Source: Candidatus Kerfeldbacteria bacterium | GTDB lineage: Bacteria > Patescibacteriota > Patescibacteriia > SBBC01 | Assembly: GCA_016207275.1 (NCBI GenBank) | Contig: JACQPY010000013.1 | Location: forward strand, 20,285-84,284 | Reading direction: 5' to 3' | Length of the DNA: 64,000 nucleotides | Part shown: piece by piece, positions 1-64,000 of the stretch | How positions within the stretch are numbered: position 1 is the stretch's first letter | Layout: each line of letters begins with the position of its first letter | The notes under the pieces: model-generated | What the model saw: the letters and a program-made list of their open reading frames with translations, nothing else | Told to the model about the DNA's origin: nothing | Database searches by the model: none | Program-made: the position numbers and the translations under genes

Positions 1-305
1 TCGTCGAAAAAGACAAGGCGCCAAACGATACCAATCGAAATATTGAACCAACGCGCGAAGACGATACCGCCATCGACATAACCCCGTCTTTACCTTGGAC
101 GAATGGTGCGGCAGCTGGCAAGTATGATTTGCAATCGACCATCACGCATGAACTCGGCCACTGGTTGAGTCTGGATGATCTGGTTGGCGACGGTGAACGA
201 ATGCTGACGATGTACCACGAACCACTCGAGAACAGCATTGAGCACCGGAGCCTGGGCACCGGCGATGTCCGAGGAGCCCGGATTATTTACGACGGCGGGC
301 AATAG
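1..305 (+). CDS. 3' end of a matrixin-like zinc metallopeptidase; the gene continues upstream of the window
   Basis: Frame 3 is open from the window edge to TAG at 303-305. The translation ends ...DLQSTITHELGHWLSLDDLVGDG..., a HExxH zinc-binding helix close to the matrixin/M10 DLQSVAAHEFGH motif. The ORF track misses it because it has no in-window start. Confidence 0.45.
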   Translation, partial: VEKDKAPNDTNRNIEPTREDDTAIDITPSLPWTNGAAAGKYDLQSTITHELGHWLSLDDLVGDGERMLTMYHEPLENSIEHRSLGTGDVRGARIIYDGGQ

Positions 306-498
306 AGGATTCGTGACCTCGCCGGGCAGTGCATTTATAGTCAAGCCTCAAATCCAAACACCGGTCATGCCGGATTGAATACTCCCTGAGCTCGCTCCCA
401 AGCCACTTCAGGTTCTTGATCACCCTGCATTCGCCGGCTTTCTTTCCCGCGATGCTGCTCCGAGTGTAGCCTCTATCATCTAGGGTATACTGAGTGAT

Positions 499-1215
499 AT
501 GGACCTCCTCGGCCTCGCCCTCCTGACCCTCGTTGCCAGCGGCGTCGGCACCATGACCGGTTTCGGTACCTCGACCATCATGGTGCCGGTGGTGGCTTTG
601 TTCCTACCCTTTCCGGTTACGCTGGTGCTGGTCGGCATCGTCCACTGGTTCGGCAATGTCTGGAAAATGCTGCTGTTCCGCGGCGGGTTTTCCCGAAAGC
701 TCCTGCTCTGGTTTGGGCTGCCCGGAGTCATCACTAGTTTTCTCGGCGCCAGCCTGACCATTCGAACGGACGCTGATCTACTCCAACGCCTGCTCGGGTA
801 TTTGTTAATTGGTTACGTCCTGTTCCTGATGCTCAAACCAAAATTCAAACTCAGCCAAACGCCCGCGACGGCGATGACCGGCGGCGCGCTGTCTGGCCTC
901 ATGGCCGGAATTTTCGGGATCGGCGGCGCAGTTCGCAGTGCTGCCTTGTCTGCTTTCAACTTGCCGGCAGCCACCTACCTCTTCACGGCTGGCGCGATCG
1001 GTTTGGTGATTGATTCAAGTCGGTTGGTGACGTACCTCGGTGAGGGAGTGACACTGCCGGCACGTTTGCTGGCTGGGCTGCTTCTGTTTGTGCCGATTTC
1101 GTTCTTGGGCGCCAAAATCGGGGAGCGGCTGGTCAAACGCGTGCCGGCGGAGAAGTTCCGGTGGGTGGTAGCGGTGTTTCTGTTTATCGTTGGAGTTTGG
1201 CTCGCCGTCAAATAG
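499..1215 (+). CDS. TauE/SafE (DUF81) family anion exporter-like membrane protein
   Basis: 238 aa, multi-TM and glycine-rich (MTGFGTSTIMVPVVALFL...; second half GIFGIGGAVRSAALSAF), typical of the TauE/SafE duplicated 4-TM fold. A TATACT -10 box lies 8 nt upstream of the ATG. Confidence 0.65.
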   Translation: MDLLGLALLTLVASGVGTMTGFGTSTIMVPVVALFLPFPVTLVLVGIVHWFGNVWKMLLFRGGFSRKLLLWFGLPGVITSFLGASLTIRTDADLLQRLLGYLLIGYVLFLMLKPKFKLSQTPATAMTGGALSGLMAGIFGIGGAVRSAALSAFNLPAATYLFTAGAIGLVIDSSRLVTYLGEGVTLPARLLAGLLLFVPISFLGAKIGERLVKRVPAEKFRWVVAVFLFIVGVWLAVK

Positions 1216-1237
1216 ATCGTCGGCACGCAGGTACTTC

Positions 1238-1483
1238 CTGTTTATCCTTACATGCGCCGACGGCACGCTGTATACCGGGATCACGGTTGATCTCAAACGA
1301 CGAGTTGCCGAACACAACGCCTCGCGCCTGGGCGCGAAATACATATAGGGCGCCGGCCGGTACAATTGGTGTATAGCAAGAAATTCCCTTCTCGTTCCAC
1401 GGCCTTAAAAGGGGAGGCCCGGATCAAAGCCCTTTCGAAGACGGAAAAGCTACGGCTGGTCGTTAGAGTTTAGGGCTATCGTT
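1238..1483 (+). pseudogene. GIY-YIG nuclease family gene (UPF0213-like), disrupted by a stop/frameshift and lacking a start codon
   Basis: One frame reads LFILTCADGTLYTGITVDLKRRVAEHNASRLGAKYI*. The -1 frame continues (H)IGRRPVQLVYSKKFPSRSTALKGEARIKALSKTEKLRLV, which together match the GIY-YIG consensus YILRC.DGSLYTGIT.DL.RRL.EHN.G.GAKYTRGRRPVKLVY...R.EA..RE..IK.L. No in-frame ATG/GTG. Confidence 0.6.
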
Positions 1484-1543
1484 CATTGGGGCAGTTTTCT
1501 CCTACTGTGAAGCTAATAGCCAACTTGACTAGTTTTTAATAAT

Positions 1544-1582
1544 GGTGTATAGTTTTGTATAGATTTCATGGTTAATGTATAG
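1544..1582 (+). promoter_or_regulatory. Three direct TGTATAG repeats overlapping the start of the HTH-GHKL gene; a fourth GGTGTATAG at 1368-1376
   Basis: GGTGTATAG 1544-1552, TGTATAG 1556-1562 and TGTATAG 1576-1582, in an AT-rich region, with a TAGATT-like -10 about 9 nt before the ATG at 1575. Candidate operator or iteron. Confidence 0.3.
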
Positions 1583-2342
1583 CTTTAATAGAAATTCTTT
1601 GCAGAAAAGTCCAAATAATAACATGATACCGATAAGTAAAGCAGCCAAACTGCTCGGTGTTTCTATACAAACCCTGCGCCGTTGGGACAAGGCCGGCACG
1701 CTTCGACCGGCCTATGTTTCCCCCGGGGGGCACCGCTACTACGCCGCAAGTGCCCTTGAGCAGTACACGCGGAATTTATGGGTGCAAGCGCATGCCTGGG
1801 CGGCCAGCACATCCCCGCTGCCGCTGACGCCGGACCTCTATTGCCAGACCAGCTCCATATTTCAGGCTCGGTTGTCATCGTTCGAAACAGGGCTGCAGCG
1901 GATTCCCGATTTGAAAGCCGGCGAACGTTTTTCACTGGTCGTGTCCATGGTCGGCGAAATCGGCGATAATGCCTATGCCCACAATCTCGGCAACTGGCCG
2001 GACATCCCCGGTGTCTTCTTCGCCGCCGATCTCAATCGTCGTCAGGTGGTCGTAGCGGATCGCGGACTCGGCGTGTTAATAACGCTGCGGCGGGTCAAAC
2101 CGGAACTGCGTGATGACGCTGAAGCATTGCGGGTGGCGTTTACCGAAACCATTTCCGCGCGGGCGCCGGAACGGCGGGGAAACGGACTCAAGTACGTCCG
2201 TCGGCTCATCGCCACCGGCAGTTTTCACCTGCGGTTCCAGTCTGGTCAGGACGAACTATTCCTGCACGCCGGCAGCGACGCGCTCGATATCCATCCGGCC
2301 GGCACGCCAATCCGCGGCACGATCGCGTTCTTAACATTTTAA
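1575..2342 (+). CDS. MerR/excisionase-type HTH DNA-binding domain fused to a GHKL (HATPase_c) ATPase / Ser-kinase-like domain
   Basis: N-terminus ISKAAKLLGVSIQTLRRWDKAGTLRP...GGHRYY is a MerR-type HTH. The C-terminus carries the HATPase_c boxes: N-box GEIGDNAYAH, G1 DRGLGV, G2 RRGNGLKYV. The start could instead be the ATG at 1623. Confidence 0.6.
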   Translation: MYSFNRNSLQKSPNNNMIPISKAAKLLGVSIQTLRRWDKAGTLRPAYVSPGGHRYYAASALEQYTRNLWVQAHAWAASTSPLPLTPDLYCQTSSIFQARLSSFETGLQRIPDLKAGERFSLVVSMVGEIGDNAYAHNLGNWPDIPGVFFAADLNRRQVVVADRGLGVLITLRRVKPELRDDAEALRVAFTETISARAPERRGNGLKYVRRLIATGSFHLRFQSGQDELFLHAGSDALDIHPAGTPIRGTIAFLTF

Positions 2343-2642
2343 TTGCTTATGATTATACGATTGGTGCAATTCGGGAATTTGCTCACGTCGCGGCAACTCG
2401 GACGCGAAGCATTCGCCGCCTTCCGTGCGACGCTTGAGCGCGAGCGCAGGGCCGAGCCGATCGTGGTCGATTTCGAAGGCGTCACCACCTTTTCTCCTTC
2501 CTGGGGAGACGAATTTTTAGGCGCGCTGCTTGATGTTGTGGACGGCCCGTTGATCGTCAGGCAGGCGACAAATCCATCGGTCCAAGCGACCCTGGAACTG
2601 CTGGAAAAAATCTATGGACCGCGGTTTAGGCGGGAGCCATAA
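2343..2642 (+). CDS. STAS-like small protein (DUF4325-type), partner of the upstream GHKL ATPase
   Basis: 99 aa starting MIIRLVQFGNLLTSRQLGREAFAAF...PIVVDFEGV, resembling the DUF4325/STAS-like family that usually sits next to GHKL kinases. Its start codon immediately follows the upstream stop. Confidence 0.5.
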   Translation: MLMIIRLVQFGNLLTSRQLGREAFAAFRATLERERRAEPIVVDFEGVTTFSPSWGDEFLGALLDVVDGPLIVRQATNPSVQATLELLEKIYGPRFRREP

Positions 2643-2920
2643 TGGATGCTGCCGGCGCGCTAGATCTCAAAGTGAAAGTAGCTGCTTAAACCCTCAATAA
2701 CTACTATTGGTTGTTGAGGGGCATGCTGATGGGACGCTTGCAGCACCAGACTAGGAAGGGCTTGGCGCTGGGGATCCCACGACGAGCTGGTTGGCGGAAG
2801 TATCCGACGCTAAAATTGACCGAGACACGGTTGTCTATGTTTAGGGCGGCGAGTTGTAATTTAAAAATCGAGAGGTATAGACTGGAAACACCAGCCCACG
2901 ACACATTTTCACAGAAACTA

Positions 2921-3142
2921 ATGCCCAAGTCTTCCATTTCTTCCAGGTTAAATAATGCCGATCTTCGGCGTCGTAAAACACATCGTCGTACGGACGAGCA
3001 GGCATTTTTTGACGACTGTCCGATATGTCGGGCCAGGCGCGACGGCCGAGCCGATACTTACGAAGACCTGATCGCGGCGTTCAGGGAAGCGAAGCGTCTT
3101 TATCCGGACAGGACGTTTACTGGCGAAGATGAAACGTCGTAG
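2921..3142 (+). CDS. Small CxxC protein (hypothetical); the long ORF 2711..3142 has a low-complexity N-terminus, so an internal ATG start is assumed
   Basis: The C-terminal part ...EQAFFDDCPICRARRDGRADTYEDLIAAFREAKRLYPDRTF looks protein-like. The region is AT-rich. Confidence 0.3.
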   Translation: MPKSSISSRLNNADLRRRKTHRRTDEQAFFDDCPICRARRDGRADTYEDLIAAFREAKRLYPDRTFTGEDETS

Positions 3143-3160
3143 TTTGCGCATTCACTATCT

Positions 3161-3697
3161 ATGACGATCGCGGACAACCTCTATTACGATGCCATGGAAT
3201 GCCTTGCGAACGGCCGCCGGGCAAAGGCCAGACAACTACTGCTTAGGGCTGTCGGGCAGGAACCAGATTACATGCAAACATACGTCGGCCTGACCGCTGT
3301 CTATGAGGAAGAGGGGAAGAAGAAAAAGGCGAGGGAATGCATTAATCTGGCCTTCCAGCTGACGCGGAAGAAGTTTCAGCGGTGGCCGAAGGAAATGCAC
3401 TGGGGGTACATCGAAAACCGCCAGTTTTTACGAGCTATCGCCAATAAAGCCACGGCCCACCATGAAGACGGCGAGCATGAAGCGGCCGAGAAACTCTACC
3501 GACTTATCCTTAAACTCAACCCTAACGACAATCAGGGCATCCGCTACTTGTTGGCCGGCCTGTACGCCGGAATAGGCCCGAATGATGTTAATGAGTATAT
3601 GGAAGAAGGGAATCGAACTCAAAACTGGAGCAAAATTGAAAAGCTGCTGACGACGCAAAACGCCAAACGACATTTTTGGAAAGAACCGTCCGGATAA
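3161..3697 (+). CDS. TPR-repeat protein
   Basis: 178 aa with helical TPR-like repeats (AKARQLLLRAVGQEPDYMQTYVGLTAVYEEEGKKKKAREC...EAAEKLYRLILKLNPNDNQGIRYLLAGLYAG). Confidence 0.55.
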   Translation: MTIADNLYYDAMECLANGRRAKARQLLLRAVGQEPDYMQTYVGLTAVYEEEGKKKKARECINLAFQLTRKKFQRWPKEMHWGYIENRQFLRAIANKATAHHEDGEHEAAEKLYRLILKLNPNDNQGIRYLLAGLYAGIGPNDVNEYMEEGNRTQNWSKIEKLLTTQNAKRHFWKEPSG

Positions 3698-3936
3698 GTG
3701 AAGCTCCGCCGATCGCCGCCAATGGTCACCGCCTTTGGCGGGATCCCGCCCGAGGCGGTGACGGGACCCCGCATCCGCCCCGACCTTCCCCCTATACGCG
3801 GGGACCGGACGCTCGATACTGAGCTTAACCAGCGACGTCTGGTAGCTGCAGGTCGGACACTCGAAGTACAGCCACTGCTTGTCCGTGAAGCCGTCGACTT
3901 TCCATCCGTCGTTGTGCGGCCCCCAGGTCAGGGAGC

Positions 3937-5175
3937 TTGTTCGAGACCGCTGACGGCTTGCCGTACATTGCCGAGCATCCGCGCTATCCTCAAAAGCTGT
4001 ACGTGGCCACCGGCTTCAACGGCAACGGTATGGTCATGAGAGCGCTGGCGGGGATGATCCTGGCTGACCTGGCCACTGGCCGGGTTATTGTTCACGCCAA
4101 GCTTTTCGATTTTTCCCGAACTAGTGCTACGATGGGGACGATGGAAACCTCCGCACTGGTCAGCGCACCAGCTCAACCAACACCGGCAGCACGCCGTAGT
4201 GGGTGGCGGTGGATTGCCACGCTCGTCTACGTGTTCGTGCTGGTCCTGCCCGGCTACGTCTTTTTCAATCAGCGCGGCGGTTTTTCCTTCCTGGCCGGGC
4301 TTGATTTTAAAACATTTAACCTCGTCATCTTTCCGCTGGTCGGACTGTACGCCTTTACGCTGCTGTGGTCGCAGTTCGTCATCGGGGCGGCGCGTTCAGT
4401 GCTGCGCAGCGTTGTGCATCCGGCGATCATCACCTTCCATCGCCGGCAGGGCGTCCTGATTTTTCTGCTGGCCTGGCTGCATCCGACGCTGCGGTTTTTT
4501 GGCATCGGTCTGGATCAGTACTTCAAGAGTTGGAACGTCGCGCCGAGTCTCGTTCCCTATCTGTGGCTTGGCTATCTGCAATTGTTTTTACTAACGCTCA
4601 CGGCGGGCACGGCGTTGCTGCGCAAGCTGCCGTGGCTGAAAACCCGCTGGCACACCATTCATTACGTGAACTACGGGGTCTTCGTTATGGTGTGGATCCA
4701 CTCGTGGTTTTTAGGATCCGACGTGCGCTCGACCAACCTCCGCTACCTGTGGTGGTTTTTTGCAGTCACGGCGCTGGCAGCCACGGCCGTCAGGATTCGC
4801 CAGATCATACTGAAACGGAAATCCCAGGGCACCGCTGGGGAACGCGCGAGTTCAAGTCCTGAACCGGGAGGAGGGTTCGTGCCGATCGCCACCGTTGATC
4901 AATTCAACGACCGGACAATGATCTGCGCGACCGTGAACGGAAAGCCGCTGGCGCTATTCAAGGTGGGGGAGCAGTACTTCTGCTTGGACAACACCTGCTC
5001 GCACGCTGGCGGACCGTTGTGCGAAGGCCTGCTCGAGGGCACGGTCATCGAGTGTCCACTGCACGCGTCACGCTTTGACGTTACCACCGGTGCGGTCGTG
5101 GCCGGGCCGGCCCACGAACCGCAGCGGACGTACCCAATTCGGCTGAACGGCTCGCGCATCGAGGTGGCGATGTGA
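3937..5175 (+). CDS. Membrane b-type-heme (ferric-reductase-like) domain fused to a C-terminal Rieske [2Fe-2S] domain. The true start is probably the ATG near 4123; the first ~60 codons look like a relic of an FAD-dependent oxidoreductase C-terminus
   Basis: C-terminus has CSHAGGPLCEG...ECPLHASRF, a CxH...CxxH Rieske motif. The middle has 6 TM helices with conserved His (HPAIITFHRRQGVLIFLLAWLHP). The N-terminal TADGLPYIAEHPRYPQKLYVATGFNGNGMVMRALAGMILADLATGR matches the C-terminal consensus of DAO-family FAD oxidoreductases. Confidence 0.55.
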   Translation: MFETADGLPYIAEHPRYPQKLYVATGFNGNGMVMRALAGMILADLATGRVIVHAKLFDFSRTSATMGTMETSALVSAPAQPTPAARRSGWRWIATLVYVFVLVLPGYVFFNQRGGFSFLAGLDFKTFNLVIFPLVGLYAFTLLWSQFVIGAARSVLRSVVHPAIITFHRRQGVLIFLLAWLHPTLRFFGIGLDQYFKSWNVAPSLVPYLWLGYLQLFLLTLTAGTALLRKLPWLKTRWHTIHYVNYGVFVMVWIHSWFLGSDVRSTNLRYLWWFFAVTALAATAVRIRQIILKRKSQGTAGERASSSPEPGGGFVPIATVDQFNDRTMICATVNGKPLALFKVGEQYFCLDNTCSHAGGPLCEGLLEGTVIECPLHASRFDVTTGAVVAGPAHEPQRTYPIRLNGSRIEVAM

Positions 5176-5690
5176 CTGCCCGACTACGCCTGACCTCTAT
5201 CGGCGTCTTCGTCCTCGGCGTGGCGGTGGCGGTGCTGTTGGTCCGCTTACCGGTCGGTCATAGTCTGGTCAATCGCCTGGACAACTGGGGCTACCTGACC
5301 GCCCTGGTCGGCGGCTTGCTCTATACGACCAGTTTCACCTCGGCCACCGGCACCGTTGTTTTGGCGCACGTCGGGGAGAGCCTCAACCCGGTTTTAGCGG
5401 CGGTTATTGGCGGACTCGGTTCGTTGCTCTATGATCTGACCATTTTCACCGTGTTCGCACGCCAGTTTGAACGCCGGCCGGCGCTACACCGGCTGGTCGA
5501 TTTTTTCCAGCGTCATCGCCGGCTGCGCTGGACCGCTGGCTTAAGCGGCGCACTGATCATTGCCTCGCCGCTGCCGGACGAATTGGGAATTGCTTTGCTC
5601 GACGGCGCCGGCACGAAAGAACGCTACTTTATTCCCTTGTCATTCGGGTTCAACGTTCTGGGTATTTTAGCGATCGTCGGTCTGTTCTAG
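5172..5690 (+). CDS. Small hydrophobic membrane protein (hypothetical), overlapping the previous gene by ATGTGA
   Basis: 172 aa with about 4 TM segments; no family recognised. Confidence 0.45.
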   Translation: MTARLRLTSIGVFVLGVAVAVLLVRLPVGHSLVNRLDNWGYLTALVGGLLYTTSFTSATGTVVLAHVGESLNPVLAAVIGGLGSLLYDLTIFTVFARQFERRPALHRLVDFFQRHRRLRWTAGLSGALIIASPLPDELGIALLDGAGTKERYFIPLSFGFNVLGILAIVGLF

Positions 5691-5691
5691 T

Positions 5692-6699
5692 CTAGACGTT
5701 GACCACGTTGATCGGCTGGCCGGCTTGGAAGGCCTTGATGTTGGCAATGGTGGTGGTGAGAATGCGTTCCAGCGCTTCCTGCGAGTTGAAGGCATTGTGC
5801 GGCGTGATGATGACGTTCGGCTGTTCCAGCAAAATGTGATTGGCCAGCACGGTTTCCAGGTCGCACTGTTGCTTAAAAGCGTCAGTCAGCAGTTCGCGTT
5901 CTTCCGTGATCTCGCACTCTTCTTCGAGCACGTCTAGTCCGGCCGCGGCGACCGTCCCGTTTTTCAACGCTCGAACCAGTGCTTTGGTGTCAATTAAACC
6001 GCCACGCGCCGTGTTGATGATGACTACCCCACGCTTCATCTTCTTGAACGCCGCGTCGTTCAGCAGGTGCTTGGTTGATGGTAAAAATGGAACGTGCAAA
6101 GAGATAATGTCTGACTGCGGCAAAAGGTCATTGAACGAAACGTAGCTAAAGCCGAGTTTCTTGGCGAGTTCAAGGTTCGGCTTCGGATCAAAGGCCAGCA
6201 CGTGCATGCCAAAAGCGACGGCGTATTGTGCGACGTGCGAGCCAATATGGCCGCTGCCGATGAGGCCGATAGTTTTGCCTTTGAGGTCGAAGCCGCGCAA
6301 ATCATCGAGTCGGAAGTCGCCTCGCCTGGTACGCTCAATTGAGGGGATGAGTTTGCGTGACAGCGCCAGCACCAAGGCCACGGTGTGCTCGGCCACGGTG
6401 TTCTCGCCGTAGGTCGGCACGTTCGATACGAGGACGCCGCGTTTCGCACAGGCCTGGAGATCAATGTGGTCGTAGCCGGTCGAACGGGTGGTAACGAACT
6501 TCAGATTCGGTATTCGCTCCAACACCGCTTCGGTTATAGCCGAATGGATGAAAGCGACCAAGATGGAGACGTTCTTCAGCCGGTCCGCCGGAATTTTATC
6601 AATCGTGGCAGCCGAGAACCCGATTGAACCGTCAAACCGTCCTTTCAGGAACTCCTGTTCCCAGGGTTCGCGCTCTAAGAATAGAATTGGCTGGTTCAT
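5692..6699 (-). CDS. D-isomer-specific 2-hydroxyacid dehydrogenase (D-lactate/glycerate dehydrogenase family)
   Basis: NAD-binding GLIGSGHIGSHVAQYA, catalytic region ...ARGGLIDTKALVRAL...TPHNAF. The ORF-track N-terminal extension is rejected and the start is set at MNQPILF (ATG at 6697-6699). Confidence 0.8.
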   Translation of the reverse strand: MNQPILFLEREPWEQEFLKGRFDGSIGFSAATIDKIPADRLKNVSILVAFIHSAITEAVLERIPNLKFVTTRSTGYDHIDLQACAKRGVLVSNVPTYGENTVAEHTVALVLALSRKLIPSIERTRRGDFRLDDLRGFDLKGKTIGLIGSGHIGSHVAQYAVAFGMHVLAFDPKPNLELAKKLGFSYVSFNDLLPQSDIISLHVPFLPSTKHLLNDAAFKKMKRGVVIINTARGGLIDTKALVRALKNGTVAAAGLDVLEEECEITEERELLTDAFKQQCDLETVLANHILLEQPNVIITPHNAFNSQEALERILTTTIANIKAFQAGQPINVVNV

Positions 6700-6750
6700 G
6701 GTTTCAGTATACCGAAAAAAAGTCAATATTGAAATACGAACTGACAAAAC

Positions 6751-6779
6751 TTGATTTATCGGCAGCACAGTGCTACAAT
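6751..6779 (+). promoter_or_regulatory. Sigma70-type promoter: TTGATT, 17 bp spacer, TACAAT
   Basis: Consensus-like -35 and -10 with a 17-bp spacer just upstream of the asparaginase-like gene. The -10 ends 3 nt before the ATG at 6782, so the real start codon may be downstream. Confidence 0.5.
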
Positions 6780-6781
6780 GA

Positions 6782-7816
6782 ATGCGCCGTCGCAATTTAT
6801 TAAAGACGGCTCGATTTTCAAAGGAAGTGGCTAAACTACCAAGAAAACGCGTGGCCTTGCTGTTCAGCGGCGGGACAATGTTGTCCGAAAAGCCGCGGCC
6901 CTGGGAAATCGTCAAGAAGCCCGAGCACATGCGTCGCTGGCTCGACAACATGAGCGAAATCAACGTCATCGCCGATGTCGAGCCGGTTTTTATCACCGGC
7001 AAGGGAACCTTGGAGATCGGGCCGGACGAGTGGCTGGCCATGGCTGAAGCAGTGCGCCGGCTGCACCAGTCAGTGGATGGATTCGTGGTGTTGCACGGCG
7101 TGGAAACTCTGCACTACACGGCCAATGCCTTGAGTTTGATGCTGCGCAATCTGCCGTTCCCGGCGGTGGTGTCCGGTTCGCCCTTGCGGATGCCTGGTTT
7201 GGGCGTGCGGCAGGTGGAGTTTGCCGCCCGCGCCAACATTATCAACGCGGTTCAGGTAGCGGCCGCTGACGTGGCCGGGGTATGCGTGGTTTTCGGCAAT
7301 CGGATCATGCCCGCTGCCCAAGTCCAACCGGTCATGGCTGAAGGCGCATTTCAGCTAGTAACCGCCGAGACGGCGCTCCTCGGCCGGGTGGATTTCGGCA
7401 CCAAGCTGTTCGAGAACCGAACCAAGCGATCAAACCGCAAGCCGCGCTGGTCCATCCACCTTGACCAGCATGTGTTCGTGACCACCATCACGCCGGCGGT
7501 GTCGGCCAGCTCTTTCCGCCTGGCTATCCGCGGTGATTTCCACGCCATCCTGGCCCGTCTCCATGAATTGGTGTCCTTGCCGGATTATGTCGAACGCGAA
7601 TTCCGGCGGGCCTTAAAGCACGGCATTCCGGTGGTTCTCTCATCTCGCCATCCGCTGCCGGGCATGGTGGAGTTCATTTCGCTCCTTGGCGTCAGCCCGA
7701 GTATGGCTGTCGTCAAGACCATGTGGGCGCTCGGCGCCACGCGTGAGGCGGGGAAGCTTCGCAAACTGCTTGAGCAGAACGTTGCCGGCGAATTCATCCA
7801 GGGAGGTGCCGCATGA
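6782..7816 (+). CDS. L-asparaginase family protein (type I-like)
   Basis: RVALLFSGGTM resembles the asparaginase TGGTIAG motif, and VVLHGVETLHYTANALSLML resembles HGTDT. Start is uncertain (GTG 6846 possible). Confidence 0.55.
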   Translation: MRRRNLLKTARFSKEVAKLPRKRVALLFSGGTMLSEKPRPWEIVKKPEHMRRWLDNMSEINVIADVEPVFITGKGTLEIGPDEWLAMAEAVRRLHQSVDGFVVLHGVETLHYTANALSLMLRNLPFPAVVSGSPLRMPGLGVRQVEFAARANIINAVQVAAADVAGVCVVFGNRIMPAAQVQPVMAEGAFQLVTAETALLGRVDFGTKLFENRTKRSNRKPRWSIHLDQHVFVTTITPAVSASSFRLAIRGDFHAILARLHELVSLPDYVEREFRRALKHGIPVVLSSRHPLPGMVEFISLLGVSPSMAVVKTMWALGATREAGKLRKLLEQNVAGEFIQGGAA

Positions 7817-8421
7817 TACGGGCATACTTCTACGGTCCGCCGACGACCAAGCGTGATCTGAATGACGTCTACGAAGTAATCAAGGACGTCTGTCAGCGCG
7901 CCGATGTCGCGCTCTCGACCAATACCGAAGCGGAAGAAATTAACTTACCGTCCGAAACCATTGCCGAGCATCGGGCCACCGGCGTGCCGCTGCTCGACGC
8001 GATGCAGGCCATTTTGGTGGAAGGTTCAACGCCTGATCCGCAGGCCGGCTATTTACTGGCCTATGCCTTGGCCGAGAAACGACCGCTGCTGTATCTCTAC
8101 AGCCGCGGCGAGGTGGCGCCGGACGTGCTGCGCTACCTGAATCTGAAGGATATTCCCAAGCACATCGTCATTGCCACCTATACCAAAGACCGGGTAGAGA
8201 AGCTGGTCGAGGATTTCCTGCGTCGGCTCGGCGACATCAAGGTCCGCGAAGTGGCGCGGATAAAGTTTACGCTTCGGTTGACGAAAAGCCTGGACGACTT
8301 CCTTGATTTCAAAACGCGGAACACCAAGCTGTCGAAAGCTGACTTCCTCCGCGAGGACATGGACAAGCGGATGAAGGCGGATGAGGAGTTTCAGCAGCAC
8401 TTGCGGAAAAGGAAGGGATAG
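7813..8421 (+). CDS. Hypothetical protein (possibly a nucleoside 2-deoxyribosyltransferase-like fold)
   Basis: 202 aa, starting MIRAYFYGPP, with a charged helical C-terminus; start overlaps the upstream stop. Confidence 0.4.
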   Translation: MIRAYFYGPPTTKRDLNDVYEVIKDVCQRADVALSTNTEAEEINLPSETIAEHRATGVPLLDAMQAILVEGSTPDPQAGYLLAYALAEKRPLLYLYSRGEVAPDVLRYLNLKDIPKHIVIATYTKDRVEKLVEDFLRRLGDIKVREVARIKFTLRLTKSLDDFLDFKTRNTKLSKADFLREDMDKRMKADEEFQQHLRKRKG

Positions 8422-8433
8422 GGGGAGGGCAGG

Positions 8434-8488
8434 TTTTAGGTGTTAGGTTGTTAGGAGGTTAGGGGGTTAGCTTCATTAGCTAGGTAGC
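8434..8488. repeat. Telomere-like TTAGG/GGTTAG degenerate tandem repeats
   Basis: ttttagg tgttagg ttgttagg aggttaggggg ttagc ... cattagctaggtagc, about 6 units. Confidence 0.5.
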
Positions 8489-8518
8489 GCGAACCATAGC
8501 GCGCACTCCAGCTGCGTG

Positions 8519-8617
8519 AGCTCCCCTCCCCTTGGAAAAGGGGAGGAGTATGACCCCTTGCCGTCGTTCGGCTTCGCCTCACTTCCTCCCCTCCCCTTGG
8601 AAAAGGGGAGGAGTATA
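8519..8617. repeat. Two copies of a 31-33 bp perfect-palindrome hairpin (CTCCCCTCCCC TTGGAAAA GGGGAGGAG TAT), separated by 33 bp
   Basis: Copies at 8519-8551 and 8585-8617. Same family as the hairpins at 18563-18630, 18780-18804 and 27524-27562. Confidence 0.6.
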
Positions 8618-8623
8618 AAAAGA

Positions 8624-8698
8624 GCGCCCCGCACCAATGTCATCCTGAGCCTTGTCCCGTCGAATGACGGGATGGTTTCAGGAACTGGTGCGGGGCGC
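8624..8698. other. 75-nt nested stem-loop (13-bp outer stem GCGCCCCGCACCA/TGGTGCGGGGCGC with two inner stems); structured-RNA or terminator candidate
   Basis: Perfect 13-bp outer stem, inner stems TCCTGA/TCAGGA and CCCGTC/GACGGG. Confidence 0.4.
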
Positions 8699-8718
8699 GA
8701 GATTTGCTTTTGAACGTG

Positions 8719-9726
8719 CTATGGCATGTGGGAGTAGCGGAATCGTTCTAGACCACGCCGCTTCGATAAAATCTCCCAACGGAAAACAAGCTCTGGGCTT
8801 CTTTCGTCAATTACTTCGAAGGAACCGTCATGGCGAACGATATAACCCTGGAACGTTCCAGAGATTCCTTTGATGAAGACTTGGTAGTTTTCTGAAAACT
8901 TTCGGGGAGACACCAGTCGATTAAATCTGAGATCAATGGGAATTCTAACCCGTCCGTCCTGGAGCTGCGCCGTACCCTCATGAGTTACCCAGAGCAATGC
9001 ATGGGGCAGAATCGTAAGCTCGTCTCGTTTCGATTTAAATTGTGAGCGGAGACGGGCGGCTCGTTTGGACGGTCCATCCTTTGGGGGACGACGGGCAATA
9101 GAGTCGAACATCGATTCAGTCGCTAGTTCACCGTTAAATCCAAGCAAGGTCATGATGTATTGACGCATGGGCACTTCACCGAGGAGAGCGAATACTCGGC
9201 TCGCCGTCTGTTCTTGAGCGCACCCAAGCTCAAGAGATAACGCGCTCTGTTCTAGATAGGCGTGAACCTCTTCTTCGAAGCGATCGATCATGACATCATA
9301 TGAGGTGTCAGGTAGGTCCGAGAACCGATTGAAGAGATATTGCCGGGAAGTTAACCCAAGTGCCGATCGAACGTGTTGATACTCATGCCAGAGGATGCAG
9401 TATTTAGTTTTAGTTGAGACATTTGGATTGTCAAAGGTATCCGGATTCAGCCTCAGGACTATGAGCGTATCACTGTTTGGTTGCACACTTAAATGAACGG
9501 ACGCCTGGTGGATCATTGATTCGGTTGCACTTAACTCGAAGCCAATTGCTACCCGCTCTGCATCGTAGAGTGAAACTAGGTTATGTCGGATCTCCACTCG
9601 TGGATGAGTTGCCATAAGTTGTTTCATCCGTTCGACGAACCCGAGCAAGTACTCAGGATCAGATTGAGTCACTGAGATTCCTGATGTTGCGAATACCAGA
9701 AACATCCAAATTGCAAAGCCCATCAC
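8719..9726 (-). CDS. Secreted hypothetical protein with an HExxH motif (putative zinc metallopeptidase-like); low-GC gene
   Basis: N-terminal signal peptide MMGFAIWMFLVFATSGISVTQS; motif CILWHEYQHVRSAL. About 47% GC against roughly 60% flanks. Confidence 0.5.
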   Translation of the reverse strand: MMGFAIWMFLVFATSGISVTQSDPEYLLGFVERMKQLMATHPRVEIRHNLVSLYDAERVAIGFELSATESMIHQASVHLSVQPNSDTLIVLRLNPDTFDNPNVSTKTKYCILWHEYQHVRSALGLTSRQYLFNRFSDLPDTSYDVMIDRFEEEVHAYLEQSALSLELGCAQEQTASRVFALLGEVPMRQYIMTLLGFNGELATESMFDSIARRPPKDGPSKRAARLRSQFKSKRDELTILPHALLWVTHEGTAQLQDGRVRIPIDLRFNRLVSPRKFSENYQVFIKGISGTFQGYIVRHDGSFEVIDERSPELVFRWEILSKRRGLERFRYSHMP

Positions 9727-9840
9727 TCATCGCTCCTTCCAGGTTCAGGTATTTAGTTGTCAAACGTCATTTCGTTACAACCACGGCTCTACTCTATCGC
9801 TTTTCGTCTGAGTGTCAAGAGCATTTTCTCGATATTTTTC

Positions 9841-9869
9841 TTGACAACGAGAAAAGCTCGAGCTAGGAT
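9841..9869 (+). promoter_or_regulatory. Consensus sigma70 promoter: TTGACA, 17 bp spacer, TAGGAT
   Basis: Exact TTGACA -35; the predicted TSS falls at the start of the GCCGTCGC repeat block. A second extended -10 (TGATAGAAT) lies at 9916-9924. Confidence 0.45.
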
Positions 9870-9882
9870 GAAGTCAGAAATG

Positions 9883-10016
9883 AGCCGTCGCTAAAAGTCA
9901 GCGCCGTCGCAAAAATGATAGAATACAAAATTTGGTCTTCACAATCTCTCGAATTTTGGAGGAAAGAAGACGATTTTCCCATTGCGCCGTCGCCAAAAAG
10001 CGCCGTCGCAAGAAAA
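9883..10016 (+). repeat. Four copies of GCGCCGTCGC(A/C)AAAA (a fifth copy at 6784-6795)
   Basis: Copies at 9883-9897, 9901-9915, 9984-9998 and 9999-10016. The same decamer overlaps the asparaginase start at 6784-6795 next to a GCCGTC/GACGGC hairpin. Confidence 0.5.
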
Positions 10017-10181
10017 GTGGATAAAGTGCTAACAATTTCCATTATGACCAGATTCATCAGCGCCAAGCATCATAAAAAACCCGATCCAGCCTGGCCGGTC
10101 AGTCATTTCCAGCGCATCATCGCCACGATTCCGTGGTTGTCAACCTCGCCACGCCGCTCCACCGACCCCGCGCATGATGTT

Positions 10182-10327
10182 TCCGGCGGAGCCGGACCCC
10201 GCCGAATGGCTGGGCGGGGTCGAGTTGTTTCTACCCACGCACCAGCCCCGCCATTTGGCGGGACGGTGCGGGGTTCCGCTCCACGGAACCACGTATCGAG
10301 AGAAGCCACGGCCGTGAGGCCGTGGAG
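10182..10327 (+). ncRNA. Cluster of five consecutive GC-rich stem-loops (candidate structured ncRNA or leader); class not identified
   Basis: ccggcggagccgg; ccccgcc(gaatggctg)ggcgggg; ccccgcc(attt)ggcggg; ggttccg(ctcca)cggaacc; ccacggcc(gtga)ggccgtgg. No protein-like ORF (the 156-aa ORF is Arg/Pro low-complexity). Confidence 0.3.
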
Positions 10328-10381
10328 CTTCACCAGACGCGTTTCCCGGCAGCGCCGAACGTTGTGGGAGGTGTTGATTCC

Positions 10382-10468
10382 ATGATCCCGTTAGAGAGTC
10401 CTCTAAAAACCATAAAATGTTTTCGATGTGGGCTGAAAAGTTTATCGGCTAACTCTCTAACGGGATGA
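10382..10468 (+). CDS. 28-codon mini-ORF (MIPLESPLKTIKCFRCGLKSLSANSLTG) with a GGGAGG RBS, enclosed by a perfect 15-bp inverted repeat
   Basis: RBS GGGAGG at 10366-10371 lies 10 nt before the ATG. The IR is atcccgttagagagt (10385-10399) / actctctaacgggat (10452-10466). Leader-peptide or attenuator candidate. Confidence 0.3.
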   Translation: MIPLESPLKTIKCFRCGLKSLSANSLTG

Positions 10469-10792
10469 CCATAATATTGGTCCGGCTGAATTACTTCGGG
10501 CTCTTGCTGATTTTGCTCTTGATATGGCGCGTGATTTCTATGACTTAAGTAACGACCAGCAGCTCCGCTCCGCCCTGGTTGCGGTGGCACCAGGGGAGAG
10601 CGGAAAACCTGCCCCGTAGTCAACCGGAGGTTGTACTACTGGGGACCGATATCTCCACTTGTACATTACAAGCAGCCATGCACCGCGCGCCGCTTGGATG
10701 CATGGTGTAAAGGAGGTGATGACAGCTAATCGCGTGATTTCGTCTTGGTGATCGCAGTCTGGCAGTGAACCATGCAACGAAGGAGGAACCAC

Positions 10793-11248
10793 GTGAAACG
10801 CTTCAGGCTCGTAGCAGCGGGATTGGTCCTGCTCGTCACGGGCGTCATGAACCCGGTCGCCGCGCACGCAGTCGCGGTGTCGGGAAACGTCATGCTCGGA
10901 ACGAAGTCGACACAGGCAGTGGTTGCCGCGGTGCCGCTCGACGCTTCCACCGGCATCATCGATGCCGACCGCGCCGTAACGGTCTTTACCGGACTCAACG
11001 GTCGGTTCACCATCACTCCGCCGAGCGAGCAGTTCATGCTCGTGGCGTGGAATGGCAGCGACGCCGGGATCGTATTCGAACCAGTGAACGGCGTCACCAT
11101 CCATCTCCTTCGGCAGGATCCGCCGATTGTGACCGCCGCGAATACGTGGTGTACCTGCACCCGGCTCTTCTGGGGCTTGTACTACACGTGCTGGTGGGCG
11201 GACTGGGGAAAGATCGGCTGCGTCCTCTGGAAGGGTTGCCAGTGCTAG
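10793..11248 (+). CDS. Secreted Cys/Trp-rich small protein (bacteriocin-like)
   Basis: GTG start with an AAGGAGG RBS 7 nt upstream; signal peptide MKRFRLVAAGLVLLVTGVMNPVAAHA; C-terminus NTWCTCTRLFWGLYYTCWWADWGKIGCVLWKGCQC (6 Cys, 6 Trp in 35 aa). Confidence 0.55.
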   Translation: MKRFRLVAAGLVLLVTGVMNPVAAHAVAVSGNVMLGTKSTQAVVAAVPLDASTGIIDADRAVTVFTGLNGRFTITPPSEQFMLVAWNGSDAGIVFEPVNGVTIHLLRQDPPIVTAANTWCTCTRLFWGLYYTCWWADWGKIGCVLWKGCQC

Positions 11249-11324
11249 CGGACGGGGCGTTTGAGCAATCAAGCGCCCCGCTCAATCCCTCAACATTATT
11301 TATCAACGTAAGATTCTAACGTAT

Positions 11325-11585
11325 ATGATCAACAAGAAAGAACTCATCCTTGCCATCATGCTCTTTGTCGCTCTCTACGTTATTGAAGCGACGCTGATCA
11401 GCACCTTACGGCTGCGGGGGAACGCTGCCATTACGACTGTCTGGGCGACTATCGGTGCGCAAGTGCTTCTGACAATGCTTTTCTACCAACGCAAACGGGT
11501 GACCGCGGGATTCGTTGGCACAATTGCCGTTGGACTTCAGATGATCATGCAGATTACCGGATTATTGATGATTGCGACGACATAG
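11325..11585 (+). CDS. 86-aa two-TM membrane peptide (possible immunity or partner protein)
   Basis: MINKKELILAIMLFVALYVIEATLIST...; low-GC; lies 76 nt downstream of the Cys-rich gene, after a hairpin. Confidence 0.45.
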   Translation: MINKKELILAIMLFVALYVIEATLISTLRLRGNAAITTVWATIGAQVLLTMLFYQRKRVTAGFVGTIAVGLQMIMQITGLLMIATT

Positions 11586-11656
11586 TTCCGCCCTGACGAC
11601 TCTCGGTGGCAGTCGTGATGACAGAATCGGTGGTGCGTAAAGAAAGGGAAAAGCAT

Positions 11657-12025
11657 ATGGATCTTAACCGCGTTACCCTGATCGGGAACCTGACCCGGGA
11701 CCCGCTCAAGAAGTCCGCCCCCAGCGGGCAGACGATCAGCCAGTTCTCGCTGGCGACCAACTACAGCTGGCAGGACGCCGCTACGAAGTCACGGAAGGAG
11801 AACGTCGAGTTCCACAATATCGTGGCCTGGGGCAAGCTGGCTGACATTGTCAACCAGTACGTCAAAAAGGGGAGCAAGGTCTACGTTGAAGGCCGGCTGC
11901 GGAATAGCTCCTGGAAAGACAAAGACGGCAAGCCGCAGCGCAAGACCGAAGTGGTGGCGGACAACCTGATCATGCTCGGTCACCGCGGCCAGCGTGAAGT
12001 GAAGTTGGCCGAACAATCGCAGTAA
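11657..12025 (+). CDS. ssb: Single-stranded DNA-binding protein
   Basis: MDLNRVTLIGNLTRDPLKK...ISQFSLATN...VEFHNIVAWGKLADIV...KVYVEGRLRNSSWKDKDGKPQ is an OB-fold SSB. RBS AAAGGGAAAAG; start set at the internal ATG rather than 11606. Confidence 0.85.
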   Translation: MDLNRVTLIGNLTRDPLKKSAPSGQTISQFSLATNYSWQDAATKSRKENVEFHNIVAWGKLADIVNQYVKKGSKVYVEGRLRNSSWKDKDGKPQRKTEVVADNLIMLGHRGQREVKLAEQSQ

Positions 12026-12041
12026 GGTTTTTTCACAACAC

Positions 12042-12076
12042 GCCCTGAACCCGAGCGAAGCCTGGTGGTTCAGGGC
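12042..12076 (+). terminator. Stem-loop downstream of ssb (gccctgaacc / ggttcagggc); U-tract precedes rather than follows
   Basis: 10-bp perfect stem with a 15-nt loop. Not a canonical intrinsic terminator on either strand. Confidence 0.3.
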
Positions 12077-12124
12077 TGCCATCCGCACATCGCCGTTTGC
12101 CAGTGTCCGTCGTTTAAACAAATT

Positions 12125-12184
12125 CTCGCGCCACCGAGTTTGTCTCAGGGCGGATACAACCGACGGACGGTGTGCGGGTGGGAG
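12125..12184 (+). repeat. Direct repeat copy A (about 60 bp); partner at 12947-13006
   Basis: ctcgcgccaccgagtttgtctcagggcggatac...acggtgtgcgggtgggag; 33 + 18 nt are identical between the copies. Confidence 0.7.
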
Positions 12185-12292
12185 TGGACAGAGCGGAGAG
12201 AGAAGTGCAGGAACTCATCGTTCTAGTTCGTTTTGCGAATCGAACCCTGATGCTCGAAGAGGTGGGACTCGTATATTTGCTATACTGAAATT

Positions 12293-12943
12293 ATGGATCC
12301 TCGGATACACATTCTCGAAGCCAATCCGCCCCTCAGACGATTTGCTGCTATCCTCAGGAAGGAATGCGAGCACTCCCTGCAGCGTATCAAGTTATTGCTC
12401 AAGTTTAAGGATGTTGATATTGTATTGGCAGATGATCCGAGAAAGGTAGTGAAGCCCCTAGTCATTGGAGGGTGGACGCAGAATTCTCACCTCGTTTTTG
12501 TTTGGCTCAATTCTTCACATCGCTACTTTGCAAATCGGATTCGAACTGAGATTGGCCGAACTCTCGCTCATGAGTTGCATCACGTAGCACGTTGGCAGTT
12601 AACAGGAAAGTATGGTCGCAACTTGTTTGAGGCGCTGGTGACCGAAGGACTTGCCGACCATTTTGTGCTTCAAGTGTTCGACGGCAAACCAGAGCCATGG
12701 GATATTGTTCTCAGTCATGGTGCGCTGAAGAGATTTATCATTCGCGCGCGTCGAGAGTTTGCGAACAGAAGCTACGACCACCGTGCTTGGTTCTATGGTT
12801 CTCAGGGCCGAAGAATACCGAAGTGGACTGGTTATTCATTGGGATTTTACGTTGTCGCCAGGTACCTCGAGCAACATCCTCGCGAAACACCGGCACGGTT
12901 GGTAGGTGCATCGGCGAACAAATTTTTTAGTGCCGTTAAATAA
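12293..12943 (+). CDS. DUF2268-like putative zinc-dependent protease (HExxH: LAHELHHVARW); low-GC cassette gene
   Basis: 216 aa, about 47% GC. TG-n-TATACT extended -10 box 7 nt before the ATG (leaderless-type). Flanked by the ~60-bp direct repeats. Confidence 0.55.
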   Translation: MDPRIHILEANPPLRRFAAILRKECEHSLQRIKLLLKFKDVDIVLADDPRKVVKPLVIGGWTQNSHLVFVWLNSSHRYFANRIRTEIGRTLAHELHHVARWQLTGKYGRNLFEALVTEGLADHFVLQVFDGKPEPWDIVLSHGALKRFIIRARREFANRSYDHRAWFYGSQGRRIPKWTGYSLGFYVVARYLEQHPRETPARLVGASANKFFSAVK

Positions 12944-12946
12944 TTA

Positions 12947-13006
12947 CTCGCGCCACCGAGTTTGTCTCAGGGCGGATACCAGCTGCGGACGGTGTGCGGG
13001 TGGGAG
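12947..13006 (+). repeat. Direct repeat copy B; abuts the stop codon of the minus-strand aminotransferase
   Basis: See copy A. Confidence 0.7.
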
Positions 13007-14212
13007 CTAGCGCGTCGTCCCGGGATACTGCTCGAGGGCGGCGGCCAGGATTTTGGCTGAGCGGTCGAGGGCCGGTTCGCCGAGGACATAGGCAATTCGC
13101 GCTTCGTGGTGGCCGAGGTTGGATGTGACGTAAAACCCCGGGCCCGGGGCCAGGGCCACGGTCTCGCCGTCCAGGTGGAACGACTCGACCAGCCATTGGC
13201 AGAAGCGCTCGCTCGAGTCAACGGGTAGGCTGAGCATGACGTAGAGGGCACCAGCGGGTTCGGCAAACCGAATCGAGGGGATGAGCTTCAAGGCCGCTGT
13301 TAAGGAACCGTTTCGACGAGCGTAGGTTTCAACCAAAGAATCGGTGAAGCGCACTGAATCGGCCAGCAACGGGACGACGGCCATTTGTTCGATGGTCGGC
13401 GAGGACAACCGACCTTGAGCAAACTTAAGGGCGGCGTCTATGACGGCTTGGTTGGTTGACGCGATGCAGCCGATCCGGGCACCGCAGCAGTTGAAGCGCT
13501 TGGACACGCTGTCGACGAGAATGACCCGGTCCTGAATTTCCGCGATTGAAGCGAAGCTGCGCGGCGGTTGGCCACGGAAGACGATCTCCCGGTACGTTTC
13601 GTCGGCAATAATGAAGAGGCCATGTACTCGGGCGATCTCGGCCAGGGCGCGCTGTTCGTCGTCGCTTAAGACTGCGCCAGTCGGATTGGCCGGGTTGCAG
13701 ACGATGATGGCGCGCGTTCGCCGGCTGATCTGTTGAGCAATGACCTTGGCTGGCGGCAGGCGGAAGCCGGTCTCGAGGGTGAGCCTGATCGGACGCAGGG
13801 TAATACCGGCCATCTGGGCAAAGGTGACGTAGTTGGGGTAGAGTGGCTCGAACACCAGGACTTCATCGCCCGGATCGGTTACGGCCAGCAGGGCAAAGAT
13901 GATCGCCTCGCTGCCGCCGGTGGTGACAATGATTTGATCGGTAGAAAAGTCGGTGCCGACCCGTCGAAAGTACCGTTGCCAGGCGGAAATGGTCTCGGGC
14001 AGGCCGGCCGAGGGAGCATAGGCGACCACCGGCTCGGCAAACTGTCGGACGATTGCAAGGAATTCGGGCGGGGTCGGTAGGTCGGGTTGACCGATGTTGA
14101 GCTGGTTGACCCGAACGCCGCGACCTCGGGCGGCGTCAGCCGCGGCCTGCAGCTTGCGGATGGGTGAGGCCGGCGTCTGCCGGGCGCGGTGTGAGCTGGT
14201 CGGAGTGTTCAT
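13007..14212 (-). CDS. Class I/II (fold type I) PLP-dependent aminotransferase (aspartate/aromatic family)
   Basis: 401 aa; PLP-lysine motif SVSKRF; GxxxD and NPxNPTG-like motif (CNPANPTGAVLS). Confidence 0.8.
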   Translation of the reverse strand: MNTPTSSHRARQTPASPIRKLQAAADAARGRGVRVNQLNIGQPDLPTPPEFLAIVRQFAEPVVAYAPSAGLPETISAWQRYFRRVGTDFSTDQIIVTTGGSEAIIFALLAVTDPGDEVLVFEPLYPNYVTFAQMAGITLRPIRLTLETGFRLPPAKVIAQQISRRTRAIIVCNPANPTGAVLSDDEQRALAEIARVHGLFIIADETYREIVFRGQPPRSFASIAEIQDRVILVDSVSKRFNCCGARIGCIASTNQAVIDAALKFAQGRLSSPTIEQMAVVPLLADSVRFTDSLVETYARRNGSLTAALKLIPSIRFAEPAGALYVMLSLPVDSSERFCQWLVESFHLDGETVALAPGPGFYVTSNLGHHEARIAYVLGEPALDRSAKILAAALEQYPGTTR

Positions 14213-14284
14213 CTAAGTTTGTGGGTTTGCTCGAGCAGCCACGGCGGCGTGTTCATGTGCGTGCCCACTCCTGGACGTAGTGTT

Positions 14285-14815
14285 CCTAAAGTTGTAATCC
14301 CGTACAGAGCTCCGGGGCATGGATTCGAACCATGATTCGCGGCTCTCCCGCACTTAGCTCGAGGGCAGGATTCTCCGCCAAAGGCGGATCCGCCTTCTCT
14401 TTAAATCTTTTAAGTCAAAGTGGCGGAGAACCATCATAAGCACCTCTTCACCCCGCCTTTGGCGGAAAAGGCCGCTGTCCGGCCCTGCGCTCGGGGACAG
14501 GGATTCGAACCCCGATTAACGGCTCTTCCGCACCTAAGCTCGGGGGGCAGGATTCGAACCTGCGTACTGGGCTCCAAAGGCCCATGTCCTACCGTTAGAC
14601 GACCCCCGAACTTAGGTGCGGAATAAACTCCGGCCGCTGCCTGTCCCGCACCCTACGTGGTGCGGGGTCCTACCATTTAGACGATCCCCGAGCTGAGGGC
14701 GGGATAAACTCCGGGCGGTGCCGTGCGTAAACTTCTTGACGTTTAATAATGTCCTACGTGCCCGTACCTCCCGCCTTGGCGGGATGGTGCGGGGCCGTTA
14801 GATCACCCCCCATCG
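14285..14815 (-). repeat. Array of tRNA-Gln-derived partial copies around the intact gene, plus a 13-bp inverted repeat enclosing the tRNA
   Basis: Two 3'-half-like copies (T-arm + acceptor 3' strand + discriminator G) near 14306-14340 and 14493-14525. 5'-half-like copies (acceptor + D-arm) at 14667-14691 and about 14786-14812. The IR is TTCCGCACCTAAG (14526-14538) / CTTAGGTGCGGAA (14611-14623). Confidence 0.65.
14539..14609 (-). tRNA. tRNA-Gln (anticodon UUG), 71 nt, CCA not encoded
   Basis: Reverse complement reads TCGGGGG TC GTCT AACGGTA GGAC A TGGGC CTTTGGA GCCCA GTAC GCAGG TTCGAAT CCTGC CCCCCGA G. It has the U1:A72 pair and G73 typical of bacterial tRNA-Gln, and a canonical T-loop. Confidence 0.85.
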
Positions 14816-14897
14816 CGGTTTGCAGTGTACGTGAAATCGATGTCCGGAACAAGGGTATCGAGCAGTCCCGAGTCCAGTCTATGGTACAATACACTCC

Positions 14898-15605
14898 ATG
14901 GTATCTCGCAGGCATGACCGCCGCGCGTCAGCCGCTAACGAACGGCACTACCAGCCGTTTGCCTTTCGGCACGACATCACCAGGCGGTTGGTCCGGGTTA
15001 TGGGTGAGTTTACCGAGGGTTTTGAGCTGCTGGCTTCGCTCCGACGACCAGTGACTTTTTTCGGCTCGGCGCGGATTGGTAAGGACAGCGGGTACTACCA
15101 GGCTGCCCGACAGCTAGCGCGGAAGTTAGGCCGGGCTGGTTTTACCATCGTCACCGGCGGCGGGCCGGGATTGATGGAGGCGGCTAATCGCGGGGCGGTT
15201 GAAGCTAAAGCCCCGTCGATCGGCCTCAACATCCAGCTGCCCCGGGAGCAACGGGTTAACGCCTACGTCCGTCGAGGCATGGGGTTCTTCTACTTCTTTT
15301 CCCGTAAGACGATGTTGACGACCTCGGCCCAGGCCTACGTTTTTTTCCCGGGCGGCTTCGGTACGCTTGATGAATTCTTTTCCATCGTGACGCTGATTCA
15401 AACGAAAAAGATTGAACCACGGCCGATCGTCTTGTTCGGCCGAGACTACTGGCGGAAGCTTAACTACTTCATTAAAGAGAACATGGTTCGACGGCACCGG
15501 ACGATTGCGCCCCGAGACCTGCAGGAGTACCGCATTACTGACGACGTTGACGAAGCCTATCATTGGGTGCGACAATCAAAAGAGCGACGGTACACTTCAA
15601 TGTGA
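14898..15605 (+). CDS. LOG-family (TIGR00730) cytokinin riboside 5'-monophosphate phosphoribohydrolase-like protein
   Basis: GGGPGLMEAANRGA...PGGFGTLDEFF. TGgTACAAT extended -10 box 8 nt before the ATG. An internal start at MGEFTEG (about 15000) is possible. Confidence 0.75.
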   Translation: MVSRRHDRRASAANERHYQPFAFRHDITRRLVRVMGEFTEGFELLASLRRPVTFFGSARIGKDSGYYQAARQLARKLGRAGFTIVTGGGPGLMEAANRGAVEAKAPSIGLNIQLPREQRVNAYVRRGMGFFYFFSRKTMLTTSAQAYVFFPGGFGTLDEFFSIVTLIQTKKIEPRPIVLFGRDYWRKLNYFIKENMVRRHRTIAPRDLQEYRITDDVDEAYHWVRQSKERRYTSM

Positions 15606-15610
15606 CCCTA

Positions 15611-15904
15611 ATGGCTCAAGCACCAAAACGTCTCTATCGATCCCGAACGGAACACGTGATTGCCGGCGTGGCCGGCGGGCTGGCCCAGTACTTCAACATC
15701 GACCCGACCTTAGTTCGGGTGGCCTTGGTGGTGCTGGCGCTGTTCTGGGGCGGGGGAATCGTCCTCTACCTCGCCCTGTGGGTCATTGTGCCGCTGGAAG
15801 GCAAGGCTGAAACTGATCCGTCGTTGGGCCGGCGCGTGCGGCAAGCCGCCGCCGAAGCTAAGGCCACAGCCAAGAAGTTTAAGGAGGATGTGATAAAAAA
15901 GTAG
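15611..15904 (+). CDS. PspC-domain membrane protein
   Basis: RSRTEHVIAGVAGGLAQYFNIDPTLVRVALVVLALFWGGGIVLYLALWVIVP; start set at the ATG at 15611. Confidence 0.65.
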   Translation: MAQAPKRLYRSRTEHVIAGVAGGLAQYFNIDPTLVRVALVVLALFWGGGIVLYLALWVIVPLEGKAETDPSLGRRVRQAAAEAKATAKKFKEDVIKK

Positions 15905-15968
15905 TCGGTGCTTGGTTGGCGTCGGGCGGCCTGCCGACCGGCCAACGTTGTCGTGCTACGATGCACCT

Positions 15969-16949
15969 ATGGCATTCATTGATGAACTGACCCTTGAGCT
16001 CAAAGCTGGCGACGGCGGCGACGGCGTGGTGCGCTGGCGGCGGGAAAAGTTTGTGCCGAAAGGCGGGCCGGCCGGCGGTAATGGCGGGCAGGGTGGCGAT
16101 GTCTACCTTGAAGCCGTCAGTGACATTACCATGTTGGCTCGGTACAAAGGTAAGAAGCGTTTGGTGGCCGCGGACGGCGGCGACGGCGGCAGCGCCCAGA
16201 AGCACGGTCAAAACGGCGCCGATCTGGTGGTTCAAGTTCCCGTCGGTTCGTTCGTCCGTAATCAGAACACGACGCAGGAATTCGATTTGACGAATAAAGA
16301 ACAGCGCCTGCTGGTGCTACGCGGCGGCCGCGGCGGCCGCGGCAACGTGGCGTTCAAAAGTCCGACCCGGACCGCGCCGGATTTTTCGACCGACGGCCAG
16401 CCCGGACAAGCCGGAACGTTCGTGATCGAGTTGCGACTGGTCGTCGATGTCGGTTTGATCGGACTGCCGAACGCCGGCAAGTCCAGCTTACTCAATGAGC
16501 TTACGGCGGCGCGGGCAAAAATTGGCGCCTATCCGTTTACCACGCTGGAACCGAACCTCGGCATGCTCGACGGTCTGATCCTGGCCGACATCCCTGGTTT
16601 GATCGAGGGGGCGGCCCGAGGCAAAGGTCTGGGCACGAAGTTTCTTCGGCACATTGAGCGGACGCGCCTTTTGGCCCATTGTGTCTCGATCGAGCACCAG
16701 AATGTTCGGCAAGCCTACCACACGGTGCGGCGCGAGCTGCGGGCCTACGGTCGAGGCCTGGATCAGAAATCAGAGATCATCATCCTCACCAAGACCGACC
16801 TGGCTACGACTGAACAGGTAGTCACCGCTGGCCGGGCCTTGGCGGCCGTCAATCCCCGCATTCTGACCTGCTCGATTCATGACCACGAGAGCCTGCTGGC
16901 GTTAACGACGGAGCTGCAGCGTGGCGCTCGGTCCAGCGTTCGATTGTGA
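15969..16949 (+). CDS. obg: GTPase Obg/CgtA
   Basis: N-terminal Gly-rich Obg fold (DGGDGVVRWRREKFVPKGGPAGGNGGQGGDV) plus the G-domain motifs GLPNAGKSSL and DIPGLIEGA. Confidence 0.9.
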   Translation: MAFIDELTLELKAGDGGDGVVRWRREKFVPKGGPAGGNGGQGGDVYLEAVSDITMLARYKGKKRLVAADGGDGGSAQKHGQNGADLVVQVPVGSFVRNQNTTQEFDLTNKEQRLLVLRGGRGGRGNVAFKSPTRTAPDFSTDGQPGQAGTFVIELRLVVDVGLIGLPNAGKSSLLNELTAARAKIGAYPFTTLEPNLGMLDGLILADIPGLIEGAARGKGLGTKFLRHIERTRLLAHCVSIEHQNVRQAYHTVRRELRAYGRGLDQKSEIIILTKTDLATTEQVVTAGRALAAVNPRILTCSIHDHESLLALTTELQRGARSSVRL

Positions 16950-16998
16950 TGCCGCGGACGCTGTGCTAGAGTACTCTCACCGTTTCCTCGGTCTGGTC

Positions 16999-17946
16999 AT
17001 GGAGAAACACCGGAAGATCATTATCGTCGGTTCTGGACCGGCTGGCCTAACCGCCGCCATTTACACGGCCCGGGCACAGCTCGATCCGTTCGTGATCGCC
17101 GGCTTGCAGGCCGGCGGTCAGCTGATGCTGACCACCGATGTCGGCAACTACCCTGGTTTCCCCAAAGACATCCTTGGTCCGGACCTGATGCAGCTGATGC
17201 GCGAGCAGGCGATTCGCTTTGGCACGATGATGATCGATGCCGATGTGACGGCAGTTGACTTTTCGAAACGACCGTTGGCCGTGACGGTCAACGGCGGCGA
17301 CCGCTACACGGCAGACTGCGTCATTATTGCCACGGGCGCCACGGCCAAATGGCTCGAACTGCCTTCCGAGCAACGGTTGCGCGGCAAGGGCGTCTCGTCC
17401 TGCGCCACCTGCGACGCTTTCTTTTTTAAAGGCAAGGACGTGGCCGTGGTCGGCGGCGGGGACACGGCCATGGAGGACGGGACGTTCTTGACCAAGTTTG
17501 CCAGCCACGTCACCATCATCGTGCGCGGGTCGCAACTGCGGGCCAGCCAGATCATGGCCGACCGCGCGCAGGCAAATAAAAAAATAAGCTTTCGTTTCAA
17601 TACGAGCGTGACCGAGGTACTTGGAGAAACGAGCGTGATCGGTCTACGCATAAAAGATGCAACGCCGGGCGCGGAAAAAAAAGAAGAGCTCAAGGTCCAA
17701 GGTCTATTCGTCGCGATCGGACATGTACCCAACACCGACGTCTTCCGCGGGCACGTCGAGCTCGATGCCAAGGGGTACTTGGTGGTCAAAAATCAGACCA
17801 GGACGAGCGTGCCGGGCGTCTTTGCCTGCGGCGACGTCCAGGATTACCGTTACCGACAGGCGGTGACCGCGGCTGGTTCGGGGTGCATGGCTGCGCTTGA
17901 CGCCGAAGCCTTTTTGCACCAGCCGCGAATTGACGAGCACGTTTGA
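16999..17946 (+). CDS. trxB: Thioredoxin-disulfide reductase
   Basis: IIIVGSGPAGLTAAIY; CATC redox-active motif; GGGDTAMED; FACGDV. Confidence 0.9.
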   Translation: MEKHRKIIIVGSGPAGLTAAIYTARAQLDPFVIAGLQAGGQLMLTTDVGNYPGFPKDILGPDLMQLMREQAIRFGTMMIDADVTAVDFSKRPLAVTVNGGDRYTADCVIIATGATAKWLELPSEQRLRGKGVSSCATCDAFFFKGKDVAVVGGGDTAMEDGTFLTKFASHVTIIVRGSQLRASQIMADRAQANKKISFRFNTSVTEVLGETSVIGLRIKDATPGAEKKEELKVQGLFVAIGHVPNTDVFRGHVELDAKGYLVVKNQTRTSVPGVFACGDVQDYRYRQAVTAAGSGCMAALDAEAFLHQPRIDEHV

Positions 17947-18247
17947 CCGCCAGACATTGCCCTTGACGGGGGAATTTTTTTATTGTTGAACTGGCGCTAG
18001 CCTTAGCCGACGAAAACCTTGGCTGAACAGAAATTCAAACGACAATCCACAGCCCGACCCTTGACCGCCCGTTCGGCGATGCTACGCTTCGTGGTGGAGG
18101 TTCGTGTCCGTCTGTCGCTGGCACCACACCAAGCAACGTGCCTACCTGACCGGCGGCATCAAGGAAATTCCCGCCGGCGGGAATCGGTCTGGCCAGAACG
18201 GCGACGAACTCCGACTTCCGCTCGGTCCATCACGGAAAGGAGGCCGT

Positions 18248-18427
18248 ATGAAGACCAAGGACGACCTCCTCCGCGAACTCGATCTCGAGGAGATGCAGCA
18301 GTTCCTCCTCGTGGCAATCCCGCAGAAGCGAACCTGCGTCATCTGCGGGAGGGAAACCTGGCGGCCGCGCTACTGTAGCCGGCACGATATACGCCAGCGT
18401 TTCCGGGCACAGCGGAGTGACCGGTAA
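18248..18427 (+). CDS. 59-aa zinc-ribbon-like small protein (hypothetical)
   Basis: Perfect AAAGGAGG RBS 5 nt before the ATG; CVICGRETWRPRYCSRH (C-x2-C-x9-C-x2-H). Confidence 0.4.
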   Translation: MKTKDDLLRELDLEEMQQFLLVAIPQKRTCVICGRETWRPRYCSRHDIRQRFRAQRSDR

Positions 18428-18562
18428 CGGTCGAACCTGCTGCACATACGCAATGAGAGTCCGCATGAGGTTGTGAGCGGGCTCTTGTTGCGCTTGCGAA
18501 TAGCTACGAATAAAAGCGAATGATGCAATTTTTTTGTTGACCTCGCAGCTTTATTAGAAAGT

Positions 18563-18850
18563 CCCCCCTCCTACCTCCCCGCCGCCAGGCGGCACCCCTC
18601 CAAAACTTTGGAGGGGGGCGGTAGGAGGGGAACGAGGGGTGGTACTGAAAGTAAAACCGCCACCCTGATCGTCGGCGCTGCGGACGCGACGGATTTTTAA
18701 ATGCAGCACGGCTGAAAGCCGCGCTGCATTGAGGGTGAATGCGCTAACTTTTTTAACTCCCAGGGCTTGGTGACAAAATGCCCCTCCTCGATTGAGGAGG
18801 GGCGGAGCGAAGCGAGGGGTGGTGGTGAATCGTAAAACGTTGCGACCTTC
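18563..18850. repeat. Extended palindromes and hairpins of the CCCCTCC/GGAGGGG family with duplicated downstream units (GCGAGGGGTGGT..GAA..GTAAAAC)
   Basis: 18563-18630 is a nested palindrome (ccctcctacc...cccctccaaaactttggagggg...ggtaggaggg). Unit 1 at 18631-18660; hairpin gcccctcctc/gaggaggggc at 18780-18804; unit 2 at 18806-18840. A 12-bp stem terminator-like hairpin at 18700-18730 serves the minus-strand gene. Confidence 0.55.
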
Positions 18851-18880
18851 GAACCCGTACAGCTGGAAAAATCCTTGAGT

Positions 18881-19207
18881 TTAGGCAAAACGACTGAGTA
18901 ACACCAGCGAAACAACTGCTGCGATGATGCCGACAATCTCGTATCCATTTAACTTCTCATGGAAGTAGAAAACACTAATCGCGACGAGAAATAAAACTGT
19001 AGTGAGCGCATAAATGACCCCAAGTGAAGAAAGTTTAATATGTTTCATTACATAGAACCATCCAAACGCTGTCGACGCGTAGATGATAAATCCGATCGTA
19101 AACCATTTGATTTCGATGAACCTTGGTCCATGACCGGCGATCTTAATAAAGAAGTCGCCAATGACACCGACTACGGCCAATAATGCAACAATCATGATCG
19201 GATTCAT
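18881..19207 (-). CDS. SMR/DMT-like 4-TM small membrane protein (EmrE/ArnE-like); about 40% GC
   Basis: 108 aa from MNPIMIVALLAVVGVIGDFFIKIAG...; four hydrophobic helices; strongly AT-rich against its flanks. Confidence 0.5.
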   Translation of the reverse strand: MNPIMIVALLAVVGVIGDFFIKIAGHGPRFIEIKWFTIGFIIYASTAFGWFYVMKHIKLSSLGVIYALTTVLFLVAISVFYFHEKLNGYEIVGIIAAVVSLVLLSRFA

Positions 19208-19667
19208 TTTTTTGCCTTCAGAATAAAGCATATCATTAATTTCGCATTTTGACTTTCCAAAAAGACGTTTCGAGCCAACTGACTGTCGCTATTTTCCATT
19301 AACTCTCCGAGATCCTCGCCTCATTTAGAGTAAGCAAAACCGCCGCAACATGAGGTCGAGGCGGGTGATGGACAGCGCTTTACGATTCAGTGGCTGTCCG
19401 GGGACCATTTGTACAGAACCATTCTTACGACGGGATCGGCAAGTTCTCGGTGTAGCATCCGTACTCGCCGCGTCGGTTCTTCTTCCAAACTACGACGCCC
19501 TCGGTATTTCCAGGAAGTCTAGTGCGGACGTTGCCAATGCTGCGGCAACAATTAAGGCGTAAGCTGCTTAGACTCTAATTGCTGCCGCAGAAAAACTGTA
19601 ACGAACAAAACAAGTCAGGCTATCACAAGGGCAAGCAATTGTCAAGACCTTATGCTACACTGGTACT

Positions 19668-20909
19668 ATGCCAAAGGTTTTCACGGTGTCGCAGTTCGTC
19701 GAGGCGGTGCGGGGGTTATTGCGAGAAACGTTGCCCCTGGTTACAGTCCAGGGCGAAGTCACCGGCTATCAACGTTCGAGCAGCCAGTACGTTTTCTTTG
19801 AATTGAAAGACGAACGGTCGCGGGTGAAGTGTTTTCACCTGCAACACGAGGTGCGGACCAGCCTGGAAGACGGAATGGAGGTGAAGATCACCGGTTGGCC
19901 GTCGCTGTTTGTCAAATCCGGCGGTTTTCACCTGCGAGTTACGGACGTAGAACTGGTGGGCGAAGGGGCGCTGCGCAAAGCTTTTGAAGAGACCAAAAAA
20001 CGTCTTGAACGGGAAGGTCTGTTTCGTCCGGAACGAAAACGATCGCTCCCACGTTTTCCGGAAAGCATCGGGCTGGTTACCTCACGGGAGGCGGCCGCCT
20101 ACACCGATGTGCTGCGTATTCTCCGCAACCGCTGGCCGTTGGTCAAGGTCAAATTTGTTCACGTTAAGGTCCAGGGAGCCGGGGCAGTCCGCGAGATCGT
20201 CAAAGCCATCGAACTCTTTTCCGCACAGGCCAGGGTTGAACTGCTGATCGTCACGCGCGGCGGCGGGTCGCTCGAAGACTTACAAGCCTTCAATGACGAA
20301 GGCGTCGCCCGCGCCATTTTTGCCTCGCCGCTGCCAGTGGTGGTGGGCGTTGGCCATGAACGCGACGTGACGATTGCGGACTACGTGGCTGACGTCCGCG
20401 CCTCGACACCCTCCAACGCCGCCGAACGGGTAGTGCCGGACCGAACCGAGGTGCTGCACCGTCTCGAGGTGATGGCCGGCCGGACGGCCCGGGCAGTGGC
20501 CGGAACGATCGAAGTCGAGACCGGCCTCGTCCGCGAGCTGACCGAGCGAATGAGTCGGACGGTCGAAGAGCGAACTGCTCGCGTCCGGTTGCGGCTGACG
20601 AGGTTCAGCGGGCTGGCCGGGACCATGGTTGAACGGACGGGTCGGTTGATGGCCGAACTCGACCATCTCGTTAGCCGCCTCGGCCACCGCTTCAGCCAAC
20701 GTCTGGCCGACGCCCGCGCCGGGGTAACTACGCTGTCCACGCTCTTGCAGTCGCTGTCGCCACTGGCTATCCTGAAGCGTGGATACACCATCACCTTTCA
20801 GGCTGACGGTCGGGTCGTCAAGCGAAGCCGCCAGCTGGACACCGGCCAATCAATCCGGACCCGATTCGGCCAGGGTGAGGCTCGGTCAACCGTAACCTCG
20901 ACGTCATGA
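19668..20909 (+). CDS. xseA: Exodeoxyribonuclease VII large subunit
   Basis: N-terminal OB fold (FTVSQFVEAVRGLLRE...VQGEVTGYQRSSSQYVFFELKD) and the catalytic/coiled C-terminus typical of XseA. Confidence 0.85.
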   Translation: MPKVFTVSQFVEAVRGLLRETLPLVTVQGEVTGYQRSSSQYVFFELKDERSRVKCFHLQHEVRTSLEDGMEVKITGWPSLFVKSGGFHLRVTDVELVGEGALRKAFEETKKRLEREGLFRPERKRSLPRFPESIGLVTSREAAAYTDVLRILRNRWPLVKVKFVHVKVQGAGAVREIVKAIELFSAQARVELLIVTRGGGSLEDLQAFNDEGVARAIFASPLPVVVGVGHERDVTIADYVADVRASTPSNAAERVVPDRTEVLHRLEVMAGRTARAVAGTIEVETGLVRELTERMSRTVEERTARVRLRLTRFSGLAGTMVERTGRLMAELDHLVSRLGHRFSQRLADARAGVTTLSTLLQSLSPLAILKRGYTITFQADGRVVKRSRQLDTGQSIRTRFGQGEARSTVTSTS

Positions 20910-21163
20910 ATCCCGCGAAGCCCTCCAAAAAGCAACGCTCGTTCGGCGAAGCCTTTGCCGAACTGGAAAAAATCACCGATGAGCTCGAAGGTAATGCCCT
21001 CGACCTTGATCAGGCCATTGCCAAGTTTGAGCGCGGGCTGGAGCTATCGCAGCAGCTGAAGTTGAAACTGCGCAACGTCGAGCAGCGGGTGAAAAAAATT
21101 CGACAGAAGTTTGACGGCGCTGAGATGCCGACCGGTTTGGACGAAGATACTCCTGAATCGTGA
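20906..21163 (+). CDS. xseB: Exodeoxyribonuclease VII small subunit
   Basis: 85 aa; FGEAFAELEKITDELEGNALDLDQAIAKFERGLELSQQ. Start overlaps the xseA stop (ATGA). Confidence 0.8.
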   Translation: MNPAKPSKKQRSFGEAFAELEKITDELEGNALDLDQAIAKFERGLELSQQLKLKLRNVEQRVKKIRQKFDGAEMPTGLDEDTPES

Positions 21164-21287
21164 GGTCCCGGATGGACCGGTTTTGGGCTGGACGTATTGG
21201 TCAGCTACTTCGTCGGCCGTCGCGTTTGAGTGTCGGCACGGTTGTGGTAAACTGTACGTCTAAGCTGCGGTAACCAACACATTTTTT

Positions 21288-22259
21288 ATGGCTCTGACCG
21301 TTGAACAGATTCACCGCTTGGCCGTTGATCGTGGCATGAAAAGCGACCTACGCGGCGTGGCCGCAGTCAAGCGGCACCTGCACCGAATCAAGCAGCGCTA
21401 CGATAAACTCTCGCCAGAGGAAAAAGCTGAGTTTGATCGTGAGGACCTGTGGAATCCGTACGCGGATACCCGCGTCTATACCGGGGACTTGAAAAAGCCG
21501 GTCAAGCGCGTGGCCGTGGGAATTGACGTGGAGACGGCGGAAATTCTGCTGGCTCACGAGTTGTCCGAGAAAAAACCAATTGATCTGGTCATTACCCACC
21601 ATCCGGTCGGCATCGCGCTCTCCGGGTTACACGAAGTGATGCACCTGCAAGCCGAGGTGTTGGCCAAGTACGGCGTGCCGATTAACGTTGCTCAAGGGTT
21701 GCTCCACGTGCGGATTGACGAAGTCAGCCGTCGCGTCTCTCCGATCAACCACCAGCGTGACGTGGACGCCGCGCGGCTGCTGGGGCTGGCCTACATGTCC
21801 GCCCACACCACGTCGGACAACATGGTGGCCTCGTTTTTAGACCGCTTGGTCAAGCGGAACCAGAAGAAGCTGGAGTTGGTAAGCGACGTGTTGAAGTTGC
21901 TGAAAACTATCCCCGAGTATCGCCAAGCCACTACCTGGAAGGCCGGGCCAACGCTATTCGCCGGTCGTCCTGATCGGTTTGCCGGCAAGATTGCGCTGAC
22001 TGAGCTGACCGGCGGCACCGAAGGTTCGCCCGAGATCTACCATCGGCTGGCGCAAGCTGGTATTGGCACCGTCATTGGCATGCACATGTCGGAGAAACAC
22101 AAGGAACAAGCGGAGAAAGCGCATATTAACGCAATCATTGCCGGTCACATGTCGTCTGACTCGATTGGCATGAACCTGTTTGCTGATCAGCTCGAGCGGC
22201 GAGGAATCGAGGTCGTTCCGTTTGCTGGTTTTATCCGCGTCAAGCGCCGGCGGTCGTAA
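21288..22259 (+). CDS. NIF3 (Nif3/YqfO/YbgI) family dinuclear-metal-centre protein
   Basis: LVITHHP...GHMSSDSIG metal-binding motifs of the NIF3 family. Confidence 0.75.
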   Translation: MALTVEQIHRLAVDRGMKSDLRGVAAVKRHLHRIKQRYDKLSPEEKAEFDREDLWNPYADTRVYTGDLKKPVKRVAVGIDVETAEILLAHELSEKKPIDLVITHHPVGIALSGLHEVMHLQAEVLAKYGVPINVAQGLLHVRIDEVSRRVSPINHQRDVDAARLLGLAYMSAHTTSDNMVASFLDRLVKRNQKKLELVSDVLKLLKTIPEYRQATTWKAGPTLFAGRPDRFAGKIALTELTGGTEGSPEIYHRLAQAGIGTVIGMHMSEKHKEQAEKAHINAIIAGHMSSDSIGMNLFADQLERRGIEVVPFAGFIRVKRRRS

Positions 22260-22261
22260 CT

Positions 22262-22948
22262 ATGCGCCTCAACTCCACGCTGCTCGTCCTGACCGGCGTC
22301 TTTGTCGTCGTTGGGTTGATCTTAGTGGTAGTGGTCGCCCGGCCGCGATCGTCGAACAACCGTCCGATCAATCAGTCGGCCGCGCCGGGCGAACCAGCCA
22401 CGATAGCCGAGGCCATCAGCTCGCTGACGCGTGTTACCCCGGTCACGCCCCCGGCTGACCGCGTCACCTTGATTGGCGGGACGTTGCTGACGGTTGAAAA
22501 CGCGGCGGTGCCTAAGCGTATTGAGCAGGAAGTGGGACTGCCGGTGGAGTCGCGGACAAAGGAAAATATGACGACCGTTGAAGGTCTGGCTGCGGCCACT
22601 CGCGTATTGACCAACCCGCCGAAGCTGATGGTGGTCGACTTGGGCCGGACTGATAGCGGCGCCGGACTGTCGGTCAGCGAAACGACGGCTGGTCTGGCGG
22701 CCCTGGCCGCCAAAGCGGCGCAGGCAGGCACCGTGCTGGTCGTCGTCAGTGGCGTGGGCGTGGATGGCAACGACCAGCTCGCGGCGATTATTAAAATTGC
22801 CGTTGGTTCACGGGCTCGGTTAGTCGACGCTTCGCCCTTGTTGCTCGATGCCAACTTCCGGGTCAATCCGAGTACGCTCAATGTCCGCGGCGTCGACGTT
22901 CTGGCCGCCCAGCTGGTGACCGTGCTCAAGGAACTCCGCGGCGCATGA
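22262..22948 (+). CDS. Membrane-anchored hypothetical protein
   Basis: N-terminal TM segment LLVLTGVFVVVGLILVVVVA followed by an Ala/Val-rich soluble domain. Confidence 0.45.
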   Translation: MRLNSTLLVLTGVFVVVGLILVVVVARPRSSNNRPINQSAAPGEPATIAEAISSLTRVTPVTPPADRVTLIGGTLLTVENAAVPKRIEQEVGLPVESRTKENMTTVEGLAAATRVLTNPPKLMVVDLGRTDSGAGLSVSETTAGLAALAAKAAQAGTVLVVVSGVGVDGNDQLAAIIKIAVGSRARLVDASPLLLDANFRVNPSTLNVRGVDVLAAQLVTVLKELRGA

Positions 22949-23286
22949 GTCTGTCCGTCGCTCAGGTACTTGACGCCCTCCGGAAGATCAAGGATCCTGA
23001 ACTCGGCCTCGACCTGGTCAGCTTGGGACTGATCTACGAGACGCGCTTGACTGACGGCCACGTGTACGTGCGGTGTACCTTGACGACCCCGGGTTGTCCG
23101 TTGATCAGTACCATCATTGAGGACGTTCGAGCGGCGATCGGCCGATTGCCGGGCGTAACAAACGTTAAGGTTGAGCTGACCTTTGACCCGCCGTGGACAC
23201 CGGATAAAATGAACGCCGAGGCCGCTGAACTGCTTGGGTTTGCCCGGGCGACGACCGCCACCGTGCCCGGTCGAAACGCGACATAA
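22945..23286 (+). CDS. DUF59 / SufT-MIP18 family Fe-S cluster assembly protein
   Basis: VLDALRKIKDPELGLDLVSLGLIY...TLTTPGCPL is the DUF59 signature with its conserved Cys. Confidence 0.7.
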   Translation: MSLSVAQVLDALRKIKDPELGLDLVSLGLIYETRLTDGHVYVRCTLTTPGCPLISTIIEDVRAAIGRLPGVTNVKVELTFDPPWTPDKMNAEAAELLGFARATTATVPGRNAT

Positions 23287-23315
23287 GCTATGATCGTAAT
23301 TAAAGGGAAAAAAGT

Positions 23316-23789
23316 ATGACGTTTCGTTCGATCGCGCTGTTCTTGATTGCGGGGATACTCGTGGTCGGAGCAGCCTGTACTAAAAAGCCCGCGTCCAACA
23401 CCACGGCCGAGAACGGACAAACCGTGATGGTCAACACGTCGGTCGACCAGGACCAAAACCAGCCGGTCGTTGACGCCACCAACAGTTCATCTTCGAGTGA
23501 CGTAACCGCCGCCCCGACGAGCGTCGCCGTCAGCGTTACCAGCACCGGTTTTTCACCGGCCACGGTGACGGTGGCCATCGGCGGAACGGTCACCTGGAAG
23601 AATGACGACTCGACGCGGCACCAACCGGCCAGTGATCCGCACCCCATCCACACTGGCCTGCCGGGCTTTGACGCCATCGGTGGGATTGGCCCGGGCGCCA
23701 CCTACCAGTTTACCTTTACTCGGGCCGGCACGTTCTCGTACCACGATCACTCCTTTCCGCTCCGCCAGGGACTCGTCATTGTCCAGTAG
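23316..23789 (+). CDS. Cupredoxin-like lipoprotein
   Basis: Lipobox LVVGAAC; Ser/Thr-rich linker; C-terminal domain VTVAIGGTVTWKNDDSTRHQP...FSYHDHSFP has a cupredoxin-like strand pattern with His ligands. Confidence 0.55.
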   Translation: MTFRSIALFLIAGILVVGAACTKKPASNTTAENGQTVMVNTSVDQDQNQPVVDATNSSSSSDVTAAPTSVAVSVTSTGFSPATVTVAIGGTVTWKNDDSTRHQPASDPHPIHTGLPGFDAIGGIGPGATYQFTFTRAGTFSYHDHSFPLRQGLVIVQ

Positions 23790-23807
23790 CGGCCGAGGGT
23801 AACGTTT

Positions 23808-25073
23808 ATGGATCGCGGCTCGGCCAGGGGACAGCAGCATACGGACCGTCAACTGCTCGACGATGTAGTCAATCAAGCCCTGTTCGGGTCAGCCACCGAA
23901 CGAGCGGCGGCCCGTCGATCGATTCGAACGCAGGCCGCTGACGCCGGCGTTTGGCCAGCCTCGATCTGGTCGCTCTACCGCGCCCGCGCCGCCGGGGTAA
24001 TCGACGGTTTTACCGTGCCGGCGATGAACGTTCGAGGCTTAAGCTACGACTTGATCCGCGCCGTCATCCGGGCAAGCCAGCACCACCAGGTCGGCGCGTT
24101 TATCATTGAAATCGCTCGGTCGGAGATAAGCTACACGGGCCAACGGCCGGATGATGTGGTGGTCGCGGGGCTGGCCGCGGCGCTGCGCGAAAGGTACCGC
24201 GGACCGCTATTCTTCCAGGGCGACCACTACCAAGTGAACGTCGCGGCGGGCATTGATGAAGAGATCCGGAGGATCGAATCGTTAATTGACGAATCATTCC
24301 TGGCCGGTTTTTACAACCTTGACATTGACGCCTCAACCACGGTTGACCTTACCATGGCGGATCCGGCAGAGCAGCAGGCCCGTAACGTCGAGCTTACCGT
24401 CCACCTGACCAAGTACATCCGTCGTTATCAGCCGGTCAAGTGCACCATCGGCGGCGAAATCGGTAAAATCGGCGGCCGAGTCAGCAGGCGCGACGACCTC
24501 CGTGCCTTCATGACTGGCTATCGGCGAACGGTAGCGTTAGAAGAAGGGATCAGCAAGGTGGCAGTCCAAACGGGCACCCGCCACGGCGGCGTGCCTGATC
24601 GCAGCGGACGACCGACGGCCATGACGGTTGACTTTACGGCTCTGGCCGATTTGTCGCGGGTGGCTCGGTCTGAGTTCGGCCTGGCTGGGGTGGTCCAGCA
24701 CGGTGCTTCAACCCTGCCGCTTGAGCTGTTCGGTCGATTTTCGGATGCCGGCACGGCTGAGATTCACCTGTCGACCGAGTTTCAGAACATCATTTTTGAC
24801 CACCCCGCCTTTCCGGCCGAGCTGCGGTCAGCCATTGACAGCTACTGCTTCGAGCAGTTTGGTCAGGAGCGAGTGGTCGGTCAGACCGACGCCCAGTTTC
24901 TGTATACCCAGCGGAAACGAGCTTGGGGGCCGTTTCGACAGCAGCTGGCGAAGCTGCCCGGACCGATTAAACAGGCCCTGGGTCAGGCGCTCGAGGCCTG
25001 GGTGACATCACTGTTTGAGCGGTTGCGCGTGCTCGATACGCGGGCAGTGGTCGACCGCTACGTAACGCGCTAA
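23808..25073 (+). CDS. Class II (metal-dependent) ketose-bisphosphate aldolase family protein
   Basis: GFTVPAMNVRGLSYDLIRAVIRAS...FQGDHY...VQHGASTLP, with metal-binding His residues characteristic of class II FBA/tagatose-bisphosphate aldolases. Confidence 0.7.
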   Translation: MDRGSARGQQHTDRQLLDDVVNQALFGSATERAAARRSIRTQAADAGVWPASIWSLYRARAAGVIDGFTVPAMNVRGLSYDLIRAVIRASQHHQVGAFIIEIARSEISYTGQRPDDVVVAGLAAALRERYRGPLFFQGDHYQVNVAAGIDEEIRRIESLIDESFLAGFYNLDIDASTTVDLTMADPAEQQARNVELTVHLTKYIRRYQPVKCTIGGEIGKIGGRVSRRDDLRAFMTGYRRTVALEEGISKVAVQTGTRHGGVPDRSGRPTAMTVDFTALADLSRVARSEFGLAGVVQHGASTLPLELFGRFSDAGTAEIHLSTEFQNIIFDHPAFPAELRSAIDSYCFEQFGQERVVGQTDAQFLYTQRKRAWGPFRQQLAKLPGPIKQALGQALEAWVTSLFERLRVLDTRAVVDRYVTR

Positions 25074-25082
25074 ACTGCTGGT

Positions 25083-26069
25083 ATGTACGACGTCATTACC
25101 ATCGGCTCGGCTACCCGCGACGTGTTCATGCGCAGTCGGCACATCCGGATCATGAAAGATCCGACGTTTTCCACTGGTGAAGCCGAGTGTTTCGCCCTCG
25201 GTTCGAAAATCGATGTCGACTTCATTCTGTTCGATACCGGCGGCGGAGCGACCAATACCGCCGTTGGCTTCGCCCGGCAAGGGCTGCGCACCGCTTTTGT
25301 CGGTCGGATCGGACAGGCTGATGTTCGAGGCAAAGAAGTACTGCGGGCGATCGGACAGGAGGGTGTTGACACCTCGCTGGTGGTTCACGATCGTCAGGCG
25401 ATGACCGCGTACTCGGTTATTCTCCTGACTGAACGAGGCGAGCGGACCGTGCTCGTGTACCGCGGCGCCTCGGCTAAATTTAGGCCTGACGAGCTGCCGC
25501 GTTCAAAGCTGCGCGCCCGTTGGTTGTACGTCACGGCCCTCGGCGGCAGCGAACCCGTGATCCGCGCAGTATTTCGACAGGCGGCCAAGGTTAAGGCTAA
25601 GGTGGCTTGGAACCCCGGCGCGGCGGAACTGGCCTGGGGTTTCCGCCGACTGCAGCCGTACTTTCGGAAGTGTGCAGTGCTGTCGTTAAACCGGGAGGAG
25701 GCTTCAAGCCTGCTCAAGGTCGACTACGCGCACGACCGGATGGTGTTTGCCAAACTCTGTTTTGCCCTGCCCGGGCTGGTGTTGGTGACCGAAGGAACCA
25801 AGGGCGCGATTGTCTGCGATAACGAACGAAAATACGTCTCCGGCACGCACCAGATCAAGGTGGTGGACACGACTGGTGCCGGCGATGCCTTTGGTTGCGG
25901 GTTTGTCGGCGCCTACATCACGATGAACGGAGATATTCGGCGAGCGCTGCAGTTTGCCACGGCCAATTCCGAATCAGTACTCCGGCACGTCGGGGCCAAA
26001 GACGGCTTGCTGCGCCGGATGCCGCGGCGCGGGTTGGTTCGCGTTCAGGCTACCCGTTTCATGAACTAA
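25083..26069 (+). CDS. PfkB-family carbohydrate kinase (ribokinase-like)
   Basis: DTGGGATNTAVGFARQG...DTTGAGDAFGCGFVGAY (anion hole / GAGD motif). Confidence 0.8.
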   Translation: MYDVITIGSATRDVFMRSRHIRIMKDPTFSTGEAECFALGSKIDVDFILFDTGGGATNTAVGFARQGLRTAFVGRIGQADVRGKEVLRAIGQEGVDTSLVVHDRQAMTAYSVILLTERGERTVLVYRGASAKFRPDELPRSKLRARWLYVTALGGSEPVIRAVFRQAAKVKAKVAWNPGAAELAWGFRRLQPYFRKCAVLSLNREEASSLLKVDYAHDRMVFAKLCFALPGLVLVTEGTKGAIVCDNERKYVSGTHQIKVVDTTGAGDAFGCGFVGAYITMNGDIRRALQFATANSESVLRHVGAKDGLLRRMPRRGLVRVQATRFMN

Positions 26070-26203
26070 GGATTAATGTTGACGGCGAGGTTGACAGTCC
26101 GGCCTGCTGCGCGGTAGGCTAGACCCGTGCGGATCACTGAGTACAGCACGCTGCCCATTATCCGCCCGTTCCTCTTGACGGAGGTGCGGAAGCAGTAGGT
26201 GTG

Positions 26204-26230
26204 CGAAAACAGGGATCCCCCTGTTTTTTC
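26204..26230 (+). terminator. Rho-independent terminator: aaaacaggg-atcc-ccctgtttt stem followed by TTTTTTC
   Basis: 9-bp stem closed by A-U pairs plus a U-tract, about 135 nt downstream of the PfkB stop. An exact TTGACA hexamer follows at 26271-26276. Confidence 0.55.
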
Positions 26231-26315
26231 GGTTGCGGAGGGGTGTTCAATAAAATCCGCTCTACCGTTGTTGACAGTGCATTACGGCCAAGGCAGAACG
26301 CCTGGAGGTGAGGAC

Positions 26316-27488
26316 ATGAACGTTGCGTTGCAGCATCTCCCGACGAGGGAGCAGATCGTTCGGATGCTTGCTGCCGACCGTGAGCATGCATTCCGGCGAG
26401 GCGTCTGGACAGTGATTGAAGCAGCCAACCTCTACATTAAGGAAGCCGTGGTTCACTACGGCGCCGGTCTGTTTGAAGGCATCCGGTACTTTCAGTCTGC
26501 TAGAGGGATCTTCCTCCTCGATGAACACCTCGAGCGGGCTCTCGTCGGTGTCGAGACGCTCAACTTCGAGGTGCCAGACGGGTACGAGGATGTCGGATGG
26601 CGAGGGTTCATCTTCGGGGATTTCCGTGAGGCCACCCTGCTCACGGTTGCCCTCAACCCAGGGATGAACTCCTACGTCCGACCGTGGTTTGGTCGGGGGC
26701 TTCGACGAACTCCGCCTCCTCCCCATACGTTGGGGAGCGGACTCCACGTCCGTGCCTGGCATCCTGACACAAGTCACCGGATGTGGACCGACTACGCGGT
26801 GGTCACCGAGCACTGGCCGGAGTACATTTCTGGCGACAACCTCGTGGCGATCATCTATCGTCAGTTCGAACGGCCGACTAATCGGGTCCTGCCAACGTGG
26901 ATGAAGGGAGTCGCTGGTTATGTCACTGGCCAAATGGCATCGGATGCTGCAGCAAAGGCTGGTGCCAACGAAGCGATGATGGGTCGAACCGAACCTGACG
27001 GCGTGTGGTACAACCTCGATGGGCCTGGTCAGGCGATTGCGATCGTCGAGAACGGCGTTTTTGTCACGCCCGATCCGAGGGTCGCCGAAATCCTCCCCAG
27101 CACCCAGAGTGCCTGGTTCACCAACGTCGTCGCGCCAAGACTCGGGCTCGAAGTTCGATACGGGGATCTCACCACGGAGAGGATTGCGGGAGCTTCAGAG
27201 CTCCTCTACATCGGCAGCGCTACCGGCATCAAGGCTTTCGGAGAGCTCTGGGACGGCGATCCCAAGCTCGGAGGTAGGCGGCACGTCATCGGCGACGGGA
27301 GACCTGGTCCGATCTTCCAGGAGCTTTACGCCCAGTATCAACTCGCGGCCCGTGGCGGGCAGTACCAGAAAGACATCACTGCCGTTCCTGACCGATCGTA
27401 CGCGGTCGAACGCGCGGCCTCGCTGACGCTGAGGTCGCTGGGGCAGAACACTGACCTGCTGTGTTACCTACCAACAAGTCTGAGGTAG
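26316..27488 (+). CDS. Class IV (fold type IV) PLP aminotransferase, branched-chain/D-amino-acid type, unusually long (about 390 aa)
   Basis: EAANLYIKEAVVHYGAGLFEGIRYF...GIFLLDEHLERA. RBS GGAGGTGAGG before the ATG at 26316. An inserted segment of roughly 100 aa separates the two conserved halves. Confidence 0.65.
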   Translation: MNVALQHLPTREQIVRMLAADREHAFRRGVWTVIEAANLYIKEAVVHYGAGLFEGIRYFQSARGIFLLDEHLERALVGVETLNFEVPDGYEDVGWRGFIFGDFREATLLTVALNPGMNSYVRPWFGRGLRRTPPPPHTLGSGLHVRAWHPDTSHRMWTDYAVVTEHWPEYISGDNLVAIIYRQFERPTNRVLPTWMKGVAGYVTGQMASDAAAKAGANEAMMGRTEPDGVWYNLDGPGQAIAIVENGVFVTPDPRVAEILPSTQSAWFTNVVAPRLGLEVRYGDLTTERIAGASELLYIGSATGIKAFGELWDGDPKLGGRRHVIGDGRPGPIFQELYAQYQLAARGGQYQKDITAVPDRSYAVERAASLTLRSLGQNTDLLCYLPTSLR

Positions 27489-27606
27489 AGAACACCGCGA
27501 TCGTGAGAGCGAAGCGGAGCGGAGCGGGGGAGGGGAGGTGCCTTGAAGCATGTCCCCTCCTTTCAATTTTCCCTCCCTTGTGCTATACTACTTTCTGTCA
27601 CGTTGC

Positions 27607-28596
27607 ATGGTAAAACAAATAACAGCTGCGATCCTGCTCGCCGCACTCATCAGCGGCGCTTTTGTCTATCCGGTTGAAGCAGCCGCCAAGAAAGCCCCCC
27701 GTCGGCTCGATGGGGTCTTAGTGCCGCCCGGGCAGACTAACCAGTGGCCAGTGGCGGTCATGATCGATAACCATGCGGCTTCTCGACCACCAGCCGGCTT
27801 GGACAAGGCCTCGGTCGTGTACGAAGCCCTGGCCGAAGGCGGCATTCCTCGGTTCATGGCTGTCTTTGCCCAGCCAAAAATTTCGCTGATTGGTCCGGTT
27901 CGTTCCGCCCGGCCGTATTTTGTCCGTTACGCCGCCGAGTACCGGGCTGGGTTGGCTCACGCCGGCGGCAGCTTCGATGCGCTGAACCTGCTTCGGAGCT
28001 TGCGGATGCCGAACTTCGAAGGGATTAAAGGCAAAACTGCGCAGTACTTCTATCGTCGCGGCGGCAACTGCGTCTACTGCCTATTTACCGACAGCAAACA
28101 GATGACCCGGGCGCTCAAGGCAGCCAAAGTCTACCGTAAAAAGCCGACCTACCAGCCGTGGAAGTTCAAAGCTGATCCACCGCTCGCCGAGCGGCGGACC
28201 GGGAAGCACGGCGCGACCGTTGATTTTGGCGCCGGGGCGGCCTACGCCATTCGTTACCAGTACGATCGAAAAAAGAATGTCTACCAGCGTTTTACCGGCG
28301 GTCGTCCACACCTCGATCGACTCACTCGCCAGCAGCTGACCGCTAAAAACGTGGTCCTCCTGTTGGTGCCGAAAGAGCGAGTGCTGGATCGCAAAGGCCG
28401 AATTTCGCTGAACACCATCGGTAAGGGCAAAGCCGTTTTACTCAAAGACGGTTACTCGCGTACGATTCGCTGGCAGAAACGCACGACCTACGGTCGGACC
28501 ATGTTTACCAGTCTTGACGGGGATGAAATTGAGTTCAACCGCGGCTCGGTCTGGATTACGGTCGTGCCGCGCGGGCATCACTACCGACTGTTTTAG
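27607..28596 (+). CDS. DUF3048-family secreted protein or lipoprotein (YerB-like)
   Basis: Signal peptide MVKQITAAILLAALISGAFVYPVEA; AVMIDNHAASRPPAGLDKASVVYEALAEGGIPRFMAVF matches the DUF3048 core. Confidence 0.6.
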   Translation: MVKQITAAILLAALISGAFVYPVEAAAKKAPRRLDGVLVPPGQTNQWPVAVMIDNHAASRPPAGLDKASVVYEALAEGGIPRFMAVFAQPKISLIGPVRSARPYFVRYAAEYRAGLAHAGGSFDALNLLRSLRMPNFEGIKGKTAQYFYRRGGNCVYCLFTDSKQMTRALKAAKVYRKKPTYQPWKFKADPPLAERRTGKHGATVDFGAGAAYAIRYQYDRKKNVYQRFTGGRPHLDRLTRQQLTAKNVVLLLVPKERVLDRKGRISLNTIGKGKAVLLKDGYSRTIRWQKRTTYGRTMFTSLDGDEIEFNRGSVWITVVPRGHHYRLF

Positions 28597-28631
28597 CGAC
28601 GGCGTTGACTTTTTAGTCAAGCTGGGGTAGC

Positions 28632-30194
28632 GTGTCAGCACCCATGGGTTTTTTGGCGAGACCGTCGTTCAAAGCTTTTCGGCTGTCGGAACATACGCAG
28701 TATCGAATCCTGGAAATTATTCCAGGGTTTTTAGTCTGGGGCGCTTTTGGCGTCGCGGTTATCATGTCGCTGCTGCGGCCGCTGTGGGTAATCGGCTTCA
28801 TCATTCTCTTCGACCTGTACTGGTTCGTCCGCGCAATCTATACCTTGGTCTACCTCCTGGTCGCGTACCAACGCTACCGTCAGGCGGCGGTGATCAACTG
28901 GCGCCAACGGTTGGCCGCGCGGCCGGGTTGGCAATCAATCTACCACGTAGTAGTTCTGCCAACGTACCGCGAACCAGTGGCCGTGGTCGAGCAAGCCTTT
29001 GCCGGTTTGGCTTGCTCGGACTACCCGCTCGAGCGGTTGCTGGTTATTTTGGCGTTGGAAGAGCGGGATGGTCAAGTTGCGCAAGCGGTGGCCACGCGCA
29101 TCCAGCAGCGTTACGGCCAGACATTTGGTGAGCTGCTGGTCACCTTCCACCCTGCTAACCGACCCGGTGAAGTGGCGGGTAAAGGAGCCAACATTACCTG
29201 GGCCGGGCGCGCGGCCAAGGAACGAATTGACGCGCGCGGCATTCCCGAAGAGCAGGTCCTGGTTACCACGCTCGATGTCGACTCGGTGGTCCACCCGCAG
29301 TACTTTGCCTACCTGACTGACGTCTTCCTGGCCCACCCCCACCGGCTGCGGACCAGCTACCAGCCGTTGCCGTTCTACCACAACAACATCTGGCAGTCGC
29401 CGGCCCTGACCCGGATCGTGGCCACCTCGACCACTTTTTGGCTGATGACCGAAACCATTAGACCGGACCGGCTATTTACTTTTTCCTCGCACAGCATGCC
29501 GTTGCGGGCGCTCGTTGATGTTGGTTTTTGGCAAACTGACATCGTCACCGAAGACTCTCGAATTTTTCTCCAGTGTTTCGTCCAATACGATGGTGATTAC
29601 ACGGTCACCCCATTGTACCTACCGATTTCAATGGATACGGTGGCCGTGCCGTCGCTGTGGCGAACGGTACTTAACCAGTACCAGCAGCAGCGGCGGTGGG
29701 CCTACGGCGTGGAAAATTTTCCGTACATGGTGTGGAATTTTTCGGTCAACCGGCACATCCCAGGGGCGAAAAAAATCAAGTATATCTGGAACCAGCTTGA
29801 GGGAGTGTTCAGCTGGGCGACCGCACCGATTCTCATTTTTGTCCTCGGTTGGTTGCCCATCAAAGTTGCGGAAGCGCAGCAGCGTACCGAGCTGATCGTG
29901 CAAAGCGCGCCCGATCTGCTTCAGACTTTGATGGTGTTGGCGATGATCGGCTTGGTGACCGCCGCCGTCATGTCCGTGTTAATGTTACCGCCCCCGCCGC
30001 CCGGTAAAAGCAAGTGGCAGCTGGTGCCGATGGTCTTGCAATGGCTGCTGCTACCGGTGACCATGATCATTTTCGGCTCGATTCCGGCCACTGATGCGCA
30101 GACGCGACTGATGCTCGGCAAGTATCTGGGTTTTTGGGTGACGGAGAAGAGTCGAACCTACGAACCGAGGATGGCACCGACGAAATCACGGTGA
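28632..30194 (+). CDS. Membrane-embedded family-2 glycosyltransferase (cellulose-synthase-like processive GT)
   Basis: DxD-type motifs (TLDVDS), QxxRW motif (QQQRRWAYG), and multiple TM helices at both ends. Confidence 0.75.
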   Translation: MSAPMGFLARPSFKAFRLSEHTQYRILEIIPGFLVWGAFGVAVIMSLLRPLWVIGFIILFDLYWFVRAIYTLVYLLVAYQRYRQAAVINWRQRLAARPGWQSIYHVVVLPTYREPVAVVEQAFAGLACSDYPLERLLVILALEERDGQVAQAVATRIQQRYGQTFGELLVTFHPANRPGEVAGKGANITWAGRAAKERIDARGIPEEQVLVTTLDVDSVVHPQYFAYLTDVFLAHPHRLRTSYQPLPFYHNNIWQSPALTRIVATSTTFWLMTETIRPDRLFTFSSHSMPLRALVDVGFWQTDIVTEDSRIFLQCFVQYDGDYTVTPLYLPISMDTVAVPSLWRTVLNQYQQQRRWAYGVENFPYMVWNFSVNRHIPGAKKIKYIWNQLEGVFSWATAPILIFVLGWLPIKVAEAQQRTELIVQSAPDLLQTLMVLAMIGLVTAAVMSVLMLPPPPPGKSKWQLVPMVLQWLLLPVTMIIFGSIPATDAQTRLMLGKYLGFWVTEKSRTYEPRMAPTKSR

Positions 30195-31093
30195 CCATGG
30201 GCGAAGGCGACTGCAGCAGTCGGTTTCTGACCGGCCAACTGCAGCGATTTCAGCCGCAGTTGACCAGCGCCACAGACAACGGTCGGTGTTTCGTCGTCGA
30301 TGATGACCGTGCCGGGCGGGTTGGCCGCCGACTCAGCGCGAGCTTCAGCGTCAAGGATTTTTAACCGCCGACCGTTGAAGCTGGTGTGGGTACCGGGCCA
30401 AGGGTCGAAGGCCCGAATTTTGCGTTCCAGCATGTCCGCCGGTTCTTTCCAGGTAAGCGGCGCTTCAGTCTTTTTGAGGAGCTTACAGAACGTCGCCAGG
30501 GCATGGTTTTGCGGTTGCGGTTGGAGCCAGCCGTGGCAGTAGGGGAGCAGTGCTTGACGGAGCACATTCGCCCCTAGATTCGCTAGTCGGCGCTCGAGGG
30601 CTGGTCGATGTTCGTGTGGCCCGATGTTGATCGTTTGCTGGGCGATGATTGGTCCATGGTCCATTTCCTCGTCGAGCACGATCAGCGTTACGCCTGTCAC
30701 CGGGTCGCCGGCCAAGAGTGTTGCGGCCACCGGCGATGGTCCGCGGTGCCGCGGTAGGAGGGAAGGATGGACGTTGACAAAACCTTTTGGCGGAACGGCC
30801 AAGACGGCGAGCGGTAAAATTTTACCGTAGGCGGCTAAAACGGCCAGATCGGGTTTGCCAGCATTGAACTGATAAATAAATTCGTGATCGAGTTTGGCTG
30901 GGACGAGGACTGGTACGCCGAGCTCCCGAGCACGTCGGTTAACCGGAGACGGCTGCCGGTTTTGTCCGCGACCAGCCGGCTGGTCAGGTTGTGTGACCAC
31001 GGCCGCTATCTCGGCGACGCCTCCGAGCGCCTCGAGGATGGGTACGGCAAACGACGGAGTGCCGAAAAAAACCGCGCGCGGGCGTCGGTTCAT
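30158..31093 (-). CDS. fmt: Methionyl-tRNA formyltransferase
   Basis: AVFFGTPSFAVP...GFVNVHPSLLPRHRGPSP (formyltransferase SLLP motif); sits in an operon with def. Confidence 0.85.
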   Translation of the reverse strand: MNRRPRAVFFGTPSFAVPILEALGGVAEIAAVVTQPDQPAGRGQNRQPSPVNRRARELGVPVLVPAKLDHEFIYQFNAGKPDLAVLAAYGKILPLAVLAVPPKGFVNVHPSLLPRHRGPSPVAATLLAGDPVTGVTLIVLDEEMDHGPIIAQQTINIGPHEHRPALERRLANLGANVLRQALLPYCHGWLQPQPQNHALATFCKLLKKTEAPLTWKEPADMLERKIRAFDPWPGTHTSFNGRRLKILDAEARAESAANPPGTVIIDDETPTVVCGAGQLRLKSLQLAGQKPTAAVAFAHGHRDFVGAILGS

Positions 31094-31563
31094 GGAAGCT
31101 GTCCCTGCGTGATCTGCTGAACCTTGTCGATGAAGAGTACGCCGTTGAGGTGGTCAATTTCGTGCTGCATGACGCGGGCCAGCAGTCCGGTCGCCGCGGT
31201 CGACTGCGGACGTCCTTGTTCATCGTCGTAGGTTACGGTGACGCGGGCGGGGCGGCGGACCGTGCCGAAGACGTCGGGGATTGATAGGCAGCCCTCCTCG
31301 GCCAGCTCAGTTTGCCGCGAACTTTTTTGGAGCCGGGGGTTGATGATGGCGTAGGGGCCGGCCTGGCCGTTGATAATCGCGACTTGGAGACTGACGTTGA
31401 TTTGCGGTGCGGCTAGACCGATGCCCTGCGCCGCGATCATCGTCTCGACCATATCGTGGAGCAAGTTCTGGAACGTTGGGGAGGCGACGGTGGTGAGGTC
31501 GACTGGCTGGGCGACCTGTCGCAAGATCGGGGCGCCGAGGGTGGTAATGGTTCGTACTGCCAT
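31090..31563 (-). CDS. def: Peptide deformylase
   Basis: GIGLAAPQ, EGCLSIP, HEIDHLNG: the three PDF motifs. Start set at MAVRTI. Confidence 0.85.
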   Translation of the reverse strand: MAVRTITTLGAPILRQVAQPVDLTTVASPTFQNLLHDMVETMIAAQGIGLAAPQINVSLQVAIINGQAGPYAIINPRLQKSSRQTELAEEGCLSIPDVFGTVRRPARVTVTYDDEQGRPQSTAATGLLARVMQHEIDHLNGVLFIDKVQQITQGQLP

Positions 31564-31601
31564 CGGGCCGAGTGTAGCAGAGCGAGCGACGGTCAGCAAG
31601 C

Positions 31602-33425
31602 TTACCGCAGTTCAACGGGGTCGGCGGTAATCGTCCACGAATCATCGAGGTTAGCGAGGAGGGTATGGAGTAATGTCGGAATCGTGCGTCGGGTGCGAAC
31701 GATGACGGTGGTGCCTGCGCGGTCGACTCGCGAGCGACCGGGCGAAGGTTGGGGATCAGAACACCAGACGTCGGGACGAATTCGTCGCACGTGTTGAACG
31801 ACGGCCGCCGGTGAGCGTCCGCCCGGCCGATGTACGGCGCGTTGTCGGAGGACGATAAGCTTCCAGGCCGGAGGGTAGCCGAATCGTTCACGCGTGGCCA
31901 GCGCCGTCTGGTGCCACCGCGGGTCGAGCGGCTGTTCGACCATACGCCGGTAGGTCGGTGAGGCCTGAACCGTTAGATCAGTTGGTCGCTGACAGCGACT
32001 GCTCAAGGTCATGAGCAGGCGTCGAGCCTGTTCATCAGCGTCAATGCGCGGTATAGCCAGTAGGCTGTCGAACCTGGTAATCACCACCCCCGTGTAGTTA
32101 AGTTCGAGTTGGCGGGCATGCGCCGGAGTGGTCACGCCGATCGTGCCGGCAGGGAACGTTACGACGCCTGGTTTGAGTTCGCGAGCGGGGAGTCGGGCTT
32201 GACGCAACTCACGTAGCACCTGGCCAAGGCCGCGACCTCGACCGCGGAACTCAACGCTCCCGCACCGCGGGCAGCGGGCCGGAATCGGTTGGTAAATACT
32301 GCAGTGGGTACAGGCCAGCCGGGTTAGGACCTGGCGGAAGGGGACGTGACAGGTTGGACAGGTTGGCACTAAGCCGCACTCGCGGCATTCAAGCGAGCCG
32401 AACGCTACCCGCCGGTGGTGGACCACCAACGCTCGTCCCAGCCGCTGGCGGATGGCGGATTTTAGCTGCGTCATGGCCGGCTCGGTCAGCACGGCGAAGT
32501 CACCGGCGGCCCGCTGTTGTTCCAGGTTGACGAAGACGGCGTGGTCGCCGGCCGCGGCGTCGAGGGTTCGACCTCGACTGACGTAATTTTGGCTGACCAG
32601 TGAGGGCAAACGGCTGGTTAAAATCACTTTGGCTCGGCAGCCCCGGGCGAGCATCACGGCCACCCGCCGACTATCGTAGTGGGGGCTAGGTTCTGACTGA
32701 ACGTGTTCGTCTGCATCTTCGTCGTCGATGACGATGAGTCCGAGGTTGAGGGCCGGGGCGAGCACGGCTGACCGCGTACCGACCACGACCGCGGGAACGT
32801 GTTGTCGGGTCGCCAAAAAGTTTTGGCGGTACTGTCGGGCGGTCAGTTGATGGTGGATAGTGATGGCGCGCGGGAAAAGGCCTGCCAGTCGTCCCACCCG
32901 CTGCACCGTCGGGGCAATAATCAGGCTTGATTGCCCGGCCGCAGTCACGCGGCTGATCAGCTCCTGATACAAGTTGTACTTTGTTTGGTCGCGACGATAG
33001 GTGACGATGACGGCCTCGTCGTCGCTCCCGCTGGCCTGGTTGAGGAACGGCCGAATAGCTTGATCGGTGACGGCGACCGGCGGCGCTGGGGGTATTTCCG
33101 GCATGGTTCGGGTAAAGGTAGGGAGTATACTCCGGAGTGTGGTGGCGATGGACGTAAAATTTTCCCGAGCCAGTTGTTCGGTGATCTGCAGGAACGGATC
33201 AGGCAGGTAGGGGGTGGTACTGATGACCCGCTCAATCGATCGGAGTCGATCGGTCGGAATGTTCGTTTGGTCAGACGTGCCCAAGACCACGCCCGGTGTG
33301 AGACGGGCGCGGAAGCGAACGGCGACCAAGCTGCCGCGGGTCACCCGTTGGTCTGGTTGGAGACGGTAGTCGAACCAGCCGAGGCTCCGTGGCAAGCGGA
33401 TCAGCGGGGCGACGCGAGCAATCAT
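31602..33425 (-). CDS. priA: Primosomal protein N' (PriA) homolog with a degenerate Walker A motif
   Basis: N-terminal 3'-DNA-binding-like domain; Cys-rich zinc-binding region CRECG...CPTCH...CTHCS...CPRCG. Motif II appears as IVIDDEDADEH, and no GxGKT/S P-loop is present (the aligned region reads VIVTYRRDQTKYNLY). Confidence 0.7.
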   Translation of the reverse strand: MIARVAPLIRLPRSLGWFDYRLQPDQRVTRGSLVAVRFRARLTPGVVLGTSDQTNIPTDRLRSIERVISTTPYLPDPFLQITEQLARENFTSIATTLRSILPTFTRTMPEIPPAPPVAVTDQAIRPFLNQASGSDDEAVIVTYRRDQTKYNLYQELISRVTAAGQSSLIIAPTVQRVGRLAGLFPRAITIHHQLTARQYRQNFLATRQHVPAVVVGTRSAVLAPALNLGLIVIDDEDADEHVQSEPSPHYDSRRVAVMLARGCRAKVILTSRLPSLVSQNYVSRGRTLDAAAGDHAVFVNLEQQRAAGDFAVLTEPAMTQLKSAIRQRLGRALVVHHRRVAFGSLECRECGLVPTCPTCHVPFRQVLTRLACTHCSIYQPIPARCPRCGSVEFRGRGRGLGQVLRELRQARLPARELKPGVVTFPAGTIGVTTPAHARQLELNYTGVVITRFDSLLAIPRIDADEQARRLLMTLSSRCQRPTDLTVQASPTYRRMVEQPLDPRWHQTALATRERFGYPPAWKLIVLRQRAVHRPGGRSPAAVVQHVRRIRPDVWCSDPQPSPGRSRVDRAGTTVIVRTRRTIPTLLHTLLANLDDSWTITADPVELR

Positions 33426-33431
33426 CGTGGT

Positions 33432-34229
33432 TTAGGCGAGGTGAAGGGTAACCACCAGCAGACCAATACCAAACGGGCTGTCATAAGATAATCGTCGGGC
33501 CAACGTCCGTTGATACTTGAGCATGCCGGCCAGCATGAGCAGCGGACGGTAGCCGCACGACTCAGCTAGCTCGACGTGGTCGAGATCGAGGGCTAACAGT
33601 TGTGCAGCGAGGGTTCGCTTGACGATCGCCTTGTTAACGGCTTGGTCGAAGGTGATGCCTTCTGGTCGCTGTCCTCCCGAGGCCGCCCGTGAAGCGTGGT
33701 GCGACAGCTCGGCACTGGCCAAGACAAAAATTCGTTCTCGCGTTTGGTGAAATTCTTCGGCGAGGAGCGTTCCGCAATGGACATGCGTCTGACGGTCGAG
33801 GGTCGCTGGGCCGATCGGTAGGATGGCGGCGGTGGTAATGTTCGGCGGCAGGAAGAGGAGCGGTACGGCGACGTCGTAGCTGATGGTCGCTTCCGACACC
33901 AGCTTGAGGGGAAAACCCTGGTCTTCAGCCCGCTCCTGCAGGCGGTGACCGAGCATCGGCCCGCCGCGCCAGGTAGCGGCGGTAACCAGATCACCAAATT
34001 CAGATAAGTTGGCCACCAACTGGTCAGCGACGTTTACCACAAACGATCCCGGGTGGGTCGGTCCGTGCGGGTGGAGAACCACGATGACCTGAGGCCGGAG
34101 GGCGTAGATTTCTTGAGCCAGGGCGGTTAGGGCCCGAACCGTCTTTTTTGTTTGTGACTGAAAGCCCTTGCCGATGCTCGGCAGCAGTAACGGCGAGTGT
34201 GGTGCAATGGCGGCTCCGATCAACGGCAT
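33432..34229 (-). CDS. Class III extradiol dioxygenase / LigB-MEMO1 (AmmeMemoRadiSam B-like) family protein
   Basis: 265 aa; AIAPHSPLL...VVLHPHGPTHP...SAELSHH, metal-binding His pattern typical of the LigB/DODA/MEMO superfamily. Confidence 0.45.
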   Translation of the reverse strand: MPLIGAAIAPHSPLLLPSIGKGFQSQTKKTVRALTALAQEIYALRPQVIVVLHPHGPTHPGSFVVNVADQLVANLSEFGDLVTAATWRGGPMLGHRLQERAEDQGFPLKLVSEATISYDVAVPLLFLPPNITTAAILPIGPATLDRQTHVHCGTLLAEEFHQTRERIFVLASAELSHHASRAASGGQRPEGITFDQAVNKAIVKRTLAAQLLALDLDHVELAESCGYRPLLMLAGMLKYQRTLARRLSYDSPFGIGLLVVTLHLA

Positions 34230-34231
34230 GG

Positions 34232-35677
34232 CTAACCGGCGAAGGCGTTAACGTCGCTGAGCCGATCACCGAGGGGGTGAATGCTGAGCGATCGTTCATT
34301 AGTCCAGACGATATTTTTCGATTTAAAGCCGAGCTCGCGAAAGGTTTCCAGATCTGGAAGCAGCCGTCGTTGGCCATCAGAGATGAAGTAGACCTTACCC
34401 TCAGTTCGCGTGGCCACCAGCTCGCCGTCGCGGAATTTGATCGGCTCACCGACCGGTGAGGCGTTGATCAGATCGTCGCTCGCGGGCTGGGGAACTTGCC
34501 CCCGGAATTGAGAGCGAAAAATTTGTGGTGAGTAAATGGCGTGCCGGTAGCCTTGGCTGTCGATAAAGCTGACGCCGCCGGAGGCTCGGGACTTGAGCAG
34601 TCGGCCGGTCGGGTAGATATCAGTTTCGGTCACCGCCTGACCCTTGGGGTAGGCCAGCAGCTCTTGTGCATCGACGCCGCGGATAATTTCCTCTGGATTG
34701 TAGCCGAGCGTCCGGAGCACCTCGCGGGAGGCGATCGGCCGCCGTTCGCCGTTAACCAAGAGGTAAACGCCGCCGCCCTGCTTGACCTGGAGCAGGCTCG
34801 GTTCCGGATACTTGATCGCCGGACCGATTTCGTAGGCGTCAATTTCATCACGCTCGACGGTCACCACTTTAGCCGAGTCGTAGTTGGCTAAAAAGGCGGC
34901 GCGAGAGGTGAAGGGCAGTCGTTGGCCGTCGCGGATTAGCCAGACGCCTTTGTCGCCGCGTACCCGCAGCAGCGCGCCATCGGGGTATTTACGAGTAAAC
35001 CAGCGGATCCACAGCAACTGGAACAATGAGTTAGCGCCCCAGCGCGGATCGCCGCCGCCGTACTTCCCGACGTAGGGATTGTAGATGTACAGGACGGCGG
35101 TAGCCATGTTTGCCGGGGTGACGGCCAGGCCGTCAATGGTGGTTTTGGTGATGCCCGGTCCCCAGCCGTTGAACTGTCCGCGGGTGCGCAGGGCTGGCAA
35201 GTAGTCCTCGACAATTCGTTTAGCCGCCGCGTCTAGTTGGATACCGAAACCCTGATACGCGCTGCTGCAGGTTGAGGGGCATCCGTAGCCCAGGGCGTAG
35301 TCGAGCTGGTGTAGAGACGGCGACGGGTCAGTGATCAGGCTTTGTTCTTTCTCGAGCATGGTCAAAAAGAATTTAGGATTGAGTTGGTGGCGGCGAGCCA
35401 CCGCCACGATCACGTCAGCCGCCCGTTGGCTATCGCCATCAAACGTTACCTCGTAGGCAGCCAGGTAGCTTCCGCGGTCGGCTAAGAACTGTTGGACCCG
35501 TTCCGCGCTCATCGAGTTATCGTCGAGCAGATCGTGGTCAGAGATGATCAGGTCGTTGCTGAACGCTTGGGCCGGCCGGGTCGGTCCACTGATTAGGCCG
35601 ACGGAGACGGCGAATAGTAAAATCAGCGCCGTGAAGCGCGTGCCCAATGCGTGCCTTCGCGTACGCGGACGTCGCAT
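34232..35677 (-). CDS. Secreted protein with three roughly 60-aa internal repeats (putative cell-surface or cell-wall-binding protein)
   Basis: Signal peptide; repeated modules (LIRDGQRLPFTSRAAFLANY / LLVNGERRPIASREVLRTLGY / FISDGQRRLLPDLETFRELGF). Confidence 0.45.
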   Translation of the reverse strand: MRRPRTRRHALGTRFTALILLFAVSVGLISGPTRPAQAFSNDLIISDHDLLDDNSMSAERVQQFLADRGSYLAAYEVTFDGDSQRAADVIVAVARRHQLNPKFFLTMLEKEQSLITDPSPSLHQLDYALGYGCPSTCSSAYQGFGIQLDAAAKRIVEDYLPALRTRGQFNGWGPGITKTTIDGLAVTPANMATAVLYIYNPYVGKYGGGDPRWGANSLFQLLWIRWFTRKYPDGALLRVRGDKGVWLIRDGQRLPFTSRAAFLANYDSAKVVTVERDEIDAYEIGPAIKYPEPSLLQVKQGGGVYLLVNGERRPIASREVLRTLGYNPEEIIRGVDAQELLAYPKGQAVTETDIYPTGRLLKSRASGGVSFIDSQGYRHAIYSPQIFRSQFRGQVPQPASDDLINASPVGEPIKFRDGELVATRTEGKVYFISDGQRRLLPDLETFRELGFKSKNIVWTNERSLSIHPLGDRLSDVNAFAG

Positions 35678-35735
35678 GTCAATTCAGTATACCTGATTTC
35701 GTGGTATACTACAAGCTCCTCGCGAGGTTTGCGGT

Positions 35736-36494
35736 ATGCTGACTCGACCGACTATCTTCGATGTCCCGCTAGATCCGGTTACCCTATCGTCGGCGCTTGA
35801 CCGTGCCGAAGCGGCGCTCGCTGGCCAGCGATTGTTTCACGTGGTTACGCCCGGCCCCGAATTTCTGATGGCCGCGCACGCCAACCGGAAATTTCGAGCG
35901 GTCCTGCAACGGGCTGATCTCTCGTTGCCCGACGGTTTTGGCGTTATCATGGCTGCGTGGTGGCTCGGCCTCGAGCGGCTGTCGCGCGTGACCGGTATGG
36001 ATTTTGTCCGCGGTTTGGCCGCCCGAGCCGCGGTTAAGGGGTACCGCTTGTTTTTGTTCGGCGGGGCGTCGGGGGTGGTCGCTCGGGCCGCCGCCGCGTT
36101 GGTCCGCGAGTTTCCGGGTATCCGGATTGCCGGTGTTGAGAGCGGGGTACGCGGCTGGGTTCGGTTACCCGACGCACTCGTCAGTTGGCGGATCCGGCGG
36201 GCGCAGCCCGATATATTGTTAGTTGCCCTGGGCGCTCCCAAACAGGAATTATGGATTGATCGCCACCGCGCACAGCTCGGTCGCGTCCGCCTAGTCGTCG
36301 GCGTTGGTGGCGTGTTTGATTACCTGGCCGGTGCGGTTCGCTGGCCGCCGCGGCTGGTTCGCCTGCTCGGTCTCGAATGGCTGTGGCGACTGGTGTTGCA
36401 ACCGCGACAACGATGGCAGCGGATCGTTACCGCCACCTGGCGGTTCGCTCGCGAGGTGCTACGGGAAAAACGGAGGCCGCATGCGGTCGGGTAG
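35736..36494 (+). CDS. tagA: WecB/TagA/CpsF family (GT26) glycosyltransferase
   Basis: LPDGFGVIMAAWWLG...LFGGASGVVARAAAAL...LVALGAPKQELWI. Confidence 0.75.
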   Translation: MLTRPTIFDVPLDPVTLSSALDRAEAALAGQRLFHVVTPGPEFLMAAHANRKFRAVLQRADLSLPDGFGVIMAAWWLGLERLSRVTGMDFVRGLAARAAVKGYRLFLFGGASGVVARAAAALVREFPGIRIAGVESGVRGWVRLPDALVSWRIRRAQPDILLVALGAPKQELWIDRHRAQLGRVRLVVGVGGVFDYLAGAVRWPPRLVRLLGLEWLWRLVLQPRQRWQRIVTATWRFAREVLREKRRPHAVG

Positions 36495-37947
36495 GGGAGT
36501 GCGGGTTCGGTTTGCTCCGTCACCGACGGGTGAGCCGCATGTCGGCAGCATCTGGACCGCGTTGTTCAACTTCCTGTTTGCTCGCCAGACCGGCGGGGCC
36601 TTCGTTCTTCGTTTGGAAGACACTGATCAGAAGCGATTGGTACCAGGTGCGGCCGAAAAGATCTATCAAGCCCTTGATTGGTACGGATTGACGCCCGACG
36701 AGGGGCCGCAGCGGGGCGGACCATTTCGACCGTACGTGCAAAGTCAGCGCCGCGAGCTACACCAGCAGCACGCTCGCCAGTTGGTGGAACAGGGGAACGC
36801 CTACTACTGTTTTTGCACGACTGAACGCTTAGAACAGCTTCGCCAGGCGCAGGTGGCGGCCAAGCGAGCGCCACGCTACGACAAGCACTGCGCCGCTATC
36901 CCACTGGCCGAGGTCAGTCGGCGTGTGGCCAGCGGTGAAAACGCCGTGATCCGGATAAACCTGCCGCTGACCGGAACAGTCGTGCACCATGACATCATCC
37001 GGCGCCAGGTCACGTTTCGATACGATCAGCTCGACGACAGCGTGCTTCTAAAGTCCGACGGATTTCCGACCTACCATTTAGCTAACGTCGTCGACGACCA
37101 CGTGATGGAAATTTCACACGTTATCCGGGCAGAAGAATGGTTACCGTCGGTGCCCAAGCATCTCTTCCTGCATCGCGCCTTCGGTTGGGAACCGCCGCAG
37201 TTTGCCCACCTGCCGCTCCTACTCGGTTCGGATCGGTCAAAGTTATCGAAGCGTCACGGCGCGACCTCGGCCCTGTCGTTCCGCGACGAGGGCTACCTGC
37301 CCGAGGCGATGCGCAACTTTTTGGCCTTAATGGGCTGGCACCCAAAGGACGATCGTGAGGTGCGGTCGCTCGAGGAGCTGATTCGCGACTTCCGTCTGGC
37401 TGACGTCAATCCGTCCGGAGCAATCTTTGATCGCACGAAACTCGATTGGCTCAATGGGGTGTATATTCGGTCGATGGATATTGATGAATTTGTCCGACGG
37501 GTTGAACCGTTTTGGCATCAGGCGCGCCTGGCGCAGGTATCGAATGAGTGGCGACGAGCGGCACTGATGATTGTTCGTGATCGGATGAGGCGACTGAGCG
37601 AAGTTGACGACTTAACCGCGTTTGGTTTTTCTTCGGTTTGGGATGAACAAAGACGGCTCTTTGATTTTGGCACGATGGCAACGCGTCATCGGACGGCGGC
37701 TCAAGCAAAAGGGGAGATTGATTGGTTTATGGATTGGCTAGATACGTTTTCCGAGCCGTGGAATGCAACAAGTCTTAAGATAAATGCCCTTGCCGCCATC
37801 GCCGCGGCCGGTAAAAAGAACGGTGATGTCCTGTGGCCGGTGCGCGTCGGGCTAACGTTGCGTCCGGCCAGCCCCGATGTTTTCGACGTCATGCAGCTAC
37901 TTGGAAAAGGGGAGACACGGCGGCGTCTGCGGACGTTCCTAACCTAA
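36481..37947 (+). CDS. gltX: Glutamyl-tRNA synthetase
   Basis: RVRFAPSPTGEPHVGS is the HIGH variant, and KLSKRHG is the KMSKS motif. Start set at the ATG at 36481; the ORF-track N-terminal extension is rejected. Confidence 0.9.
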   Translation: MRSGRGVRVRFAPSPTGEPHVGSIWTALFNFLFARQTGGAFVLRLEDTDQKRLVPGAAEKIYQALDWYGLTPDEGPQRGGPFRPYVQSQRRELHQQHARQLVEQGNAYYCFCTTERLEQLRQAQVAAKRAPRYDKHCAAIPLAEVSRRVASGENAVIRINLPLTGTVVHHDIIRRQVTFRYDQLDDSVLLKSDGFPTYHLANVVDDHVMEISHVIRAEEWLPSVPKHLFLHRAFGWEPPQFAHLPLLLGSDRSKLSKRHGATSALSFRDEGYLPEAMRNFLALMGWHPKDDREVRSLEELIRDFRLADVNPSGAIFDRTKLDWLNGVYIRSMDIDEFVRRVEPFWHQARLAQVSNEWRRAALMIVRDRMRRLSEVDDLTAFGFSSVWDEQRRLFDFGTMATRHRTAAQAKGEIDWFMDWLDTFSEPWNATSLKINALAAIAAAGKKNGDVLWPVRVGLTLRPASPDVFDVMQLLGKGETRRRLRTFLT

Positions 37948-37993
37948 GTTGGCTTGATTTTTTGCGCCGCCGGTGCTATACTGCTGGCGCACG

Positions 37994-39346
37994 ATGCAGA
38001 CAAATACCAAGCGACAACACGAGCGTACCGGGGGGTGGGGGCAACGAGTGCTCGCCAGCGGCTTGGGCTTTTTGATGGTATCAGCGGGGCTGATCGCGGT
38101 GGCGCAGACTAACTATGTCAACGCGAATGAGCATACGAATAGTATCACCACCGCGTCGGAACCCGATCCGGCCGCGCAGCAAAAAATTGATGAGCTCAAC
38201 CGGCAGATTGAAGAAAAACGCGGCCGCATTGATGAGCTGAAGCGGCAAACTGCCCTCTACGAACGTCGCCTCGAGCAGCAGCAGGATCAGCGAGCCTCCC
38301 TCCAACTTGAACTGGAGCAGCTCGGTGAGTCGATTGATAACACCAAGACCGAGCTCGAACTTAACACGATTCAGCTCGAGGCGCTCCAGCTGGAAATCCA
38401 AAAAGTTGAGCGCGAAATCGCTAGCCGCGAACAGCAGATTGCTGACCACCGAAGCGAGTTGGGCGAGTTACTACGGCAGCTCTACCAGTCCGATCAGGTC
38501 AGTCACCTTGAGCTGATCGTTCAGGAGCAGTCGTTTTCCGATTTTTTCTCTCGAGTCCAGCAATTGTATGCATTGTCAACCTCGATCGAAGAACGGTTGA
38601 CTGATGTGCTCGAGGTCAAGCGGCAGCTTGATAGTGCGGAGGCTGATTTAGCCGGCAAACGATCTGACCTCGACGCCACGCGCCAAGACCTGGAAGCGGC
38701 GCACGGGCGACTCTTGGATCAGGAGCGATACAAAGTTAATTTATTGGACGCGACGAAAGATTCCGAACAGAAATACGAGGCGCTGCTCGGCGAGTTGCGC
38801 GGACAGGCTTCGGCGGTCGATACCGAAATCACCTCTCTGATTGATCAGGTCAACCAGCGGCTGGCCGACCGTGGCGAGACGATTACCGTCTTGAAGCCCG
38901 GTCAGCTGACGTGGCCGGTCGACGCCAGTCGCGGGATTTCCGCTTACTTTCACGACCCGACGTACCCGTTCCGCAAAATATTTGAGCATCCGGCCATCGA
39001 TATTCGGGCCGTTCACGGAACCCCCGTCGCGGCGGCGGGCGACGGTGTGGTCGCGATCGCGCGAAAGTTTGACTGGGTCCGCAACGGCAAAGGCGATATC
39101 ATGTGGCCGGCCTACAACTTCGTTACTATTGTCCATGGCGGTAACCTGGCTACGGTTTACGGACACCTGAGCCAGGTGTCGGTCAACGAAGGTGACACGG
39201 TCAAGCAAGGACAGGTTATTGGCCGTTCAGGCGCCACACCTGGCACGGCCGGCGCCGGGCGGTTGACCACTGGTCCGCATCTGCACTTTGAGGTACGTGT
39301 TAGTGGCATTCCAGATGACCCGCTGAAGTACTTACCGGCGCAGTAG
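37994..39346 (+). CDS. M23 family peptidase with an N-terminal coiled-coil (EnvC-like murein hydrolase or activator)
   Basis: Long Gln/Glu/Leu-rich coiled-coil, then the M23 motifs HPAIDIRAVHGTPV...HLHFEV. Confidence 0.8.
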   Translation: MQTNTKRQHERTGGWGQRVLASGLGFLMVSAGLIAVAQTNYVNANEHTNSITTASEPDPAAQQKIDELNRQIEEKRGRIDELKRQTALYERRLEQQQDQRASLQLELEQLGESIDNTKTELELNTIQLEALQLEIQKVEREIASREQQIADHRSELGELLRQLYQSDQVSHLELIVQEQSFSDFFSRVQQLYALSTSIEERLTDVLEVKRQLDSAEADLAGKRSDLDATRQDLEAAHGRLLDQERYKVNLLDATKDSEQKYEALLGELRGQASAVDTEITSLIDQVNQRLADRGETITVLKPGQLTWPVDASRGISAYFHDPTYPFRKIFEHPAIDIRAVHGTPVAAAGDGVVAIARKFDWVRNGKGDIMWPAYNFVTIVHGGNLATVYGHLSQVSVNEGDTVKQGQVIGRSGATPGTAGAGRLTTGPHLHFEVRVSGIPDDPLKYLPAQ

Positions 39347-39422
39347 AGAGGAGGAGAGAGAGGGGGGTGGTCATCGGCAAGCTACTAATTTTACAATTTT
39401 AATGCGTCGCACAATATACCTT

Positions 39423-42041
39423 TTATGCCGCATGATATAGGCGCTGAGCTGGGTGGTGCTGGTACTGCCGGTAGTACAGCCGCTTGACGACTTCCGTGAT
39501 GACGACGTAGGACAGCACCAGTCCAGCGACCACAGCCATTGCTTGGAATGTTGGTTGGGTAAAGTGGAAGGCGGACTGGCCAAAGGGTGACAGCGGCAGG
39601 AGGATCGTTACCACGGCCGCGGCCAGGGTCAGCCAGATCAGACTGGGCGCGGCAGTCTGTGCCCGTTCAACCGGCCGGCTGGTGCGGAGGACAGAGATAA
39701 GCAACAGTTCACTGAGGATACTGTAGCTGAACCACATCGTTTGGATGGTGGTGACCGATTGGGTCCGGAATAGTCCGAAAAAGATGAAGTCGAACAGCGA
39801 GCTGACTAACCCCAAGGTCAGGGTGAGGAAACCGAGCTCACGCAGTCGGAAATGCTGCGGCCGTCTGGTCTCGGCCGGGTCAACCCGGTCAGCCGCCACG
39901 GCCACTAAGGGAAAATCAGTCAAAATGTTGGTTAGCAAAATCTGGACCGGCAGCATCGGTAAGAAGTCGGTAATCAGCGAGATGCCAGCGATGGCAAAAA
40001 AGTTGCCGAAGTTGCCAACCAAGGTGTACTTGACGTACTTCAAGATGTTGGCGTAGATGGTTCGCCCCTGCCGTATTCCCTCGATAATCACCCCTAGGCT
40101 TTTATCTAGTAGGACGATGTCGGCGGCTTCGCGGGCCACGTCGGCGGCCGAGTTGACGACCAACGAGACCGACGCCAACTTCAACGCCGGGGCATCGTTG
40201 ATCCCCTCGCCTAAGAAACCGACGCTGGCAGTCCGTTCTAAGCTTTTCAATAATCGAAATTTTGCCGCTGGTGTCATGCGGGCAAAAACCCGATAGGTCC
40301 GGGCGGCCTGGTCGTATTCGGCTGTCGATAATCGGTCAAGCTGCTCGCCGGTGATGACCTCAAACGGCGACCGGATCAGGCCGAGTTGCTGCGCCACTGA
40401 TCCGGCTACGGCCGCGCCGTCGCCGGTGACCACCTTGACCTCAATGCCCATCCGCTCGGCTTCGAGGACAGCGGAACGGCTCGTCGGCTTGAGCGGGTCA
40501 CTGAAGGAGATGAGGCCGACGAATTCGAGGTGATGCTCGAGCTGCTCGAGTGGGCCGGCGGGGCGATCGGTGAGGTGTTGCACGGCCACGGCCATCACCC
40601 GCTCCCCGTTCTGGCCGAGCTGGTCGGCGCGACTTTGAACTTGTTGATGCTCAGCCAAGTTGGCCGGTGCCTGGCAACTGGCGAGGACGACCTCGGGAGC
40701 GCCACGAACGATGTAGCGGAACTGATCTCGTTCGCGAATCAGGGTTCCGCTCCGTCGTCGTTCCGGATTAAATGGCACTTCATCGAGGACGTCGTTCCCG
40801 GGGACGGCATACCCTTCGCGCTCGGCAAAGGACATGATCGCTTGATCGAACGGATCACCGGTTAGTCGGGCACCGGCGCGAACCGACGGAGGGATGGCGG
40901 CCAGCAGCGTGGTGATCAGTGTCCGTCGGTCATCAGCCACAAGTTTTGAGACCGTCGGCTGATTGACGGTGAGCGTCCCGGTTTTGTCGGTGCACAGAAT
41001 ATCGATGTGACCGAGGTCTTCGATGGCCGTTAGGCGCTTGACCACGACGTGTCGCCGCGCCAGTTGGAGGGCGCCGCGCGAGAGCGTGATGGTGGTGACG
41101 GCTGGCAGCGCTTCGGGGACGACTGAGACGGCGAGCGCAAAAGCGAAGAGCAGCTGCTCGGTCACCGAGATGGCCGGTGATTTGGTCAGGACGTTGATGA
41201 CCACAACGGCGGCCAGCGATATGGCCACGACTTTGAGCAGAAAATTGCTGAGTATTTTGAGATTCTGTTCGAAGGTACTGACGTGCTTCGTCGTCGCGAC
41301 CAGACCGGCAATTGAGCCCAGAATCGTTTGGCGGCCCGTGGCAATAACCACTCCCCTCCCCCCGCCGGACCGGACAAAGGTGCCGGTAAAGAGCAGGTTG
41401 GCGCAATGGTGCAGCTGATCTGTTGGCTGCAGGAGCGGGTCTGCTTGTTTACGGACCGGAACCGATTCACCAGTCAACGTTGACTCATCAATCTTCAGAT
41501 CGGTGGTGTCGATCAGGCGGAGATCAGCCGGCACCTGGTCTCCCGCTTTGAGTAAGATTACATCTCCGCGCACCAGCGTGGCGCGATCGACCACGTGTAC
41601 GGTGCCGCCGTCGCGGAGAATGGTCGTGGTGGAGCGCAAAAAATTTTGCAGCGTCGCGAGCGCCCGGGCCGAACGAAATTCTTGGGCGAACCCGAGCAGC
41701 CCGTTGAGGACGACGATACCGAGGATGGTGACGGCGTCACGGGTCTCGCCCAAGAGCGCCGAGATGATGCCGGCCGCGACTAACAGGCTGACGAGCGGCG
41801 TGATAAACTGTCGGGCTAACAAAGTGTACCAGCGTTTTTCGTGCCGGCGCAATGAATTCGGTCCGTCGTGGAGCAGCCGCTCGCTGGCAAGCGCCGAGGT
41901 CAGACCGCCAGTTGAAGACGAAAGCAGGTCCAGGACGAGCCTGGCTGCTGGTGTTTGAAAGCGTTGGTGGCTGAGCGGCACTCCGCCGGTGGTTTGGTTC
42001 ATGCTACTGGTAGAATACGCGATCGCCGAAGCGGACATCAA
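39423..42041 (-). CDS. P-type cation-transporting ATPase (P2/P3-type, Mg2+/Ca2+ family)
   Basis: CTDKTGTLT phosphorylation motif, TGD, GDGINDAPALK, and 10 TM helices. Confidence 0.85.
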   Translation of the reverse strand: MMSASAIAYSTSSMNQTTGGVPLSHQRFQTPAARLVLDLLSSSTGGLTSALASERLLHDGPNSLRRHEKRWYTLLARQFITPLVSLLVAAGIISALLGETRDAVTILGIVVLNGLLGFAQEFRSARALATLQNFLRSTTTILRDGGTVHVVDRATLVRGDVILLKAGDQVPADLRLIDTTDLKIDESTLTGESVPVRKQADPLLQPTDQLHHCANLLFTGTFVRSGGGRGVVIATGRQTILGSIAGLVATTKHVSTFEQNLKILSNFLLKVVAISLAAVVVINVLTKSPAISVTEQLLFAFALAVSVVPEALPAVTTITLSRGALQLARRHVVVKRLTAIEDLGHIDILCTDKTGTLTVNQPTVSKLVADDRRTLITTLLAAIPPSVRAGARLTGDPFDQAIMSFAEREGYAVPGNDVLDEVPFNPERRRSGTLIRERDQFRYIVRGAPEVVLASCQAPANLAEHQQVQSRADQLGQNGERVMAVAVQHLTDRPAGPLEQLEHHLEFVGLISFSDPLKPTSRSAVLEAERMGIEVKVVTGDGAAVAGSVAQQLGLIRSPFEVITGEQLDRLSTAEYDQAARTYRVFARMTPAAKFRLLKSLERTASVGFLGEGINDAPALKLASVSLVVNSAADVAREAADIVLLDKSLGVIIEGIRQGRTIYANILKYVKYTLVGNFGNFFAIAGISLITDFLPMLPVQILLTNILTDFPLVAVAADRVDPAETRRPQHFRLRELGFLTLTLGLVSSLFDFIFFGLFRTQSVTTIQTMWFSYSILSELLLISVLRTSRPVERAQTAAPSLIWLTLAAAVVTILLPLSPFGQSAFHFTQPTFQAMAVVAGLVLSYVVITEVVKRLYYRQYQHHPAQRLYHAA

Positions 42042-43029
42042 TGTACTGCAACTGCTGGCGTTGACGGTTCAGCCGTTCGGTCAGCGCGACGCGAAGTTTC
42101 TCCAGTTGGGCGTCGAGATTGCCGCTCGAGTCAAGGCGTAGCTCCCAGGCTTCAGTTGTTTTGACCACCAGCGTTGGTTCGCGAACGGCTAGCTCAGCTA
42201 GATTGCACGGTTTTTCGTCCGCCCGCGGCTGATTGATTGATTGATTGGTTTTTGTTGCGTGGTTCGCATTGCCGTTAATGGTTATCGCACTCGGATTGTC
42301 TGTGGCATTGATGGTCAGTGTGCGTTCCTGGGCCGGTGGCGGTGTTTCCAGGCACGCGATCTTCCAGGTAGCGTAGTGGTCGACTTCAACTCCGAGCGGC
42401 GGCAACCGTTGGTCGACTGTGGCCAGTGCGGTCAGCAGGCTCGGTTGGACCACCGCGGTGCCGATCACCGTCGATAGGTCATTGCGGTCGGTGAGGATCA
42501 GCAAACCAGCGGGCCGGTCAGTCGGCGCTCGCTCAATAATGATGCCACGATCATCGAGGATAAACCGACGGTTGAATGTAGTTTGCCAGATCACCTTAGG
42601 TTGACGTTCCTGAATACTGACGCGCAGGGAATGAGTATCAGTTCGCGCAACCGTGACACGATTAATGCTCACGACGCGTTCGATCGAACGACGCAGATCG
42701 CGGGCCAAGGTCCCCGTTGGCGTTAGGAACGCGACCCGCCGCCAGTTGACGCCCAAGAGCCCTTGGTTGAGCTGCGCATTGACGAACCGCTCGATGCTAG
42801 CGGGATCGAGTCGCTCGGTGCCGGTCACTTCGACGCGCGTTATTCGCCATCGCGGCGACCAGAGGGTATAGGTCAGACCACCAACGATGAGCAACCCGAT
42901 GAGCACGAGCCACGGTCCTGACGGACGGCGGTATTCGACGAAGAGCGGATTGCGTCGTTCGGTTGGTGGAGCGGCGAAGTCACGACGGCGTGGACGACGA
43001 TTGAATAACCAGCGAAACGGGTTGACCAT
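42004..43029 (-). CDS. ftsQ: Cell division protein FtsQ/DivIB (POTRA domain)
   Basis: Basic N-terminus, a single TM (LVLIGLLIVGGLTYTLW), then the RITRVEVTGTERL POTRA start and a beta-rich periplasmic domain. Confidence 0.65.
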   Translation of the reverse strand: MVNPFRWLFNRRPRRRDFAAPPTERRNPLFVEYRRPSGPWLVLIGLLIVGGLTYTLWSPRWRITRVEVTGTERLDPASIERFVNAQLNQGLLGVNWRRVAFLTPTGTLARDLRRSIERVVSINRVTVARTDTHSLRVSIQERQPKVIWQTTFNRRFILDDRGIIIERAPTDRPAGLLILTDRNDLSTVIGTAVVQPSLLTALATVDQRLPPLGVEVDHYATWKIACLETPPPAQERTLTINATDNPSAITINGNANHATKTNQSINQPRADEKPCNLAELAVREPTLVVKTTEAWELRLDSSGNLDAQLEKLRVALTERLNRQRQQLQYIDVRFGDRVFYQ

Positions 43030-43031
43030 GG

Positions 43032-44129
43032 CTAGGCGACCTCGAGACGTGGGATCTCGCGATCAATTCGACTGACCACCTCGTAGTTGATGGTCCCCCA
43101 CTGACGAGCCAGTTCATCGGCATCCACGCGTGGGCCAAGTAACGTCACCTCGGTTCCCGGTTGGATACGTCGACGTGCTCCCAGGTCAATCATGGTTAGG
43201 TTCATGCAGACTCGGCCAATGATCGGATAGAGTTGGTCAGCAATGACGACCGAGCTTCGATTTGATGCTCGCCGGTCGTACCCGTCAGCGTAGCCAATCG
43301 GAATGACGCCGATCGTGCTTGATCGACGCAGACGGTAGGTTCGATGGTAGCCGATGGTGGTGCTGGCCGGCACTGACTTGACCTGGAGCAAGCGCGTCTT
43401 CCATGACAGCACTGGCTTGAGGCTAACTCGGTTGGCCTGCCGGGTCGCGGATGACGGCCACAGTCCGTACAGCCCGAGGCCGAGACGAACCAAATTGGTC
43501 GGCGGCAGGGGCAAGCGCAGGCTGGCAGCGGTGCAGGCCAGGTGAAGGTAGGGCGCGGGGATGTGGTGAGCCGCCTGAACGAATCGCCGTTGCTGCTGTC
43601 GGGTAAAGGTAAGCGACGCGGCTTCGGAGTCAGCGTAGTGAGAAAAAACACCCTCGACCGTCAGCGCCGGCTGGCGTCGAATGAAATTTTTCAGCCCGGC
43701 AAGCGCTTCTAGTCGGGTGCCGATCCGGGTTGTTCCGGTGTCAATTTTAAGGTGGACTATCGCCCGCCGGCCAAGCCGCCGGGCCACCCGCGCCACGGTT
43801 CTGGCCGCGACCAAATCCCAGACCACCAGTCGAATGCCGTGGCGAATGAGTCGTGGTAGATTGGTTTCTTGCCAGGCGCTCAGTACGAGGATCGGTTTTG
43901 CGGTGAAACGACGAAGTTCCTCGGCCTCAGTGTCGTAGGCCACACAAAAGCCCCAAATTGGGCTGCGGTGAAGGTTTTCTACAACCCAACGGTTTCCGTG
44001 TCCGTACGCATTGGCCTTAACCACCGGGGCAATTAAGGCCTGGTTACGAAAAAAGTGCTGAAATTGGCCAAAATTCCATAGCAGCGCCCTGCGGGAAACT
44101 TCAACCCAGGTACGATCTGACGTAGCCAT
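43032..44129 (-). CDS. alr: Alanine racemase
   Basis: VVKANAYGHG PLP-lysine motif, with a C-terminal beta domain. Confidence 0.85.
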   Translation of the reverse strand: MATSDRTWVEVSRRALLWNFGQFQHFFRNQALIAPVVKANAYGHGNRWVVENLHRSPIWGFCVAYDTEAEELRRFTAKPILVLSAWQETNLPRLIRHGIRLVVWDLVAARTVARVARRLGRRAIVHLKIDTGTTRIGTRLEALAGLKNFIRRQPALTVEGVFSHYADSEAASLTFTRQQQRRFVQAAHHIPAPYLHLACTAASLRLPLPPTNLVRLGLGLYGLWPSSATRQANRVSLKPVLSWKTRLLQVKSVPASTTIGYHRTYRLRRSSTIGVIPIGYADGYDRRASNRSSVVIADQLYPIIGRVCMNLTMIDLGARRRIQPGTEVTLLGPRVDADELARQWGTINYEVVSRIDREIPRLEVA

Positions 44130-44131
44130 TG

Positions 44132-45385
44132 CTACCGCGGTTTGGTAATCACCTGCTGGCCGTTGAGGTACGGCCGGAGGACCTGGGGAATGGCCACCGA
44201 GCCATCGGCCTGTTGGTAGTTTTCAATGATTGCGGCCATCGTTCGGCTCATCGCGTAGGCCGTCGCATTGAGTAAATGCATGTAGCCAACACCCTGCTTT
44301 GATCGGTAGCGCGCGTTGATCCCCCGCGCTTGGAAGTCGGAAGTGTTTGAACAGGAGTGCGTCTCGCGGTAGGTGCGCTGGGCCGGGAACCAGGTTTGAA
44401 TATCGAACTGTCGGTAGTCGGTCCAGCCGATGTCGCCGGTGCACATTTCGACCACCCGGTACGGTAGCTTGAGGTCTTGGACCAACTGCTCTTGCAATGC
44501 CAGCAGTCGCTGGTGTTCGGTCTCAGCGTGGTCAGGCGTGGCAAAGACGAACATTTCGACTTTGTCAAACTGGTGGACGCGGAGGATCCCTTTGGTGTCC
44601 TTGCCGTAGGAGCCGGCTTCACGACGGAAGCACGAGGAAAATCCGACGTACCGTTTTGGTAAAGCCGCCTCGGCCAACGTTTCGTTCAGGTGTAACGGTC
44701 CCAGCGTGTGTTCGGCGCTGCCGATTAAGTACAGGTCGTCTTTAGCGACGTGGTAGCGCTCCTCTTTTTGATCGCCGGCCAGCCGTCCCATGCCCTGAAA
44801 AACGTCTGGTCGAATCATCATCGGTGGAATGACTGGAATAAAGCCCTGGGCCGTCAGCTTGTTAAAAGCGTGCTGGATTAAGGCGAATTCAATCAGGACG
44901 AGGCTGTTTTTCAGGTAGGCGAACCTCGAGCCGGCGACGTCCGCGGATTTTTCCGTATCAATCAGGTCGAGGTTACGAGCTAGGTCAAAGTAGTCGCGCG
45001 GTGTAAACGAAAAGTCGGGCCGCTCCCCTACCTCGCGCACCGTGCGATTGGCCGTTTCGTCTGGACCGATCGGCACATCGTCAGCCTGGAGGTTAGGCAG
45101 CTGTGCCAGCGCCGAACGCAGCGAACCTTCAAGCTTGTTGAGTTCCGATTCCTTTGCCGTCAGCCTGCTCTTGAGCTCGCGGAGCACGATCCGGATTGAT
45201 GCATCGGCCGTCGCTGTCTTGCTCTTCTGGTTTCGTTCAGCGCGGAGGGCCTCGACTTCCTGCAAGATCTGTCGGTGGTCGCGGTCGAGCTTAAGCAGCC
45301 TTTTCAGGTTTGGCTTCAGTCCCCGTTCGCGGAACTTACGTTCAGCCACGTTAGGGTGTTGGCGAAGGTAGTCGAGGTCAATCAT
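44132..45385 (-). CDS. serS: Seryl-tRNA synthetase
   Basis: N-terminal coiled-coil arm plus class II motifs (FRREAGS..., GINARYR). Confidence 0.9.
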   Translation of the reverse strand: MIDLDYLRQHPNVAERKFRERGLKPNLKRLLKLDRDHRQILQEVEALRAERNQKSKTATADASIRIVLRELKSRLTAKESELNKLEGSLRSALAQLPNLQADDVPIGPDETANRTVREVGERPDFSFTPRDYFDLARNLDLIDTEKSADVAGSRFAYLKNSLVLIEFALIQHAFNKLTAQGFIPVIPPMMIRPDVFQGMGRLAGDQKEERYHVAKDDLYLIGSAEHTLGPLHLNETLAEAALPKRYVGFSSCFRREAGSYGKDTKGILRVHQFDKVEMFVFATPDHAETEHQRLLALQEQLVQDLKLPYRVVEMCTGDIGWTDYRQFDIQTWFPAQRTYRETHSCSNTSDFQARGINARYRSKQGVGYMHLLNATAYAMSRTMAAIIENYQQADGSVAIPQVLRPYLNGQQVITKPR

Positions 45386-45978
45386 AGGTACTGTTGAATA
45401 TAGGGCAGGAGCTTTAAGATCGCTTGCCTGCGGTGGTTGAGGCGCTCGTGCTCGGCGGGCGTCAGCTCAGCATAGAACTTATGGAGCTCGGGAATCCAGA
45501 AGATGGAGCGGTAGGGGTAACCGGGGTCGATTGGCACGTCGCTGCGGCGAATCAGTCCGCGGTGGACCGCTTCCGCTTGCCAGTTTCGGTCCTGGGTAAT
45601 GCGCAGCGTCACCACGGTTTTAAGTTTGGCCGTGCGCTTAGCTTCGGGCACATCGCGCAGCTGGTCGAGAATCCAGTCGCGCAGCTCTTGATCGTTCAGG
45701 CGTTTGCCGTTGATCACGCGCGAGTGGACGCCGGGCCGACCGCCTAAGGCGTCGACTTCCAGCCCGCCGTCGTCGGCCAGCACGGGCAGGCCGGATCGCT
45801 GCCAGAAAAAGTTGGCTTTGAGCAGCGAGTTTTCGGCGAAGGTCTCGCCGTCCTCAACCGGCTCCTCGCTGATGCCGAGATCGTCGGGCGTGACCAGTTC
45901 GGACGCCAGTGATTCTAGCACCGCTCTGATTTCGCGGAACTTGCCGGGGTTGCGCGTGGCAATCAACAGCTTCGACAT
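45382..45978 (-). CDS. rdgB: dITP/XTP pyrophosphatase (RdgB/HAM1 family)
   Basis: LLIATRNPGKFRE...SGLPVLADDGGLEVDALGGRPGVHS. Confidence 0.85.
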   Translation of the reverse strand: MSKLLIATRNPGKFREIRAVLESLASELVTPDDLGISEEPVEDGETFAENSLLKANFFWQRSGLPVLADDGGLEVDALGGRPGVHSRVINGKRLNDQELRDWILDQLRDVPEAKRTAKLKTVVTLRITQDRNWQAEAVHRGLIRRSDVPIDPGYPYRSIFWIPELHKFYAELTPAEHERLNHRRQAILKLLPYIQQYL

Positions 45979-45980
45979 GC

Positions 45981-46532
45981 TTATAGTCCGAGTTGGTTGT
46001 GGATGCCTTGCATCGCTTGCAGCACGTTTTGAATGTGCTCGTTTCTGGGGACACCGAGGAGCTGAATGCTATCATTAATTTCTTGACGGTTGACCTTGGC
46101 CGCGAAATCCTTGCGTTTCAGTTTTTTCTCAATGCCCTCGATGGTTACATCGGCCAGCTTCTTATTCGGCGTCATGAGCGAAACCGCCACGATAAAACCC
46201 GAGATCTCGTCACACGCAAACAGCGCTTTCTCCATCGGCGTTTCCGGTTTGACGCCGGTACGCGGCGCATGAGCGAGGATGGCATGGCGGATTCGTTCAG
46301 GTACCCCACGCTCGGCAAGAATCGATTGGCCTTTAATCGGATGATCATCGAGTGTCGGATGGATTTCCCAATCAAAGTCATGCAGCAGACCGACGATCCC
46401 CCACTCCTCGGGATCGCCGCCAAACTTCGGCGCGTAGGCGCGCATCGCCGCTTCGACGGCGAGCATATGTTTTTTTAGGTTGGCGTTCTTGACAAACTCG
46501 TCGAGAATCACTAGCGCGTCGGCGCGGGTCAT
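45981..46532 (-). CDS. HD-domain phosphohydrolase
   Basis: KHMLAVEAAMRAY...GLLHDFD is the H...HD metal-binding motif. Confidence 0.7.
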   Translation of the reverse strand: MTRADALVILDEFVKNANLKKHMLAVEAAMRAYAPKFGGDPEEWGIVGLLHDFDWEIHPTLDDHPIKGQSILAERGVPERIRHAILAHAPRTGVKPETPMEKALFACDEISGFIVAVSLMTPNKKLADVTIEGIEKKLKRKDFAAKVNRQEINDSIQLLGVPRNEHIQNVLQAMQGIHNQLGL

Positions 46533-46611
46533 CCCGTTAGAAAGTTAGCATTGAGCATAATACTACGCACGATAACCTGGGCATGCAGAGTCGGAGAACT
46601 TTCTAACGGGA

Positions 46612-48063
46612 TCATGGTTGTTCCGGTTTGAGCGTGGGAAAGAGAATCACGTCTTTGAGCGTTTTTTGGTTGGTCAGCAACGCCGTTAGTCGGTCAATGC
46701 CGATGCCAAGACCGGAGGTCGGCGGCAGGCCGTATTCCAGAGAACGGATATACGATTCATCAATCGGCTGTGCTTCCGTATCCCCTTTCTGCCGCAGCCG
46801 TTCTTGCGCCTCGAAACGCTGGCGCTGCTCAGCCGGATCGTTTAACTCACTGAAAGCGTTTCCGAGTTCGGTGCCGTCGGCCAGCAATTGGAATCGTTCG
46901 ACATACTTCGTGTCATTCGGTTTGCGCTTGGCCAGCGGTGACAACTCGACGGGAAAATCAATCACGAATGTCGGTTCGATGAAATTCGATCGCACATGCG
47001 TTTTGAATATTTCGTCGATCATTTTCGAGCGGCTCATGTCATCGGGCAGATCAGTGCCGATGTTACGACCCTGTGCTCTGAGCTGATCGTCACCGGCTTG
47101 GTCAATGTCAATTTTCGTGGTGTGCAGAATCGCTTCGCGATAGGCGATGCGCTTGAATGGTTTCTTAAGCTTGAAAGTTTTCTGGCCCAGCGTGATTTCC
47201 GGCTTGCGCTTGATGGCGGTTGCTAGTTCAATCATCAAATCTTCGGTCAGAGTAAGCATCCACTCGTAGTCAGTGTAGGCCGCGTAGCATTCCATCATGG
47301 TGAATTCCGGGTTGTGGTCGCGGTCGATTCCCTCGTTGCGAAAATTACGGCCAATTTCGAAAACCCGGCCAAAGCCGCCGACGATCAGCCGCTTGAGGTA
47401 AAGTTCGGGCGCGACGCGAAGGTACAGGTCTAGATCGAGGGCTTGGTGGTGCGTGACGAACGGGCGGGCCGTGGCGCCACCGGGAATGGGTTGCAGGACC
47501 GGCGTTTCGACTTCGACAAATTCTCGTTCAACCAAAAATTGGCGAACGGCGTTCAGCATAGTACTGCGTGTTAGAAAGATATCTTTAACCACGGGGTTCG
47601 CCAGGGTGTCGAGTTCCCGGTACCGATACCGTGTTTCGACGTCAGCCAAGCCGTGCCATTCCGACGGCAGCGGTCGAACTGCTTTGGTCAGCCAACGGAG
47701 GCTGGTGGCATCAACCGTGCGCTCGCCGCGCTTGGTGACGAACGTCGTTCCACCGACTTCAAGAAAATCGCCGAGGTCAATGAGCTTGATCAAATGGGAA
47801 AAATCAGCGAGGTTTTTCTTTTGCAAAAAAACTTGGAGCGGGCCGGTTTCGTCTTCCAGTTTAAGAAACGCCGAACCGCCCTGCAGTCGGCTGGCCCGAA
47901 CACGTCCGGCAATGACGACTTGTTGGTCGAGCCGCCAAGCAGCCAACAGTTGACGAGTTTGGTGCGTGCGCCCGACGCGGGCGGGATAGGGCTCACGACC
48001 CATGCCCTGCAGCATCGCCAACTTCTCGCGGCGGGTTTGCTCCTGGTCCGTCAGCTTCCGCAT
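46612..48063 (-). CDS. lysS: Lysyl-tRNA synthetase (class II)
   Basis: N-terminal OB anticodon-binding domain plus class II motifs (FRNEGID...GGLGIGIDRL). Confidence 0.9.
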   Translation of the reverse strand: MRKLTDQEQTRREKLAMLQGMGREPYPARVGRTHQTRQLLAAWRLDQQVVIAGRVRASRLQGGSAFLKLEDETGPLQVFLQKKNLADFSHLIKLIDLGDFLEVGGTTFVTKRGERTVDATSLRWLTKAVRPLPSEWHGLADVETRYRYRELDTLANPVVKDIFLTRSTMLNAVRQFLVEREFVEVETPVLQPIPGGATARPFVTHHQALDLDLYLRVAPELYLKRLIVGGFGRVFEIGRNFRNEGIDRDHNPEFTMMECYAAYTDYEWMLTLTEDLMIELATAIKRKPEITLGQKTFKLKKPFKRIAYREAILHTTKIDIDQAGDDQLRAQGRNIGTDLPDDMSRSKMIDEIFKTHVRSNFIEPTFVIDFPVELSPLAKRKPNDTKYVERFQLLADGTELGNAFSELNDPAEQRQRFEAQERLRQKGDTEAQPIDESYIRSLEYGLPPTSGLGIGIDRLTALLTNQKTLKDVILFPTLKPEQP

Positions 48064-48109
48064 ACTCGTAGTATACGCGTCCCAAGGAGCGTCGGCAATC
48101 GGCTAACCG

Positions 48110-48577
48110 CTAGGCGATGCCGAGGATGTGAAAGTTTCGTTTACCAGCCGGGGCCTCGATCGTCACTGTTTCACCGACCCGGCGGCCAAGGAACGCTTGA
48201 CCAAGCGGCGACTCATTGGAGATCCGGCCATTTTTCGGATCGGCTTCGTTCGAGCCAACAATCGCGTAGGTTTCGATTTTTCCGTCCTCGATTTTGGCTT
48301 TAACCTTGGAGCCGACCCGGACTTGCTCGGCGTTCTTTGCGGCTTGGATGATGACGGCGTTTTTGACGACCGCCTCAAGTTCGGCGACCCGTCCCTCGAC
48401 GAACGCTTGCTCATTTTTTGCTTCGACGTATTCGGCGTTTTCCGATAGATCGCCGAGTTCCTTAGCTTCTTGGATGCGCTGGGCGATTTCCCGACGCTTA
48501 ACGGTTTTGAGGTGCTTGAGCTCCTCGGTCAGTTTTTCCAGTCCATCAGCAGTGATAAATGTCTGTCGTTCATTCAT
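48110..48577 (-). CDS. greA: Transcription elongation factor GreA
   Basis: FITADGLEKLTEELKHLK...SENAEY...GDTV..AP.G, a GreA/GreB coiled-coil plus FKBP-like domain. Confidence 0.9.
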   Translation of the reverse strand: MNERQTFITADGLEKLTEELKHLKTVKRREIAQRIQEAKELGDLSENAEYVEAKNEQAFVEGRVAELEAVVKNAVIIQAAKNAEQVRVGSKVKAKIEDGKIETYAIVGSNEADPKNGRISNESPLGQAFLGRRVGETVTIEAPAGKRNFHILGIA

Positions 48578-48753
48578 ACGACGGGGTAGTTAGAAAGCCA
48601 AAATTTTCTACTGGCACACTCCAGGGTACGCCGCCGGGAAAACCCTGTCAACCCCCGTCCCACTTTTCTCGAGCAACTCATTCTGTGCGAAGTTTATTTT
48701 TGGGAGAAAACCCCCAAAGAAAATGCTTCATCGTCTTTAAAAGCGGAGCCGGG

Positions 48754-50688
48754 TCAAGGCGTGCGGTGGGTCTTGGCAAAGTAGGCGGCTAAGGCTCGTT
48801 TGGCCATCGGCAGGGCAGCGGCGTGACCTTCGCCGCCAGCCTCGACTACGACCGTGACGACGATCTCCGGTCGATCGAACGGCGCAAAGCTGGTTAACCA
48901 AGCGTGAGTTTTGTTCTCGTTTCCGAACTGCGCCGTCCCCGTTTTGGCGGCGACGGCGACCGGAAGATCACCGAGCGCCCGAGCGCTGCCGCCGGTGACC
49001 GCTTGTCGCATGCCGGCGCGGACTGAGGCCAGGAATTGATCGGCCACCGTTTGGTTGAGGGACTTTGGTTTCATCGCTTGGGTCGTCTGCCCGTCGGCCG
49101 CTAAAATTTCTTTAACGACGAACGGTTGGTAGAGTGTTCCGCCGTTGGCAATGGCGGCGGTGTAGTCGGCTACTTGGAGTGGGGTGACGTTGATGAAACC
49201 CTGACCAATAGCGAGGTTGTACGTATCACCGACGTACCATCGTGGCGAGCTTGGTTTACTCCGCCAGGCGCGGTCGGGTAGAAAGCCCGCGGCCTCGTTC
49301 GGTAGGTCAATACCGAGCCGTCGACCGAGTCCAAACCGCGCCAGGTAGTTGACCACGCGTTCAATGCCGAGGCCGGAAAAATCTTCAAAACCAGCACTGA
49401 TCAGATAGAAAAACGTGTTGACGGATTCGGCCAACGCTTTACGGACGTCAGTGGTGCCGTGGCCACCCGTTTTCCAGTCCGGAAAAAAGTTTGGGCCGAC
49501 TCTAATCCCGCCGACGCTCTGGACCGTGGTACGTTCGGTAATCACGCCCTCGTCGAGAGCAGCGGCGGCGATTACCGGTTTGATCGTCGAGCCCGACGGG
49601 TACGATCCGCTAATCGCCCGGAAGAACAGTGGATGTCGCTCGTCGTCGAAGATGGCTCGAAAATCTGTCTGGTTACCGCCCTGCGAAAACTGGTTAGGGT
49701 CAAACGAGGGCTGCGAAACCAAGGCTAGCACCTCGCCAGTACGCGGGTCGAGCGCCACCGCCGCACCACCAGGTACCCGCAGTCGGTGGATCGTGTCTTC
49801 GAGTGCTTGGCTGAGCGTTTGCTGCAGTTCTTCGTCGATCGTTAAGATCAGGTTGTGGCCCGGTTCGGCTTCGCGGCTGGCGATAACCGCTAGCTCTTTG
49901 TTTAAGTGGTCACGTTCAACCTCGCGAACGCCATCTTGGCCGCGGAGAAAACGGTCATAGGCGAGCTCGATACCCATCCGGCCAACCGACGATAAGGTGG
50001 TCAAGTCATTATCGCGCTCGAGTTCGGCCGGCGTAGGTTTACCCAGATAACCGAGCAGGTGAGCAGTCGCCGTTCCGTCTCGGTACGCCCGCGTACTGAT
50101 TGCCTCGAGCGAAATACCTGGCAGACGAGCGATGACCGTTGACAGGCGGAGTGCGTCTTCATAGCTGACGTGATCGGAAAGAATTACCGGTTGGATCGAA
50201 CCTACGGGGGATATCGCCAGCGCCGTCTGGATGCTGTCCGCGCCGAGTGTCGGGTACGCCCGCGCTAACTGGCTGACCAGTGCCGTTCGCTCGTCGGCAC
50301 CGCGGGGCAGGTCGGCCGGGGTGGCCAGGAGGGTGAACGACGGGATATTGGTCAAGAGCGGCGTGCGATGACGGTCATAGATAACGCCACGCGGCGCTGG
50401 CTGCACTTCGAGTCGGATCCGATTCCGTTCAGACGAGAAACGATAGCGTTCGCCTTTGGCGAGCTGGAGGTAGGCCACGCGGGTCAGGAGGGCGAGCAGC
50501 GCGAGCAGTAAGATTAAGGCCAGGATCGTCACGTTGACACGGTTGGCCGACAGCCGTCGGGTGCTGGCCCCCGGGGCGAGGTAGTCTTCAACATTAAGGC
50601 CTCGCCGGTCGCGTCGAACGATCAGCGGTCGTTGATCGGCTGACAACGGCACCGACGTAAATGGGTTGGTTAGGCGACTAAAATTCAT
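48754..50688 (-). CDS. mrdA: Penicillin-binding protein 2 / class B transpeptidase (elongasome PBP2, given the mreBCD neighbours)
   Basis: SGSTIKP (SxxK), SVN-like motif and KTGTAQ (KTG). The ORF-track start at 50751 overlaps mreD; the internal MNFSRL start is preferred. Confidence 0.8.
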   Translation of the reverse strand: MNFSRLTNPFTSVPLSADQRPLIVRRDRRGLNVEDYLAPGASTRRLSANRVNVTILALILLLALLALLTRVAYLQLAKGERYRFSSERNRIRLEVQPAPRGVIYDRHRTPLLTNIPSFTLLATPADLPRGADERTALVSQLARAYPTLGADSIQTALAISPVGSIQPVILSDHVSYEDALRLSTVIARLPGISLEAISTRAYRDGTATAHLLGYLGKPTPAELERDNDLTTLSSVGRMGIELAYDRFLRGQDGVREVERDHLNKELAVIASREAEPGHNLILTIDEELQQTLSQALEDTIHRLRVPGGAAVALDPRTGEVLALVSQPSFDPNQFSQGGNQTDFRAIFDDERHPLFFRAISGSYPSGSTIKPVIAAAALDEGVITERTTVQSVGGIRVGPNFFPDWKTGGHGTTDVRKALAESVNTFFYLISAGFEDFSGLGIERVVNYLARFGLGRRLGIDLPNEAAGFLPDRAWRSKPSSPRWYVGDTYNLAIGQGFINVTPLQVADYTAAIANGGTLYQPFVVKEILAADGQTTQAMKPKSLNQTVADQFLASVRAGMRQAVTGGSARALGDLPVAVAAKTGTAQFGNENKTHAWLTSFAPFDRPEIVVTVVVEAGGEGHAAALPMAKRALAAYFAKTHRTP

Positions 50689-51202
50689 GTGAGACCAGGG
50701 TCGCGTACGTCCGACCAGATAGACGGACGGTAACGTAAACGATAATTGCAATCACGATCGTCCTCATCACATCCGTCAACACAAACCCAAACCACCATCC
50801 GTTGGCCAGGATGCTGGCGGCTTGCGGATCGAGCAATCGACCGAGGTGGCTGGCGACGAGAATAAGGACATGCGTCAGGATTGTACCGAGGGAGACTAGG
50901 GAGAGGAAGGCGAGAAAAGAACGGTTGGTGATTCGCGTGCGGAAAATCCAGCGGGTGGCGGTAATCGTAGCGACGTAGGCGATCAGGTGACTGCCGAATG
51001 GCAAGGCGGAAAATAGGTCAACCGTAAACCCACCGATCAGCGCGCCAAGCAGCGCCAATCGAGTGTCGCCGAGCAACAAGATGAGGAGGAGTGAAGGGGT
51101 CAAGAGGCCCGGTGACAGCAGCGGAGAGGATACGTTGGGGGTAACGAAGATGCTCACCAGCAGAACCGCACCGAGAATTGTGGTCGGGAGCAGACGTCGC
51201 AT
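50678..51202 (-). CDS. mreD: Rod shape-determining protein MreD (probable)
   Basis: 174-aa polytopic membrane protein directly downstream of mreC; this position is diagnostic of mreD. Confidence 0.5.
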   Translation of the reverse strand: MRRLLPTTILGAVLLVSIFVTPNVSSPLLSPGLLTPSLLLILLLGDTRLALLGALIGGFTVDLFSALPFGSHLIAYVATITATRWIFRTRITNRSFLAFLSLVSLGTILTHVLILVASHLGRLLDPQAASILANGWWFGFVLTDVMRTIVIAIIVYVTVRLSGRTYATLVSHEF

Positions 51203-51203
51203 C

Positions 51204-51998
51204 TTACGGTGTTTTTGTTAAGATGGTGACCACGTTAAGCCGGGCCGCCTGGTAGAGCGGGCGAAGCGAGGCGGACTGGAAGAGCGCACCGGCTTGTCGT
51301 TCAATACGATCAACTTCACCGAGGATTAAACCGCGGGGAACGCCGGCGTCGGAACCGGCAGTGACGATCAGGTCGCCGACCGCGATCGATTCAGATTGCG
51401 GAATGAGTTGCATGGTTAGTGATAAGCCACGCGCGCCGCTGACGACCCCTTGCGCCGTCGGAGACTTGGCGCTGACGCCGGTGAAGCTGCTGCGGTTGTC
51501 GGTGCTGAGGAGCACGTGGGCGGTGTCGTTGGTTGCTTCGATCACTCGGCCGACGACCAGACCACCGGCAACGATGGCGGGCGCGTCTACTTGAATGCCC
51601 GTCGCCGTGCCCCGGTCGATCGTAACGAATTCGGTGGTTGGATCGGCGCTGCGGGTGATAATGCTACCGGTGACTCCGATCAAGCGTTGGGCCGTCAGAA
51701 AGCGGGTCTGCTCCGTCGCCGCAGTCGCGGCGTCCAGCGCCGATCGAAGCTGGGCATTTTCCACGCTGAGCTCTGCGATTCGTTGGTCTCGGGCGGCCAG
51801 CTGTGACGCCGAACCGGTGGCGTCGGCCGGTACCTGTGGGCTGAGCACGGCGGTAGTCCACCGCCCGATCGGCGACAGCGCCCGGATGACGAGCCGTTCA
51901 ATTGGTTCGAGGGCGCCGAGGTAGTGCAGTGAGACTACGGCGGCGACAAGGCCGCCAATGATGAGTGAGGTTCGGCGTTGCGGCGGGCGGTCAACCAC
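51204..51998 (-). CDS. mreC: Rod shape-determining protein MreC
   Basis: N-terminal TM, a coiled-coil (ELSVENAQLRSALDAATAA), then the beta-rich MreC domain (GDLIVTAG...GVPRGLILGEV). Confidence 0.7.
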   Translation of the reverse strand: MVDRPPQRRTSLIIGGLVAAVVSLHYLGALEPIERLVIRALSPIGRWTTAVLSPQVPADATGSASQLAARDQRIAELSVENAQLRSALDAATAATEQTRFLTAQRLIGVTGSIITRSADPTTEFVTIDRGTATGIQVDAPAIVAGGLVVGRVIEATNDTAHVLLSTDNRSSFTGVSAKSPTAQGVVSGARGLSLTMQLIPQSESIAVGDLIVTAGSDAGVPRGLILGEVDRIERQAGALFQSASLRPLYQAARLNVVTILTKTP

Positions 51999-52000
51999 GG

Positions 52001-53056
52001 CTACCTTGGAATCGAGACTTCGCTCGATGACAAAACCAAAACGCTACGTAGCTGGTCGAGGTCGTCGAGGACAATACCGGTTCCTCGAACCACGGCGGTC
52101 AGCGGATCATCAACCACGTGGACGGGGATATGCGTTTCGCGTTGGACGGCTTGGGCGAATCCTCGGAGCAACGCTCCCCCACCGGTGAGCACAATCCCCT
52201 GTGAATAGATATCGGCCACCAGCTCGGGAGGCGTTGCCTCAATGGTTGATTTGATGTTGTCGATGATGAGGTTAATTGAACGCTGCATGGCTTCCCGGAC
52301 GTGGGCGGTCGTCATGGTTACTTCTTTCGGCAGGCCGGTGAGCAGGTCGCGACCGCGCATCGGCGCTTCGAGCGGTTCAACTTCGTCGGTGACCCCGCCG
52401 ATCTTAATTTTTAGTTCTTCGGCCGTGCGTTCCCCGAGCAGAACATTAAAGTGCTCGCGAGCGTACTGGATAATATTTTGGTCGAGTTCGTTGCCGGCAA
52501 CTCGTAACGATCGCCAGCTGACAATGCCGCCGAGGCTGATGACGGCGATCTCGGTGGTGCCGCCGCCGATGTCGACAACCATATTGCCGGAGGCGTCTTG
52601 GATGGGGAGGCGGGCCCCGATCGCGGCGGCCATCGGTTCCTCGATCAGGAACACTTCTCGGGCGCCAGCGTGGAGGGTGGCGTCTTCAACCGCCTTCCGT
52701 TCAACCTCAGTTACGCCGAGCGGAATACCGATGATTACCCGCGGACGACTGAGGAACGAAATTCCTTCGCGGTGGACTCGTTCGATGAAGTGGCGGAGCA
52801 TGCGCTCGGTCACCTCGAAGTCAGAAATTACACCGCTCATGAGCGGACGGATGGCGACAATATGGCTCGGCGTTTTACCGACCATCAGACGAGCTTCTTC
52901 GCCAACTGCTAGAATCTGATCGGTCCGGGTGTTGACGGCCACCACGGACGGTTCATTGATAACGATGCCCTTATCTTTGATGTAGACCAAGGTATTCTTG
53001 GTTCCCAGGTCAATACCCATGTCGCGCGAAAAGCGGCCGAGGAGTTTACCGAACAT
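52001..53056 (-). CDS. mreB: Rod shape-determining protein MreB
   Basis: MGIDLGTKNTLVY...DIGGGTTEIAVISLGG...; actin-like ATPase motifs. Start set at MFGKLLGRF. Confidence 0.85.
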   Translation of the reverse strand: MFGKLLGRFSRDMGIDLGTKNTLVYIKDKGIVINEPSVVAVNTRTDQILAVGEEARLMVGKTPSHIVAIRPLMSGVISDFEVTERMLRHFIERVHREGISFLSRPRVIIGIPLGVTEVERKAVEDATLHAGAREVFLIEEPMAAAIGARLPIQDASGNMVVDIGGGTTEIAVISLGGIVSWRSLRVAGNELDQNIIQYAREHFNVLLGERTAEELKIKIGGVTDEVEPLEAPMRGRDLLTGLPKEVTMTTAHVREAMQRSINLIIDNIKSTIEATPPELVADIYSQGIVLTGGGALLRGFAQAVQRETHIPVHVVDDPLTAVVRGTGIVLDDLDQLRSVLVLSSSEVSIPR

Positions 53057-53057
53057 C

Positions 53058-54170
53058 CTAGCCCCCAAAAACTTGACGAATGTTTTCGAGCACCTTGTCA
53101 CCGATGCCGAATCGTTGGACGTCGCGGAGGCTGACCAGAAGAACCAGGGCAATCAGGAGGTAGAAGCCAATCGCGTGGATCAGCGACTCAATCCGGTAGT
53201 CGACGGCCCGGCGTCGGACCGCTTCAATGGCGACGAACAGCGCGCGCCCACCGTCGAGTGCGGGCAGCGGGAAGAAATTGACGACCGCTAAGGTGATTGA
53301 CAACAGGGCGGTAAATTGAATAAGGTATGGCACGCCGAGCTCCACGGCCTGACCAGTGAGCAGTACCACGCCAACCGGACCGGACAGATCGGGGCTGACC
53401 GTTCGTTCGACGACGAGGTCGCGAAGCAGGTGGCCGAAGGAAACGAAAATAGTACCGGTCACGTTAACGGTGGTGGTCAGGCCGTGCCACACTGAACGGG
53501 GAAAAGGATACGTCAAGGTGCCGACGTCGAGAATGCCGATGCCGATTCGCCACTCACCGGCGGGGGTGGCGGCTGGCGTAACCGCGACCGACCGTTCAGT
53601 TTGGCCGTGGCGAACGGTCAGCGTTAGTTCGTGATTGCCATTCTGTTGTTGCCGTTGTTTCAGTTCCTGGGCCGAATGCAGTGGTTCGCCGTTGAAGTTG
53701 ACCACCGTGTCGCCGAGGCGGATGCCGGCACGGGCGGCCGGACCCGCTTCTTCGAGGCTGACGATTTGTGGACGAACATCACGCAGCTTGGTAAGCGGTC
53801 GGGCATCGTCGCGGGCGGTCGGGAGACCAATCGTGAAACCAGCAGCGAAGAGCACCACGCTCAGCAGGTAGTTCATGAGTACGCCGGCGGCCAGAATAAG
53901 GAAACGGCGCGGTCGTGACTGGGCGGCGAAACTGTCGGGTTCGAAGCTGGTTCCCGGCGTCTCACCCTTCAGCCGCACGAAGCCTCCGAACGGAATCCAG
54001 TTTAGCGAGTATAACGTGCGTCCGCGGCGGACGCCGACGAGGCGAGGCGGAAAACCGAAACCGAACTCTTCCACGGCTACCCCCAGTCGCCGGGCGGTCA
54101 GGAAGTGGCCGAGCTCGTGAACGAAGACGAGCAGTGAGATGACCAGGATGAAAATGACAAAGGTCAGCAT
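53058..54170 (-). CDS. rseP: RIP metalloprotease RseP (site-2 protease, M50) with a PDZ domain
   Basis: HELGHFLTARR (HExxH), a PDZ domain, and the LDGG motif (FFPLPALDGG). Confidence 0.8.
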   Translation of the reverse strand: MLTFVIFILVISLLVFVHELGHFLTARRLGVAVEEFGFGFPPRLVGVRRGRTLYSLNWIPFGGFVRLKGETPGTSFEPDSFAAQSRPRRFLILAAGVLMNYLLSVVLFAAGFTIGLPTARDDARPLTKLRDVRPQIVSLEEAGPAARAGIRLGDTVVNFNGEPLHSAQELKQRQQQNGNHELTLTVRHGQTERSVAVTPAATPAGEWRIGIGILDVGTLTYPFPRSVWHGLTTTVNVTGTIFVSFGHLLRDLVVERTVSPDLSGPVGVVLLTGQAVELGVPYLIQFTALLSITLAVVNFFPLPALDGGRALFVAIEAVRRRAVDYRIESLIHAIGFYLLIALVLLVSLRDVQRFGIGDKVLENIRQVFGG

Positions 54171-54177
54171 GGTTGGC

Positions 54178-54723
54178 TCAGATGATCATCAGCTCGTGCT
54201 CTTTTTTGCTGCCCAGCGTACTGATTTGTTCCATGTACGTGTCTACCCGCCGCTGCAGCTCTTTCTGTTGGGCGAAGAAGCTGTTCTCGGAGAGGGCGCC
54301 GTTCTGTTTATTCTCGCGAAGTGATTTCAGCGCTTCCTCTCTAATTTTACGAATGGCCACGCGAGCCTGTTCGAGCTTGGCGTTGACGATTTTGAGGTAC
54401 GCTCGGCGACGCTCCTCAGTCAGCGCCGGTACGGTCAGACGAATGACGGTACCGTCATTGACCGGCGTCAATCCGAAATCGGCTTGCTGGAGGGCGCGTT
54501 CGACGTCCTTGAGCACGTTTTTGTCCCACGGCTGAATGACGATGGTTCGAGCATCGGCAACGGTGATGCTGGCGAGCTGAACCAGTGGCATGGTCGAACC
54601 GTACGCCTCGACGGACAGGCTCTCGACCATACTCGGATTGGCCCGGCCCGTTCGAATCGTCAGGAGTTCTTGCTCGAGGTGGTTGATCGCGGCTTCGAAT
54701 TGTGGCCTGGTCGGCATGTTCAC
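54178..54723 (-). CDS. frr: Ribosome recycling factor
   Basis: Full-length RRF signature (LEQELLTIRTGRANPSMVESLSVEAYG...KIREEALK). Confidence 0.9.
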   Translation of the reverse strand: MNMPTRPQFEAAINHLEQELLTIRTGRANPSMVESLSVEAYGSTMPLVQLASITVADARTIVIQPWDKNVLKDVERALQQADFGLTPVNDGTVIRLTVPALTEERRRAYLKIVNAKLEQARVAIRKIREEALKSLRENKQNGALSENSFFAQQKELQRRVDTYMEQISTLGSKKEHELMII

Positions 54724-55790
54724 TTTCGAGGCTTGATCGTCCCGAGGTACAATTGGTTGGGGCGGTCAGGATTGATGGTCAGGGCGTTCAGGAGTCGAGC
54801 CGTCGGGACGGTGATCTTTGCGTCCCAGGTGGCGCCGCCGTCGGTTGATTTTCGCAGGCGGTTGCCGACAATGACGTACAGCGTCGCCTCGTTCGTCGGA
54901 TTGACCGTGACCGCCTGGATTGGCTGGCTGCCGAATGGAACCAATGTATTGATTGGTTGCCAGGTGGCGCCGCCGTCACGCGTTACGAGTAGACCATACC
55001 CCGAAGCCAGGTAGAGTGTCTGTGGCTGGCCCGTCATCGTGGCCACTGATGACACGGTGGTCGAGCCGGGAAAGGCTTGAAGACTTTGCTTAGCTGACTC
55101 CCAGCTGTTGCCGGTATCGGTTGAACGGAACAAGCCGCTGGCCCGCGTCACCGCGTAGACGGTTGAACTGTTGTTGGGCGGGAACAGCATGCGGCTAATG
55201 TAATCGGCCGGGCTAAGGGTCGTCAGCAGCTGCCAGGTATTGCCATAGTCGCGGCTGAGCAGAACGTCACCACGGCTGGTGGCGGCTAACAGCATGCTCG
55301 GGTCAGTCGGTTTAATCGCCAGGTCGGTAATGACGCGATCCGGTTTTGATTCAAGGTAAATCGGCGCCCAGTGAGCGCCGCCGTCGCCGCTCTTGGTGAT
55401 CGTGCCGCCGGCCGCAGCGTAGAGGATGGTCGGGGCAGTCGGATCGATCGCCAGGGCGGTGTAGGTGCCACCGCCTAGACCGGTCTTGACCCAGCGGTTG
55501 CCCCCGTCGTCAGAACGATAGATGCCAGCACCACGTGTGCCCAGGAAAACGATGGTTGGGGTGATGGGGTCAAAACGGATAAATTCAATATCGACGTTGT
55601 CGATTCGAATGGGCTTGCCTTTAGGCGTGGTGCCTGCATCGACAATGTGGGTCCAGGTTATGCCGGCATCGTCCGAGCGGAAGATGCCGCCGTCCAGTTG
55701 ACGGGCGGTGCGAATACTGATGGAGCAGCCCTGGGCGGTCAAGACGAGCGTCGCCGCGACCGTCAGGATAGTTCGGGTGATTGCACTCAT
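54720..55790 (-). CDS. Secreted BNR/Asp-box repeat protein (sialidase/Ycf48-like beta-propeller)
   Basis: Repeated S-x-D-G-G-x-x-W boxes (SDDGGNRW, SGDGGAHW, TRDGGATW, STDGGATW); N-terminal signal or lipoprotein peptide. Confidence 0.65.
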   Translation of the reverse strand: MSAITRTILTVAATLVLTAQGCSISIRTARQLDGGIFRSDDAGITWTHIVDAGTTPKGKPIRIDNVDIEFIRFDPITPTIVFLGTRGAGIYRSDDGGNRWVKTGLGGGTYTALAIDPTAPTILYAAAGGTITKSGDGGAHWAPIYLESKPDRVITDLAIKPTDPSMLLAATSRGDVLLSRDYGNTWQLLTTLSPADYISRMLFPPNNSSTVYAVTRASGLFRSTDTGNSWESAKQSLQAFPGSTTVSSVATMTGQPQTLYLASGYGLLVTRDGGATWQPINTLVPFGSQPIQAVTVNPTNEATLYVIVGNRLRKSTDGGATWDAKITVPTARLLNALTINPDRPNQLYLGTIKPRK

Positions 55791-56866
55791 GTTGGTCGAG
55801 GCAAGTGGAGGACAAACGACTCCAGCGCCAGTCGGACATTGGCGGTTCGTTGCAGGCGCGGCCGGAGCTCGTTCAAATAACGAGCGGCCGCAGCGATGGC
55901 GGCGGGGTGCAGGCGACGGCCTAAGCGGTCAATCCGCTGGTGGCTCGGTCCCCGTTCGCGCAACCCGGCGGCCGCGCGCAGCAGACGTCCGAGCATCGAC
56001 TCCCAGCGTTCAAGCAGTCCCTCCAAACGAGGTGGTTCGTGGTAAGCGTCGGCCAACTTGGCAGCGGTCGATAGTTGTTCCGGTACCGTCGATTCCCAGA
56101 GCGTGAGGAGGACGTCCGAGTCCTCGACGGCTTGGTCATAACCATGTGGTTGGGTGGCTAAGTACAGCGCAAAGGCCGGACGACCGTCACTGAGCATGGC
56201 CACGGCCCGCGCCTGGTTGGCTTCCAGGCCCCGGTTGATAAGCTCAGCCTCGATCGTCCGCCGGGGCATCGCCGTGACGGGCATGACCGCGCAGCGCGAA
56301 GCAACCGTTGGCGGCACGACGGCGGTGCTGGTGGCCGTTAAAATAAAGATGGCCGTGCCGCGCGGCTCCTCAAGCGTCTTCAGGAGAGCATTGGCCGCTT
56401 CTTCGGTGAGGCGTTCAGCTTGGTCGATGATCGTTACTCGTCGTGGCGCAATCGCCGCCCGCTTATTGAGCGTTTCAAGCAGGACGCGGATGTGCGCCAC
56501 GGAGATTCGTCCTTCCAGATCGCCAACCATAATGACGTCAGGATGACGATTAAGGACGAACATGGAACATGATTCGCAGTCGCCACAGGCGTGTCCAGAC
56601 GTTGGTCGGTGGCAGATCAGGGCGTTGGCAAATTGCTTAGCCAAGAAGGTTTTGCCGACGCCACGAGGTCCGACAAAGAGAAACGCGTGGGCGTCAAGAC
56701 CGCGGCTGACGAGGCGTTCCAGCCGTTCGACTAAGGCCACGTTTCCAACGAGACCCCACTGTTCATGGTTTAGGACGGCGGCGGTGGGCGCGGTACGAGA
56801 ATTCGGTCGCGCTGCCCTCGATGGGCGGGTTGTAGGACGCGATGGACTCACTGTGTAGCGACGCAT
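55787..56866 (-). CDS. holB: DNA polymerase III subunit delta' (clamp loader)
   Basis: AHAFLFVGPRGVGKTFLAKQFANALIC...CGDCESC (zinc module)...VIMVGD. Confidence 0.8.
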   Translation of the reverse strand: MRRYTVSPSRPTTRPSRAARPNSRTAPTAAVLNHEQWGLVGNVALVERLERLVSRGLDAHAFLFVGPRGVGKTFLAKQFANALICHRPTSGHACGDCESCSMFVLNRHPDVIMVGDLEGRISVAHIRVLLETLNKRAAIAPRRVTIIDQAERLTEEAANALLKTLEEPRGTAIFILTATSTAVVPPTVASRCAVMPVTAMPRRTIEAELINRGLEANQARAVAMLSDGRPAFALYLATQPHGYDQAVEDSDVLLTLWESTVPEQLSTAAKLADAYHEPPRLEGLLERWESMLGRLLRAAAGLRERGPSHQRIDRLGRRLHPAAIAAAARYLNELRPRLQRTANVRLALESFVLHLPRPT

Positions 56867-56896
56867 ACTCTACCACGATGCCTCAAAACACGCAAC

Positions 56897-58108
56897 CTAA
56901 GCGGGCTGGTCATGAAATTGAAACGGTTTAACCAGAACGTCCAGTGTCGCCTGCGCCGTCTGTTTCCAACTGAAGGCCTGAAGGCGATGGCGACCGCTGG
57001 TTACCAGTGCTTGCCGTAGCGTTCGATTGTTCACGAGCTTAACGACTGTTCGAGCGGCGCCGTCGATGTCATCGGGGTGAACGATGAGCGCGGCTCGGCC
57101 GGCCACTTCCGGCAGCGATGATCCGGCCGCGACTACGACGGGTGTGCCGACGGCGAAGGACTCAAGTACCGGCAGACCGAAGCCTTCGTAGCGAGACAAA
57201 AAGATCAAGGCGGCGGCCCCGGCGAGCAGCGGGACGTAGACGTTTCGCGGCTGCCAGCCGAGACGAAAGACCGCTTGATCGAGGCCGTAAGTATTGATCC
57301 GCTCCGCCGCGACCCCCCATCCCCGGCCAGGCGTACCGACTAATACCAGCTTGAGGCTTGGCAGTTTGATTCGGGCGCGGTTGAAAACGTCGATGAGGGT
57401 GTTAAGGTTCTTTTTTTGTTCGAGTCGGCCAACGAAAAGCACGTACGGCGACGTGAGCGCAAATCGTTTCCGGACCGCGGCGATCGCTGTTTGATCGGGG
57501 CGTCGAAAAACCTCGGGATCAAAGCCGTGGTGAATGACGGCGATGCGTTCGGGATCGGCTCCGTAGCAGTCAACTATTTCTGACTTGGTAAACTCAGAGA
57601 CCGTAATTAACCGGGCGGCATGGGCGACGGCAAAACGCGCCGACCAGCGATGATAGTCCAGTTCATTATTACCGTAGCGGCCGCGCGTTACCAAGCGGGC
57701 CATCGTGTTGAGCAGCTGACCGACCAGTCCTCGTCCACCGATCGGTTCACGTCCGTAGAGCTCCGGGAATCGTTCAAAGCCAACGTCGTGCAGTGTGGTG
57801 ACTGTTCGACGGGGGTGGATCAGCGGAATGGTGTGCGCGGGCACGAAGAGGACGTCAGGGGGTCGCCACAGCATTTCGAGCGATAACCGAAGTTGGTTCC
57901 AGAGGAAACGCCAGGGCCAGCGCAGGACGCGGTACTCGACGTGCGGCCCGAGATGGCGGAATTCGTCGATTGGCGTCTGATCAAAGTAGAGGACGTAGCG
58001 ATGATGGCGATCGAGCGCGGTTAAGGCGCGGATCAGGTGGTAGGAGTACCACTCGGTCCCGGTTCGCTCACGAACGTTAGCCCGTGAAGCGTCAATGCCG
58101 ATGACCAT
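56897..58108 (-). CDS. Family-1 (GT4) glycosyltransferase
   Basis: EGFGLPVLESFAVGTPVV (E-x7-E motif). The Cys/Arg-rich ORF-track N-terminal extension is rejected; start set at MVIGIDASR. Confidence 0.75.
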   Translation of the reverse strand: MVIGIDASRANVRERTGTEWYSYHLIRALTALDRHHRYVLYFDQTPIDEFRHLGPHVEYRVLRWPWRFLWNQLRLSLEMLWRPPDVLFVPAHTIPLIHPRRTVTTLHDVGFERFPELYGREPIGGRGLVGQLLNTMARLVTRGRYGNNELDYHRWSARFAVAHAARLITVSEFTKSEIVDCYGADPERIAVIHHGFDPEVFRRPDQTAIAAVRKRFALTSPYVLFVGRLEQKKNLNTLIDVFNRARIKLPSLKLVLVGTPGRGWGVAAERINTYGLDQAVFRLGWQPRNVYVPLLAGAAALIFLSRYEGFGLPVLESFAVGTPVVVAAGSSLPEVAGRAALIVHPDDIDGAARTVVKLVNNRTLRQALVTSGRHRLQAFSWKQTAQATLDVLVKPFQFHDQPA

Positions 58109-58112
58109 AGCG

Positions 58113-59120
58113 TTATTTGGCCGACAGGATGCTGCGCTTGTACGACTCAAGGTTATCCAGGGCAATGCCGGTCCCACGGGCGACGCACAGCAGCGGTTCG
58201 TCGGCGACGTAGGCCGGCACCCCGGTGGCCGTGGACAGGAGCTGGTCGACGTGCCGCAGCTGGGCTGAGCCGCCAGACAGGACCATGCCTTTATCAATAA
58301 CGTCGGCCGACAGCTCCGGCGGCGTTTCTTGCAAGACCAGTTTGACTGCCTGAACGATGCCAGCCAACTCATCCTGGATCGCTTCCGTGACGTCATCAGA
58401 CACAACGGTCAGGGTCTTCGGAAGGCCACTGACCACGTCGCGGCCGCGGATCTCCATCGATATCTTCTTTTCCAGCGGGATGGCCGAACCGATGGTAATC
58501 TTCAGCTCCTCGGCGGTGCGTTCGCCAATCGCGAGGCCGTATTTCTTTCGGATATACTCCTGGATGGCGGCGTCAAGCTTATTGCCGCCGATTCGCACGC
58601 TGGTATTGGCGACGATCCCGCCGAGACTGATGACGGCGATCTCGCTCGTCCCCCCGCCGATGTCGATGATCATGTGCCCGGAAGCCGAACCGATGGGGAT
58701 CATGGCGCCGATGGCGGCCGCGATCGGTTCTTTGATGATGTAGGCGGCTTTGGCCCCGGCGGCAATGGTGGCGTCGATGACGGCGCGGCGCTCGGTTGAA
58801 GTAATCCCGGCGGGGACGGCGATCATCACCTCGGGACGGAACAGCCGAATGCCGCCCGTCGCCTTATTGATGAAGTAGCGGAGCATCGCTTCGGTCGTTC
58901 GATAATCGGCAATCACGCCGTCTTTGAGCGGACGGATCGCCACGATCGAGTCGGGCGTTCGACCGAGCATTTCTTTGGCCTCGTTACCGACGGCCAGAAT
59001 CTTGCGGTCGGCAACGGACAAGGCCACAACCGACGGTTCGTTGAGCACAATGCCGCGCCCGGGGAGGTGAACCAGGGTGTAGGTCGTGCCGAGATCGATG
59101 CCAATGCGCTTGACGAACAC
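58113..59120 (-). CDS. mreB: Second MreB/Mbl paralog
   Basis: IGIDLGTTYTLVH...DIGGGTSEIAVISLGG..., about 50% identical to the mreB at 52001-53056. Confidence 0.8.
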   Translation of the reverse strand: MFVKRIGIDLGTTYTLVHLPGRGIVLNEPSVVALSVADRKILAVGNEAKEMLGRTPDSIVAIRPLKDGVIADYRTTEAMLRYFINKATGGIRLFRPEVMIAVPAGITSTERRAVIDATIAAGAKAAYIIKEPIAAAIGAMIPIGSASGHMIIDIGGGTSEIAVISLGGIVANTSVRIGGNKLDAAIQEYIRKKYGLAIGERTAEELKITIGSAIPLEKKISMEIRGRDVVSGLPKTLTVVSDDVTEAIQDELAGIVQAVKLVLQETPPELSADVIDKGMVLSGGSAQLRHVDQLLSTATGVPAYVADEPLLCVARGTGIALDNLESYKRSILSAK

Positions 59121-59135
59121 AGAATTTAACAGAAT

Positions 59136-61052
59136 TTATTTGAAGGAAACTACCAGGTGACGGTCAACCCTAAGATTAGACGTTAGGGAAATTTTATTCT
59201 GCCCTATTTTCTTTGCGCCGTCAACCCCGCTGATCAGTTCAACCGGGCGCGCGAACTCGAGCGAGCTGGTCAGGCGGTGCGCCATCGTGCCGGGCTGTTT
59301 TTGGAGATAGAGTTCGTAGCGACCGCGATCGATCGACTGACTAACGCTCGCGGGCAACGTATAGGTGAACGACAGGGTTCCGGAATTTCCTGGTTCGATC
59401 GAGATGAACGCGCCGAACACCGTCCGGCTGAGTTCTTCACTGCGGTCGACGGTGCCGACTCCGCCACCGCGAAGCTTATCGTTTCGCATCGCACCGCTTG
59501 AGCTGACCAGCGTACTGCCGGGCGGTACGTATACGCGGGTGTAGGTGCGGTAGCGGGTGGTAGTTCGAGTGAAGCTGCCGCGGTTCGCATAGGTGATGGT
59601 CACGGTCGCCCGCGCTTGGCCGTTGTCGAAGGTAAGCTGGTAGTCGATCGCCCGGTCGACGACCTGGTCCGTCTTAAGGCTGGCAAGGTTAGCGTCGACC
59701 ACAAAGATGCTATCGATCGGCGCTGGCCGGATATCGCCGCCCCAATTTTGAGCGATAATTTGCTCCTGGAGTTCAGCGTCGCTGGCGTACAGCAGCATCC
59801 GCTTCTCTTCCAGCGCCGTGGTCAGGGCGACGATCATTTCTTGCCATCGGCGCTGCGGCAAGGCGAGCAATCGATTGAGCAGGATTTTTGACATTTCACC
59901 GATGAGTTCTTTGCGATCGGCTAACGGCTGTAACCGATCAACCAGGTTTTCGGTAGTAAAGGTGATGCCGTCGACGGTGATGTCGCCGCTGATGGCTAGC
60001 AGCGAGCTGACAAACGTGGGCGTGACCGCGATCACGCCGTCGAGGTTACGCTGGGGACCGTTTTCGAATCGATAAAATTCCAGCGCTTGCTGCGCCGCCG
60101 TTGGAAAGTCAGGCGACCAGTTGGCGTCACGAAAGAACCACTGGGTCGCGTTATTGTATCGTCGGAGCGGCGTTGGCGGTTCGATCCGAAGACTATCGGC
60201 CACCGGCTTATCGAGGGTGTAGACATCGCTGGTGGTAAACGACGTGATCTCGCCGGCCGAAACCTTGAGGATGCCGTACGTCCCAATGAAGCCGCCAGTC
60301 GGGCGAAGCTCAGAATTGTTCTGCAGCAAGAACAGGTACGTCTTGGCGTTCGGAAAACCGGCGACGGCGGGGATAATTCGAGTCGCCGGAATGAGCTGCT
60401 GGGCGACCTGCTCGAGAAAAGGGATTTGTTCCCGGAGCGGCGCAATGGCAGCGTGCAGCGGCCGGATCACGCCGCGGGTCGGGAGGTCACGAAAACGGCC
60501 CGCCGCCAACTGAACGTGATCACGGACCGATTCGAGCTGCGGACCAGCGGTCGCAATCCGTTCGAGGATGGCTCGCTTGTCGGCCGGCGTCAGTTGGGCC
60601 AAGCTGATGCTCCCCTGCCCGTGTTTTAATGGTCCGAATATCTGGTCGCCAGCCAAAGTACCGTCGTGCATCGCGGCCACCAGCTGCCGGGCGACATCGG
60701 TGAGGACAGTTACCGCCTCAAGCTGCGTCCCCACGCCGGGAATCGGCCGGAGGGCACGCAGTTTGCCGATCGCCCGGTCGACGGCAGCCAACTCGGTGGC
60801 CGTCCGTTGAGCGGCGGCTAAGGCCGCGGAGAAATCCTGCTTCGTGAGCGCGCTTTGAGCCTGGGTTAGCGAGCGGCGCGCAGCGCGACCGTGTTCGATG
60901 GCTGATTGAATTGGCGTGAAGGTAGCGATCGTCAAAACGGTCGCGGCGGTGACCAAGCCAATGAGTCGAGTTGTCAGGGGGTGTCTGGCAATCCAGGCAG
61001 TCAATCGAAGTAGCCGCGTTCGCCGATGACGAAAGCTAAACGAGAATTTCAT
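59136..61052 (-). CDS. Large membrane-anchored extracytoplasmic protein (DUF4012-like), common in cell-wall polysaccharide loci
   Basis: N-terminal TM (LIGLVTAATVLTIATF), then a 600-aa helical/beta domain with no catalytic motifs. Confidence 0.45.
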   Translation of the reverse strand: MKFSFSFRHRRTRLLRLTAWIARHPLTTRLIGLVTAATVLTIATFTPIQSAIEHGRAARRSLTQAQSALTKQDFSAALAAAQRTATELAAVDRAIGKLRALRPIPGVGTQLEAVTVLTDVARQLVAAMHDGTLAGDQIFGPLKHGQGSISLAQLTPADKRAILERIATAGPQLESVRDHVQLAAGRFRDLPTRGVIRPLHAAIAPLREQIPFLEQVAQQLIPATRIIPAVAGFPNAKTYLFLLQNNSELRPTGGFIGTYGILKVSAGEITSFTTSDVYTLDKPVADSLRIEPPTPLRRYNNATQWFFRDANWSPDFPTAAQQALEFYRFENGPQRNLDGVIAVTPTFVSSLLAISGDITVDGITFTTENLVDRLQPLADRKELIGEMSKILLNRLLALPQRRWQEMIVALTTALEEKRMLLYASDAELQEQIIAQNWGGDIRPAPIDSIFVVDANLASLKTDQVVDRAIDYQLTFDNGQARATVTITYANRGSFTRTTTRYRTYTRVYVPPGSTLVSSSGAMRNDKLRGGGVGTVDRSEELSRTVFGAFISIEPGNSGTLSFTYTLPASVSQSIDRGRYELYLQKQPGTMAHRLTSSLEFARPVELISGVDGAKKIGQNKISLTSNLRVDRHLVVSFK

Positions 61053-61860
61053 GGGTGGTGATTATCGGATTTGGTTTTCGGAAGTATTTCCGAAAGTACT
61101 TCAAGCCGCTCTGGATGTGGATCCTCGTCAGCTTTTGGAAGACTCCGTTAAGCCCGGGGTTTTCCGCCGACATCCGCTGATGGTAGTGGACGAGGGCGAC
61201 GGTCGGCAGGTAGATGACCGGCCAACCAGCTTCCCAAAAGCGCCGACACCAATCGACATCCTCGAAGTACATGAAGAACTGCTCATCGAGTAAGCCGACT
61301 TCCTCGATCGCCCGTCGTCGAACCATCAAGCAGGCGCCGAGCGCCCACTCGATCGGACGAATCTCGTGGTGATCCCAGTCGAGCATCAGATACTGTCGTA
61401 AGGCGGCGCGAGCCAACCCAAACATGCCCAGTGGCGTGCGTCGCAGCATCGGGATCAGCGGCGAGGGAAAGCGGTAGCAGGTAGTTTGAATAGTCTGATC
61501 AGGGTTGAGCAGCTGGGGCGCGATCATGCCGACCTTGGGGTGATCGTTGAGAAAAGTCATCAGGCGTTCCAAGGCGCCTTCGAAAACAGCAATATCGGCG
61601 TTCAGGAGCAGGACGTAGCGACCGGCGGCCCGCCGCAGACCGACGTTGTTACCGGCGGCAAAGCCGAGATTTCTATTTTGCGGCAGTAGGACCACATCGG
61701 GAAAGTGCTCGCGGACCATTCCCACACTTCGATCGCCCGAGGCGTTATCGACCACGATGACTTCGTACGGGAGCTTCAGGCGCGCCCGTTGGATACCTTT
61801 GAGGCACTGTCGTAAAAAGCCTGGCTCTTTGTAGTTAACGATGATGATCGATAGGTCCAT
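61036..61860 (-). CDS. Family-2 glycosyltransferase
   Basis: LSIIIVNYKEPGFLRQCL...VIVVDNASGD...DxD. Confidence 0.75.
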   Translation of the reverse strand: MDLSIIIVNYKEPGFLRQCLKGIQRARLKLPYEVIVVDNASGDRSVGMVREHFPDVVLLPQNRNLGFAAGNNVGLRRAAGRYVLLLNADIAVFEGALERLMTFLNDHPKVGMIAPQLLNPDQTIQTTCYRFPSPLIPMLRRTPLGMFGLARAALRQYLMLDWDHHEIRPIEWALGACLMVRRRAIEEVGLLDEQFFMYFEDVDWCRRFWEAGWPVIYLPTVALVHYHQRMSAENPGLNGVFQKLTRIHIQSGLKYFRKYFRKPNPIITTHEILV

Positions 61861-61863
61861 AGT

Positions 61864-62868
61864 TTACGATTCGATGATCCGGCGCAGCTCTCGGGTTGAG
61901 CGCCGTCGACGACGCTGGATCAGTCGTCGTTTCTGCAGCATCCGCGGAAGCAAGCGGAAGAGCGATGGTAGGGCGGTGAGCGTTGACCACTCCCGCAGCA
62001 GGGCATACCCGAGCTTCTGCAGTTCATACAAGGTGATGGAGAAGCCGTGCGGGAGGAACGTACCGACGGTCTCGTTTTTAAGCAACATTAAGAGGTGGTT
62101 GCGGTACGACAAGACACGGAGCATGCGCGAGCGTCGCCCTCGCGTTTCCACCAGCGCGGCCAAGCGGTCACGGTGGTGGCTCAGCGTGCGGTAGTGGTAC
62201 GCTCGGGCGGCGGGAACGTAACGGCAGCGCCAGCCGGCCAGCTGGCAGCGCCAGGCCAGGTCGACGTCTTCTTTGTAGGCGAAGAAATCTTCGTCAAAGT
62301 ACTCGCCGTTGACGGCCACGTCGTCCAGGACGGTCCGACGATAGAGGGCGAGCACACCGGGGGCACCAAAGACGTCACGCGCTTGATCAAACTGGCCGCG
62401 GTCAGAACTTCCTTCGCCGCGGTTAAGTACCTGGCGCGAACGTCGTAGCAGCATCCCAGCCGCATCAATGGTATCAGAGTAAACAGGTTCCCTCAAGTCG
62501 TCAGCGGTCAGGGAAAAACGCAGCAGCTTGGGGCAAACGCTGGCTACCTGCGGGGTGGTATCGAGCGCTTGCGTGAGTACTTCCAGGCAGGTTGGCTCGA
62601 GAAGCACATCAGGATTGAGCACGACCACAGCGTCAGCTTTGGATAATCGAATGGCTTGGTTGTGAGCTCGCGCAAAACCGAGATTTCTGGTGTGGCGCAA
62701 GACGTCGATGCCTGGCCAGGTATCAAGCAACTCGAGGGTGCCATCGGTTGAAGCGTTATCAACAACGATGATCCGGTCTGGTTTCCGGGTTTGTGCCTCT
62801 AAGCTCCGTCGCAACGTTGGTATGAAGGTCCGGTTATTCCAGGTAACGAGATGGACTGAGACCGTCAT
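61864..62868 (-). CDS. Family-2 glycosyltransferase
   Basis: VSVHLVTWNNRTF...IIVVDNASTDGT...NPDV. Confidence 0.75.
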   Translation of the reverse strand: MTVSVHLVTWNNRTFIPTLRRSLEAQTRKPDRIIVVDNASTDGTLELLDTWPGIDVLRHTRNLGFARAHNQAIRLSKADAVVVLNPDVLLEPTCLEVLTQALDTTPQVASVCPKLLRFSLTADDLREPVYSDTIDAAGMLLRRSRQVLNRGEGSSDRGQFDQARDVFGAPGVLALYRRTVLDDVAVNGEYFDEDFFAYKEDVDLAWRCQLAGWRCRYVPAARAYHYRTLSHHRDRLAALVETRGRRSRMLRVLSYRNHLLMLLKNETVGTFLPHGFSITLYELQKLGYALLREWSTLTALPSLFRLLPRMLQKRRLIQRRRRRSTRELRRIIES

Positions 62869-63890
62869 GCGGTAGTTCGGTTACGCCAGGCAGCGACCGT
62901 CAAGGCTAACAAAAGAAAACCGATACCGAGCGGATGGTTGAGGTAGGGTGTGGTCAGGTGGACCGTCGCTAGCGCGATCAAGCCGACGGCAAAACCCAGC
63001 GACAAAGGGTCGAGTCTCTGGAGTAGCATGGCCAGCATACGACTCAGCAGAACCAAGAAGAAAGCTACTCCCAGCAGGCCAATCTTGACCGCCATGTCGA
63101 GGTACCCGAGTTCAAAGGCGTCGGTGGTGTAGATGCCGCGGCTCGGCGACTGTTGTTGACGGGGGTCATCGCTGCGGTAGGTGACCACCGTGCCGAAGCC
63201 CGAACCGATGATCGGTTGACGACCAATGACCGGGATGAGGGCTTTGAAGAGTGTGATCCGGCTGGTGGCGGCCGCCTCTCCACCGAACTCAGTCAGTCGT
63301 TGGCGTAGGATCGTCCCCTGTCCCCCGCTTCCCGGGAGGGGGAACGGGTACGGAAAATTGAGCGCCCACGAATTAAGCGTGTACGCTACGGCCACGACGG
63401 CGAAACTAGCCAGCACAATTCGGACGGCCTGCGCGACAGACCAGCGTAGCTGCCGCCAACCGAGGACGAGGAGGCTGACTGCCGCTACTCCGCCGCCCAG
63501 CCAGAAGCTGCGTGACAAACTGACCAGGACAGCCGCCACTCCCAAGGTGATGGGAATGAATAGCCAGCGGGGGTTTGGGGTTGGCCTGATGGCGGGGAGA
63601 ACAAACGGTACCAGCAGGCTGACACCCAGCAAACCGTAGATTTGACTCTGAAAAAAGACGCGGTACGTACCCCCGAAAATAGGCGCCACCTCGCCGATGC
63701 CAGTGTCGCGAATCCACTTGTAGAGCGTCCGCAGCCCGTCAATCTGCAGCTGCACAAAGAGGCCGAGCGTCAGGAGGCTCTTTAAGCCAAGAATCGTGGC
63801 GGCCGCCGCGACGAGGGCGAGGATGTTGGGAATGAGGCGACGAACATTGATGACGGGTGAGAGGAGCACCGCGACGAGGGCGAAGAACAA
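62865..63890 (-). CDS. O-antigen ligase/polymerase-like (Wzy/WaaL family) polytopic membrane protein; the N-terminus may extend beyond the window edge
   Basis: 10+ TM helices; LVSLSRSFWLGGG resembles the O-antigen ligase S-R-S-x-W loop motif. Confidence 0.5.
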   Translation of the reverse strand: MFFALVAVLLSPVINVRRLIPNILALVAAAATILGLKSLLTLGLFVQLQIDGLRTLYKWIRDTGIGEVAPIFGGTYRVFFQSQIYGLLGVSLLVPFVLPAIRPTPNPRWLFIPITLGVAAVLVSLSRSFWLGGGVAAVSLLVLGWRQLRWSVAQAVRIVLASFAVVAVAYTLNSWALNFPYPFPLPGSGGQGTILRQRLTEFGGEAAATSRITLFKALIPVIGRQPIIGSGFGTVVTYRSDDPRQQQSPSRGIYTTDAFELGYLDMAVKIGLLGVAFFLVLLSRMLAMLLQRLDPLSLGFAVGLIALATVHLTTPYLNHPLGIGFLLLALTVAAWRNRTTA

Positions 63891-64000
63891 ATAAGCATTG
63901 ACGTCAAAAAAAACGGCGGTAAATCCGTTACCCCGAGCCAGACCGAGGATGATGCCAAGGCTGATACTCGCCAGTAATCCGTAAAGCCACGGTCGAACGC

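What the first reader, a model, noticed from the sequence alone, without database searches (positions are those of the whole stretch)
1440..3700. AT-rich islet: MerR-HTH fused to a GHKL ATPase, with a STAS-like (DUF4325-type) partner, a CxxC mini-protein and a TPR protein
The GHKL domain has the N, G1 and G2 boxes of RsbW/SpoIIAB-type Ser-kinase anti-sigma factors, and the adjacent 99-aa protein is STAS-like. Together they make a partner-switching pair, but here the kinase is fused to a DNA-binding MerR/excisionase-type HTH. That implies a direct phosphorylation- or ATP-controlled DNA-binding switch, not regulation through a sigma factor. The block is about 45-50% GC against roughly 60% flanks, starts next to a decayed GIY-YIG nuclease gene, and carries TGTATAG direct repeats on its own start codon. 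It was therefore probably acquired horizontally. HTH-ATPase and small-partner modules are common in mobile and defence islands. I cannot assign it to a named system.
Basis: partly seen in the sequence, partly recalled or inferred. Interest (0 to 1): 0.5.

Follow-up and report, generated by a model that had tools for sequence, protein, structure and literature searches.

The report
DNA-binding kinase with STAS partner
Two adjacent genes, conserved across the ultrasmall Patescibacteria, encode a DNA-binding protein fused to a SpoIIAB-like serine kinase and its small STAS partner; the DNA-binding part reads repeats on its own promoter, so the pair is an uncharacterised self-regulating switch, not a recently acquired defence islet.

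Summary
The core observation holds. Gene A (1575/1623..2342) is a MerR/excisionase-type HTH fused to a GHKL domain. Pfam cannot see that domain, but its AlphaFold model is closest to SpoIIAB and RsbW. Gene B (2349..2642) is a DUF4325 STAS protein closest to SpoIIAA. B directly follows A in all 89 related loci and in the window. The TGTATAG repeats are real. TGYATAGRTTT direct repeats, phased by helical turns, overlap the promoter of gene A in 70 of 84 distinct loci. The third base of the repeat covaries perfectly with one recognition-helix residue: Asp with TGC in 38/38 loci, non-Asp with TGT in 26/26, over at least 13 independent switches. So the fused HTH reads its own promoter. The horizontal-transfer and defence-island reading is not supported. 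A and B have host-like GC, the family spans Patescibacteria with taxon-coherent clades, neighbours are not conserved, PADLOC finds no defence-system match, only an HTH-only hit (mad1), and only one viral contig carries a relative. The "CxxC mini-protein" and "TPR protein" are one unrelated gene split by an in-frame TAG. The closest characterised systems are CapK/CapS and VapK/VapS (2026). This is a new architectural variant, with the HTH on the kinase and a bare STAS partner.

The parts
1525..1553 (+). sigma-70-like promoter of the A-B operon: -35 TTGACT (1525-1530), 17-nt spacer, -10 TATAGT (1548-1553)
   Evidence: Consensus scan gives 10 of 12 matches. The same promoter is the best one. This is a prediction only.
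1546..1556 (+). operator repeat R1, TGTATAGTTTT, overlapping the -10 hexamer
   Evidence: The family consensus is tTGYATAGRTTT.
1556..1566 (+). operator repeat R2, TGTATAGATTT (perfect consensus), at the predicted transcription start, 10 nt after R1
1576..1586 (+). operator repeat R3, TGTATAGCTTT, 20 nt after R2; it contains the ATG at 1575-1577
   Evidence: Family spacings cluster near multiples of a helical turn (10, 20-21, 30-31, 41-42 nt).
1575..2342 (+). gene A: HTH-GHKL kinase. The ORF runs from ATG 1575; alternative starts are TTG 1599 and ATG 1623, the last being NCBI's 239-aa call
1632..1760 (+). MerR/excisionase/BldC-type winged HTH. Its recognition helix is S-I-Q-T-L-R-R-W, and Gln matches the TGT-type operator
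1830..2339 (+). SpoIIAB/CapK-like GHKL (Bergerat-fold) kinase domain with its N-terminal helices: N box 1956-1985, G1 box 2058-2072, G2 box 2175-2192
2349..2642 (+). gene B: 97-aa DUF4325 STAS-like partner and presumed substrate. The candidate phospho-acceptor segment S49-P50-S51 is at 2493-2501
   Evidence: B follows A in all 89 related loci examined and in the window.

Best explanation
A and B form a self-contained, autoregulated two-gene module that is widespread in Patescibacteria.

Shown by computation:
- The N-terminal MerR/BldC-type HTH of A reads phased direct repeats TGYATAGRTTT that overlap the core promoter of its own operon.
- The C-terminal domain of A is a SpoIIAB/RsbW/CapK-type GHKL domain with every ATP-binding motif invariant.
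- B is a DUF4325 STAS protein, in the same Pfam family as the kinase substrate VapS. It always sits directly downstream of A.

Inferred:
- A binds the repeats head-to-tail, as BldC and Xis do, and represses the A-B promoter by occlusion.
- B docks on the kinase domain and is phosphorylated on the conserved Ser/Thr at the N-terminus of its helix alpha-2 (S49 or S51).
- The B versus phospho-B state, or the ATP versus ADP state, changes the oligomeric state or DNA affinity of A. The kinase-STAS exchange is thus read out directly at DNA, not through a sigma factor.

The input signal and any targets beyond the operon itself are unknown.
For: - Motifs: the N, G1, G2 and G3 residues are invariant in 34 sequences of about 50% identity.
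- Linkage: B follows A on the same strand in all 89 related loci examined and in the window, mostly with a gap of -7 to +27 nt. The pairing also holds for GHKL variants without an HTH or with a different wHTH.
- Operator: 70 of 84 distinct loci have forward TGYATAG copies within 200 nt upstream, and 59 have two or more. Background is 0.012 per 200 nt. Spacings are 10, 20-21, 30-31 and 41-42 nt.
- Covariation: Asp goes with TGC in 38/38 loci and non-Asp with TGT in 26/26 (Fisher 1.7e-18). This involves at least 13 independent switches on a tree built from the GHKL part only. Variant operators go with variant recognition helices.
- Negative control: variants lacking the MerR-type HTH have no TGYATAG copies upstream.
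- Promoter overlap: in 54 of 58 loci with a recognisable promoter, a repeat overlaps -38..+15.
- Specificity: in a metagenome-wide scan, 27 of 50 strict double sites are followed by an A gene, and no other gene recurs.
- Relation to a characterised system: VapS is DUF4325 (E 2.7e-17). hhalign of the B family against VapS gives 75% probability. CapS S54 aligns with B S51. CapK phosphorylates CapS and VapK is proposed to phosphorylate VapS (PMC13373217).
Against: - There is no biochemical evidence. Kinase activity, B phosphorylation and DNA binding are all inferred.
- Sequence profiles do not detect the GHKL domain. hhalign matches to CapK and VapK are weak (42-49% probability).
- The phospho-acceptor register is ambiguous between S49 and S51. 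One homolog has Gly at position 51.
- No phosphatase, no third partner and no regulon were found. The 64-kb window has no other operator cluster.
- GHKL+DUF4325 pairs without an HTH exist. The kinase-STAS pair may therefore have an output that does not involve DNA, with the HTH serving only for autoregulation.
- Repression versus activation rests on consensus promoter predictions, and the repeat itself resembles a -35 hexamer.
Confidence: 0.6

Rival explanations
1. Third-partner model. The GHKL domain of A works as a true anti-sigma-type factor that sequesters another protein, such as a sigma factor, and B releases that protein by partner switching. The HTH only autoregulates the operon's dosage, as in toxin-antitoxin modules.
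For: GHKL+DUF4325 pairs with no HTH exist, one of them in a housekeeping context between def and fmt. No operator clusters were found away from A genes. The closest folds are anti-sigma factors.
Against: No sigma-factor or other conserved third gene lies next to the pair in 76 distinct loci. A DNA-binding domain was fused to this kinase at least twice independently, once MerR-type and once a different wHTH. That argues for a functional link between the kinase and DNA.
Confidence: 0.2
2. Conflict-system model. A-B is a stress or phage sensor of the CapKS/VapKSC type, possibly responding to ssDNA or DNA damage, that controls an immune or toxin effector encoded elsewhere or differently in each genome.
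For: The only characterised DUF4325 protein, VapS, is an antitoxin and kinase substrate in an anti-phage system. The kinase-then-STAS gene order and the autoregulation are shared with CapKS. Some neighbours are TA or Abi genes: PemK, AbiEii and Fic.
Against: There is no conserved downstream effector. PADLOC gives only an HTH hit. A lacks the internal STAS domain that forms the predicted ssDNA-binding site of CapK. Sequence conservation is high and clades are taxon-coherent. IMG/VR holds one relative.
Confidence: 0.12
3. One reading: a recently acquired AT-rich islet made of four functionally linked genes (HTH-ATPase, STAS, CxxC mini-protein, TPR protein).
For: The 1440-3700 region is 53.5% GC, the 25th lowest of 618 windows of the same size. 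It is flanked by damaged genes: a frameshifted GIY-YIG, a nonsense-interrupted CxxC-TPR gene and a 5'-truncated DAO domain.
Against: A and B have host-like GC (59.7% and 57.1%) and GC3. The CxxC and TPR ORFs are one gene, and no relative of it appears among the conserved flanking families near A-B in 76 distinct loci. The family is inherited largely vertically.
Confidence: 0.05
4. The GHKL domain is an ATP-driven clamp or ATPase of the MutL/GyrB/MORC type acting on DNA, and not a protein kinase. B would be a regulatory subunit, not a substrate.
Confidence: 0.08

Closest known systems
CapK/CapS and VapK/VapS/VapC (Chambers et al., EMBO J 2026, PMC13373217)
   Same: Both have a SpoIIAB-like GHKL kinase gene immediately followed by a STAS-protein gene. 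The kinase carries an N-terminal HTH, as in CapK. The STAS partner has a conserved Ser/Thr at the start of helix alpha-2. The promoter is autoregulated. VapS and B belong to the same Pfam family, DUF4325, and hhalign of B against VapS gives 75% probability. The N-box and G1 regions of A resemble those of CapK and VapK.
   Different: A has no internal STAS domain, which in CapK and VapK forms the predicted ssDNA-binding site. B has neither CapS's wHTH nor VapS's inhibitory C-terminal tail. Here the operator is read by the kinase's own HTH, whereas in CapKS the repressor is CapS and the role of CapK's HTH is unknown. No immune operon or toxin follows the pair. The family occurs in Patescibacteria in unrelated contexts. 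Its operator is direct repeats, not palindromes.
SpoIIAB-SpoIIAA / RsbW-RsbV partner-switching modules
   Different: No sigma factor or PP2C phosphatase gene was seen next to the pair. A carries a fused DNA-binding domain. Pfam HATPase_c_2 and STAS do not reach significance, and hhalign of B against SpoIIAA finds nothing.
BldC / Xis-type MerR-like DNA-binding domains (PDB 6ama, 6amk)
   Different: BldC is a stand-alone domain of about 68 aa. Here the domain is fused to a kinase. The NCBIfam score of 20.9 is far below the cut-off of 77.
Canonical MerR-family regulators (MerR, CueR, BmrR)
   Same: The N-terminal HTH matches the Pfam MerR model (E 4e-12) and gives PDB hits to BmrR, BrlR and TipA.
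   Different: A has no long coiled-coil dimerisation helix: only a 10-residue helix follows the wing. The effector domain is replaced by a kinase. The operators are direct repeats, not a palindrome inside a 19-20-bp spacer, and the predicted spacers are 16-18 bp.

Membership tests
GHKL (Bergerat-fold) ATPase/kinase superfamily | Bergerat alpha/beta fold | tested here: met
GHKL (Bergerat-fold) ATPase/kinase superfamily | N box (E-x3-N), G1 box (D-x-G-x-G) and G2 box (G-x-G-L) for Mg-ATP binding | tested here: met
   E112, N116, H120, D146, G148, G150, G186, G188 and L189 are invariant in 34 homologs.
GHKL (Bergerat-fold) ATPase/kinase superfamily | Match to Pfam HATPase_c or HATPase_c_2 | tested here: not met
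   The window protein has no hit at E <= 1. Only 1 of 34 homologs hits, at E 0.04-0.06. A PDB profile search finds only HTH matches.
SpoIIAB/RsbW anti-sigma Ser kinases (partner switching) | Single-domain GHKL closest to SpoIIAB/RsbW, without DHp or transducer domains | tested here: met
SpoIIAB/RsbW anti-sigma Ser kinases (partner switching) | Adjacent STAS antagonist with a phosphorylatable Ser at the N-terminus of helix alpha-2 | tested here: inconclusive
   The STAS fold and gene adjacency are met. Position 49 is S/T in 32/32 sequences and position 51 is S in 31/32. The register relative to SpoIIAA S58, CapS S54 and VapS S48 differs by one residue between alignments. Phosphorylation was not tested.
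SpoIIAB/RsbW anti-sigma Ser kinases (partner switching) | Binds and inhibits a cognate sigma factor, usually encoded in the operon | tested here: not met
   No sigma-factor gene was seen in the Pfam-annotated gene lists of the places shown or among the recurrent neighbour families, and no flanking family recurs in more than 7 of 76 distinct loci. Binding itself cannot be tested here.
CapK/CapS | CapK architecture HTH-STAS-GHKL | tested here: not met
   The secondary structure of the A model shows the HTH (1-62), then helices 77-121, then the GHKL sheet. There is no beta-alpha-beta STAS domain between them.
CapK/CapS | CapS architecture STAS-wHTH, acting as the DNA-binding repressor | tested here: not met
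   B is 97 aa and consists of a STAS domain only.
CapK/CapS | Located directly upstream of an immune operon (CBASS, Bub, Thoeris and others) | tested here: not met
   The downstream genes are unrelated between loci. No PADLOC family recurs more than twice in 136 neighbours.
DUF4325 (PF14213, STAS-like; includes VapS) | Score above the Pfam gathering threshold | tested here: inconclusive
   The window's B scores 20.8-20.9 bits against a cut-off of 23. However, 31 of 32 family members match at E <= 1e-3, best 2.4e-8. hhalign against VapS gives 75% probability, E 2.6e-5.
MerR family transcription regulators | N-terminal winged HTH of MerR type | tested here: met
   Pfam MerR scores 46 bits against a cut-off of 28.2. 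All 34 homologs match.
MerR family transcription regulators | Long antiparallel coiled-coil dimerisation helix and C-terminal effector-binding domain | tested here: not met
   Only a short helix (52-61) follows the wing. The C-terminal part is the GHKL domain.
MerR family transcription regulators | Palindromic operator within an over-long (19-20 bp) promoter spacer | tested here: not met
   The sites are same-orientation direct repeats. Predicted spacers are 16-18 bp.
Known anti-phage defence systems (PADLOC-DB 2.0) | Match of A or B to a defence-system protein model | tested here: not met
   The only hit is to the 60-residue HTH of mad1, covering A residues 17-62. B has no hit.

The most novel reading that the evidence does not exclude
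A-B is an ancestral, Patescibacteria-wide sigma-independent partner-switching transcription factor. A Ser-kinase domain gates its own fused DNA-binding domain through a bare STAS partner. It would sense energy charge (ATP/ADP) or nucleic-acid stress, and it would control a regulon elsewhere in these reduced genomes, possibly linked to host association or dormancy. It would also explain the so far unexplained HTH of CapK.
Probability: 0.25. Interest if true: 0.75.

Novelty: new variant of a known kind. Interest (0 to 1): 0.6.

Why it matters
- Patescibacteria are a large share of bacterial diversity, and I know of almost no characterised regulators in them. This module comes with a predicted operator, a one-residue/one-base specificity rule (Asp for TGC, Gln or Met for TGT) and a predicted kinase-substrate pair. 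All of these can be tested directly in vitro without cultivating the organisms.
- It extends the kinase+STAS regulatory logic described in 2026 for immune operons (CapKS, VapKSC) to a different architecture and a non-immune context. It also suggests what an HTH on such a kinase can do.
- It exposes an annotation gap. Databases call these proteins plain "MerR family regulators" because no sequence profile detects the kinase domain.

Tried and rejected
- Pfam, NCBIfam and PADLOC on the single proteins found only the HTH, a sub-threshold DUF4325 hit and TPR repeats.
- phmmer and hmmsearch against PDB with A and with the A family found only MerR-type HTH hits.
- hhalign of the B family against SpoIIAA found nothing. 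I had first verified the SpoIIAA sequence against 1auz.
- I looked for conserved neighbours by all-against-all BLAST of flanking ORFs, and by Pfam and PADLOC scans of 136 immediate neighbours. None was found, so I rejected the four-gene islet and a fixed effector.
- I looked for further operator clusters, which would indicate a regulon. The window has none. The 89 loci have only a duplicated segment in L085 and one pair in L052.
- The metagenome-wide pattern scan was too loose in its first half-site and returned mostly chance hits. After tightening, 27 of 50 sites precede an A gene and the rest are heterogeneous.
- The viral contig scan returned 1 relative.
- Rfam on 1-8000 found nothing.
- Literature searches for DUF4325, PF14213 and partner switching in CPR found no functional work on this family.
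- I considered the reverse-strand TGTATAG at 1663-1669 as an operator. It lies in the codons for S-I-Q and lacks the TTT tail, so I left it unexplained.
Full report
WHAT IS THERE

The window comes from a Candidatus Kerfeldbacteria (Patescibacteria/CPR) MAG. The 100%-identical database proteins are annotated there as a "MerR family DNA-binding transcriptional regulator" (239 aa) and a hypothetical protein (97 aa).
- A: 1575..2342. In-frame alternative starts are TTG 1599 and ATG 1623. NCBI uses 1623, and another gene caller uses 1575.
- B: 2349..2642.
- A CxxC-containing ORF ending at 3142.
- A TPR ORF at 3161..3697.

DOMAINS

Sequence profiles see only part of the picture.
- A's N-terminus is a MerR/HTH_17 winged HTH (Pfam E 4.6e-12).
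- No HATPase_c-type model matches the window protein at E <= 1. Only 1 of 34 homologs gives a marginal hit. A profile of the family finds only HTH proteins in the PDB.
- The alignment of 34 homologs at about 50% identity shows the GHKL motifs as invariant columns: E112-x3-N116..H120, D146-R-G-x-G150, R185-G-N-G-L-K190 and G232.

Structure prediction fills the gap.
- The AlphaFold2 model of A (pLDDT 90.9) has a Bergerat fold (Foldseek probability 1.0 to GyrB and Hsp90 N-domains).
- 31 of 32 B-family members match Pfam DUF4325, although the window's own copy falls just under the cut-off.

THE PAIR IS THE UNIT

Judging by the record titles of the 80 loci kept, they come mostly from Patescibacteria lineages:
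- Parcubacteria classes
- Microgenomates
- Peregrinibacteria and Gracilibacteria
- Doudna-, Kerfeld-, Uhr- and Magasanikbacteria

These relatives are 44-52% identical to the window protein. In all 89 related loci and in the window, a B homolog follows A on the same strand, usually with a gap of -7 to +27 nt.

Nothing else is conserved.
- Among 76 distinct loci, the commonest flanking family (AAA_14/DUF4143) appears in 7, at varying positions.
- The 136 immediate neighbours hit 168 Pfam families, none more than 4 times. They mix DnaK, MreB, NrdD, PolA and H+-PPase with a few AbiEii and Fic genes.

A search of 1.84 billion cluster representatives with the GHKL part alone returned only 338 clusters. 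They include:
- forms of about 195 aa without any HTH;
- a form with a different N-terminal stretch that reads like an ArsR/MarR-type wHTH, though Pfam finds no domain in it.

Each such variant whose downstream region was available (P0258, P0277, P0260) is also followed by a DUF4325 gene. The invariant core is thus kinase plus DUF4325. A DNA-binding domain was added to it at least twice.

THE TGTATAG REPEATS ARE A CONSERVED OPERATOR

All five TGTATAG copies in the 64-kb window lie in 1370-1669, against 1.5 expected for the whole window. Three are direct repeats at 1546, 1556 and 1576, over a promoter-like TTGACT-17-TATAGT (1525-1553).

Across 84 distinct upstream regions:
- 70 carry forward-oriented TGYATAG within 200 nt of the start.
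- 59 carry at least two copies, against a background of 0.012 per 200 nt.
- Spacings are 10 (15 times), 20-21 (44 times), 30-31 and 41-42 nt. These are close to whole helical turns.

The extended consensus is tTGYATAGRTTT. Lineages without it have their own repeat variants, such as TGAGTAGGTTT, TAC[AC]TAGGTTT, GGTAGATAT and TTTAGCAGATT.

The third base of the repeat covaries perfectly with the residue before T-L-R-R-W in the recognition helix.
- The residue is Asp in 38/38 loci with TGC operators.
- It is Met, Gln, Ala, Asn or Thr in 26/26 loci with TGT operators (Fisher 1.7e-18).
- This reflects at least 13 independent switches on a tree built from the kinase part only.
- Variant helices accompany variant operators.
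- GHKL variants that lack the MerR-type HTH have no such repeats.

This is strong comparative evidence that the fused HTH reads these repeats. In the window, Gln pairs with TGT, as the rule predicts.

NOT AN ACQUIRED ISLET

- A is 59.7% GC and B is 57.1%, against a window mean of 58.5%. Only the 274-nt promoter gap (42%) and the downstream gene (52-53%) are lower.
- The A tree groups Microgenomates together, Peregrini- with Gracilibacteria, Paceibacteria-type lineages together, and likewise the Staskawicz-, Nealson- and Magasanik- pairs.
- PADLOC recognises only the HTH.
- IMG/VR holds one relative in 2.9 million contigs.

The CxxC "mini-protein" and the TPR protein share a reading frame. In relatives of about 232 aa they form a single protein with an N-terminal FDDCPICxAM motif. 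In the window a TAG at 3140-3142 splits it. This gene does not appear among the conserved flanking families near A-B in the other loci.

The GIY-YIG gene is intact apart from one frameshift near 1343-1350. Joining the two frames gives a full-length Pfam match (E 2e-14).

CLOSEST KNOWN SYSTEM

A weak PDB hit of the B profile to "Escherichia VapS" led to Chambers et al., EMBO J 2026 (PMC13373217).
- CapK (HTH-STAS-GHKL, SpoIIAB-like) phosphorylates CapS (STAS-wHTH repressor) on S54 after activation by ssDNA. This de-represses adjacent immune operons.
- VapK (STAS-GHKL) is proposed to phosphorylate VapS (a STAS antitoxin), which would release the VapC toxin.

Using the sequences from the paper's appendix:
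- VapS is a clear DUF4325 member (E 2.7e-17).
- The B family aligns to VapS with 75% hhalign probability.
- A aligns weakly to the kinase cores of CapK and VapK, including the segment after G1: DSGLGIATTLKR in CapK against DRGLGVLITLRR in the window protein.
- CapS S54 aligns with B S51, while the ungapped VapS alignment places S48 at B P50, between S49 and S51. B has S/T at position 49 in 32/32 sequences and S at position 51 in 31/32.

The Patescibacteria module differs in four ways:
- A has no internal STAS domain, which forms the predicted ssDNA site of CapK.
- B has no wHTH and no C-terminal tail.
- The operator is read by the kinase's own HTH.
- No effector operon follows the pair.

The CapKS paper mentions neither DUF4325, MerR nor Patescibacteria. 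I found no functional literature on this family.

MECHANISM AND CONFIDENCE

Shown computationally:
- a sequence-specific HTH with its operator on its own promoter;
- an intact SpoIIAB-type ATP-binding kinase fold;
- an obligatory DUF4325 STAS partner.

Inferred: autorepression, phosphorylation of B at S49 or S51, and control of A's DNA binding or oligomerisation by the state of B or of the bound nucleotide.

The main rival is that the kinase-STAS pair acts on a third protein and the HTH only sets operon dosage. The HTH-less variants favour this rival, as does the absence of other operator clusters in the window, in about 0.9 Mb of flanks and in a metagenome-wide scan.

VERDICT

The partner-switch-on-DNA idea is supported. 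The horizontal-transfer and defence-island framing and the four-gene grouping are not. This is a new architectural variant of a known kind of system. It is widespread in Patescibacteria, mis-annotated in databases and readily testable. Interest is 0.6.

Noticed in passing
window 2921-3697 (+): The CxxC ORF and the TPR ORF are in one frame. In relatives of about 232 aa (P0398, P0401, P0402, P0405) they form one protein with an N-terminal FDDCPICxAM motif followed by TPR repeats. Here a TAG at 3140-3142 splits it, and NCBI calls only the 167-aa TPR part. It could be a nonsense mutation, a sequencing error or a genuine short form. Some homologs of about 190 aa lack the CxxC part.
   Followed up: yes
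window 1190-1474 (+): The small GIY-YIG gene is intact except for one frameshift near 1343-1350, at 'tacatatagg'. Joining the two frames gives a full-length Pfam match (positions 2-76 of 78, E 2e-14). This could be a real pseudogene or an assembly error.
   Followed up: yes
window 3937-5175 (+): The 412-aa ORF begins with only the last ~40 residues of a DAO (FAD oxidoreductase) domain, followed by membrane helices and a Rieske domain. The rest of the DAO domain is missing upstream. This may be a 5'-truncated gene or a rearrangement boundary. Together with the two damaged genes above, the A-B operon sits among three defective genes.
   Followed up: partly
window 1370-1376 (+) and 1663-1669 (-): Two further TGTATAG copies lie close to the operator cluster. 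One is inside the GIY-YIG remnant (codons L-V-Y-S), 176 nt upstream of R1. The other is on the reverse strand inside A, in the codons for S-I-Q of the recognition helix. Both lack the TTT tail. Two extra copies this near are unlikely by chance given 1.5 expected in 64 kb, but I have no explanation. They might be auxiliary sites.
   Followed up: partly
L085 12045-12380: In a Staskawiczbacteria contig, a second operator pair 5-6 kb downstream of A-B is followed by an orphan B paralog with no A gene. The upstream gene end is duplicated too, so this is a segmental duplication that lost A.
   Followed up: partly
L052 888-920: An operator-like pair (TGCATAGATTT twice, 19 nt apart) lies about 180 nt upstream of an AAA_14/DUF4143 ATPase gene. 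That family is also the most frequent, though still rare (7 of 76), neighbour of A-B. It is a possible regulon member.
   Followed up: no
L212 4001-4873; L216 891-1765; L214 3445-4548: The same GHKL domain occurs without any HTH (about 195 aa), and with a different N-terminal stretch that reads like a wHTH although Pfam finds no domain in it (276 aa). Each of these is followed by a DUF4325 gene and has no TGYATAG repeats upstream. One sits between def and fmt, next to rpsP and trmD.
   Followed up: partly
L015 and L017: Two A-B copies that are sister to each other in the tree occur on two contigs of the same MAG (CAZWLI01). Some genomes therefore carry paralogous modules.
   Followed up: no
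A residues 56-83 (window ~1788-1871): The segment between the HTH and the kinase core has invariant A56, W59, C74 and F80 and near-invariant Y73 and R83 (motif YCxT..F.ARL). The HTH-less variants keep it. A single invariant Cys and Trp here could mark a ligand or partner site, comparable to CapK W68 at its ssDNA site.
   Followed up: no
loci L013, L032, L036, L050, L059, L069 (record titles): Several contigs carrying the module are labelled Gammaproteobacteria, Saccharibacteria, Bdellovibrionales, Methylomirabilis or Elusimicrobia. Their A proteins nest among Patescibacteria sequences in the tree. The labels are probably placeholder or mis-binned taxonomy. I therefore did not claim presence in Saccharibacteria or outside CPR.
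   Followed up: partly

What the first reader, a model, noticed from the sequence alone, without database searches (positions are those of the whole stretch)
9841..10790. About 900-nt gene-free, highly structured region with consensus promoters upstream of the Cys-rich gene
No protein-like ORF exists here; the only long ORF is Arg/Pro low-complexity created by GC hairpins. Yet the region holds a textbook promoter (TTGACA, 17 bp, TAGGAT at 9841-9869) and an extended -10 box (TGATAGAAT, 9916-9924). It also holds four GCGCCGTCGC-AAAA repeats, five back-to-back GC-rich stem-loops (10182-10327), a 15-bp perfect IR around a 28-codon mini-ORF, and direct CGCGTGATTTC repeats (10528, 10734). The likeliest readings are a long regulatory leader (attenuator or riboswitch of unknown class) for the downstream secreted protein, or an independent ncRNA.
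Basis: seen in the sequence. Interest (0 to 1): 0.5.

Follow-up and report, generated by a model that had tools for sequence, protein, structure and literature searches.

The report
Patchwork operon leader with mobile hairpins
The supposed gene-free structured RNA is the front end of a small operon in a Kerfeldbacteria (CPR) genome: a conserved promoter with repeated operator-like boxes, two tiny genes, one conserved RNA hairpin copied from the ssb leader, and inserted palindromic repeats that produce most of the apparent structure.

Summary
The window comes from a Candidatus Kerfeldbacteria MAG. I compared it with 13 related loci.

Conserved parts:
- A sigma-70-type promoter (9841-9869).
- An array of GCGCCGTC boxes at fixed positions just downstream. 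The same box occurs as an inverted pair on the promoter of the neighbouring asparaginase-like/202-aa operon. The 202-aa protein has a DNPH1-like domain plus a probable ribbon-helix-helix tail, so the boxes are most likely its operators (inferred).
- ORF-A (10044-10385), which NCBI already annotates as HY567_02295.
- ORF-B (10465-10548), a hydrophobic 27-aa peptide with a coding signature.
- A hairpin with a covarying stem and conserved GGUGGCA loop (10562-10609). It is a paralogue of the ssb leader hairpin (11584-11633).

Lineage-specific parts:
- The GC stem-loops are REP-like insertions, in frame within ORF-A.
- The 15-bp inverted repeat is a multi-copy palindromic element. In Kerfeldbacteria loci it always sits between duplicated ATGA, and orthologous empty sites carry a single ATGA.

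There is no Rfam match and no intrinsic terminator. Verdict: a composite operon leader made of new members of known kinds. The ATGA-junction element is the most unusual piece.

The parts
9841..9869 (+). Sigma-70-type promoter, TTGACA-17-TAGGAT. The predicted transcription start is near 9876.
   Evidence: scan. TTGAC(A/G/C)-17-TA(G/A)(G/A/T)AT is conserved at the same place in L001, L002, L005-L008, L010, L011, L013, L016, L017, L024 and L025.
9882..9910 (+). R1 (GAGCCGTCGC, 9882-9891) and R2 (GCGCCGTCGC, 9901-9910), 19 bp start to start. Operator-like boxes at about +6 and +25.
   Evidence: Invariant in every related locus. The same 19-bp spacing is seen for the inverted pair on the asparaginase-like promoter.
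9984..10009 (+). R3 (9984-9993) and R4 (10000-10009), GCGCCGTCGC, 16 bp apart.
   Evidence: A box about +103 from R1 is present in all loci: direct in most, and inverted (GCGACGGCGC) in L010, L013 and L016.
10018..10026 (+). GTGGATAAA box, always 7 nt after the last R box (GTGGATAAC / GTGTACAAC / GTGCATAAC in relatives). Function unknown. It resembles a DnaA box in 8 of 9 positions; the DnaA consensus is from my own knowledge.
10044..10385 (+). ORF-A, a small basic protein of 113 aa here and 53-77 aa in relatives. It has no Shine-Dalgarno sequence. Its last codons carry the Shine-Dalgarno sequence of the next ORF. Its stop overlaps the next ATG as ATGA.
   Evidence: It equals NCBI HY567_02295. 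The frame and the motifs IPWL (CCG/CCT/CCC/CCA), DPA, RGR and WE.LIP* are kept in six loci. There is no codon-position bias, so constraint at the protein level is weak.
10164..10330 (.). GC-rich hairpin cluster. Only the stem GACCCCGC/GCGGGGTC (10164-10171 / 10213-10220) is shared with relatives. Its loop expansion and the block at about 10225-10330 are window-specific, REP-like insertions that stay in frame in ORF-A.
   Evidence: Alignment A2. Fold z-scores. The same motifs, CCGCC-N3-6-GGCGG (8 found against 1.1 expected) and GGTGCGGGG (6 against 1.1), occur in other intergenic spots of the window.
10382..10468 (+). 87-nt palindromic element including both flanking ATGA. Its 15-bp terminal inverted repeat is ATCCCGTTAGAGAGT. 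It forms a 28-codon mini-ORF (MIPLES...NSLTG*). The mini-ORF starts on the ATGA that ends ORF-A and ends on the ATGA that starts ORF-B.
   Evidence: The element is absent, leaving a single ATGA, at the same site in L002, L005 and L008. Other copies are at window 46529-46615, L001, L013 (two copies) and L021.
10465..10548 (+). ORF-B, a 27-aa hydrophobic peptide, MTIILVRLNYFGLLLILLLIWRVISMT. Its ancestral Shine-Dalgarno sequence, GGGAGG at 10366-10371, now serves the mini-ORF.
   Evidence: Conserved in six loci with the pattern LN.(Y/F)...L.L.L...R. Substitutions by codon position are 216/120/248, the pattern expected of a coding hydrophobic peptide.
10562..10609 (+). Conserved RNA hairpin. The stem is CCCUGG/CCAGGG, extended by CCGCUC/GAGCGG. 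The 11-nt loop is UUGCGGUGGCA (10579-10589). It is a paralogue of the ssb leader hairpin.
   Evidence: Alignment A4. 82% of cells are paired against 30-46% in the slid controls. The covariation score is 0.59 against at most 0.20, and 0 of 500 shuffles reach it. The covariance model hit scores 33 bits.
10608..10645 (+). Optional inserted hairpin (CCCCGUAGU...ACUACUGGGG) in the terminal loop of the second leader helix (GGAGA-G-CGG ... CCG-AUA-UCUCC).
   Evidence: Present only in the window and L005.
10646..10792 (+). Rest of the leader. It holds AUAUCUCCAC (10648-10657), an anti-Shine-Dalgarno-like stretch predicted to pair with the conserved Shine-Dalgarno-like AAGGAGGUGAU (10710-10720). The real Shine-Dalgarno sequence is AAGGAGG at 10781-10787. 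The GTG start of the Cys-rich gene is at 10793.
   Evidence: Fold of 10549-10800 gives z = -3.4. The 3' half is near-identical only in L001, so its structure is not tested by covariation.
6751..6810 (+). Outside the finding. Promoter-like TTGATT-17-TACAAT (6751-6779) of the asparaginase-like/202-aa operon, followed by an inverted R-box pair, GCGCCGTCGC-N9-AAGACGGCTC (6784-6812).
   Evidence: The same inverted pair sits between the -10 box and the start codon in L001, L002, L007, L013, L017, L019, L024 and L025.
7813..8421 (+). Outside the finding. A 202-aa protein with an N-terminal DNPH1/Rcl-like domain and a C-terminal beta-alpha-alpha (ribbon-helix-helix-like) tail. It is the candidate protein that binds the R boxes.
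11584..11633 (+). Outside the finding. The ssb leader hairpin (ACGAC-UCUCGGUGGCA-GUCGU), followed by GAUGACAGAAUCGGUGGUGCG. The ssb ATG is at 11657.
   Evidence: 61 bits.
46529..46615 (-). Outside the finding. A second copy of the 87-nt ATGA-flanked palindromic element. It lies exactly between the stop of gene 46612..48063 and the start of gene 45981..46532.

Best explanation
The region is the promoter-proximal part of a protein-coding operon. It is a mosaic, not one RNA. Steps are marked as shown or inferred.

1. (Shown) The conserved promoter at 9841-9869 is the only sigma-70-like + strand promoter before the Cys-rich gene. No intrinsic terminator follows it. (Inferred) One transcript therefore runs 9876 -> ORF-A -> ORF-B -> leader -> Cys-rich gene.

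2. (Shown) Four GCGCCGTC boxes sit at fixed positions (0, +19, about +103, +119) just downstream of the start. The same box forms an inverted pair with the same 19-bp spacing over the start site of the neighbouring asparaginase-like/202-aa operon, in loci whose 202-aa proteins are as little as 48% identical to the window's. (Inferred) They are DNA operators for the 202-aa DNPH1-like/RHH-like protein. That protein would repress its own operon and this one. The conserved 84 bp (8 helical turns) between R2 and the +103 box may allow looping, and the response may be to a nucleotide-like ligand.

3. (Shown) ORF-A ends and ORF-B begins on an ATGA overlap, with the Shine-Dalgarno sequence GGGAGG. (Inferred) ORF-B, a hydrophobic 27-aa peptide, is translated by coupling.

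4. (Shown) An 83-nt palindromic element flanked by duplicated ATGA has inserted in that overlap. (Inferred) Its open 28-codon frame relays ribosomes from the first ATGA to the second, so coupling survives the insertion.

5. (Shown) REP-like GC hairpins have inserted in frame in ORF-A.

6. (Shown) A hairpin with a covarying stem and GGUGGCA loop precedes both the Cys-rich gene and ssb. (Inferred) It is an RNA-level regulatory or stabilising signal shared by both genes, duplicated when the secreted-protein cassette was inserted into what is ancestrally the ssb upstream region.
For: - Organism and synteny.
- Block structure of the region: alignment A2 and the extracts.
- Promoter conservation.
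- No terminators.
- R-box positions.
- R-box pairs on the asparaginase-like promoter in 9 loci.
- The 202-aa protein: 192 Patescibacteria homologues; AF2 model pLDDT 82; DNPH1 hits. Sub-threshold but consistent RHH-type Pfam hits (NikA-like 5 of 22, HicB 5 of 22, RHH_3) come from scanning the C-terminal tails of the window protein and 21 homologues; the window's own tail gave no hit.
- ORF-A is annotated.
- ORF-B coding signature.
- Inverted-repeat element: copies and empty sites.
- REP-like family.
- Hairpin covariation and restriction to two sites per locus.
- Minimal loci L017 and L024 show 202-aa gene -> promoter + R boxes -> hairpin -> ssb with nothing in between.
Against: - There is no expression data, so transcript boundaries are inferred from consensus scans only.
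- Binding of the 202-aa protein to R boxes is untested. Its RHH assignment rests on secondary-structure pattern and sub-threshold Pfam hits, and sequence searches against PDB found no RHH.
- ORF-A shows no codon-position bias and has no Shine-Dalgarno sequence, so it may be translated weakly or not at all.
- R boxes lie on the transcribed strand in a fixed orientation at R1 and R2. They are complementary, with G.U pairs, to the GGUGG loop, so an RNA role is not excluded.
- The ATGA rule rests on five copies. A sixth, in the phage-like contig L021, lacks ATGA.
Confidence: 0.65

Rival explanations
1. The whole of about 900 nt is one long structured cis-regulatory RNA (a riboswitch or attenuator of unknown class), or an independent ncRNA, controlling the Cys-rich gene.
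For: - Strong folding z-scores.
- A conserved promoter.
- One truly covarying hairpin next to the gene.
- Conserved Shine-Dalgarno-like and anti-Shine-Dalgarno-like stretches.
Against: - No Rfam hit, even at E <= 10.
- No terminator.
- About 600 nt of the region is missing in L010, L013 and L016, which keep the same promoter and the same gene.
- The most stable structures are inserted repeat elements that are absent in relatives.
- Two conserved ORFs lie inside it.
- The hairpin fold is as good or better on the minus strand, as expected of DNA palindromes.
Confidence: 0.08
2. The R boxes act as RNA. The four GCCGUCGC motifs in the 5' leader base-pair with the GCGGUGGC loops of the two hairpins, and with the CGGYGGYGC stretch next to the ssb Shine-Dalgarno sequence. 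In compact loci they would pair with the exact complement GCGACGGCGC. This would set translation or stability of the downstream cistrons.
For: - R1 and R2 always lie on the transcribed strand.
- 8 contiguous pairs (6 Watson-Crick and 2 G.U) are possible with the invariant loop. By my own estimate this has about a 0.01 chance, judged after the fact.
- Compact loci have a perfect 10-nt complement at +103 to +106 (alifold).
- The asparaginase-like leader pair would form a 5' hairpin.
Against: - Both partners are invariant, so there is no covariation test.
- Uncompensated changes occur in the asparaginase-like pair: L013 GCGCCGCC against GACGGCGC, and L025 ACGCC....
- The orientation flips at a fixed position, and the conserved spacing sits over non-conserved spacer sequence. 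Both fit protein-DNA geometry better.
- The boxes overlap the transcription start on a second promoter.
Confidence: 0.2
3. ORF-A and ORF-B form a hok/mok-like or other type I toxin-like module. A small hydrophobic peptide would have its translation coupled to an overlapping upstream reading frame and be controlled by a structured mRNA.
For: - ORF-B is 26-30 aa, hydrophobic and conserved, with a coding signature.
- It is coupled to ORF-A by an ATGA overlap.
- It is an accessory feature, missing in L017, L024, L010, L013 and L016.
Against: - No conserved antisense promoter. The minus-strand TTGACA at 10143 is not conserved.
- No match to any toxin family was sought or found.
- The module sits inside an operon with ordinary genes.
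Confidence: 0.1
4. The region is the decayed remnant of a larger protein-coding gene (a pseudogene).
For: - The long Arg/Pro-rich ORF 9915-10385.
- Several short ORFs in different frames.
Against: - No Pfam hit.
- The protein database holds only the two small ORF-A entries as relatives.
- Relatives have an even shorter ORF-A (53-77 aa) rather than a longer intact gene.
- The extra length in the window is repeat insertion.
Confidence: 0.03

Closest known systems
Ribbon-helix-helix repressor operators (NikR GTATGA-N16-TCATAC; omega repressor heptad arrays; CopG, Arc/Mnt) - from my own knowledge of these systems
   Same: - Short boxes occur in pairs, in direct or inverted orientation.
- They are placed over or just after the transcription start.
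- They are present on the regulator's own promoter and on a neighbouring one.
- The candidate regulator joins a ligand-type domain to an RHH-like tail, as NikR does.
   Different: - The box sequence (GCGCCGTC), the 19- and 16-bp spacings, and a third site 84 bp away are not those of any described RHH operator that I know.
- The sensor domain is DNPH1/nucleoside 2-deoxyribosyltransferase-like.
- Binding has not been shown.
Autoregulatory mRNA leaders of single-strand-binding proteins (phage T4 gene 32; reported binding of E. coli SSB to its own mRNA) and ribosomal-protein leaders - from my own knowledge
   Same: A conserved hairpin with an invariant loop sits just upstream of the Shine-Dalgarno sequence of ssb. 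The same motif is repeated before a second gene of the locus.
   Different: - No sequence or structural similarity to those leaders, and no Rfam family.
- The binding partner is unknown.
- The motif is also placed before a secreted-protein gene.
MITEs and palindromic repeats: Neisseria Correia/NEMIS elements, enterobacterial REP/BIME and ERIC, Rickettsia palindromic elements (RPE) - from my own knowledge
   Same: - Small size (about 83 nt), terminal inverted repeats and multiple copies.
- Presence/absence polymorphism, with a duplicated short flank.
- Co-transcribed inside operons.
- The GC hairpins resemble RPEs in sitting in frame inside an ORF.
   Different: - The flank is ATGA, exactly a stop/start overlap, rather than TA or none.
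- Interiors are unrelated between copies, while length (87 nt) and an open frame are kept in three of four independent insertions.
- No autonomous parent with the same ends has been seen.
hok/mok-type coupled small ORFs
   Same: A small hydrophobic peptide whose start overlaps the end of an upstream reading frame, within a structured mRNA.
   Different: - No antisense RNA gene, no fold-back inhibition elements and no family match.
- It is embedded in a larger operon.

Membership tests
Known riboswitch or cis-regulatory RNA family (Rfam 15) | Match to a family covariance model | tested here: not met
   cmscan of 9500-11000 at E <= 10 gave only two chance-level hits (17 and 12 bits). The whole window at gathering thresholds gave only tRNA-Gln. 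The ssb leader and the related loci gave nothing either.
Transcription attenuator | Intrinsic terminator hairpin followed by a U tract, with a competing antiterminator | tested here: not met
   0 terminator-like sites in 9400-11400, against 2.0 expected in shuffles. The inverted-repeat hairpin is followed by GACCAUAAU, not a U tract.
Structured RNA motif (generic) | Base pairs kept by compensatory changes across relatives | tested here: met
   Met only for the hairpin at 10562-10609 and its ssb paralogue. All 6 pairs show double changes. 82% of cells are paired against at most 46% in the slid controls, and 0 of 500 shuffles reach the observed score. Not met, or untestable, for the rest of the region.
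Protein-coding gene (ORF-A) | Conserved open frame with excess third-position substitutions | tested here: inconclusive
   The frame is open and the motifs stay in register in six loci. The Pro codon of IPWL uses all four synonymous codons. Substitutions are even across codon positions, and there is no Shine-Dalgarno sequence.
Protein-coding gene (ORF-B) | Conserved open frame with a position-specific substitution pattern and a ribosome-binding site | tested here: met
   Substitutions by codon position are 216/120/248 over 15 pairs. The Shine-Dalgarno sequence GGGAGG lies upstream in 4 of 6 loci. A hydrophobic core is present in all six.
MITE-like mobile element (the 15-bp inverted-repeat element) | Terminal inverted repeats | tested here: met
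   14-16 bp perfect or near-perfect arms in all copies.
MITE-like mobile element (the 15-bp inverted-repeat element) | Duplicated target site, with empty orthologous sites | tested here: met
   ATGA lies on both sides of all five Kerfeldbacteria copies. A single ATGA is at the ORF-A/ORF-B junction in L002, L005 and L008, and at the asparaginase-like/202-aa junction in six loci, while L013 is filled there.
MITE-like mobile element (the 15-bp inverted-repeat element) | Multiple related copies per genome, and an autonomous parent with the same ends | tested here: inconclusive
   Two copies in the 64-kb window, two in L013, one in L001 and one in L021. Interiors are unrelated and no transposase-bearing relative was seen.
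REP-like repeats (the GC hairpins) | A short GC-rich palindrome family over-represented in intergenic DNA | tested here: met
   CCGCC-N3-6-GGCGG occurs 8 times against 1.1 expected. GGTGCGGGG occurs 6 times against 1.1. Most copies lie between genes. Association with a RAYT transposase was not tested.
RHH repressor/operator pair | RHH fold in the candidate regulator | tested here: inconclusive
   The AF2 model shows an extended segment plus two helices at residues 148-189. Scans of the C-terminal tails of the window protein and 21 homologues gave sub-threshold Pfam hits to RHH-type families: NikA-like 5 of 22 (best 1.4e-4), HicB 5 of 22, and RHH_3. The window's own tail had no Pfam hit at E <= 10 and no PDB sequence hit; the tail profile found no RHH protein in PDB.
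RHH repressor/operator pair | Repeated boxes at the regulator's own promoter and at the target promoter | tested here: met
   An inverted pair lies between the -10 box and the start codon of the asparaginase-like/202-aa operon in 9 loci. An array lies after the -10 box of the downstream operon in 14 loci.
RHH repressor/operator pair | Specific protein-DNA binding | not testable with these tools
   Needs EMSA or footprinting.

The most novel reading that the evidence does not exclude
The 83-nt palindromic element is a new kind of selfish insertion that targets ATGA stop/start overlaps inside operons. It neutralises its own cost by carrying an open, in-frame 28-codon relay ORF. The relay ORF starts on the upstream gene's ATGA and ends on a duplicated ATGA, which restarts the downstream gene, so translational coupling is preserved.

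Three of four independent insertions are exactly 87 nt and open although their interiors are unrelated. By my rough estimate this has a chance probability of about 0.003.
Probability: 0.3. Interest if true: 0.7.

Novelty: new member of a known kind. Interest (0 to 1): 0.42.

Why it matters
Almost nothing is known about gene regulation in CPR/Patescibacteria. The analysis yields four testable things.

- A candidate regulon. GCGCCGTC boxes on two adjacent promoters, one leading to ssb, are linked to a Patescibacteria-wide, unannotated protein with a DNPH1-like domain and an RHH-like tail.
- A conserved leader hairpin shared by ssb and a secreted-protein gene.
- An unannotated hydrophobic micro-protein.
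- A palindromic element that sits exactly in ATGA gene junctions.

It also shows how REP- and MITE-like insertions can make a coding operon front end look like a large structured RNA.

Tried and rejected
- Rfam, in both gathering and permissive modes, on the region, the whole window, the ssb leader and four related loci: nothing.
- Tandem Repeats Finder on the region: nothing.
- blastn of the region against plasmids: no match.
- Pfam on all ORFs of the region and on both neighbours: nothing.
- Exact-protein look-ups with window proteins failed. Loci were reached through homologues instead.
- MSRR mini-ORF at 9880-9894 as a leader peptide: rejected, because L017 has AAGAGCC instead of AATGAGCC.
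- Extended -10 box at 9916 as a second promoter: rejected as not conserved.
- A hairpin between R2 and R3 as a conserved RNA helix: rejected. Hairpins there differ in position and are missing in L002.
- Replication origin (one DnaA-box-like GTGGATAA next to ssb): not supported. There is only a single box, no skew switch in 6-15 kb, and no change in gene orientation there.
- Integron attC similarity of the inverted repeat: rejected, because the order of the core sites is the reverse (reading of the sequence, own knowledge).
- T-box similarity of the GGUGGCA loop: not supported by Rfam.
- Covariance model search for further copies of the hairpin in 142 kb: found only the two per locus.
- PDB sequence searches for the C-terminal tail of the 202-aa protein: no RHH hit.
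- Long-range pairing of GUGGAU with AUCCAC appears in compact loci but is not consistently possible in the expanded loci.
Full report
**What is there.** The stretch 9727-10792 lies between a minus-strand ORF (8719..9726) and a secreted, Cys-rich ORF. That ORF's real start is GTG 10793, behind AAGGAGG at 10781.

- TTGACA-17-TAGGAT at 9841-9869.
- TGATAGAAT at 9916.
- Four GCGCCGTCGC-type boxes at 9882, 9901, 9984 and 10000.
- A GC hairpin cluster that folds far better than shuffles, z = -4.7 on the plus strand and -5.6 on the minus strand.
- A perfect 15-bp inverted repeat around a 28-codon ORF.
- CGCGTGATTTC twice, the second copy at 10731.

Rfam gives nothing, even at E <= 10. No intrinsic terminator is predicted.

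**Source and comparators.** The Cys-rich protein is 100% identical to a hypothetical protein of a Candidatus Kerfeldbacteria MAG. It has only four relatives among 5.8 billion proteins.

I collected related loci in three ways:
- Contigs of those relatives: L001, L002, L005, L006.
- Pattern scans with the invariant motif ATGAGCCGTCGC-N9-GCGCCGTCGC: L007, L008, L010, L011, L013, L016. L012, L014 and L015 are chance hits.
- Homologues of the upstream 202-aa gene: L017, L019, L024, L025.

The simplest loci, L017 and L024, read: asparaginase-like gene, 202-aa gene, promoter plus boxes, hairpin, ssb. Other loci carry a secreted-protein cassette inserted before ssb. The cassette is the Cys-rich type in the window, L001, L002, L005, L006, L010 and L013. 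Unrelated secreted proteins occupy it in L008, L016 and L025. Some loci also carry small ORFs.

The window's region is therefore an expanded version of what is ancestrally the ssb upstream region.

**Promoter and R boxes.** The promoter is conserved in all 14 related loci.

Relative to R1, boxes lie at 0, +19, +100 to +103 and +116 to +119. In L017 and L024 they lie at 0, +19, +87/88 and +103/104. In L010, L013 and L016 the +103 to +106 box is inverted. A box near +103, 84 bp from R2, is universal, while the spacer sequence is not conserved.

The same box forms an inverted pair, GCGCCGTC(G/T)(C/T)-N9-(A/G)(A/C)GACGGCGC, between the -10 box and the start codon of the asparaginase-like/202-aa operon. 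This holds in nine loci, including L019, whose 202-aa protein is only 48% identical.

The 202-aa protein is restricted to Patescibacteria, with 192 hits.
- Its N-terminal 137 residues are DNPH1/Rcl-like by sequence profile and by fold.
- Its tail has a strand-helix-helix pattern.
- Scans of the tails of the window protein and 21 homologues give sub-threshold but concordant hits to RHH-type families; the window's own tail gives no Pfam hit.
- No PDB sequence match to an RHH was found.

I infer that the boxes are operators of this protein. This is inference, not demonstration.

An RNA role remains possible. R is complementary to the GGUGG loop with two G.U pairs, and compact loci carry an exact complement. 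It is less likely, because orientation flips at a fixed position, spacing is conserved over unconserved sequence, and the asparaginase-like pair shows uncompensated changes.

**Small ORFs.** ORF 10044-10385 is NCBI protein HY567_02295. Its L002 counterpart is HY420_02050.

The frame stays open in six loci and the motifs IPWL, DPA, RGR and WE.LIP* stay in register. The IPWL proline uses all four codons. Substitutions are even over codon positions, and there is no Shine-Dalgarno sequence. I call it a probable, weakly constrained small protein.

Its last codons are the Shine-Dalgarno sequence (GGGAGG) of ORF-B, and its stop overlaps the next ATG. ORF-B (10465-10548) is a 26-30 aa hydrophobic peptide conserved in six loci. 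Its substitutions by codon position are 216/120/248, a coding signature.

**Inserted repeats.** Relative to L002, ORF-A in the window carries 44 extra codons, made of GC hairpins. Their motifs, CCGCC-N3-6-GGCGG and GGTGCGGGG, are 5- to 7-fold over-represented in the window and mostly intergenic. They are a REP-like family that happens to sit in frame here.

The 15-bp inverted repeat belongs to an element found:
- twice in the window (10382-10468 and 46529-46615),
- once in L001,
- twice in L013,
- once in a phage-like IMG/VR contig, L021.

The five Kerfeldbacteria copies are 83-88 nt and have unrelated interiors. Their stems differ by compensating changes (GAGAG/CTCTC, GAAAG/CTTTC, GAGCG/CGCTC), and all are flanked by ATGA on both sides.

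Orthologous empty sites have one ATGA. This is seen at the ORF-A/ORF-B junction in L002, L005 and L008, and at the asparaginase-like/202-aa junction in six loci, where L013 is filled. Three of the four independent insertions are exactly 87 nt and form an open mini-ORF running from the first ATGA to the second.

**The one covarying RNA element.** A hairpin with the loop nnnCGGUGGCA occurs before the secreted-protein gene (window 10562-10609) and again in the ssb leader (window 11584-11633). Both copies are preceded by UCCGCCCU.

Over 19 instances:
- The 6-bp stem is paired in 82% of cells, against 30-46% when the partner is slid.
- All six pairs show double changes.
- No shuffle out of 500 reaches the observed covariation score.

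A covariance model finds only these two sites per locus in 142 kb. The hairpin before the Cys-rich gene is thus a paralogue of the ssb leader hairpin. Its partner and function are unknown. I infer a shared post-transcriptional signal.

The rest of the window's leader folds well (z = -3.4) and predicts sequestration of a conserved Shine-Dalgarno-like AAGGAGGUGAU by AUAUCUCCAC. That part is nearly identical only in L001, so covariation does not test it.

There is a real promoter, a long 5' region and one real RNA motif. There is no single riboswitch-like RNA and no attenuator. Most of the 'structure' comes from inserted palindromic repeats.

Each component is a new, undescribed member of a known kind: an operator array, a leader hairpin, a micro-protein, and REP- and MITE-like repeats. 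The ATGA-junction element is the piece most worth following up.

Noticed in passing
window 46529-46615 (minus strand): A second copy of the 87-nt palindromic element lies exactly between the TGA of gene 46612..48063 and the ATG of gene 45981..46532. Its open 28-codon mini-ORF (MIPLESSPTLHAQVIVRSIMLNANFLTG*) overlaps both genes by ATGA.
   Followed up: yes
window 6751-6812: The promoter-like site of the asparaginase-like/202-aa operon is followed by an inverted pair of the same GCGCCGTC box found in the finding. The pair is conserved in nine loci.
   Followed up: yes
window 7813-8421: An unannotated 202-aa protein family, restricted to Patescibacteria and always ATGA-coupled to an asparaginase-like gene. 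It has an N-terminal DNPH1/nucleoside 2-deoxyribosyltransferase-like fold and a C-terminal RHH-like tail. One JGI record calls a member a 'predicted DNA-binding protein'.
   Followed up: partly
window 11584-11657: The ssb leader carries the GGUGGCA-loop hairpin plus a conserved GAUGACAGAAUCGG(Y)GG(Y)GCG stretch before the Shine-Dalgarno sequence. In L010, L011, L013 and L016 the second stretch is a near-exact inverted R box (GCGCCGCCGA or GCGCCGTCGA).
   Followed up: partly
window 3725-3762, 8624-8698, 14371-14469, 14645-14668, 14770-14794: A family of GC-rich palindromes (CCGCC..GGCGG, CCCCGCACC..GGTGCGGGG) lies in intergenic spacers. It is REP-like.
   Followed up: partly
window 14526-14623: A 21-nt inverted repeat (95% complementary) brackets tRNA-Gln (14538-14609, minus strand). 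It extends the acceptor stem by about 12 bp on each side and may be a processing stem.
   Followed up: no
window 48932-48957: GCCGTC-N14-GACGGC, an R-box-like inverted pair, lies inside ORF 48754..50751. It is the only other such pair in the window (2 found against 0.12 expected).
   Followed up: no
window 28591-28631: A single inverted R-like box (GCGACGGCGT) directly abuts a TTGACT -35-like hexamer, in the 35-nt gap before gene 28632..30194.
   Followed up: no
window 11253-11329: A GC hairpin (GGGGCG...CGCCCC) lies right after the Cys-rich gene's stop, followed by a promoter-like TTATCA-18-TATGAT. The 86-aa gene and ssb may therefore form a separate transcription unit.
   Followed up: no
L008 and L013 (whole loci): The contigs are labelled 'Candidatus Microgenomatus auricola' and 'uncultured Gammaproteobacteria'. 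Both carry the Kerfeldbacteria-type locus (same synteny, promoter, boxes and hairpins), so they may be mis-binned or mislabelled.
   Followed up: no
L021 3125-3205: A copy of the palindromic element (arms ATCCCGTTAGAAAT) lies in a 42% GC phage-like IMG/VR contig. It sits between a head-morphogenesis-like gene and the next gene, and has no ATGA flanks.
   Followed up: partly
L001 7030-7080: The spacer between R2 and R3 in L001 contains an extra inverted pair of R half-sites (GCCGTCTC ... GAGACGGC). The window's GUCUUC/GAAGAC hairpin at 9937-9974 may be a degenerate version of it.
   Followed up: no

Follow-up and report, generated by a model that had tools for sequence, protein, structure and literature searches.

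Within the window, that is, the whole 64-kb stretch of DNA analyzed, two adjacent genes of an uncultivated groundwater bacterium, ORF1 (10793-11248, 151 aa) and ORF2 (11325-11585, 86 aa), constitute, judging from their sequences, a new family of two real genes without earlier description. As the comparison of related loci has shown, they form a lineage-restricted two-gene cassette that is whole, part-replaced, swapped for an unrelated pair, or absent among the relatives of this organism. The cassette, which like all the features described below lies on the + strand, sits between the promoter and leader of the ssb gene and ssb itself, and the way it behaves makes a Sec-dependent bacteriocin-like toxin/immunity function a plausible, if still tentative, reading of ORF1 and ORF2.

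ORF1 was delimited by the ORF call and the alignment of its homologues, and its GTG start at 10793 is supported because the aligned position in the related locus L002 is an ATG. The initial annotation had credited this gene with a strong ribosome-binding site and a Sec signal peptide, and both were recovered: the Shine-Dalgarno sequence AAGGAGGA (10780-10787) lies 5 nt ahead of the GTG codon, and residues 1-26 (10793-10870) show the N-terminus MKRFR, a hydrophobic core and the cleavage motif AHA↓VA of a Sec-type signal, with AF2 pLDDT values below 50 over residues 1-24. There is no lipobox Cys, nor any Cys in the first 119 residues, and a lipoprotein assignment was not obtained, the match to LPAM_1 (E 0.2) being under the cut-off. 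ORF1 is, as predicted from these features, exported by Sec, and its mature form would have ~125 aa and ~13.5 kDa, with 7 K/R versus 8 D/E (by inspection), and be near-neutral, the tail alone being mildly cationic (+2). The N-terminal domain (residues ~28-107) is predicted to fold as a transthyretin/carboxypeptidase-regulatory-like beta-sandwich of seven strands with transthyretin topology, and it is followed by a Pro-rich linker and by a Cys/Trp-rich three-stranded domain (residues 118-151; 11144-11245). The sandwich is similar to the CarboxypepD_reg/transthyretin-like domains of PDB 3e8v, the SusC N-terminal extension 9hfj and carboxypeptidase D 5aq0, whereas the C-terminal Cys/Trp domain has no counterpart in them, and none of the Pfam models for the transthyretin-like fold reached E = 1 on ORF1. 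This domain makes up most of the mature protein and is more than a spacer; giant repeat proteins also match the beta-sandwich part of the ORF1 profile.

The last 35 residues of ORF1 were counted to contain the 6 Cys and 6 Trp first noticed in the initial annotation, a composition far beyond chance given that Cys and Trp account for 0.8% and 1.3%, respectively, of the residues in the long ORFs of the window. None of the six Cys varies among the close homologues, and they follow the pattern C-x-C-x10-C-x9-C-x5-C-x-C, with CxC motifs at either end, and AF2 predicted a compact Trp/Tyr-rich C-terminal beta-meander of 32 residues, with three strands and no helix. Across the homologues, Cys residues are lost or gained pairwise and their counts are mostly even, which suggests that the meander holds three disulfides; the sequence variation supports the pairs C133-C143 and C122-C149 and, by elimination, C120-C151.

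ORF2, identified by alignment and a dN/dS of 0.225, starts 76 nt 3' of ORF1 on the same strand and encodes a small membrane protein. Its low GC content was confirmed (~0.49-0.53, below the ~0.62-0.65 of ORF1), but the two TM segments that had been assigned to it have to be corrected, as its hydrophobic segments are three (residues ~6-27, 33-54 and 59-84); the motifs RG in loop 1 and AGFVG at the start of TM3 are kept. Purifying selection acts on ORF1 and ORF2 alike (dN/dS ~0.22), ORF2 is present at every related locus, and a TM gene of 84-103 aa lies downstream of ORF1 in every locus examined, so that the immunity-gene arrangement proposed earlier holds in all loci as a layout only. The ORF1-ORF2 intergenic region folds at ~-27 kcal/mol and contains, 3' of the ORF1 stop, a strong 11-bp hairpin with a GCAA loop (11254-11279). 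In 10 of 11 loci, those with the unrelated type-2 cassettes described below among them, a corresponding GC-rich hairpin of 10-16 bp is found downstream of the gene for the secreted protein. The terminator-like hairpin of the initial annotation has no U-tract and was not called in the terminator scan; it might serve for partial termination or as a 3'-stabilizer of the mRNA.

Searches with ORF1, ORF2, their homologues and the type-2 pair against Pfam, NCBIfam, PADLOC, PHROGs and PDB sequences gave sub-threshold noise alone, in agreement with the earlier statement that neither protein belongs to a known family; ORF1 fell into no lipoprotein or known adhesin family. The antimicrobial or toxin type ascribed to the Cys/Trp tail was not borne out, since no sequence or fold likeness of ORF1 or ORF2 to any known bacteriocin, defensin-like peptide, toxin or immunity family was found, and solved defensin or laterosporulin structures showed no fold similarity to ORF1. 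Among 1.84 billion cluster representatives, 4 close and ~10 distant homologues of ORF1 with the same architecture were detected. The ~15 relatives of ORF1 are all in Kerfeldbacteria-like contigs, and each one checked adjoins ssb and is followed by a small TM gene. Related loci were found via the pattern of the leader DNA, with about half of the genome matches and 5 of the 6 metagenome matches being chance hits in GC-rich coding DNA. The slot of the cassette is empty in L011 and L016, and it is filled in L013 and L032 by an unrelated (type-2) pair of a secreted protein and a TM protein, which is ssb-linked in L034 too; the type-2 gene of L033 is followed by an uncalled ORF that by eye encodes a small TM protein. 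The hhalign comparison of ORF2 with the type-2 TM protein did not support homology (E 0.16, probability 0.4%), and the alignment of ORF1 with the type-2 secreted protein was confined to the signal peptide. No paralogues of ORF1 or ORF2 were found within the window.

The 60-nt identity profile and the dS values delimited a block that comprises ORF1 codons ~90-151, the intergenic hairpin and ORF2 (11060-11599). At the nucleotide level this block shares 43-67% identity with L002, as against 90-98% in the sequences that flank it at either end, from which it is set off by sharp breakpoints; the N-terminal two-thirds of ORF1 are 90-95% identical. With L001 the block shares 73-95% identity, except for 11060-11119 (55%), and the downstream ssb stretch of L001 is mostly 68-78% identical (90% in a single interval of the profile). 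The synonymous divergence of the cassette is also discordant with that of the flanks in both directions, with dS values with respect to L002 of 0.35 in the flanks, 0.25 in the N-terminal part of ORF1, ~2.0 in ORF2 and saturation in the C-terminal part of ORF1, and with respect to L001 of 0.42-0.45 in ORF1 and ORF2 versus 0.74-1.2 in the flanks. On this pattern of divergence the locus of the window is recombinant, the C-terminal third of ORF1 and ORF2 having apparently been exchanged as one block. A given type of ORF1 does not strictly go with one type of ORF2, because L005 joins a window-type Cys domain (62%) to an L002-type ORF2 (52%, versus 29% to that of the window). Over all pairs, strict co-evolution of the ORF1 C-domain with ORF2 was unsupported, since ORF2 distances correlated no better with those of the C-domain (rho 0.55) than with those of the N-domain (rho 0.55). 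The C-domains of the L002 and window types are still homologous and have the same Cys scaffold.

The downstream member of the unit, ssb (11657-12025; PF00436, E 1.7e-35), encodes a single-strand DNA-binding protein of 122 aa from the conserved MDLNRV start that by inspection lacks the acidic C-terminal tip. Wherever a locus extends far enough, this gene is found immediately to one side or the other, which is true of both cassette types and of ORF1 relatives with as little as ~27% identity. The cassette locus is part of the chromosome, and its synteny with ssb is maintained throughout the lineage. A phage or mobile-element origin was rejected in view of the absence of relatives of the cassette in viral contigs, of PHROG matches, and of any integrase or transposase near the cassette. 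The ABC-transporter and maturation genes that the initial annotation had proposed to look for, and the regulatory genes of bacteriocin loci, were not found nearby, the neighbors within ~10 kb being housekeeping genes.

A predicted sigma-70-type promoter of the leader/ORF1/ORF2/ssb unit, TTGACA-17-TAGGAT (9841-9869), matches the consensus at 10 of 12 positions, and its hexamers are kept at the same place in L001, L002, L005, L013, L032, L006 and L007. Downstream of it, the box (A/T)G(C/A)GCCGTCGC occurs four times in direct orientation, with A-rich spacers in between (repeat family D1; 9881-10014), boxes 1 and 2 being 19 nt apart and boxes 3 and 4 being 16 nt apart. The 19-nt spacing is kept in all loci, and the same boxes are present directly 5' of ssb in the cassette-less L011 and L016 and in the AT-rich relative L034; these elements look like an operator for the regulation of ssb. 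Within the 64-kb window, no further clustered or intergenic sites of a GCGCCGTCGC box regulon were found. RNA pairing between boxes was discarded, since it is perfect only in L007, L015 and L032, where the third box is inverted, and the 8/10 pairing with central mismatches elsewhere does not correspond to a conserved helix.

The 5' leader of ORF1 spans 915 nt (9878-10792; alignment A2) and folds better than shuffled sequences (MFE z = -5.5), which confirms the exceptionally long structured leader of the initial annotation. Its conserved blocks are broken by lineage-specific hairpin insertions, e.g. 10175-10340, 10385-10466 and 10605-10645, and minimal leaders of 250-270 nt are found in L005, L006, L007 and L015. 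No Rfam 15 family reached its gathering score in the window, and there was nothing at E<=1 in 9700-11700 except a chance sRNA fragment. A 156-aa ORF inside the leader (9915-10385) was rejected as non-coding because its amino acid identity to L013 (~53%, judged by eye over ~75 aligned residues) is well under the nucleotide identity (76%).

Covariation revealed two hairpins with a CGGUGGC loop at each locus, one before ORF1 (H1) and a second copy before ssb (Hs). H1 (10573-10595) has a 6-bp stem, CCCUGG/CCAGGG, and a conserved apical UUGCGGUGGCA; 85% of the alignment cells are paired versus 43-51% in slid controls, compensatory changes occur in 5 of 9 pairs, and the observed score was reached by 0 of 500 shuffles. 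In L013 and L032, H1 is also found ahead of the secreted-protein gene of the unrelated type-2 pair. Hs (11596-11616; ACGACU / CUCGGUGGC / AGUCGU), located in the ssb 5' UTR and followed by GAUGACAGAAUCGGUGGUGCG and the ssb Shine-Dalgarno sequence, has 83% of cells paired versus 17-53% in slid controls and compensatory changes in 3 of 6 pairs, with none of 500 shuffles reaching its score, and it is also present in the ssb-only L016 and, in a degenerate form, in L011. An integron-like attC nature of these flanking hairpins was rejected because their conserved loops and variable stems are typical of an RNA operator, whereas attC conserves the stem base. Single-sequence folds and the RNAalifold extension of H1 also point to a possible switch segment (10596-10656), spotted by inspection, in which GGAGAGCGG can pair either with the upstream CCGCUCC (10564-10572) or with the downstream CCG...UCUCC (10646-10656), UCUCC being complementary to the Shine-Dalgarno sequence; the window has a 38-nt hairpin inserted in the loop of this segment.

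The cassette can be compared with several known systems. Class IId type bacteriocins, such as enterocin P and lactococcin 972, are Sec-dependent, unmodified and accompanied by a downstream membrane immunity gene. The cassette is similar to them in its ordinary Sec signal peptide, in the gene for a small membrane protein directly 3' of the structural gene, in having no need of modification enzymes, and in its variable presence between strains. It differs from them in that the mature product of ~125 aa carries a full transthyretin-like domain and is not cationic overall, in the location of ORF1 inside an ssb operon behind a 915-nt leader, and in the lack of any sequence or fold relation; class II peptides are below 10 kDa and usually cationic, which mature ORF1 is not. 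Polymorphic toxin or colicin-type modules have a conserved N-terminal part, a variable C-terminal toxin domain and a cognate immunity gene downstream. In the comparisons of the window with L002 and L001, the conserved N-terminal part and the C-terminal third that diverges together with ORF2 partly resemble this scheme, as does the exchange of cassettes between lineages. In contrast to such modules, the variant C-domains of ORF1 are still homologous, the partner ORF2 crosses the membrane several times, the types are loosely paired in L005, and export would be by Sec only, with no T5, T6 or T7 machinery; neither delivery machinery nor pre-toxin domains were found in ORF1 or among the neighbors within ~10 kb.

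[quoted passage not shown] The ORF1 tail shares with them six Cys, three inferred disulfides, a beta-rich domain of ~30-35 residues, and a sequence that is highly variable around the conserved Cys. However, its Cys pattern is a different one and lacks the CxxxC helix, its probable connectivity is 1-6, 2-5, 3-4 instead of 1-4, 2-5, 3-6, and it is extremely Trp-rich and fused to a larger carrier domain. In pneumococcal competence-induced fratricide, the cibAB bacteriocin and the cibC immunity gene are co-induced with ssbB in the ComX regulon (PMC6560143). In both cases an SSB would be expressed under common control with a secreted factor and its membrane immunity factor, a putative co-regulation that is suggested here by the single promoter and leader and the shared hairpin elements. 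The pneumococcal genes are separate units under a sigma factor, whereas the cassette and ssb are physically joined in a single unit, and there is no homology between the proteins of the two systems.

The bacteriocin/immunity pair proposed in the initial annotation thus keeps the support of cassette behavior, but not that of homology, fold, size and charge, nearby genes or strict pairing. In favor of a toxin/immunity function, the genes are real, fast-evolving, paired everywhere and of no known family, and the joint swap of the ORF1 C-terminal third and ORF2 resembles that of toxin/immunity cassettes. Nor did the findings that the initial annotation had named as refuting this reading turn up, ORF1 being neither a lipoprotein nor part of a known adhesin family, and ORF2 being conserved under purifying selection. 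Against it, the conserved synteny with ssb also fits a core envelope function, and a near-neutral mature protein of ~125 aa is unlike typical class II peptides. If the toxin/immunity reading is correct, ORF1 would be an exported effector whose beta-sandwich may bind a cell-surface target while its aromatic, disulfide-locked tail engages the membrane or envelope, and ORF2 would be the membrane-resident protector or partner of the producer. The hairpin after ORF1 might then provide more ORF1 than ORF2 and ssb, and the shared leader elements might tie the expression of the cassette to the signal that controls ssb.

The main rival, which we regard as rather doubtful, is a variable cell-surface module in which ORF1 is an abundant surface-displayed protein (such as an adhesin by which an episymbiont attaches to its host, or an envelope- or S-layer-associated protein) held at the membrane by ORF2, with a diversity that stems from phage or host selection and not from antagonism. 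Surface proteins, pilins and adhesins often have the transthyretin/CarboxypepD_reg-like fold, and a long structured leader, a strong Shine-Dalgarno sequence and a 3' hairpin, all of them present here, resemble those of highly expressed surface-protein genes. Moreover, a neighboring variable island codes for other secreted proteins (FlgD_ig, M23 peptidase), ORF1 and ORF2 evolve fast relative to their flanks, with recombination, and the loose pairing in L005 is easier to reconcile with an anchor than with a specific immunity protein. Nevertheless, for an anchor it would be odd to be a small, dedicated three-TM protein whose evolution keeps pace with that of the protein on display, the cassette is missing in the close relatives L011 and L016, other relatives have an unrelated pair in its place, and the swapped block, a C-terminal domain plus its partner, is the pattern typical of toxin/immunity modules.

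An improbable alternative is that ORF1 and ORF2 are ssb-linked accessories acting at the envelope in the uptake or processing of extracellular DNA, and therefore belong to one operon with a tail-less, SsbB-like SSB. The adjacency of ssb in all sufficiently long loci, for both cassette types, the promoter and leader common to ORF1 and ssb, the hairpin motif on both, and the missing acidic tip of the SSB in the window are in agreement with such a role, but the ssb linkage could be mere inherited synteny because all loci may belong to one lineage. Furthermore, no similarity to ComEA, ComEC, pilins or nucleases was observed, two unrelated secreted proteins use the slot while some genomes have none, and the fast evolution is atypical of uptake machinery. 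Equally improbable is the broadest proposal, in which an ultra-small episymbiotic bacterium would have a single "kill, protect and capture DNA" operon. One signal, acting through the GCGCCGTCGC boxes and through the CGGUGGC-loop hairpin ahead of both the effector gene and ssb, possibly SSB-bound, would co-induce a secreted lytic effector, a membrane immunity protein and a tail-less SSB. Such an operon would be a fused analogue of pneumococcal cibABC plus ssbB, and recombination within the conserved RNA elements that flank its cassettes would interchange them. A role in handling metals or redox outside the cytoplasm, with the Cys-rich tail binding metal or buffering thiols on a transthyretin-like carrier, in the manner of DUF4198/NikK- or CueP-type periplasmic proteins and with ORF2 as a small NikL-analogous membrane partner, is very unlikely, since the CxC motifs at both ends of the tail and a weak precomputed DUF4198 match on the homologue P0018 are opposed by the pairwise loss and gain of Cys and their mostly even counts, as expected for disulfides, by the compact beta-meander predicted by AF2, by the lack of conserved His or Met ligands and of adjacent transporter genes, and by a presence/absence and allelic swapping that are atypical of metal homeostasis.

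Candidate-phyla-radiation bacteria are uncultivated episymbionts whose means of host attack, attachment and competition are largely unknown, and a full-text literature search found no paper linking Patescibacteria and bacteriocin/immunity pairs. The cassette offers a compact, testable candidate of two small genes amenable to synthesis and expression, with a clear population-genetic signature of cassette exchange at the locus and an unexpected regulatory tie to ssb via two new conserved cis-elements, the operator-like DNA/RNA box and the hairpin motif. If the effector/immunity reading is true, ORF1 would represent a new disulfide-rich, Trp-rich antimicrobial scaffold and the locus would be the first known case in which genes for antagonism are coupled to ssb; should the surface-protein reading be true instead, the locus would mark a variable determinant of host or phage interaction. 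Under either reading, the leader elements of ssb are a new regulatory motif worth describing.

The gene pair that the initial annotation had taken for a bacteriocin/immunity-like module consists of ORF1 (GTG 10793 to 11248, + strand; 151 aa) and ORF2 (11325-11585, + strand; 86 aa), both annotated at NCBI as nothing more than hypothetical proteins, in a groundwater MAG of Candidatus Kerfeldbacteria. ORF1 is preceded by a Shine-Dalgarno sequence, AAGGAGGA (10780-10787, + strand), and its start at GTG 10793 is supported by the ATG found at the aligned position in a close relative. As had been proposed, the protein begins with a Sec-type signal peptide (basic N-terminus, hydrophobic core and AHA|VA cleavage motif), and inspection of its sequence revealed no lipobox cysteine, which speaks against the lipoprotein identity that had been considered. 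Six Cys and six Trp residues lie within the final 35 residues; the long ORFs of the window average 0.8% Cys and 1.3% Trp. An AlphaFold2 model built on a 5-sequence alignment reached a pLDDT of 82.8, with the signal peptide disordered. Because cysteines are lost in pairs among 15 ORF1 homologues (C133 with C143 in two lineages, C122 with C149 in one) and their counts are mostly even, we infer that disulfides join C133 to C143 and C122 to C149, which leaves C120 and C151 as the third pair. This Cys pattern and the deduced connectivity are unlike those of defensin-like bacteriocins (PMC6989792).

ORF2 lies downstream of a strong hairpin and, as had been noted, has a lower GC content than ORF1 (about 0.49-0.53 vs 0.62-0.65), but its product contains three hydrophobic segments rather than the two transmembrane segments originally assigned. 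Although two homologues of ORF2 are detectable by sequence, a gene for a polytopic protein of 84-103 aa directly follows ORF1 in every locus examined, so that conservation of the small membrane gene, which had been left in doubt, is borne out; these genes align among related loci, the closer set having RG and AGFVG motifs in common. In 10 of 11 loci a strong hairpin likewise lies 3' of the gene for the secreted protein, which would fit attenuation, or stabilisation of the transcript, in favour of ORF1. Between the window and the related locus L001, dN/dS was 0.22 for both ORF1 and ORF2, and therefore both are coding and constrained; the two-gene observation stands with minor corrections.

A search of 5.8 billion clustered proteins yielded four ORF1 homologues (47-83% identity), and a profile run against 1.84 billion representatives gave 17 matches, about 10 of which share the size and architecture of ORF1, the remainder being giant proteins that match the N-domain repeat only. 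Neither ORF had a match in Pfam, NCBIfam, PADLOC, PHROGs or PDB sequences, in agreement with the initial failure to recognise a family; no relatives were found in the viral contigs searched and no paralogues in the window. The family and two cis-elements of the ssb unit are undescribed.

Gene order is kept down to 35-40% ORF1 identity: an asparaginase-like gene is followed by the 202-aa gene, the leader, ORF1, ORF2, ssb and, on the minus strand, an aminotransferase. Loci more distant than this still have ssb as a neighbour, in some cases upstream of ORF1 (L024, L025). The 202-aa protein (7813-8421), which belongs to no known family, is encoded ahead of the locus in every case and is 64-95% identical across relatives, exceeding ORF1 and ORF2 in conservation. 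A variable island upstream of the promoter holds a 335-aa ORF (8719-9726, - strand) that has an HEYQH (HExxH) motif and matches no family; in its place relatives have a FlgD_ig-domain protein, large secreted proteins and an M23 peptidase. The ssb gene (11657-12025, + strand) encodes an SSB of 122 aa, short in this lineage and devoid of an acidic C-terminal tip; the SSBs of more distant relatives (L024, L025, L034) have acidic EV(P/Q)xx tails. The transporter or maturation genes suggested as a check were not found among the neighbours in the window, which are housekeeping genes (Obg, thioredoxin-reductase-like, LOG and others). Contigs with common synteny and leader are binned as uncultured Gammaproteobacteria (L018/L007) and Candidatus Microgenomatus auricola (L013), probably reflecting mis-binning, and taxonomic labels of the family therefore call for caution.

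A scan of genomes and metagenomes with a 20-base pattern from the leader start showed the ORF1-ORF2 cassette to be variable. It is absent from two loci (L011, L016), where promoter and boxes lie directly upstream of ssb. In two others it is replaced between leader and ssb (L013:2892-3920; L032:955-1988): the leader, including hairpin H1, is retained, and after it come the genes for an unrelated ~213-aa secreted protein with ...YIYW at its C-terminus and for a 98-aa three-TM protein, and then ssb. The family of this second secreted protein is rare (8 members) and unannotated; it again adjoins ssb in L034, and in L033 an uncalled ORF after its gene encodes, as judged by eye, a small hydrophobic membrane protein.

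Comparison with L002 and L001 revealed a mosaic. The 202-aa protein (95% aa identity, dS 0.37, vs L002; 68%, dS 1.2, vs L001) and SSB (95%, dS 0.35; 74%, dS 0.74) are closer to L002. Whole ORF1 is 68% identical to that of L002 and 83% (dS 0.45) to that of L001; its N-domain shows 83% and 88% identity over the mature ~75 residues (dS 0.25 vs L002, codons 1-95), and its C-terminal part, from residue 98, 43% and 74% (pS saturated vs L002, codons 96-151). ORF2 follows with 33% (dS about 2) and 85% (dS 0.42). A 60-nt identity profile against L002 placed sharp breakpoints near 11060 and near 11600, delimiting the C-terminal third of ORF1, the hairpin and ORF2. This block has been exchanged through recombination, with the flanking conserved sequence as homology arms, and no other evidence speaks as strongly for a toxin/immunity-like module. 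Two observations weaken this case: L005 combines a Cys domain of the window type with an ORF2 of the L002 type, and ORF2 distances track the C-domain no better than the N-domain (rho 0.55 with each).

Related loci share a predicted consensus promoter (9841-9869), just downstream of which lie four GCGCCGTCGC boxes (9881-10014). Their spacing (19 nt and 16 nt) is conserved, and the third is inverted in some loci. The boxes also occur where ssb stands without the cassette and, in an AT-rich relative (L034:2400-2540), ahead of ssb; they are a feature of ssb, not of the cassette, and may serve as a DNA operator or as an RNA repeat bound by protein. The ORF1 leader is, as described initially, exceptionally long and structured (915 nt; folding z = -5.5); minimal versions in relatives measure 250-270 nt. 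Its conserved blocks are broken up by lineage-specific hairpin insertions, one GC-rich (10175-10340) and one at 10605-10645, both absent from relatives, and one common to the window and L001 only (10385-10466). A perfect inverted repeat of 15 bp makes up one of the three, and another lies within the loop of the element beside H1; the insertions resemble expansion segments that a structured RNA can tolerate. Hairpin H1 (10573-10595), in the 5' UTR ~200 nt before ORF1, carries UUGCGGUGGCA, which is conserved, at its apex and has a covarying stem, and Hs (11596-11616), in the 5' UTR 40 nt before ssb, has the same CGGUGGC loop and also a covarying stem. Both are kept across related loci and are the sole intergenic hairpins of this kind in the window; Rfam gave no match at H1, Hs or the leader. 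Together they are a candidate shared RNA operator. Beside H1, GGAGAGCGG is predicted to have two alternative pairing partners, one upstream and the other a downstream UCUCC resembling an anti-Shine-Dalgarno sequence, an arrangement that suggests a possible translational switch.

Our tentative preference is for a bacteriocin-like logic in which an exported effector is paired with a membrane protector, because of the presence, absence and replacement of the cassette, the joint swapping of the ORF1 C-terminal domain and its partner, and the gene layout; cassette genetics give the bacteriocin/immunity reading partial support, and homology gives it none. The main rival, in which ORF2 would anchor a variable surface or attachment module, ORF1, is possible though doubtful, a DNA-uptake role tied to ssb is improbable, and a metal or redox role is very improbable indeed. 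For the coupling of cassette and ssb, the pneumococcal ComX regulon, which co-induces cibABC (a bacteriocin and its immunity factor) and ssbB, may by analogy offer a precedent in regulatory logic (PMC6560143). ORF1 and ORF2 are securely a real, new, lineage-restricted two-gene cassette of the ssb unit, exchanged between strains; ORF1 encodes an exported protein of two domains, rich in disulfides and Trp, and ORF2 its small membrane partner, and the two would tentatively act as effector and protector.
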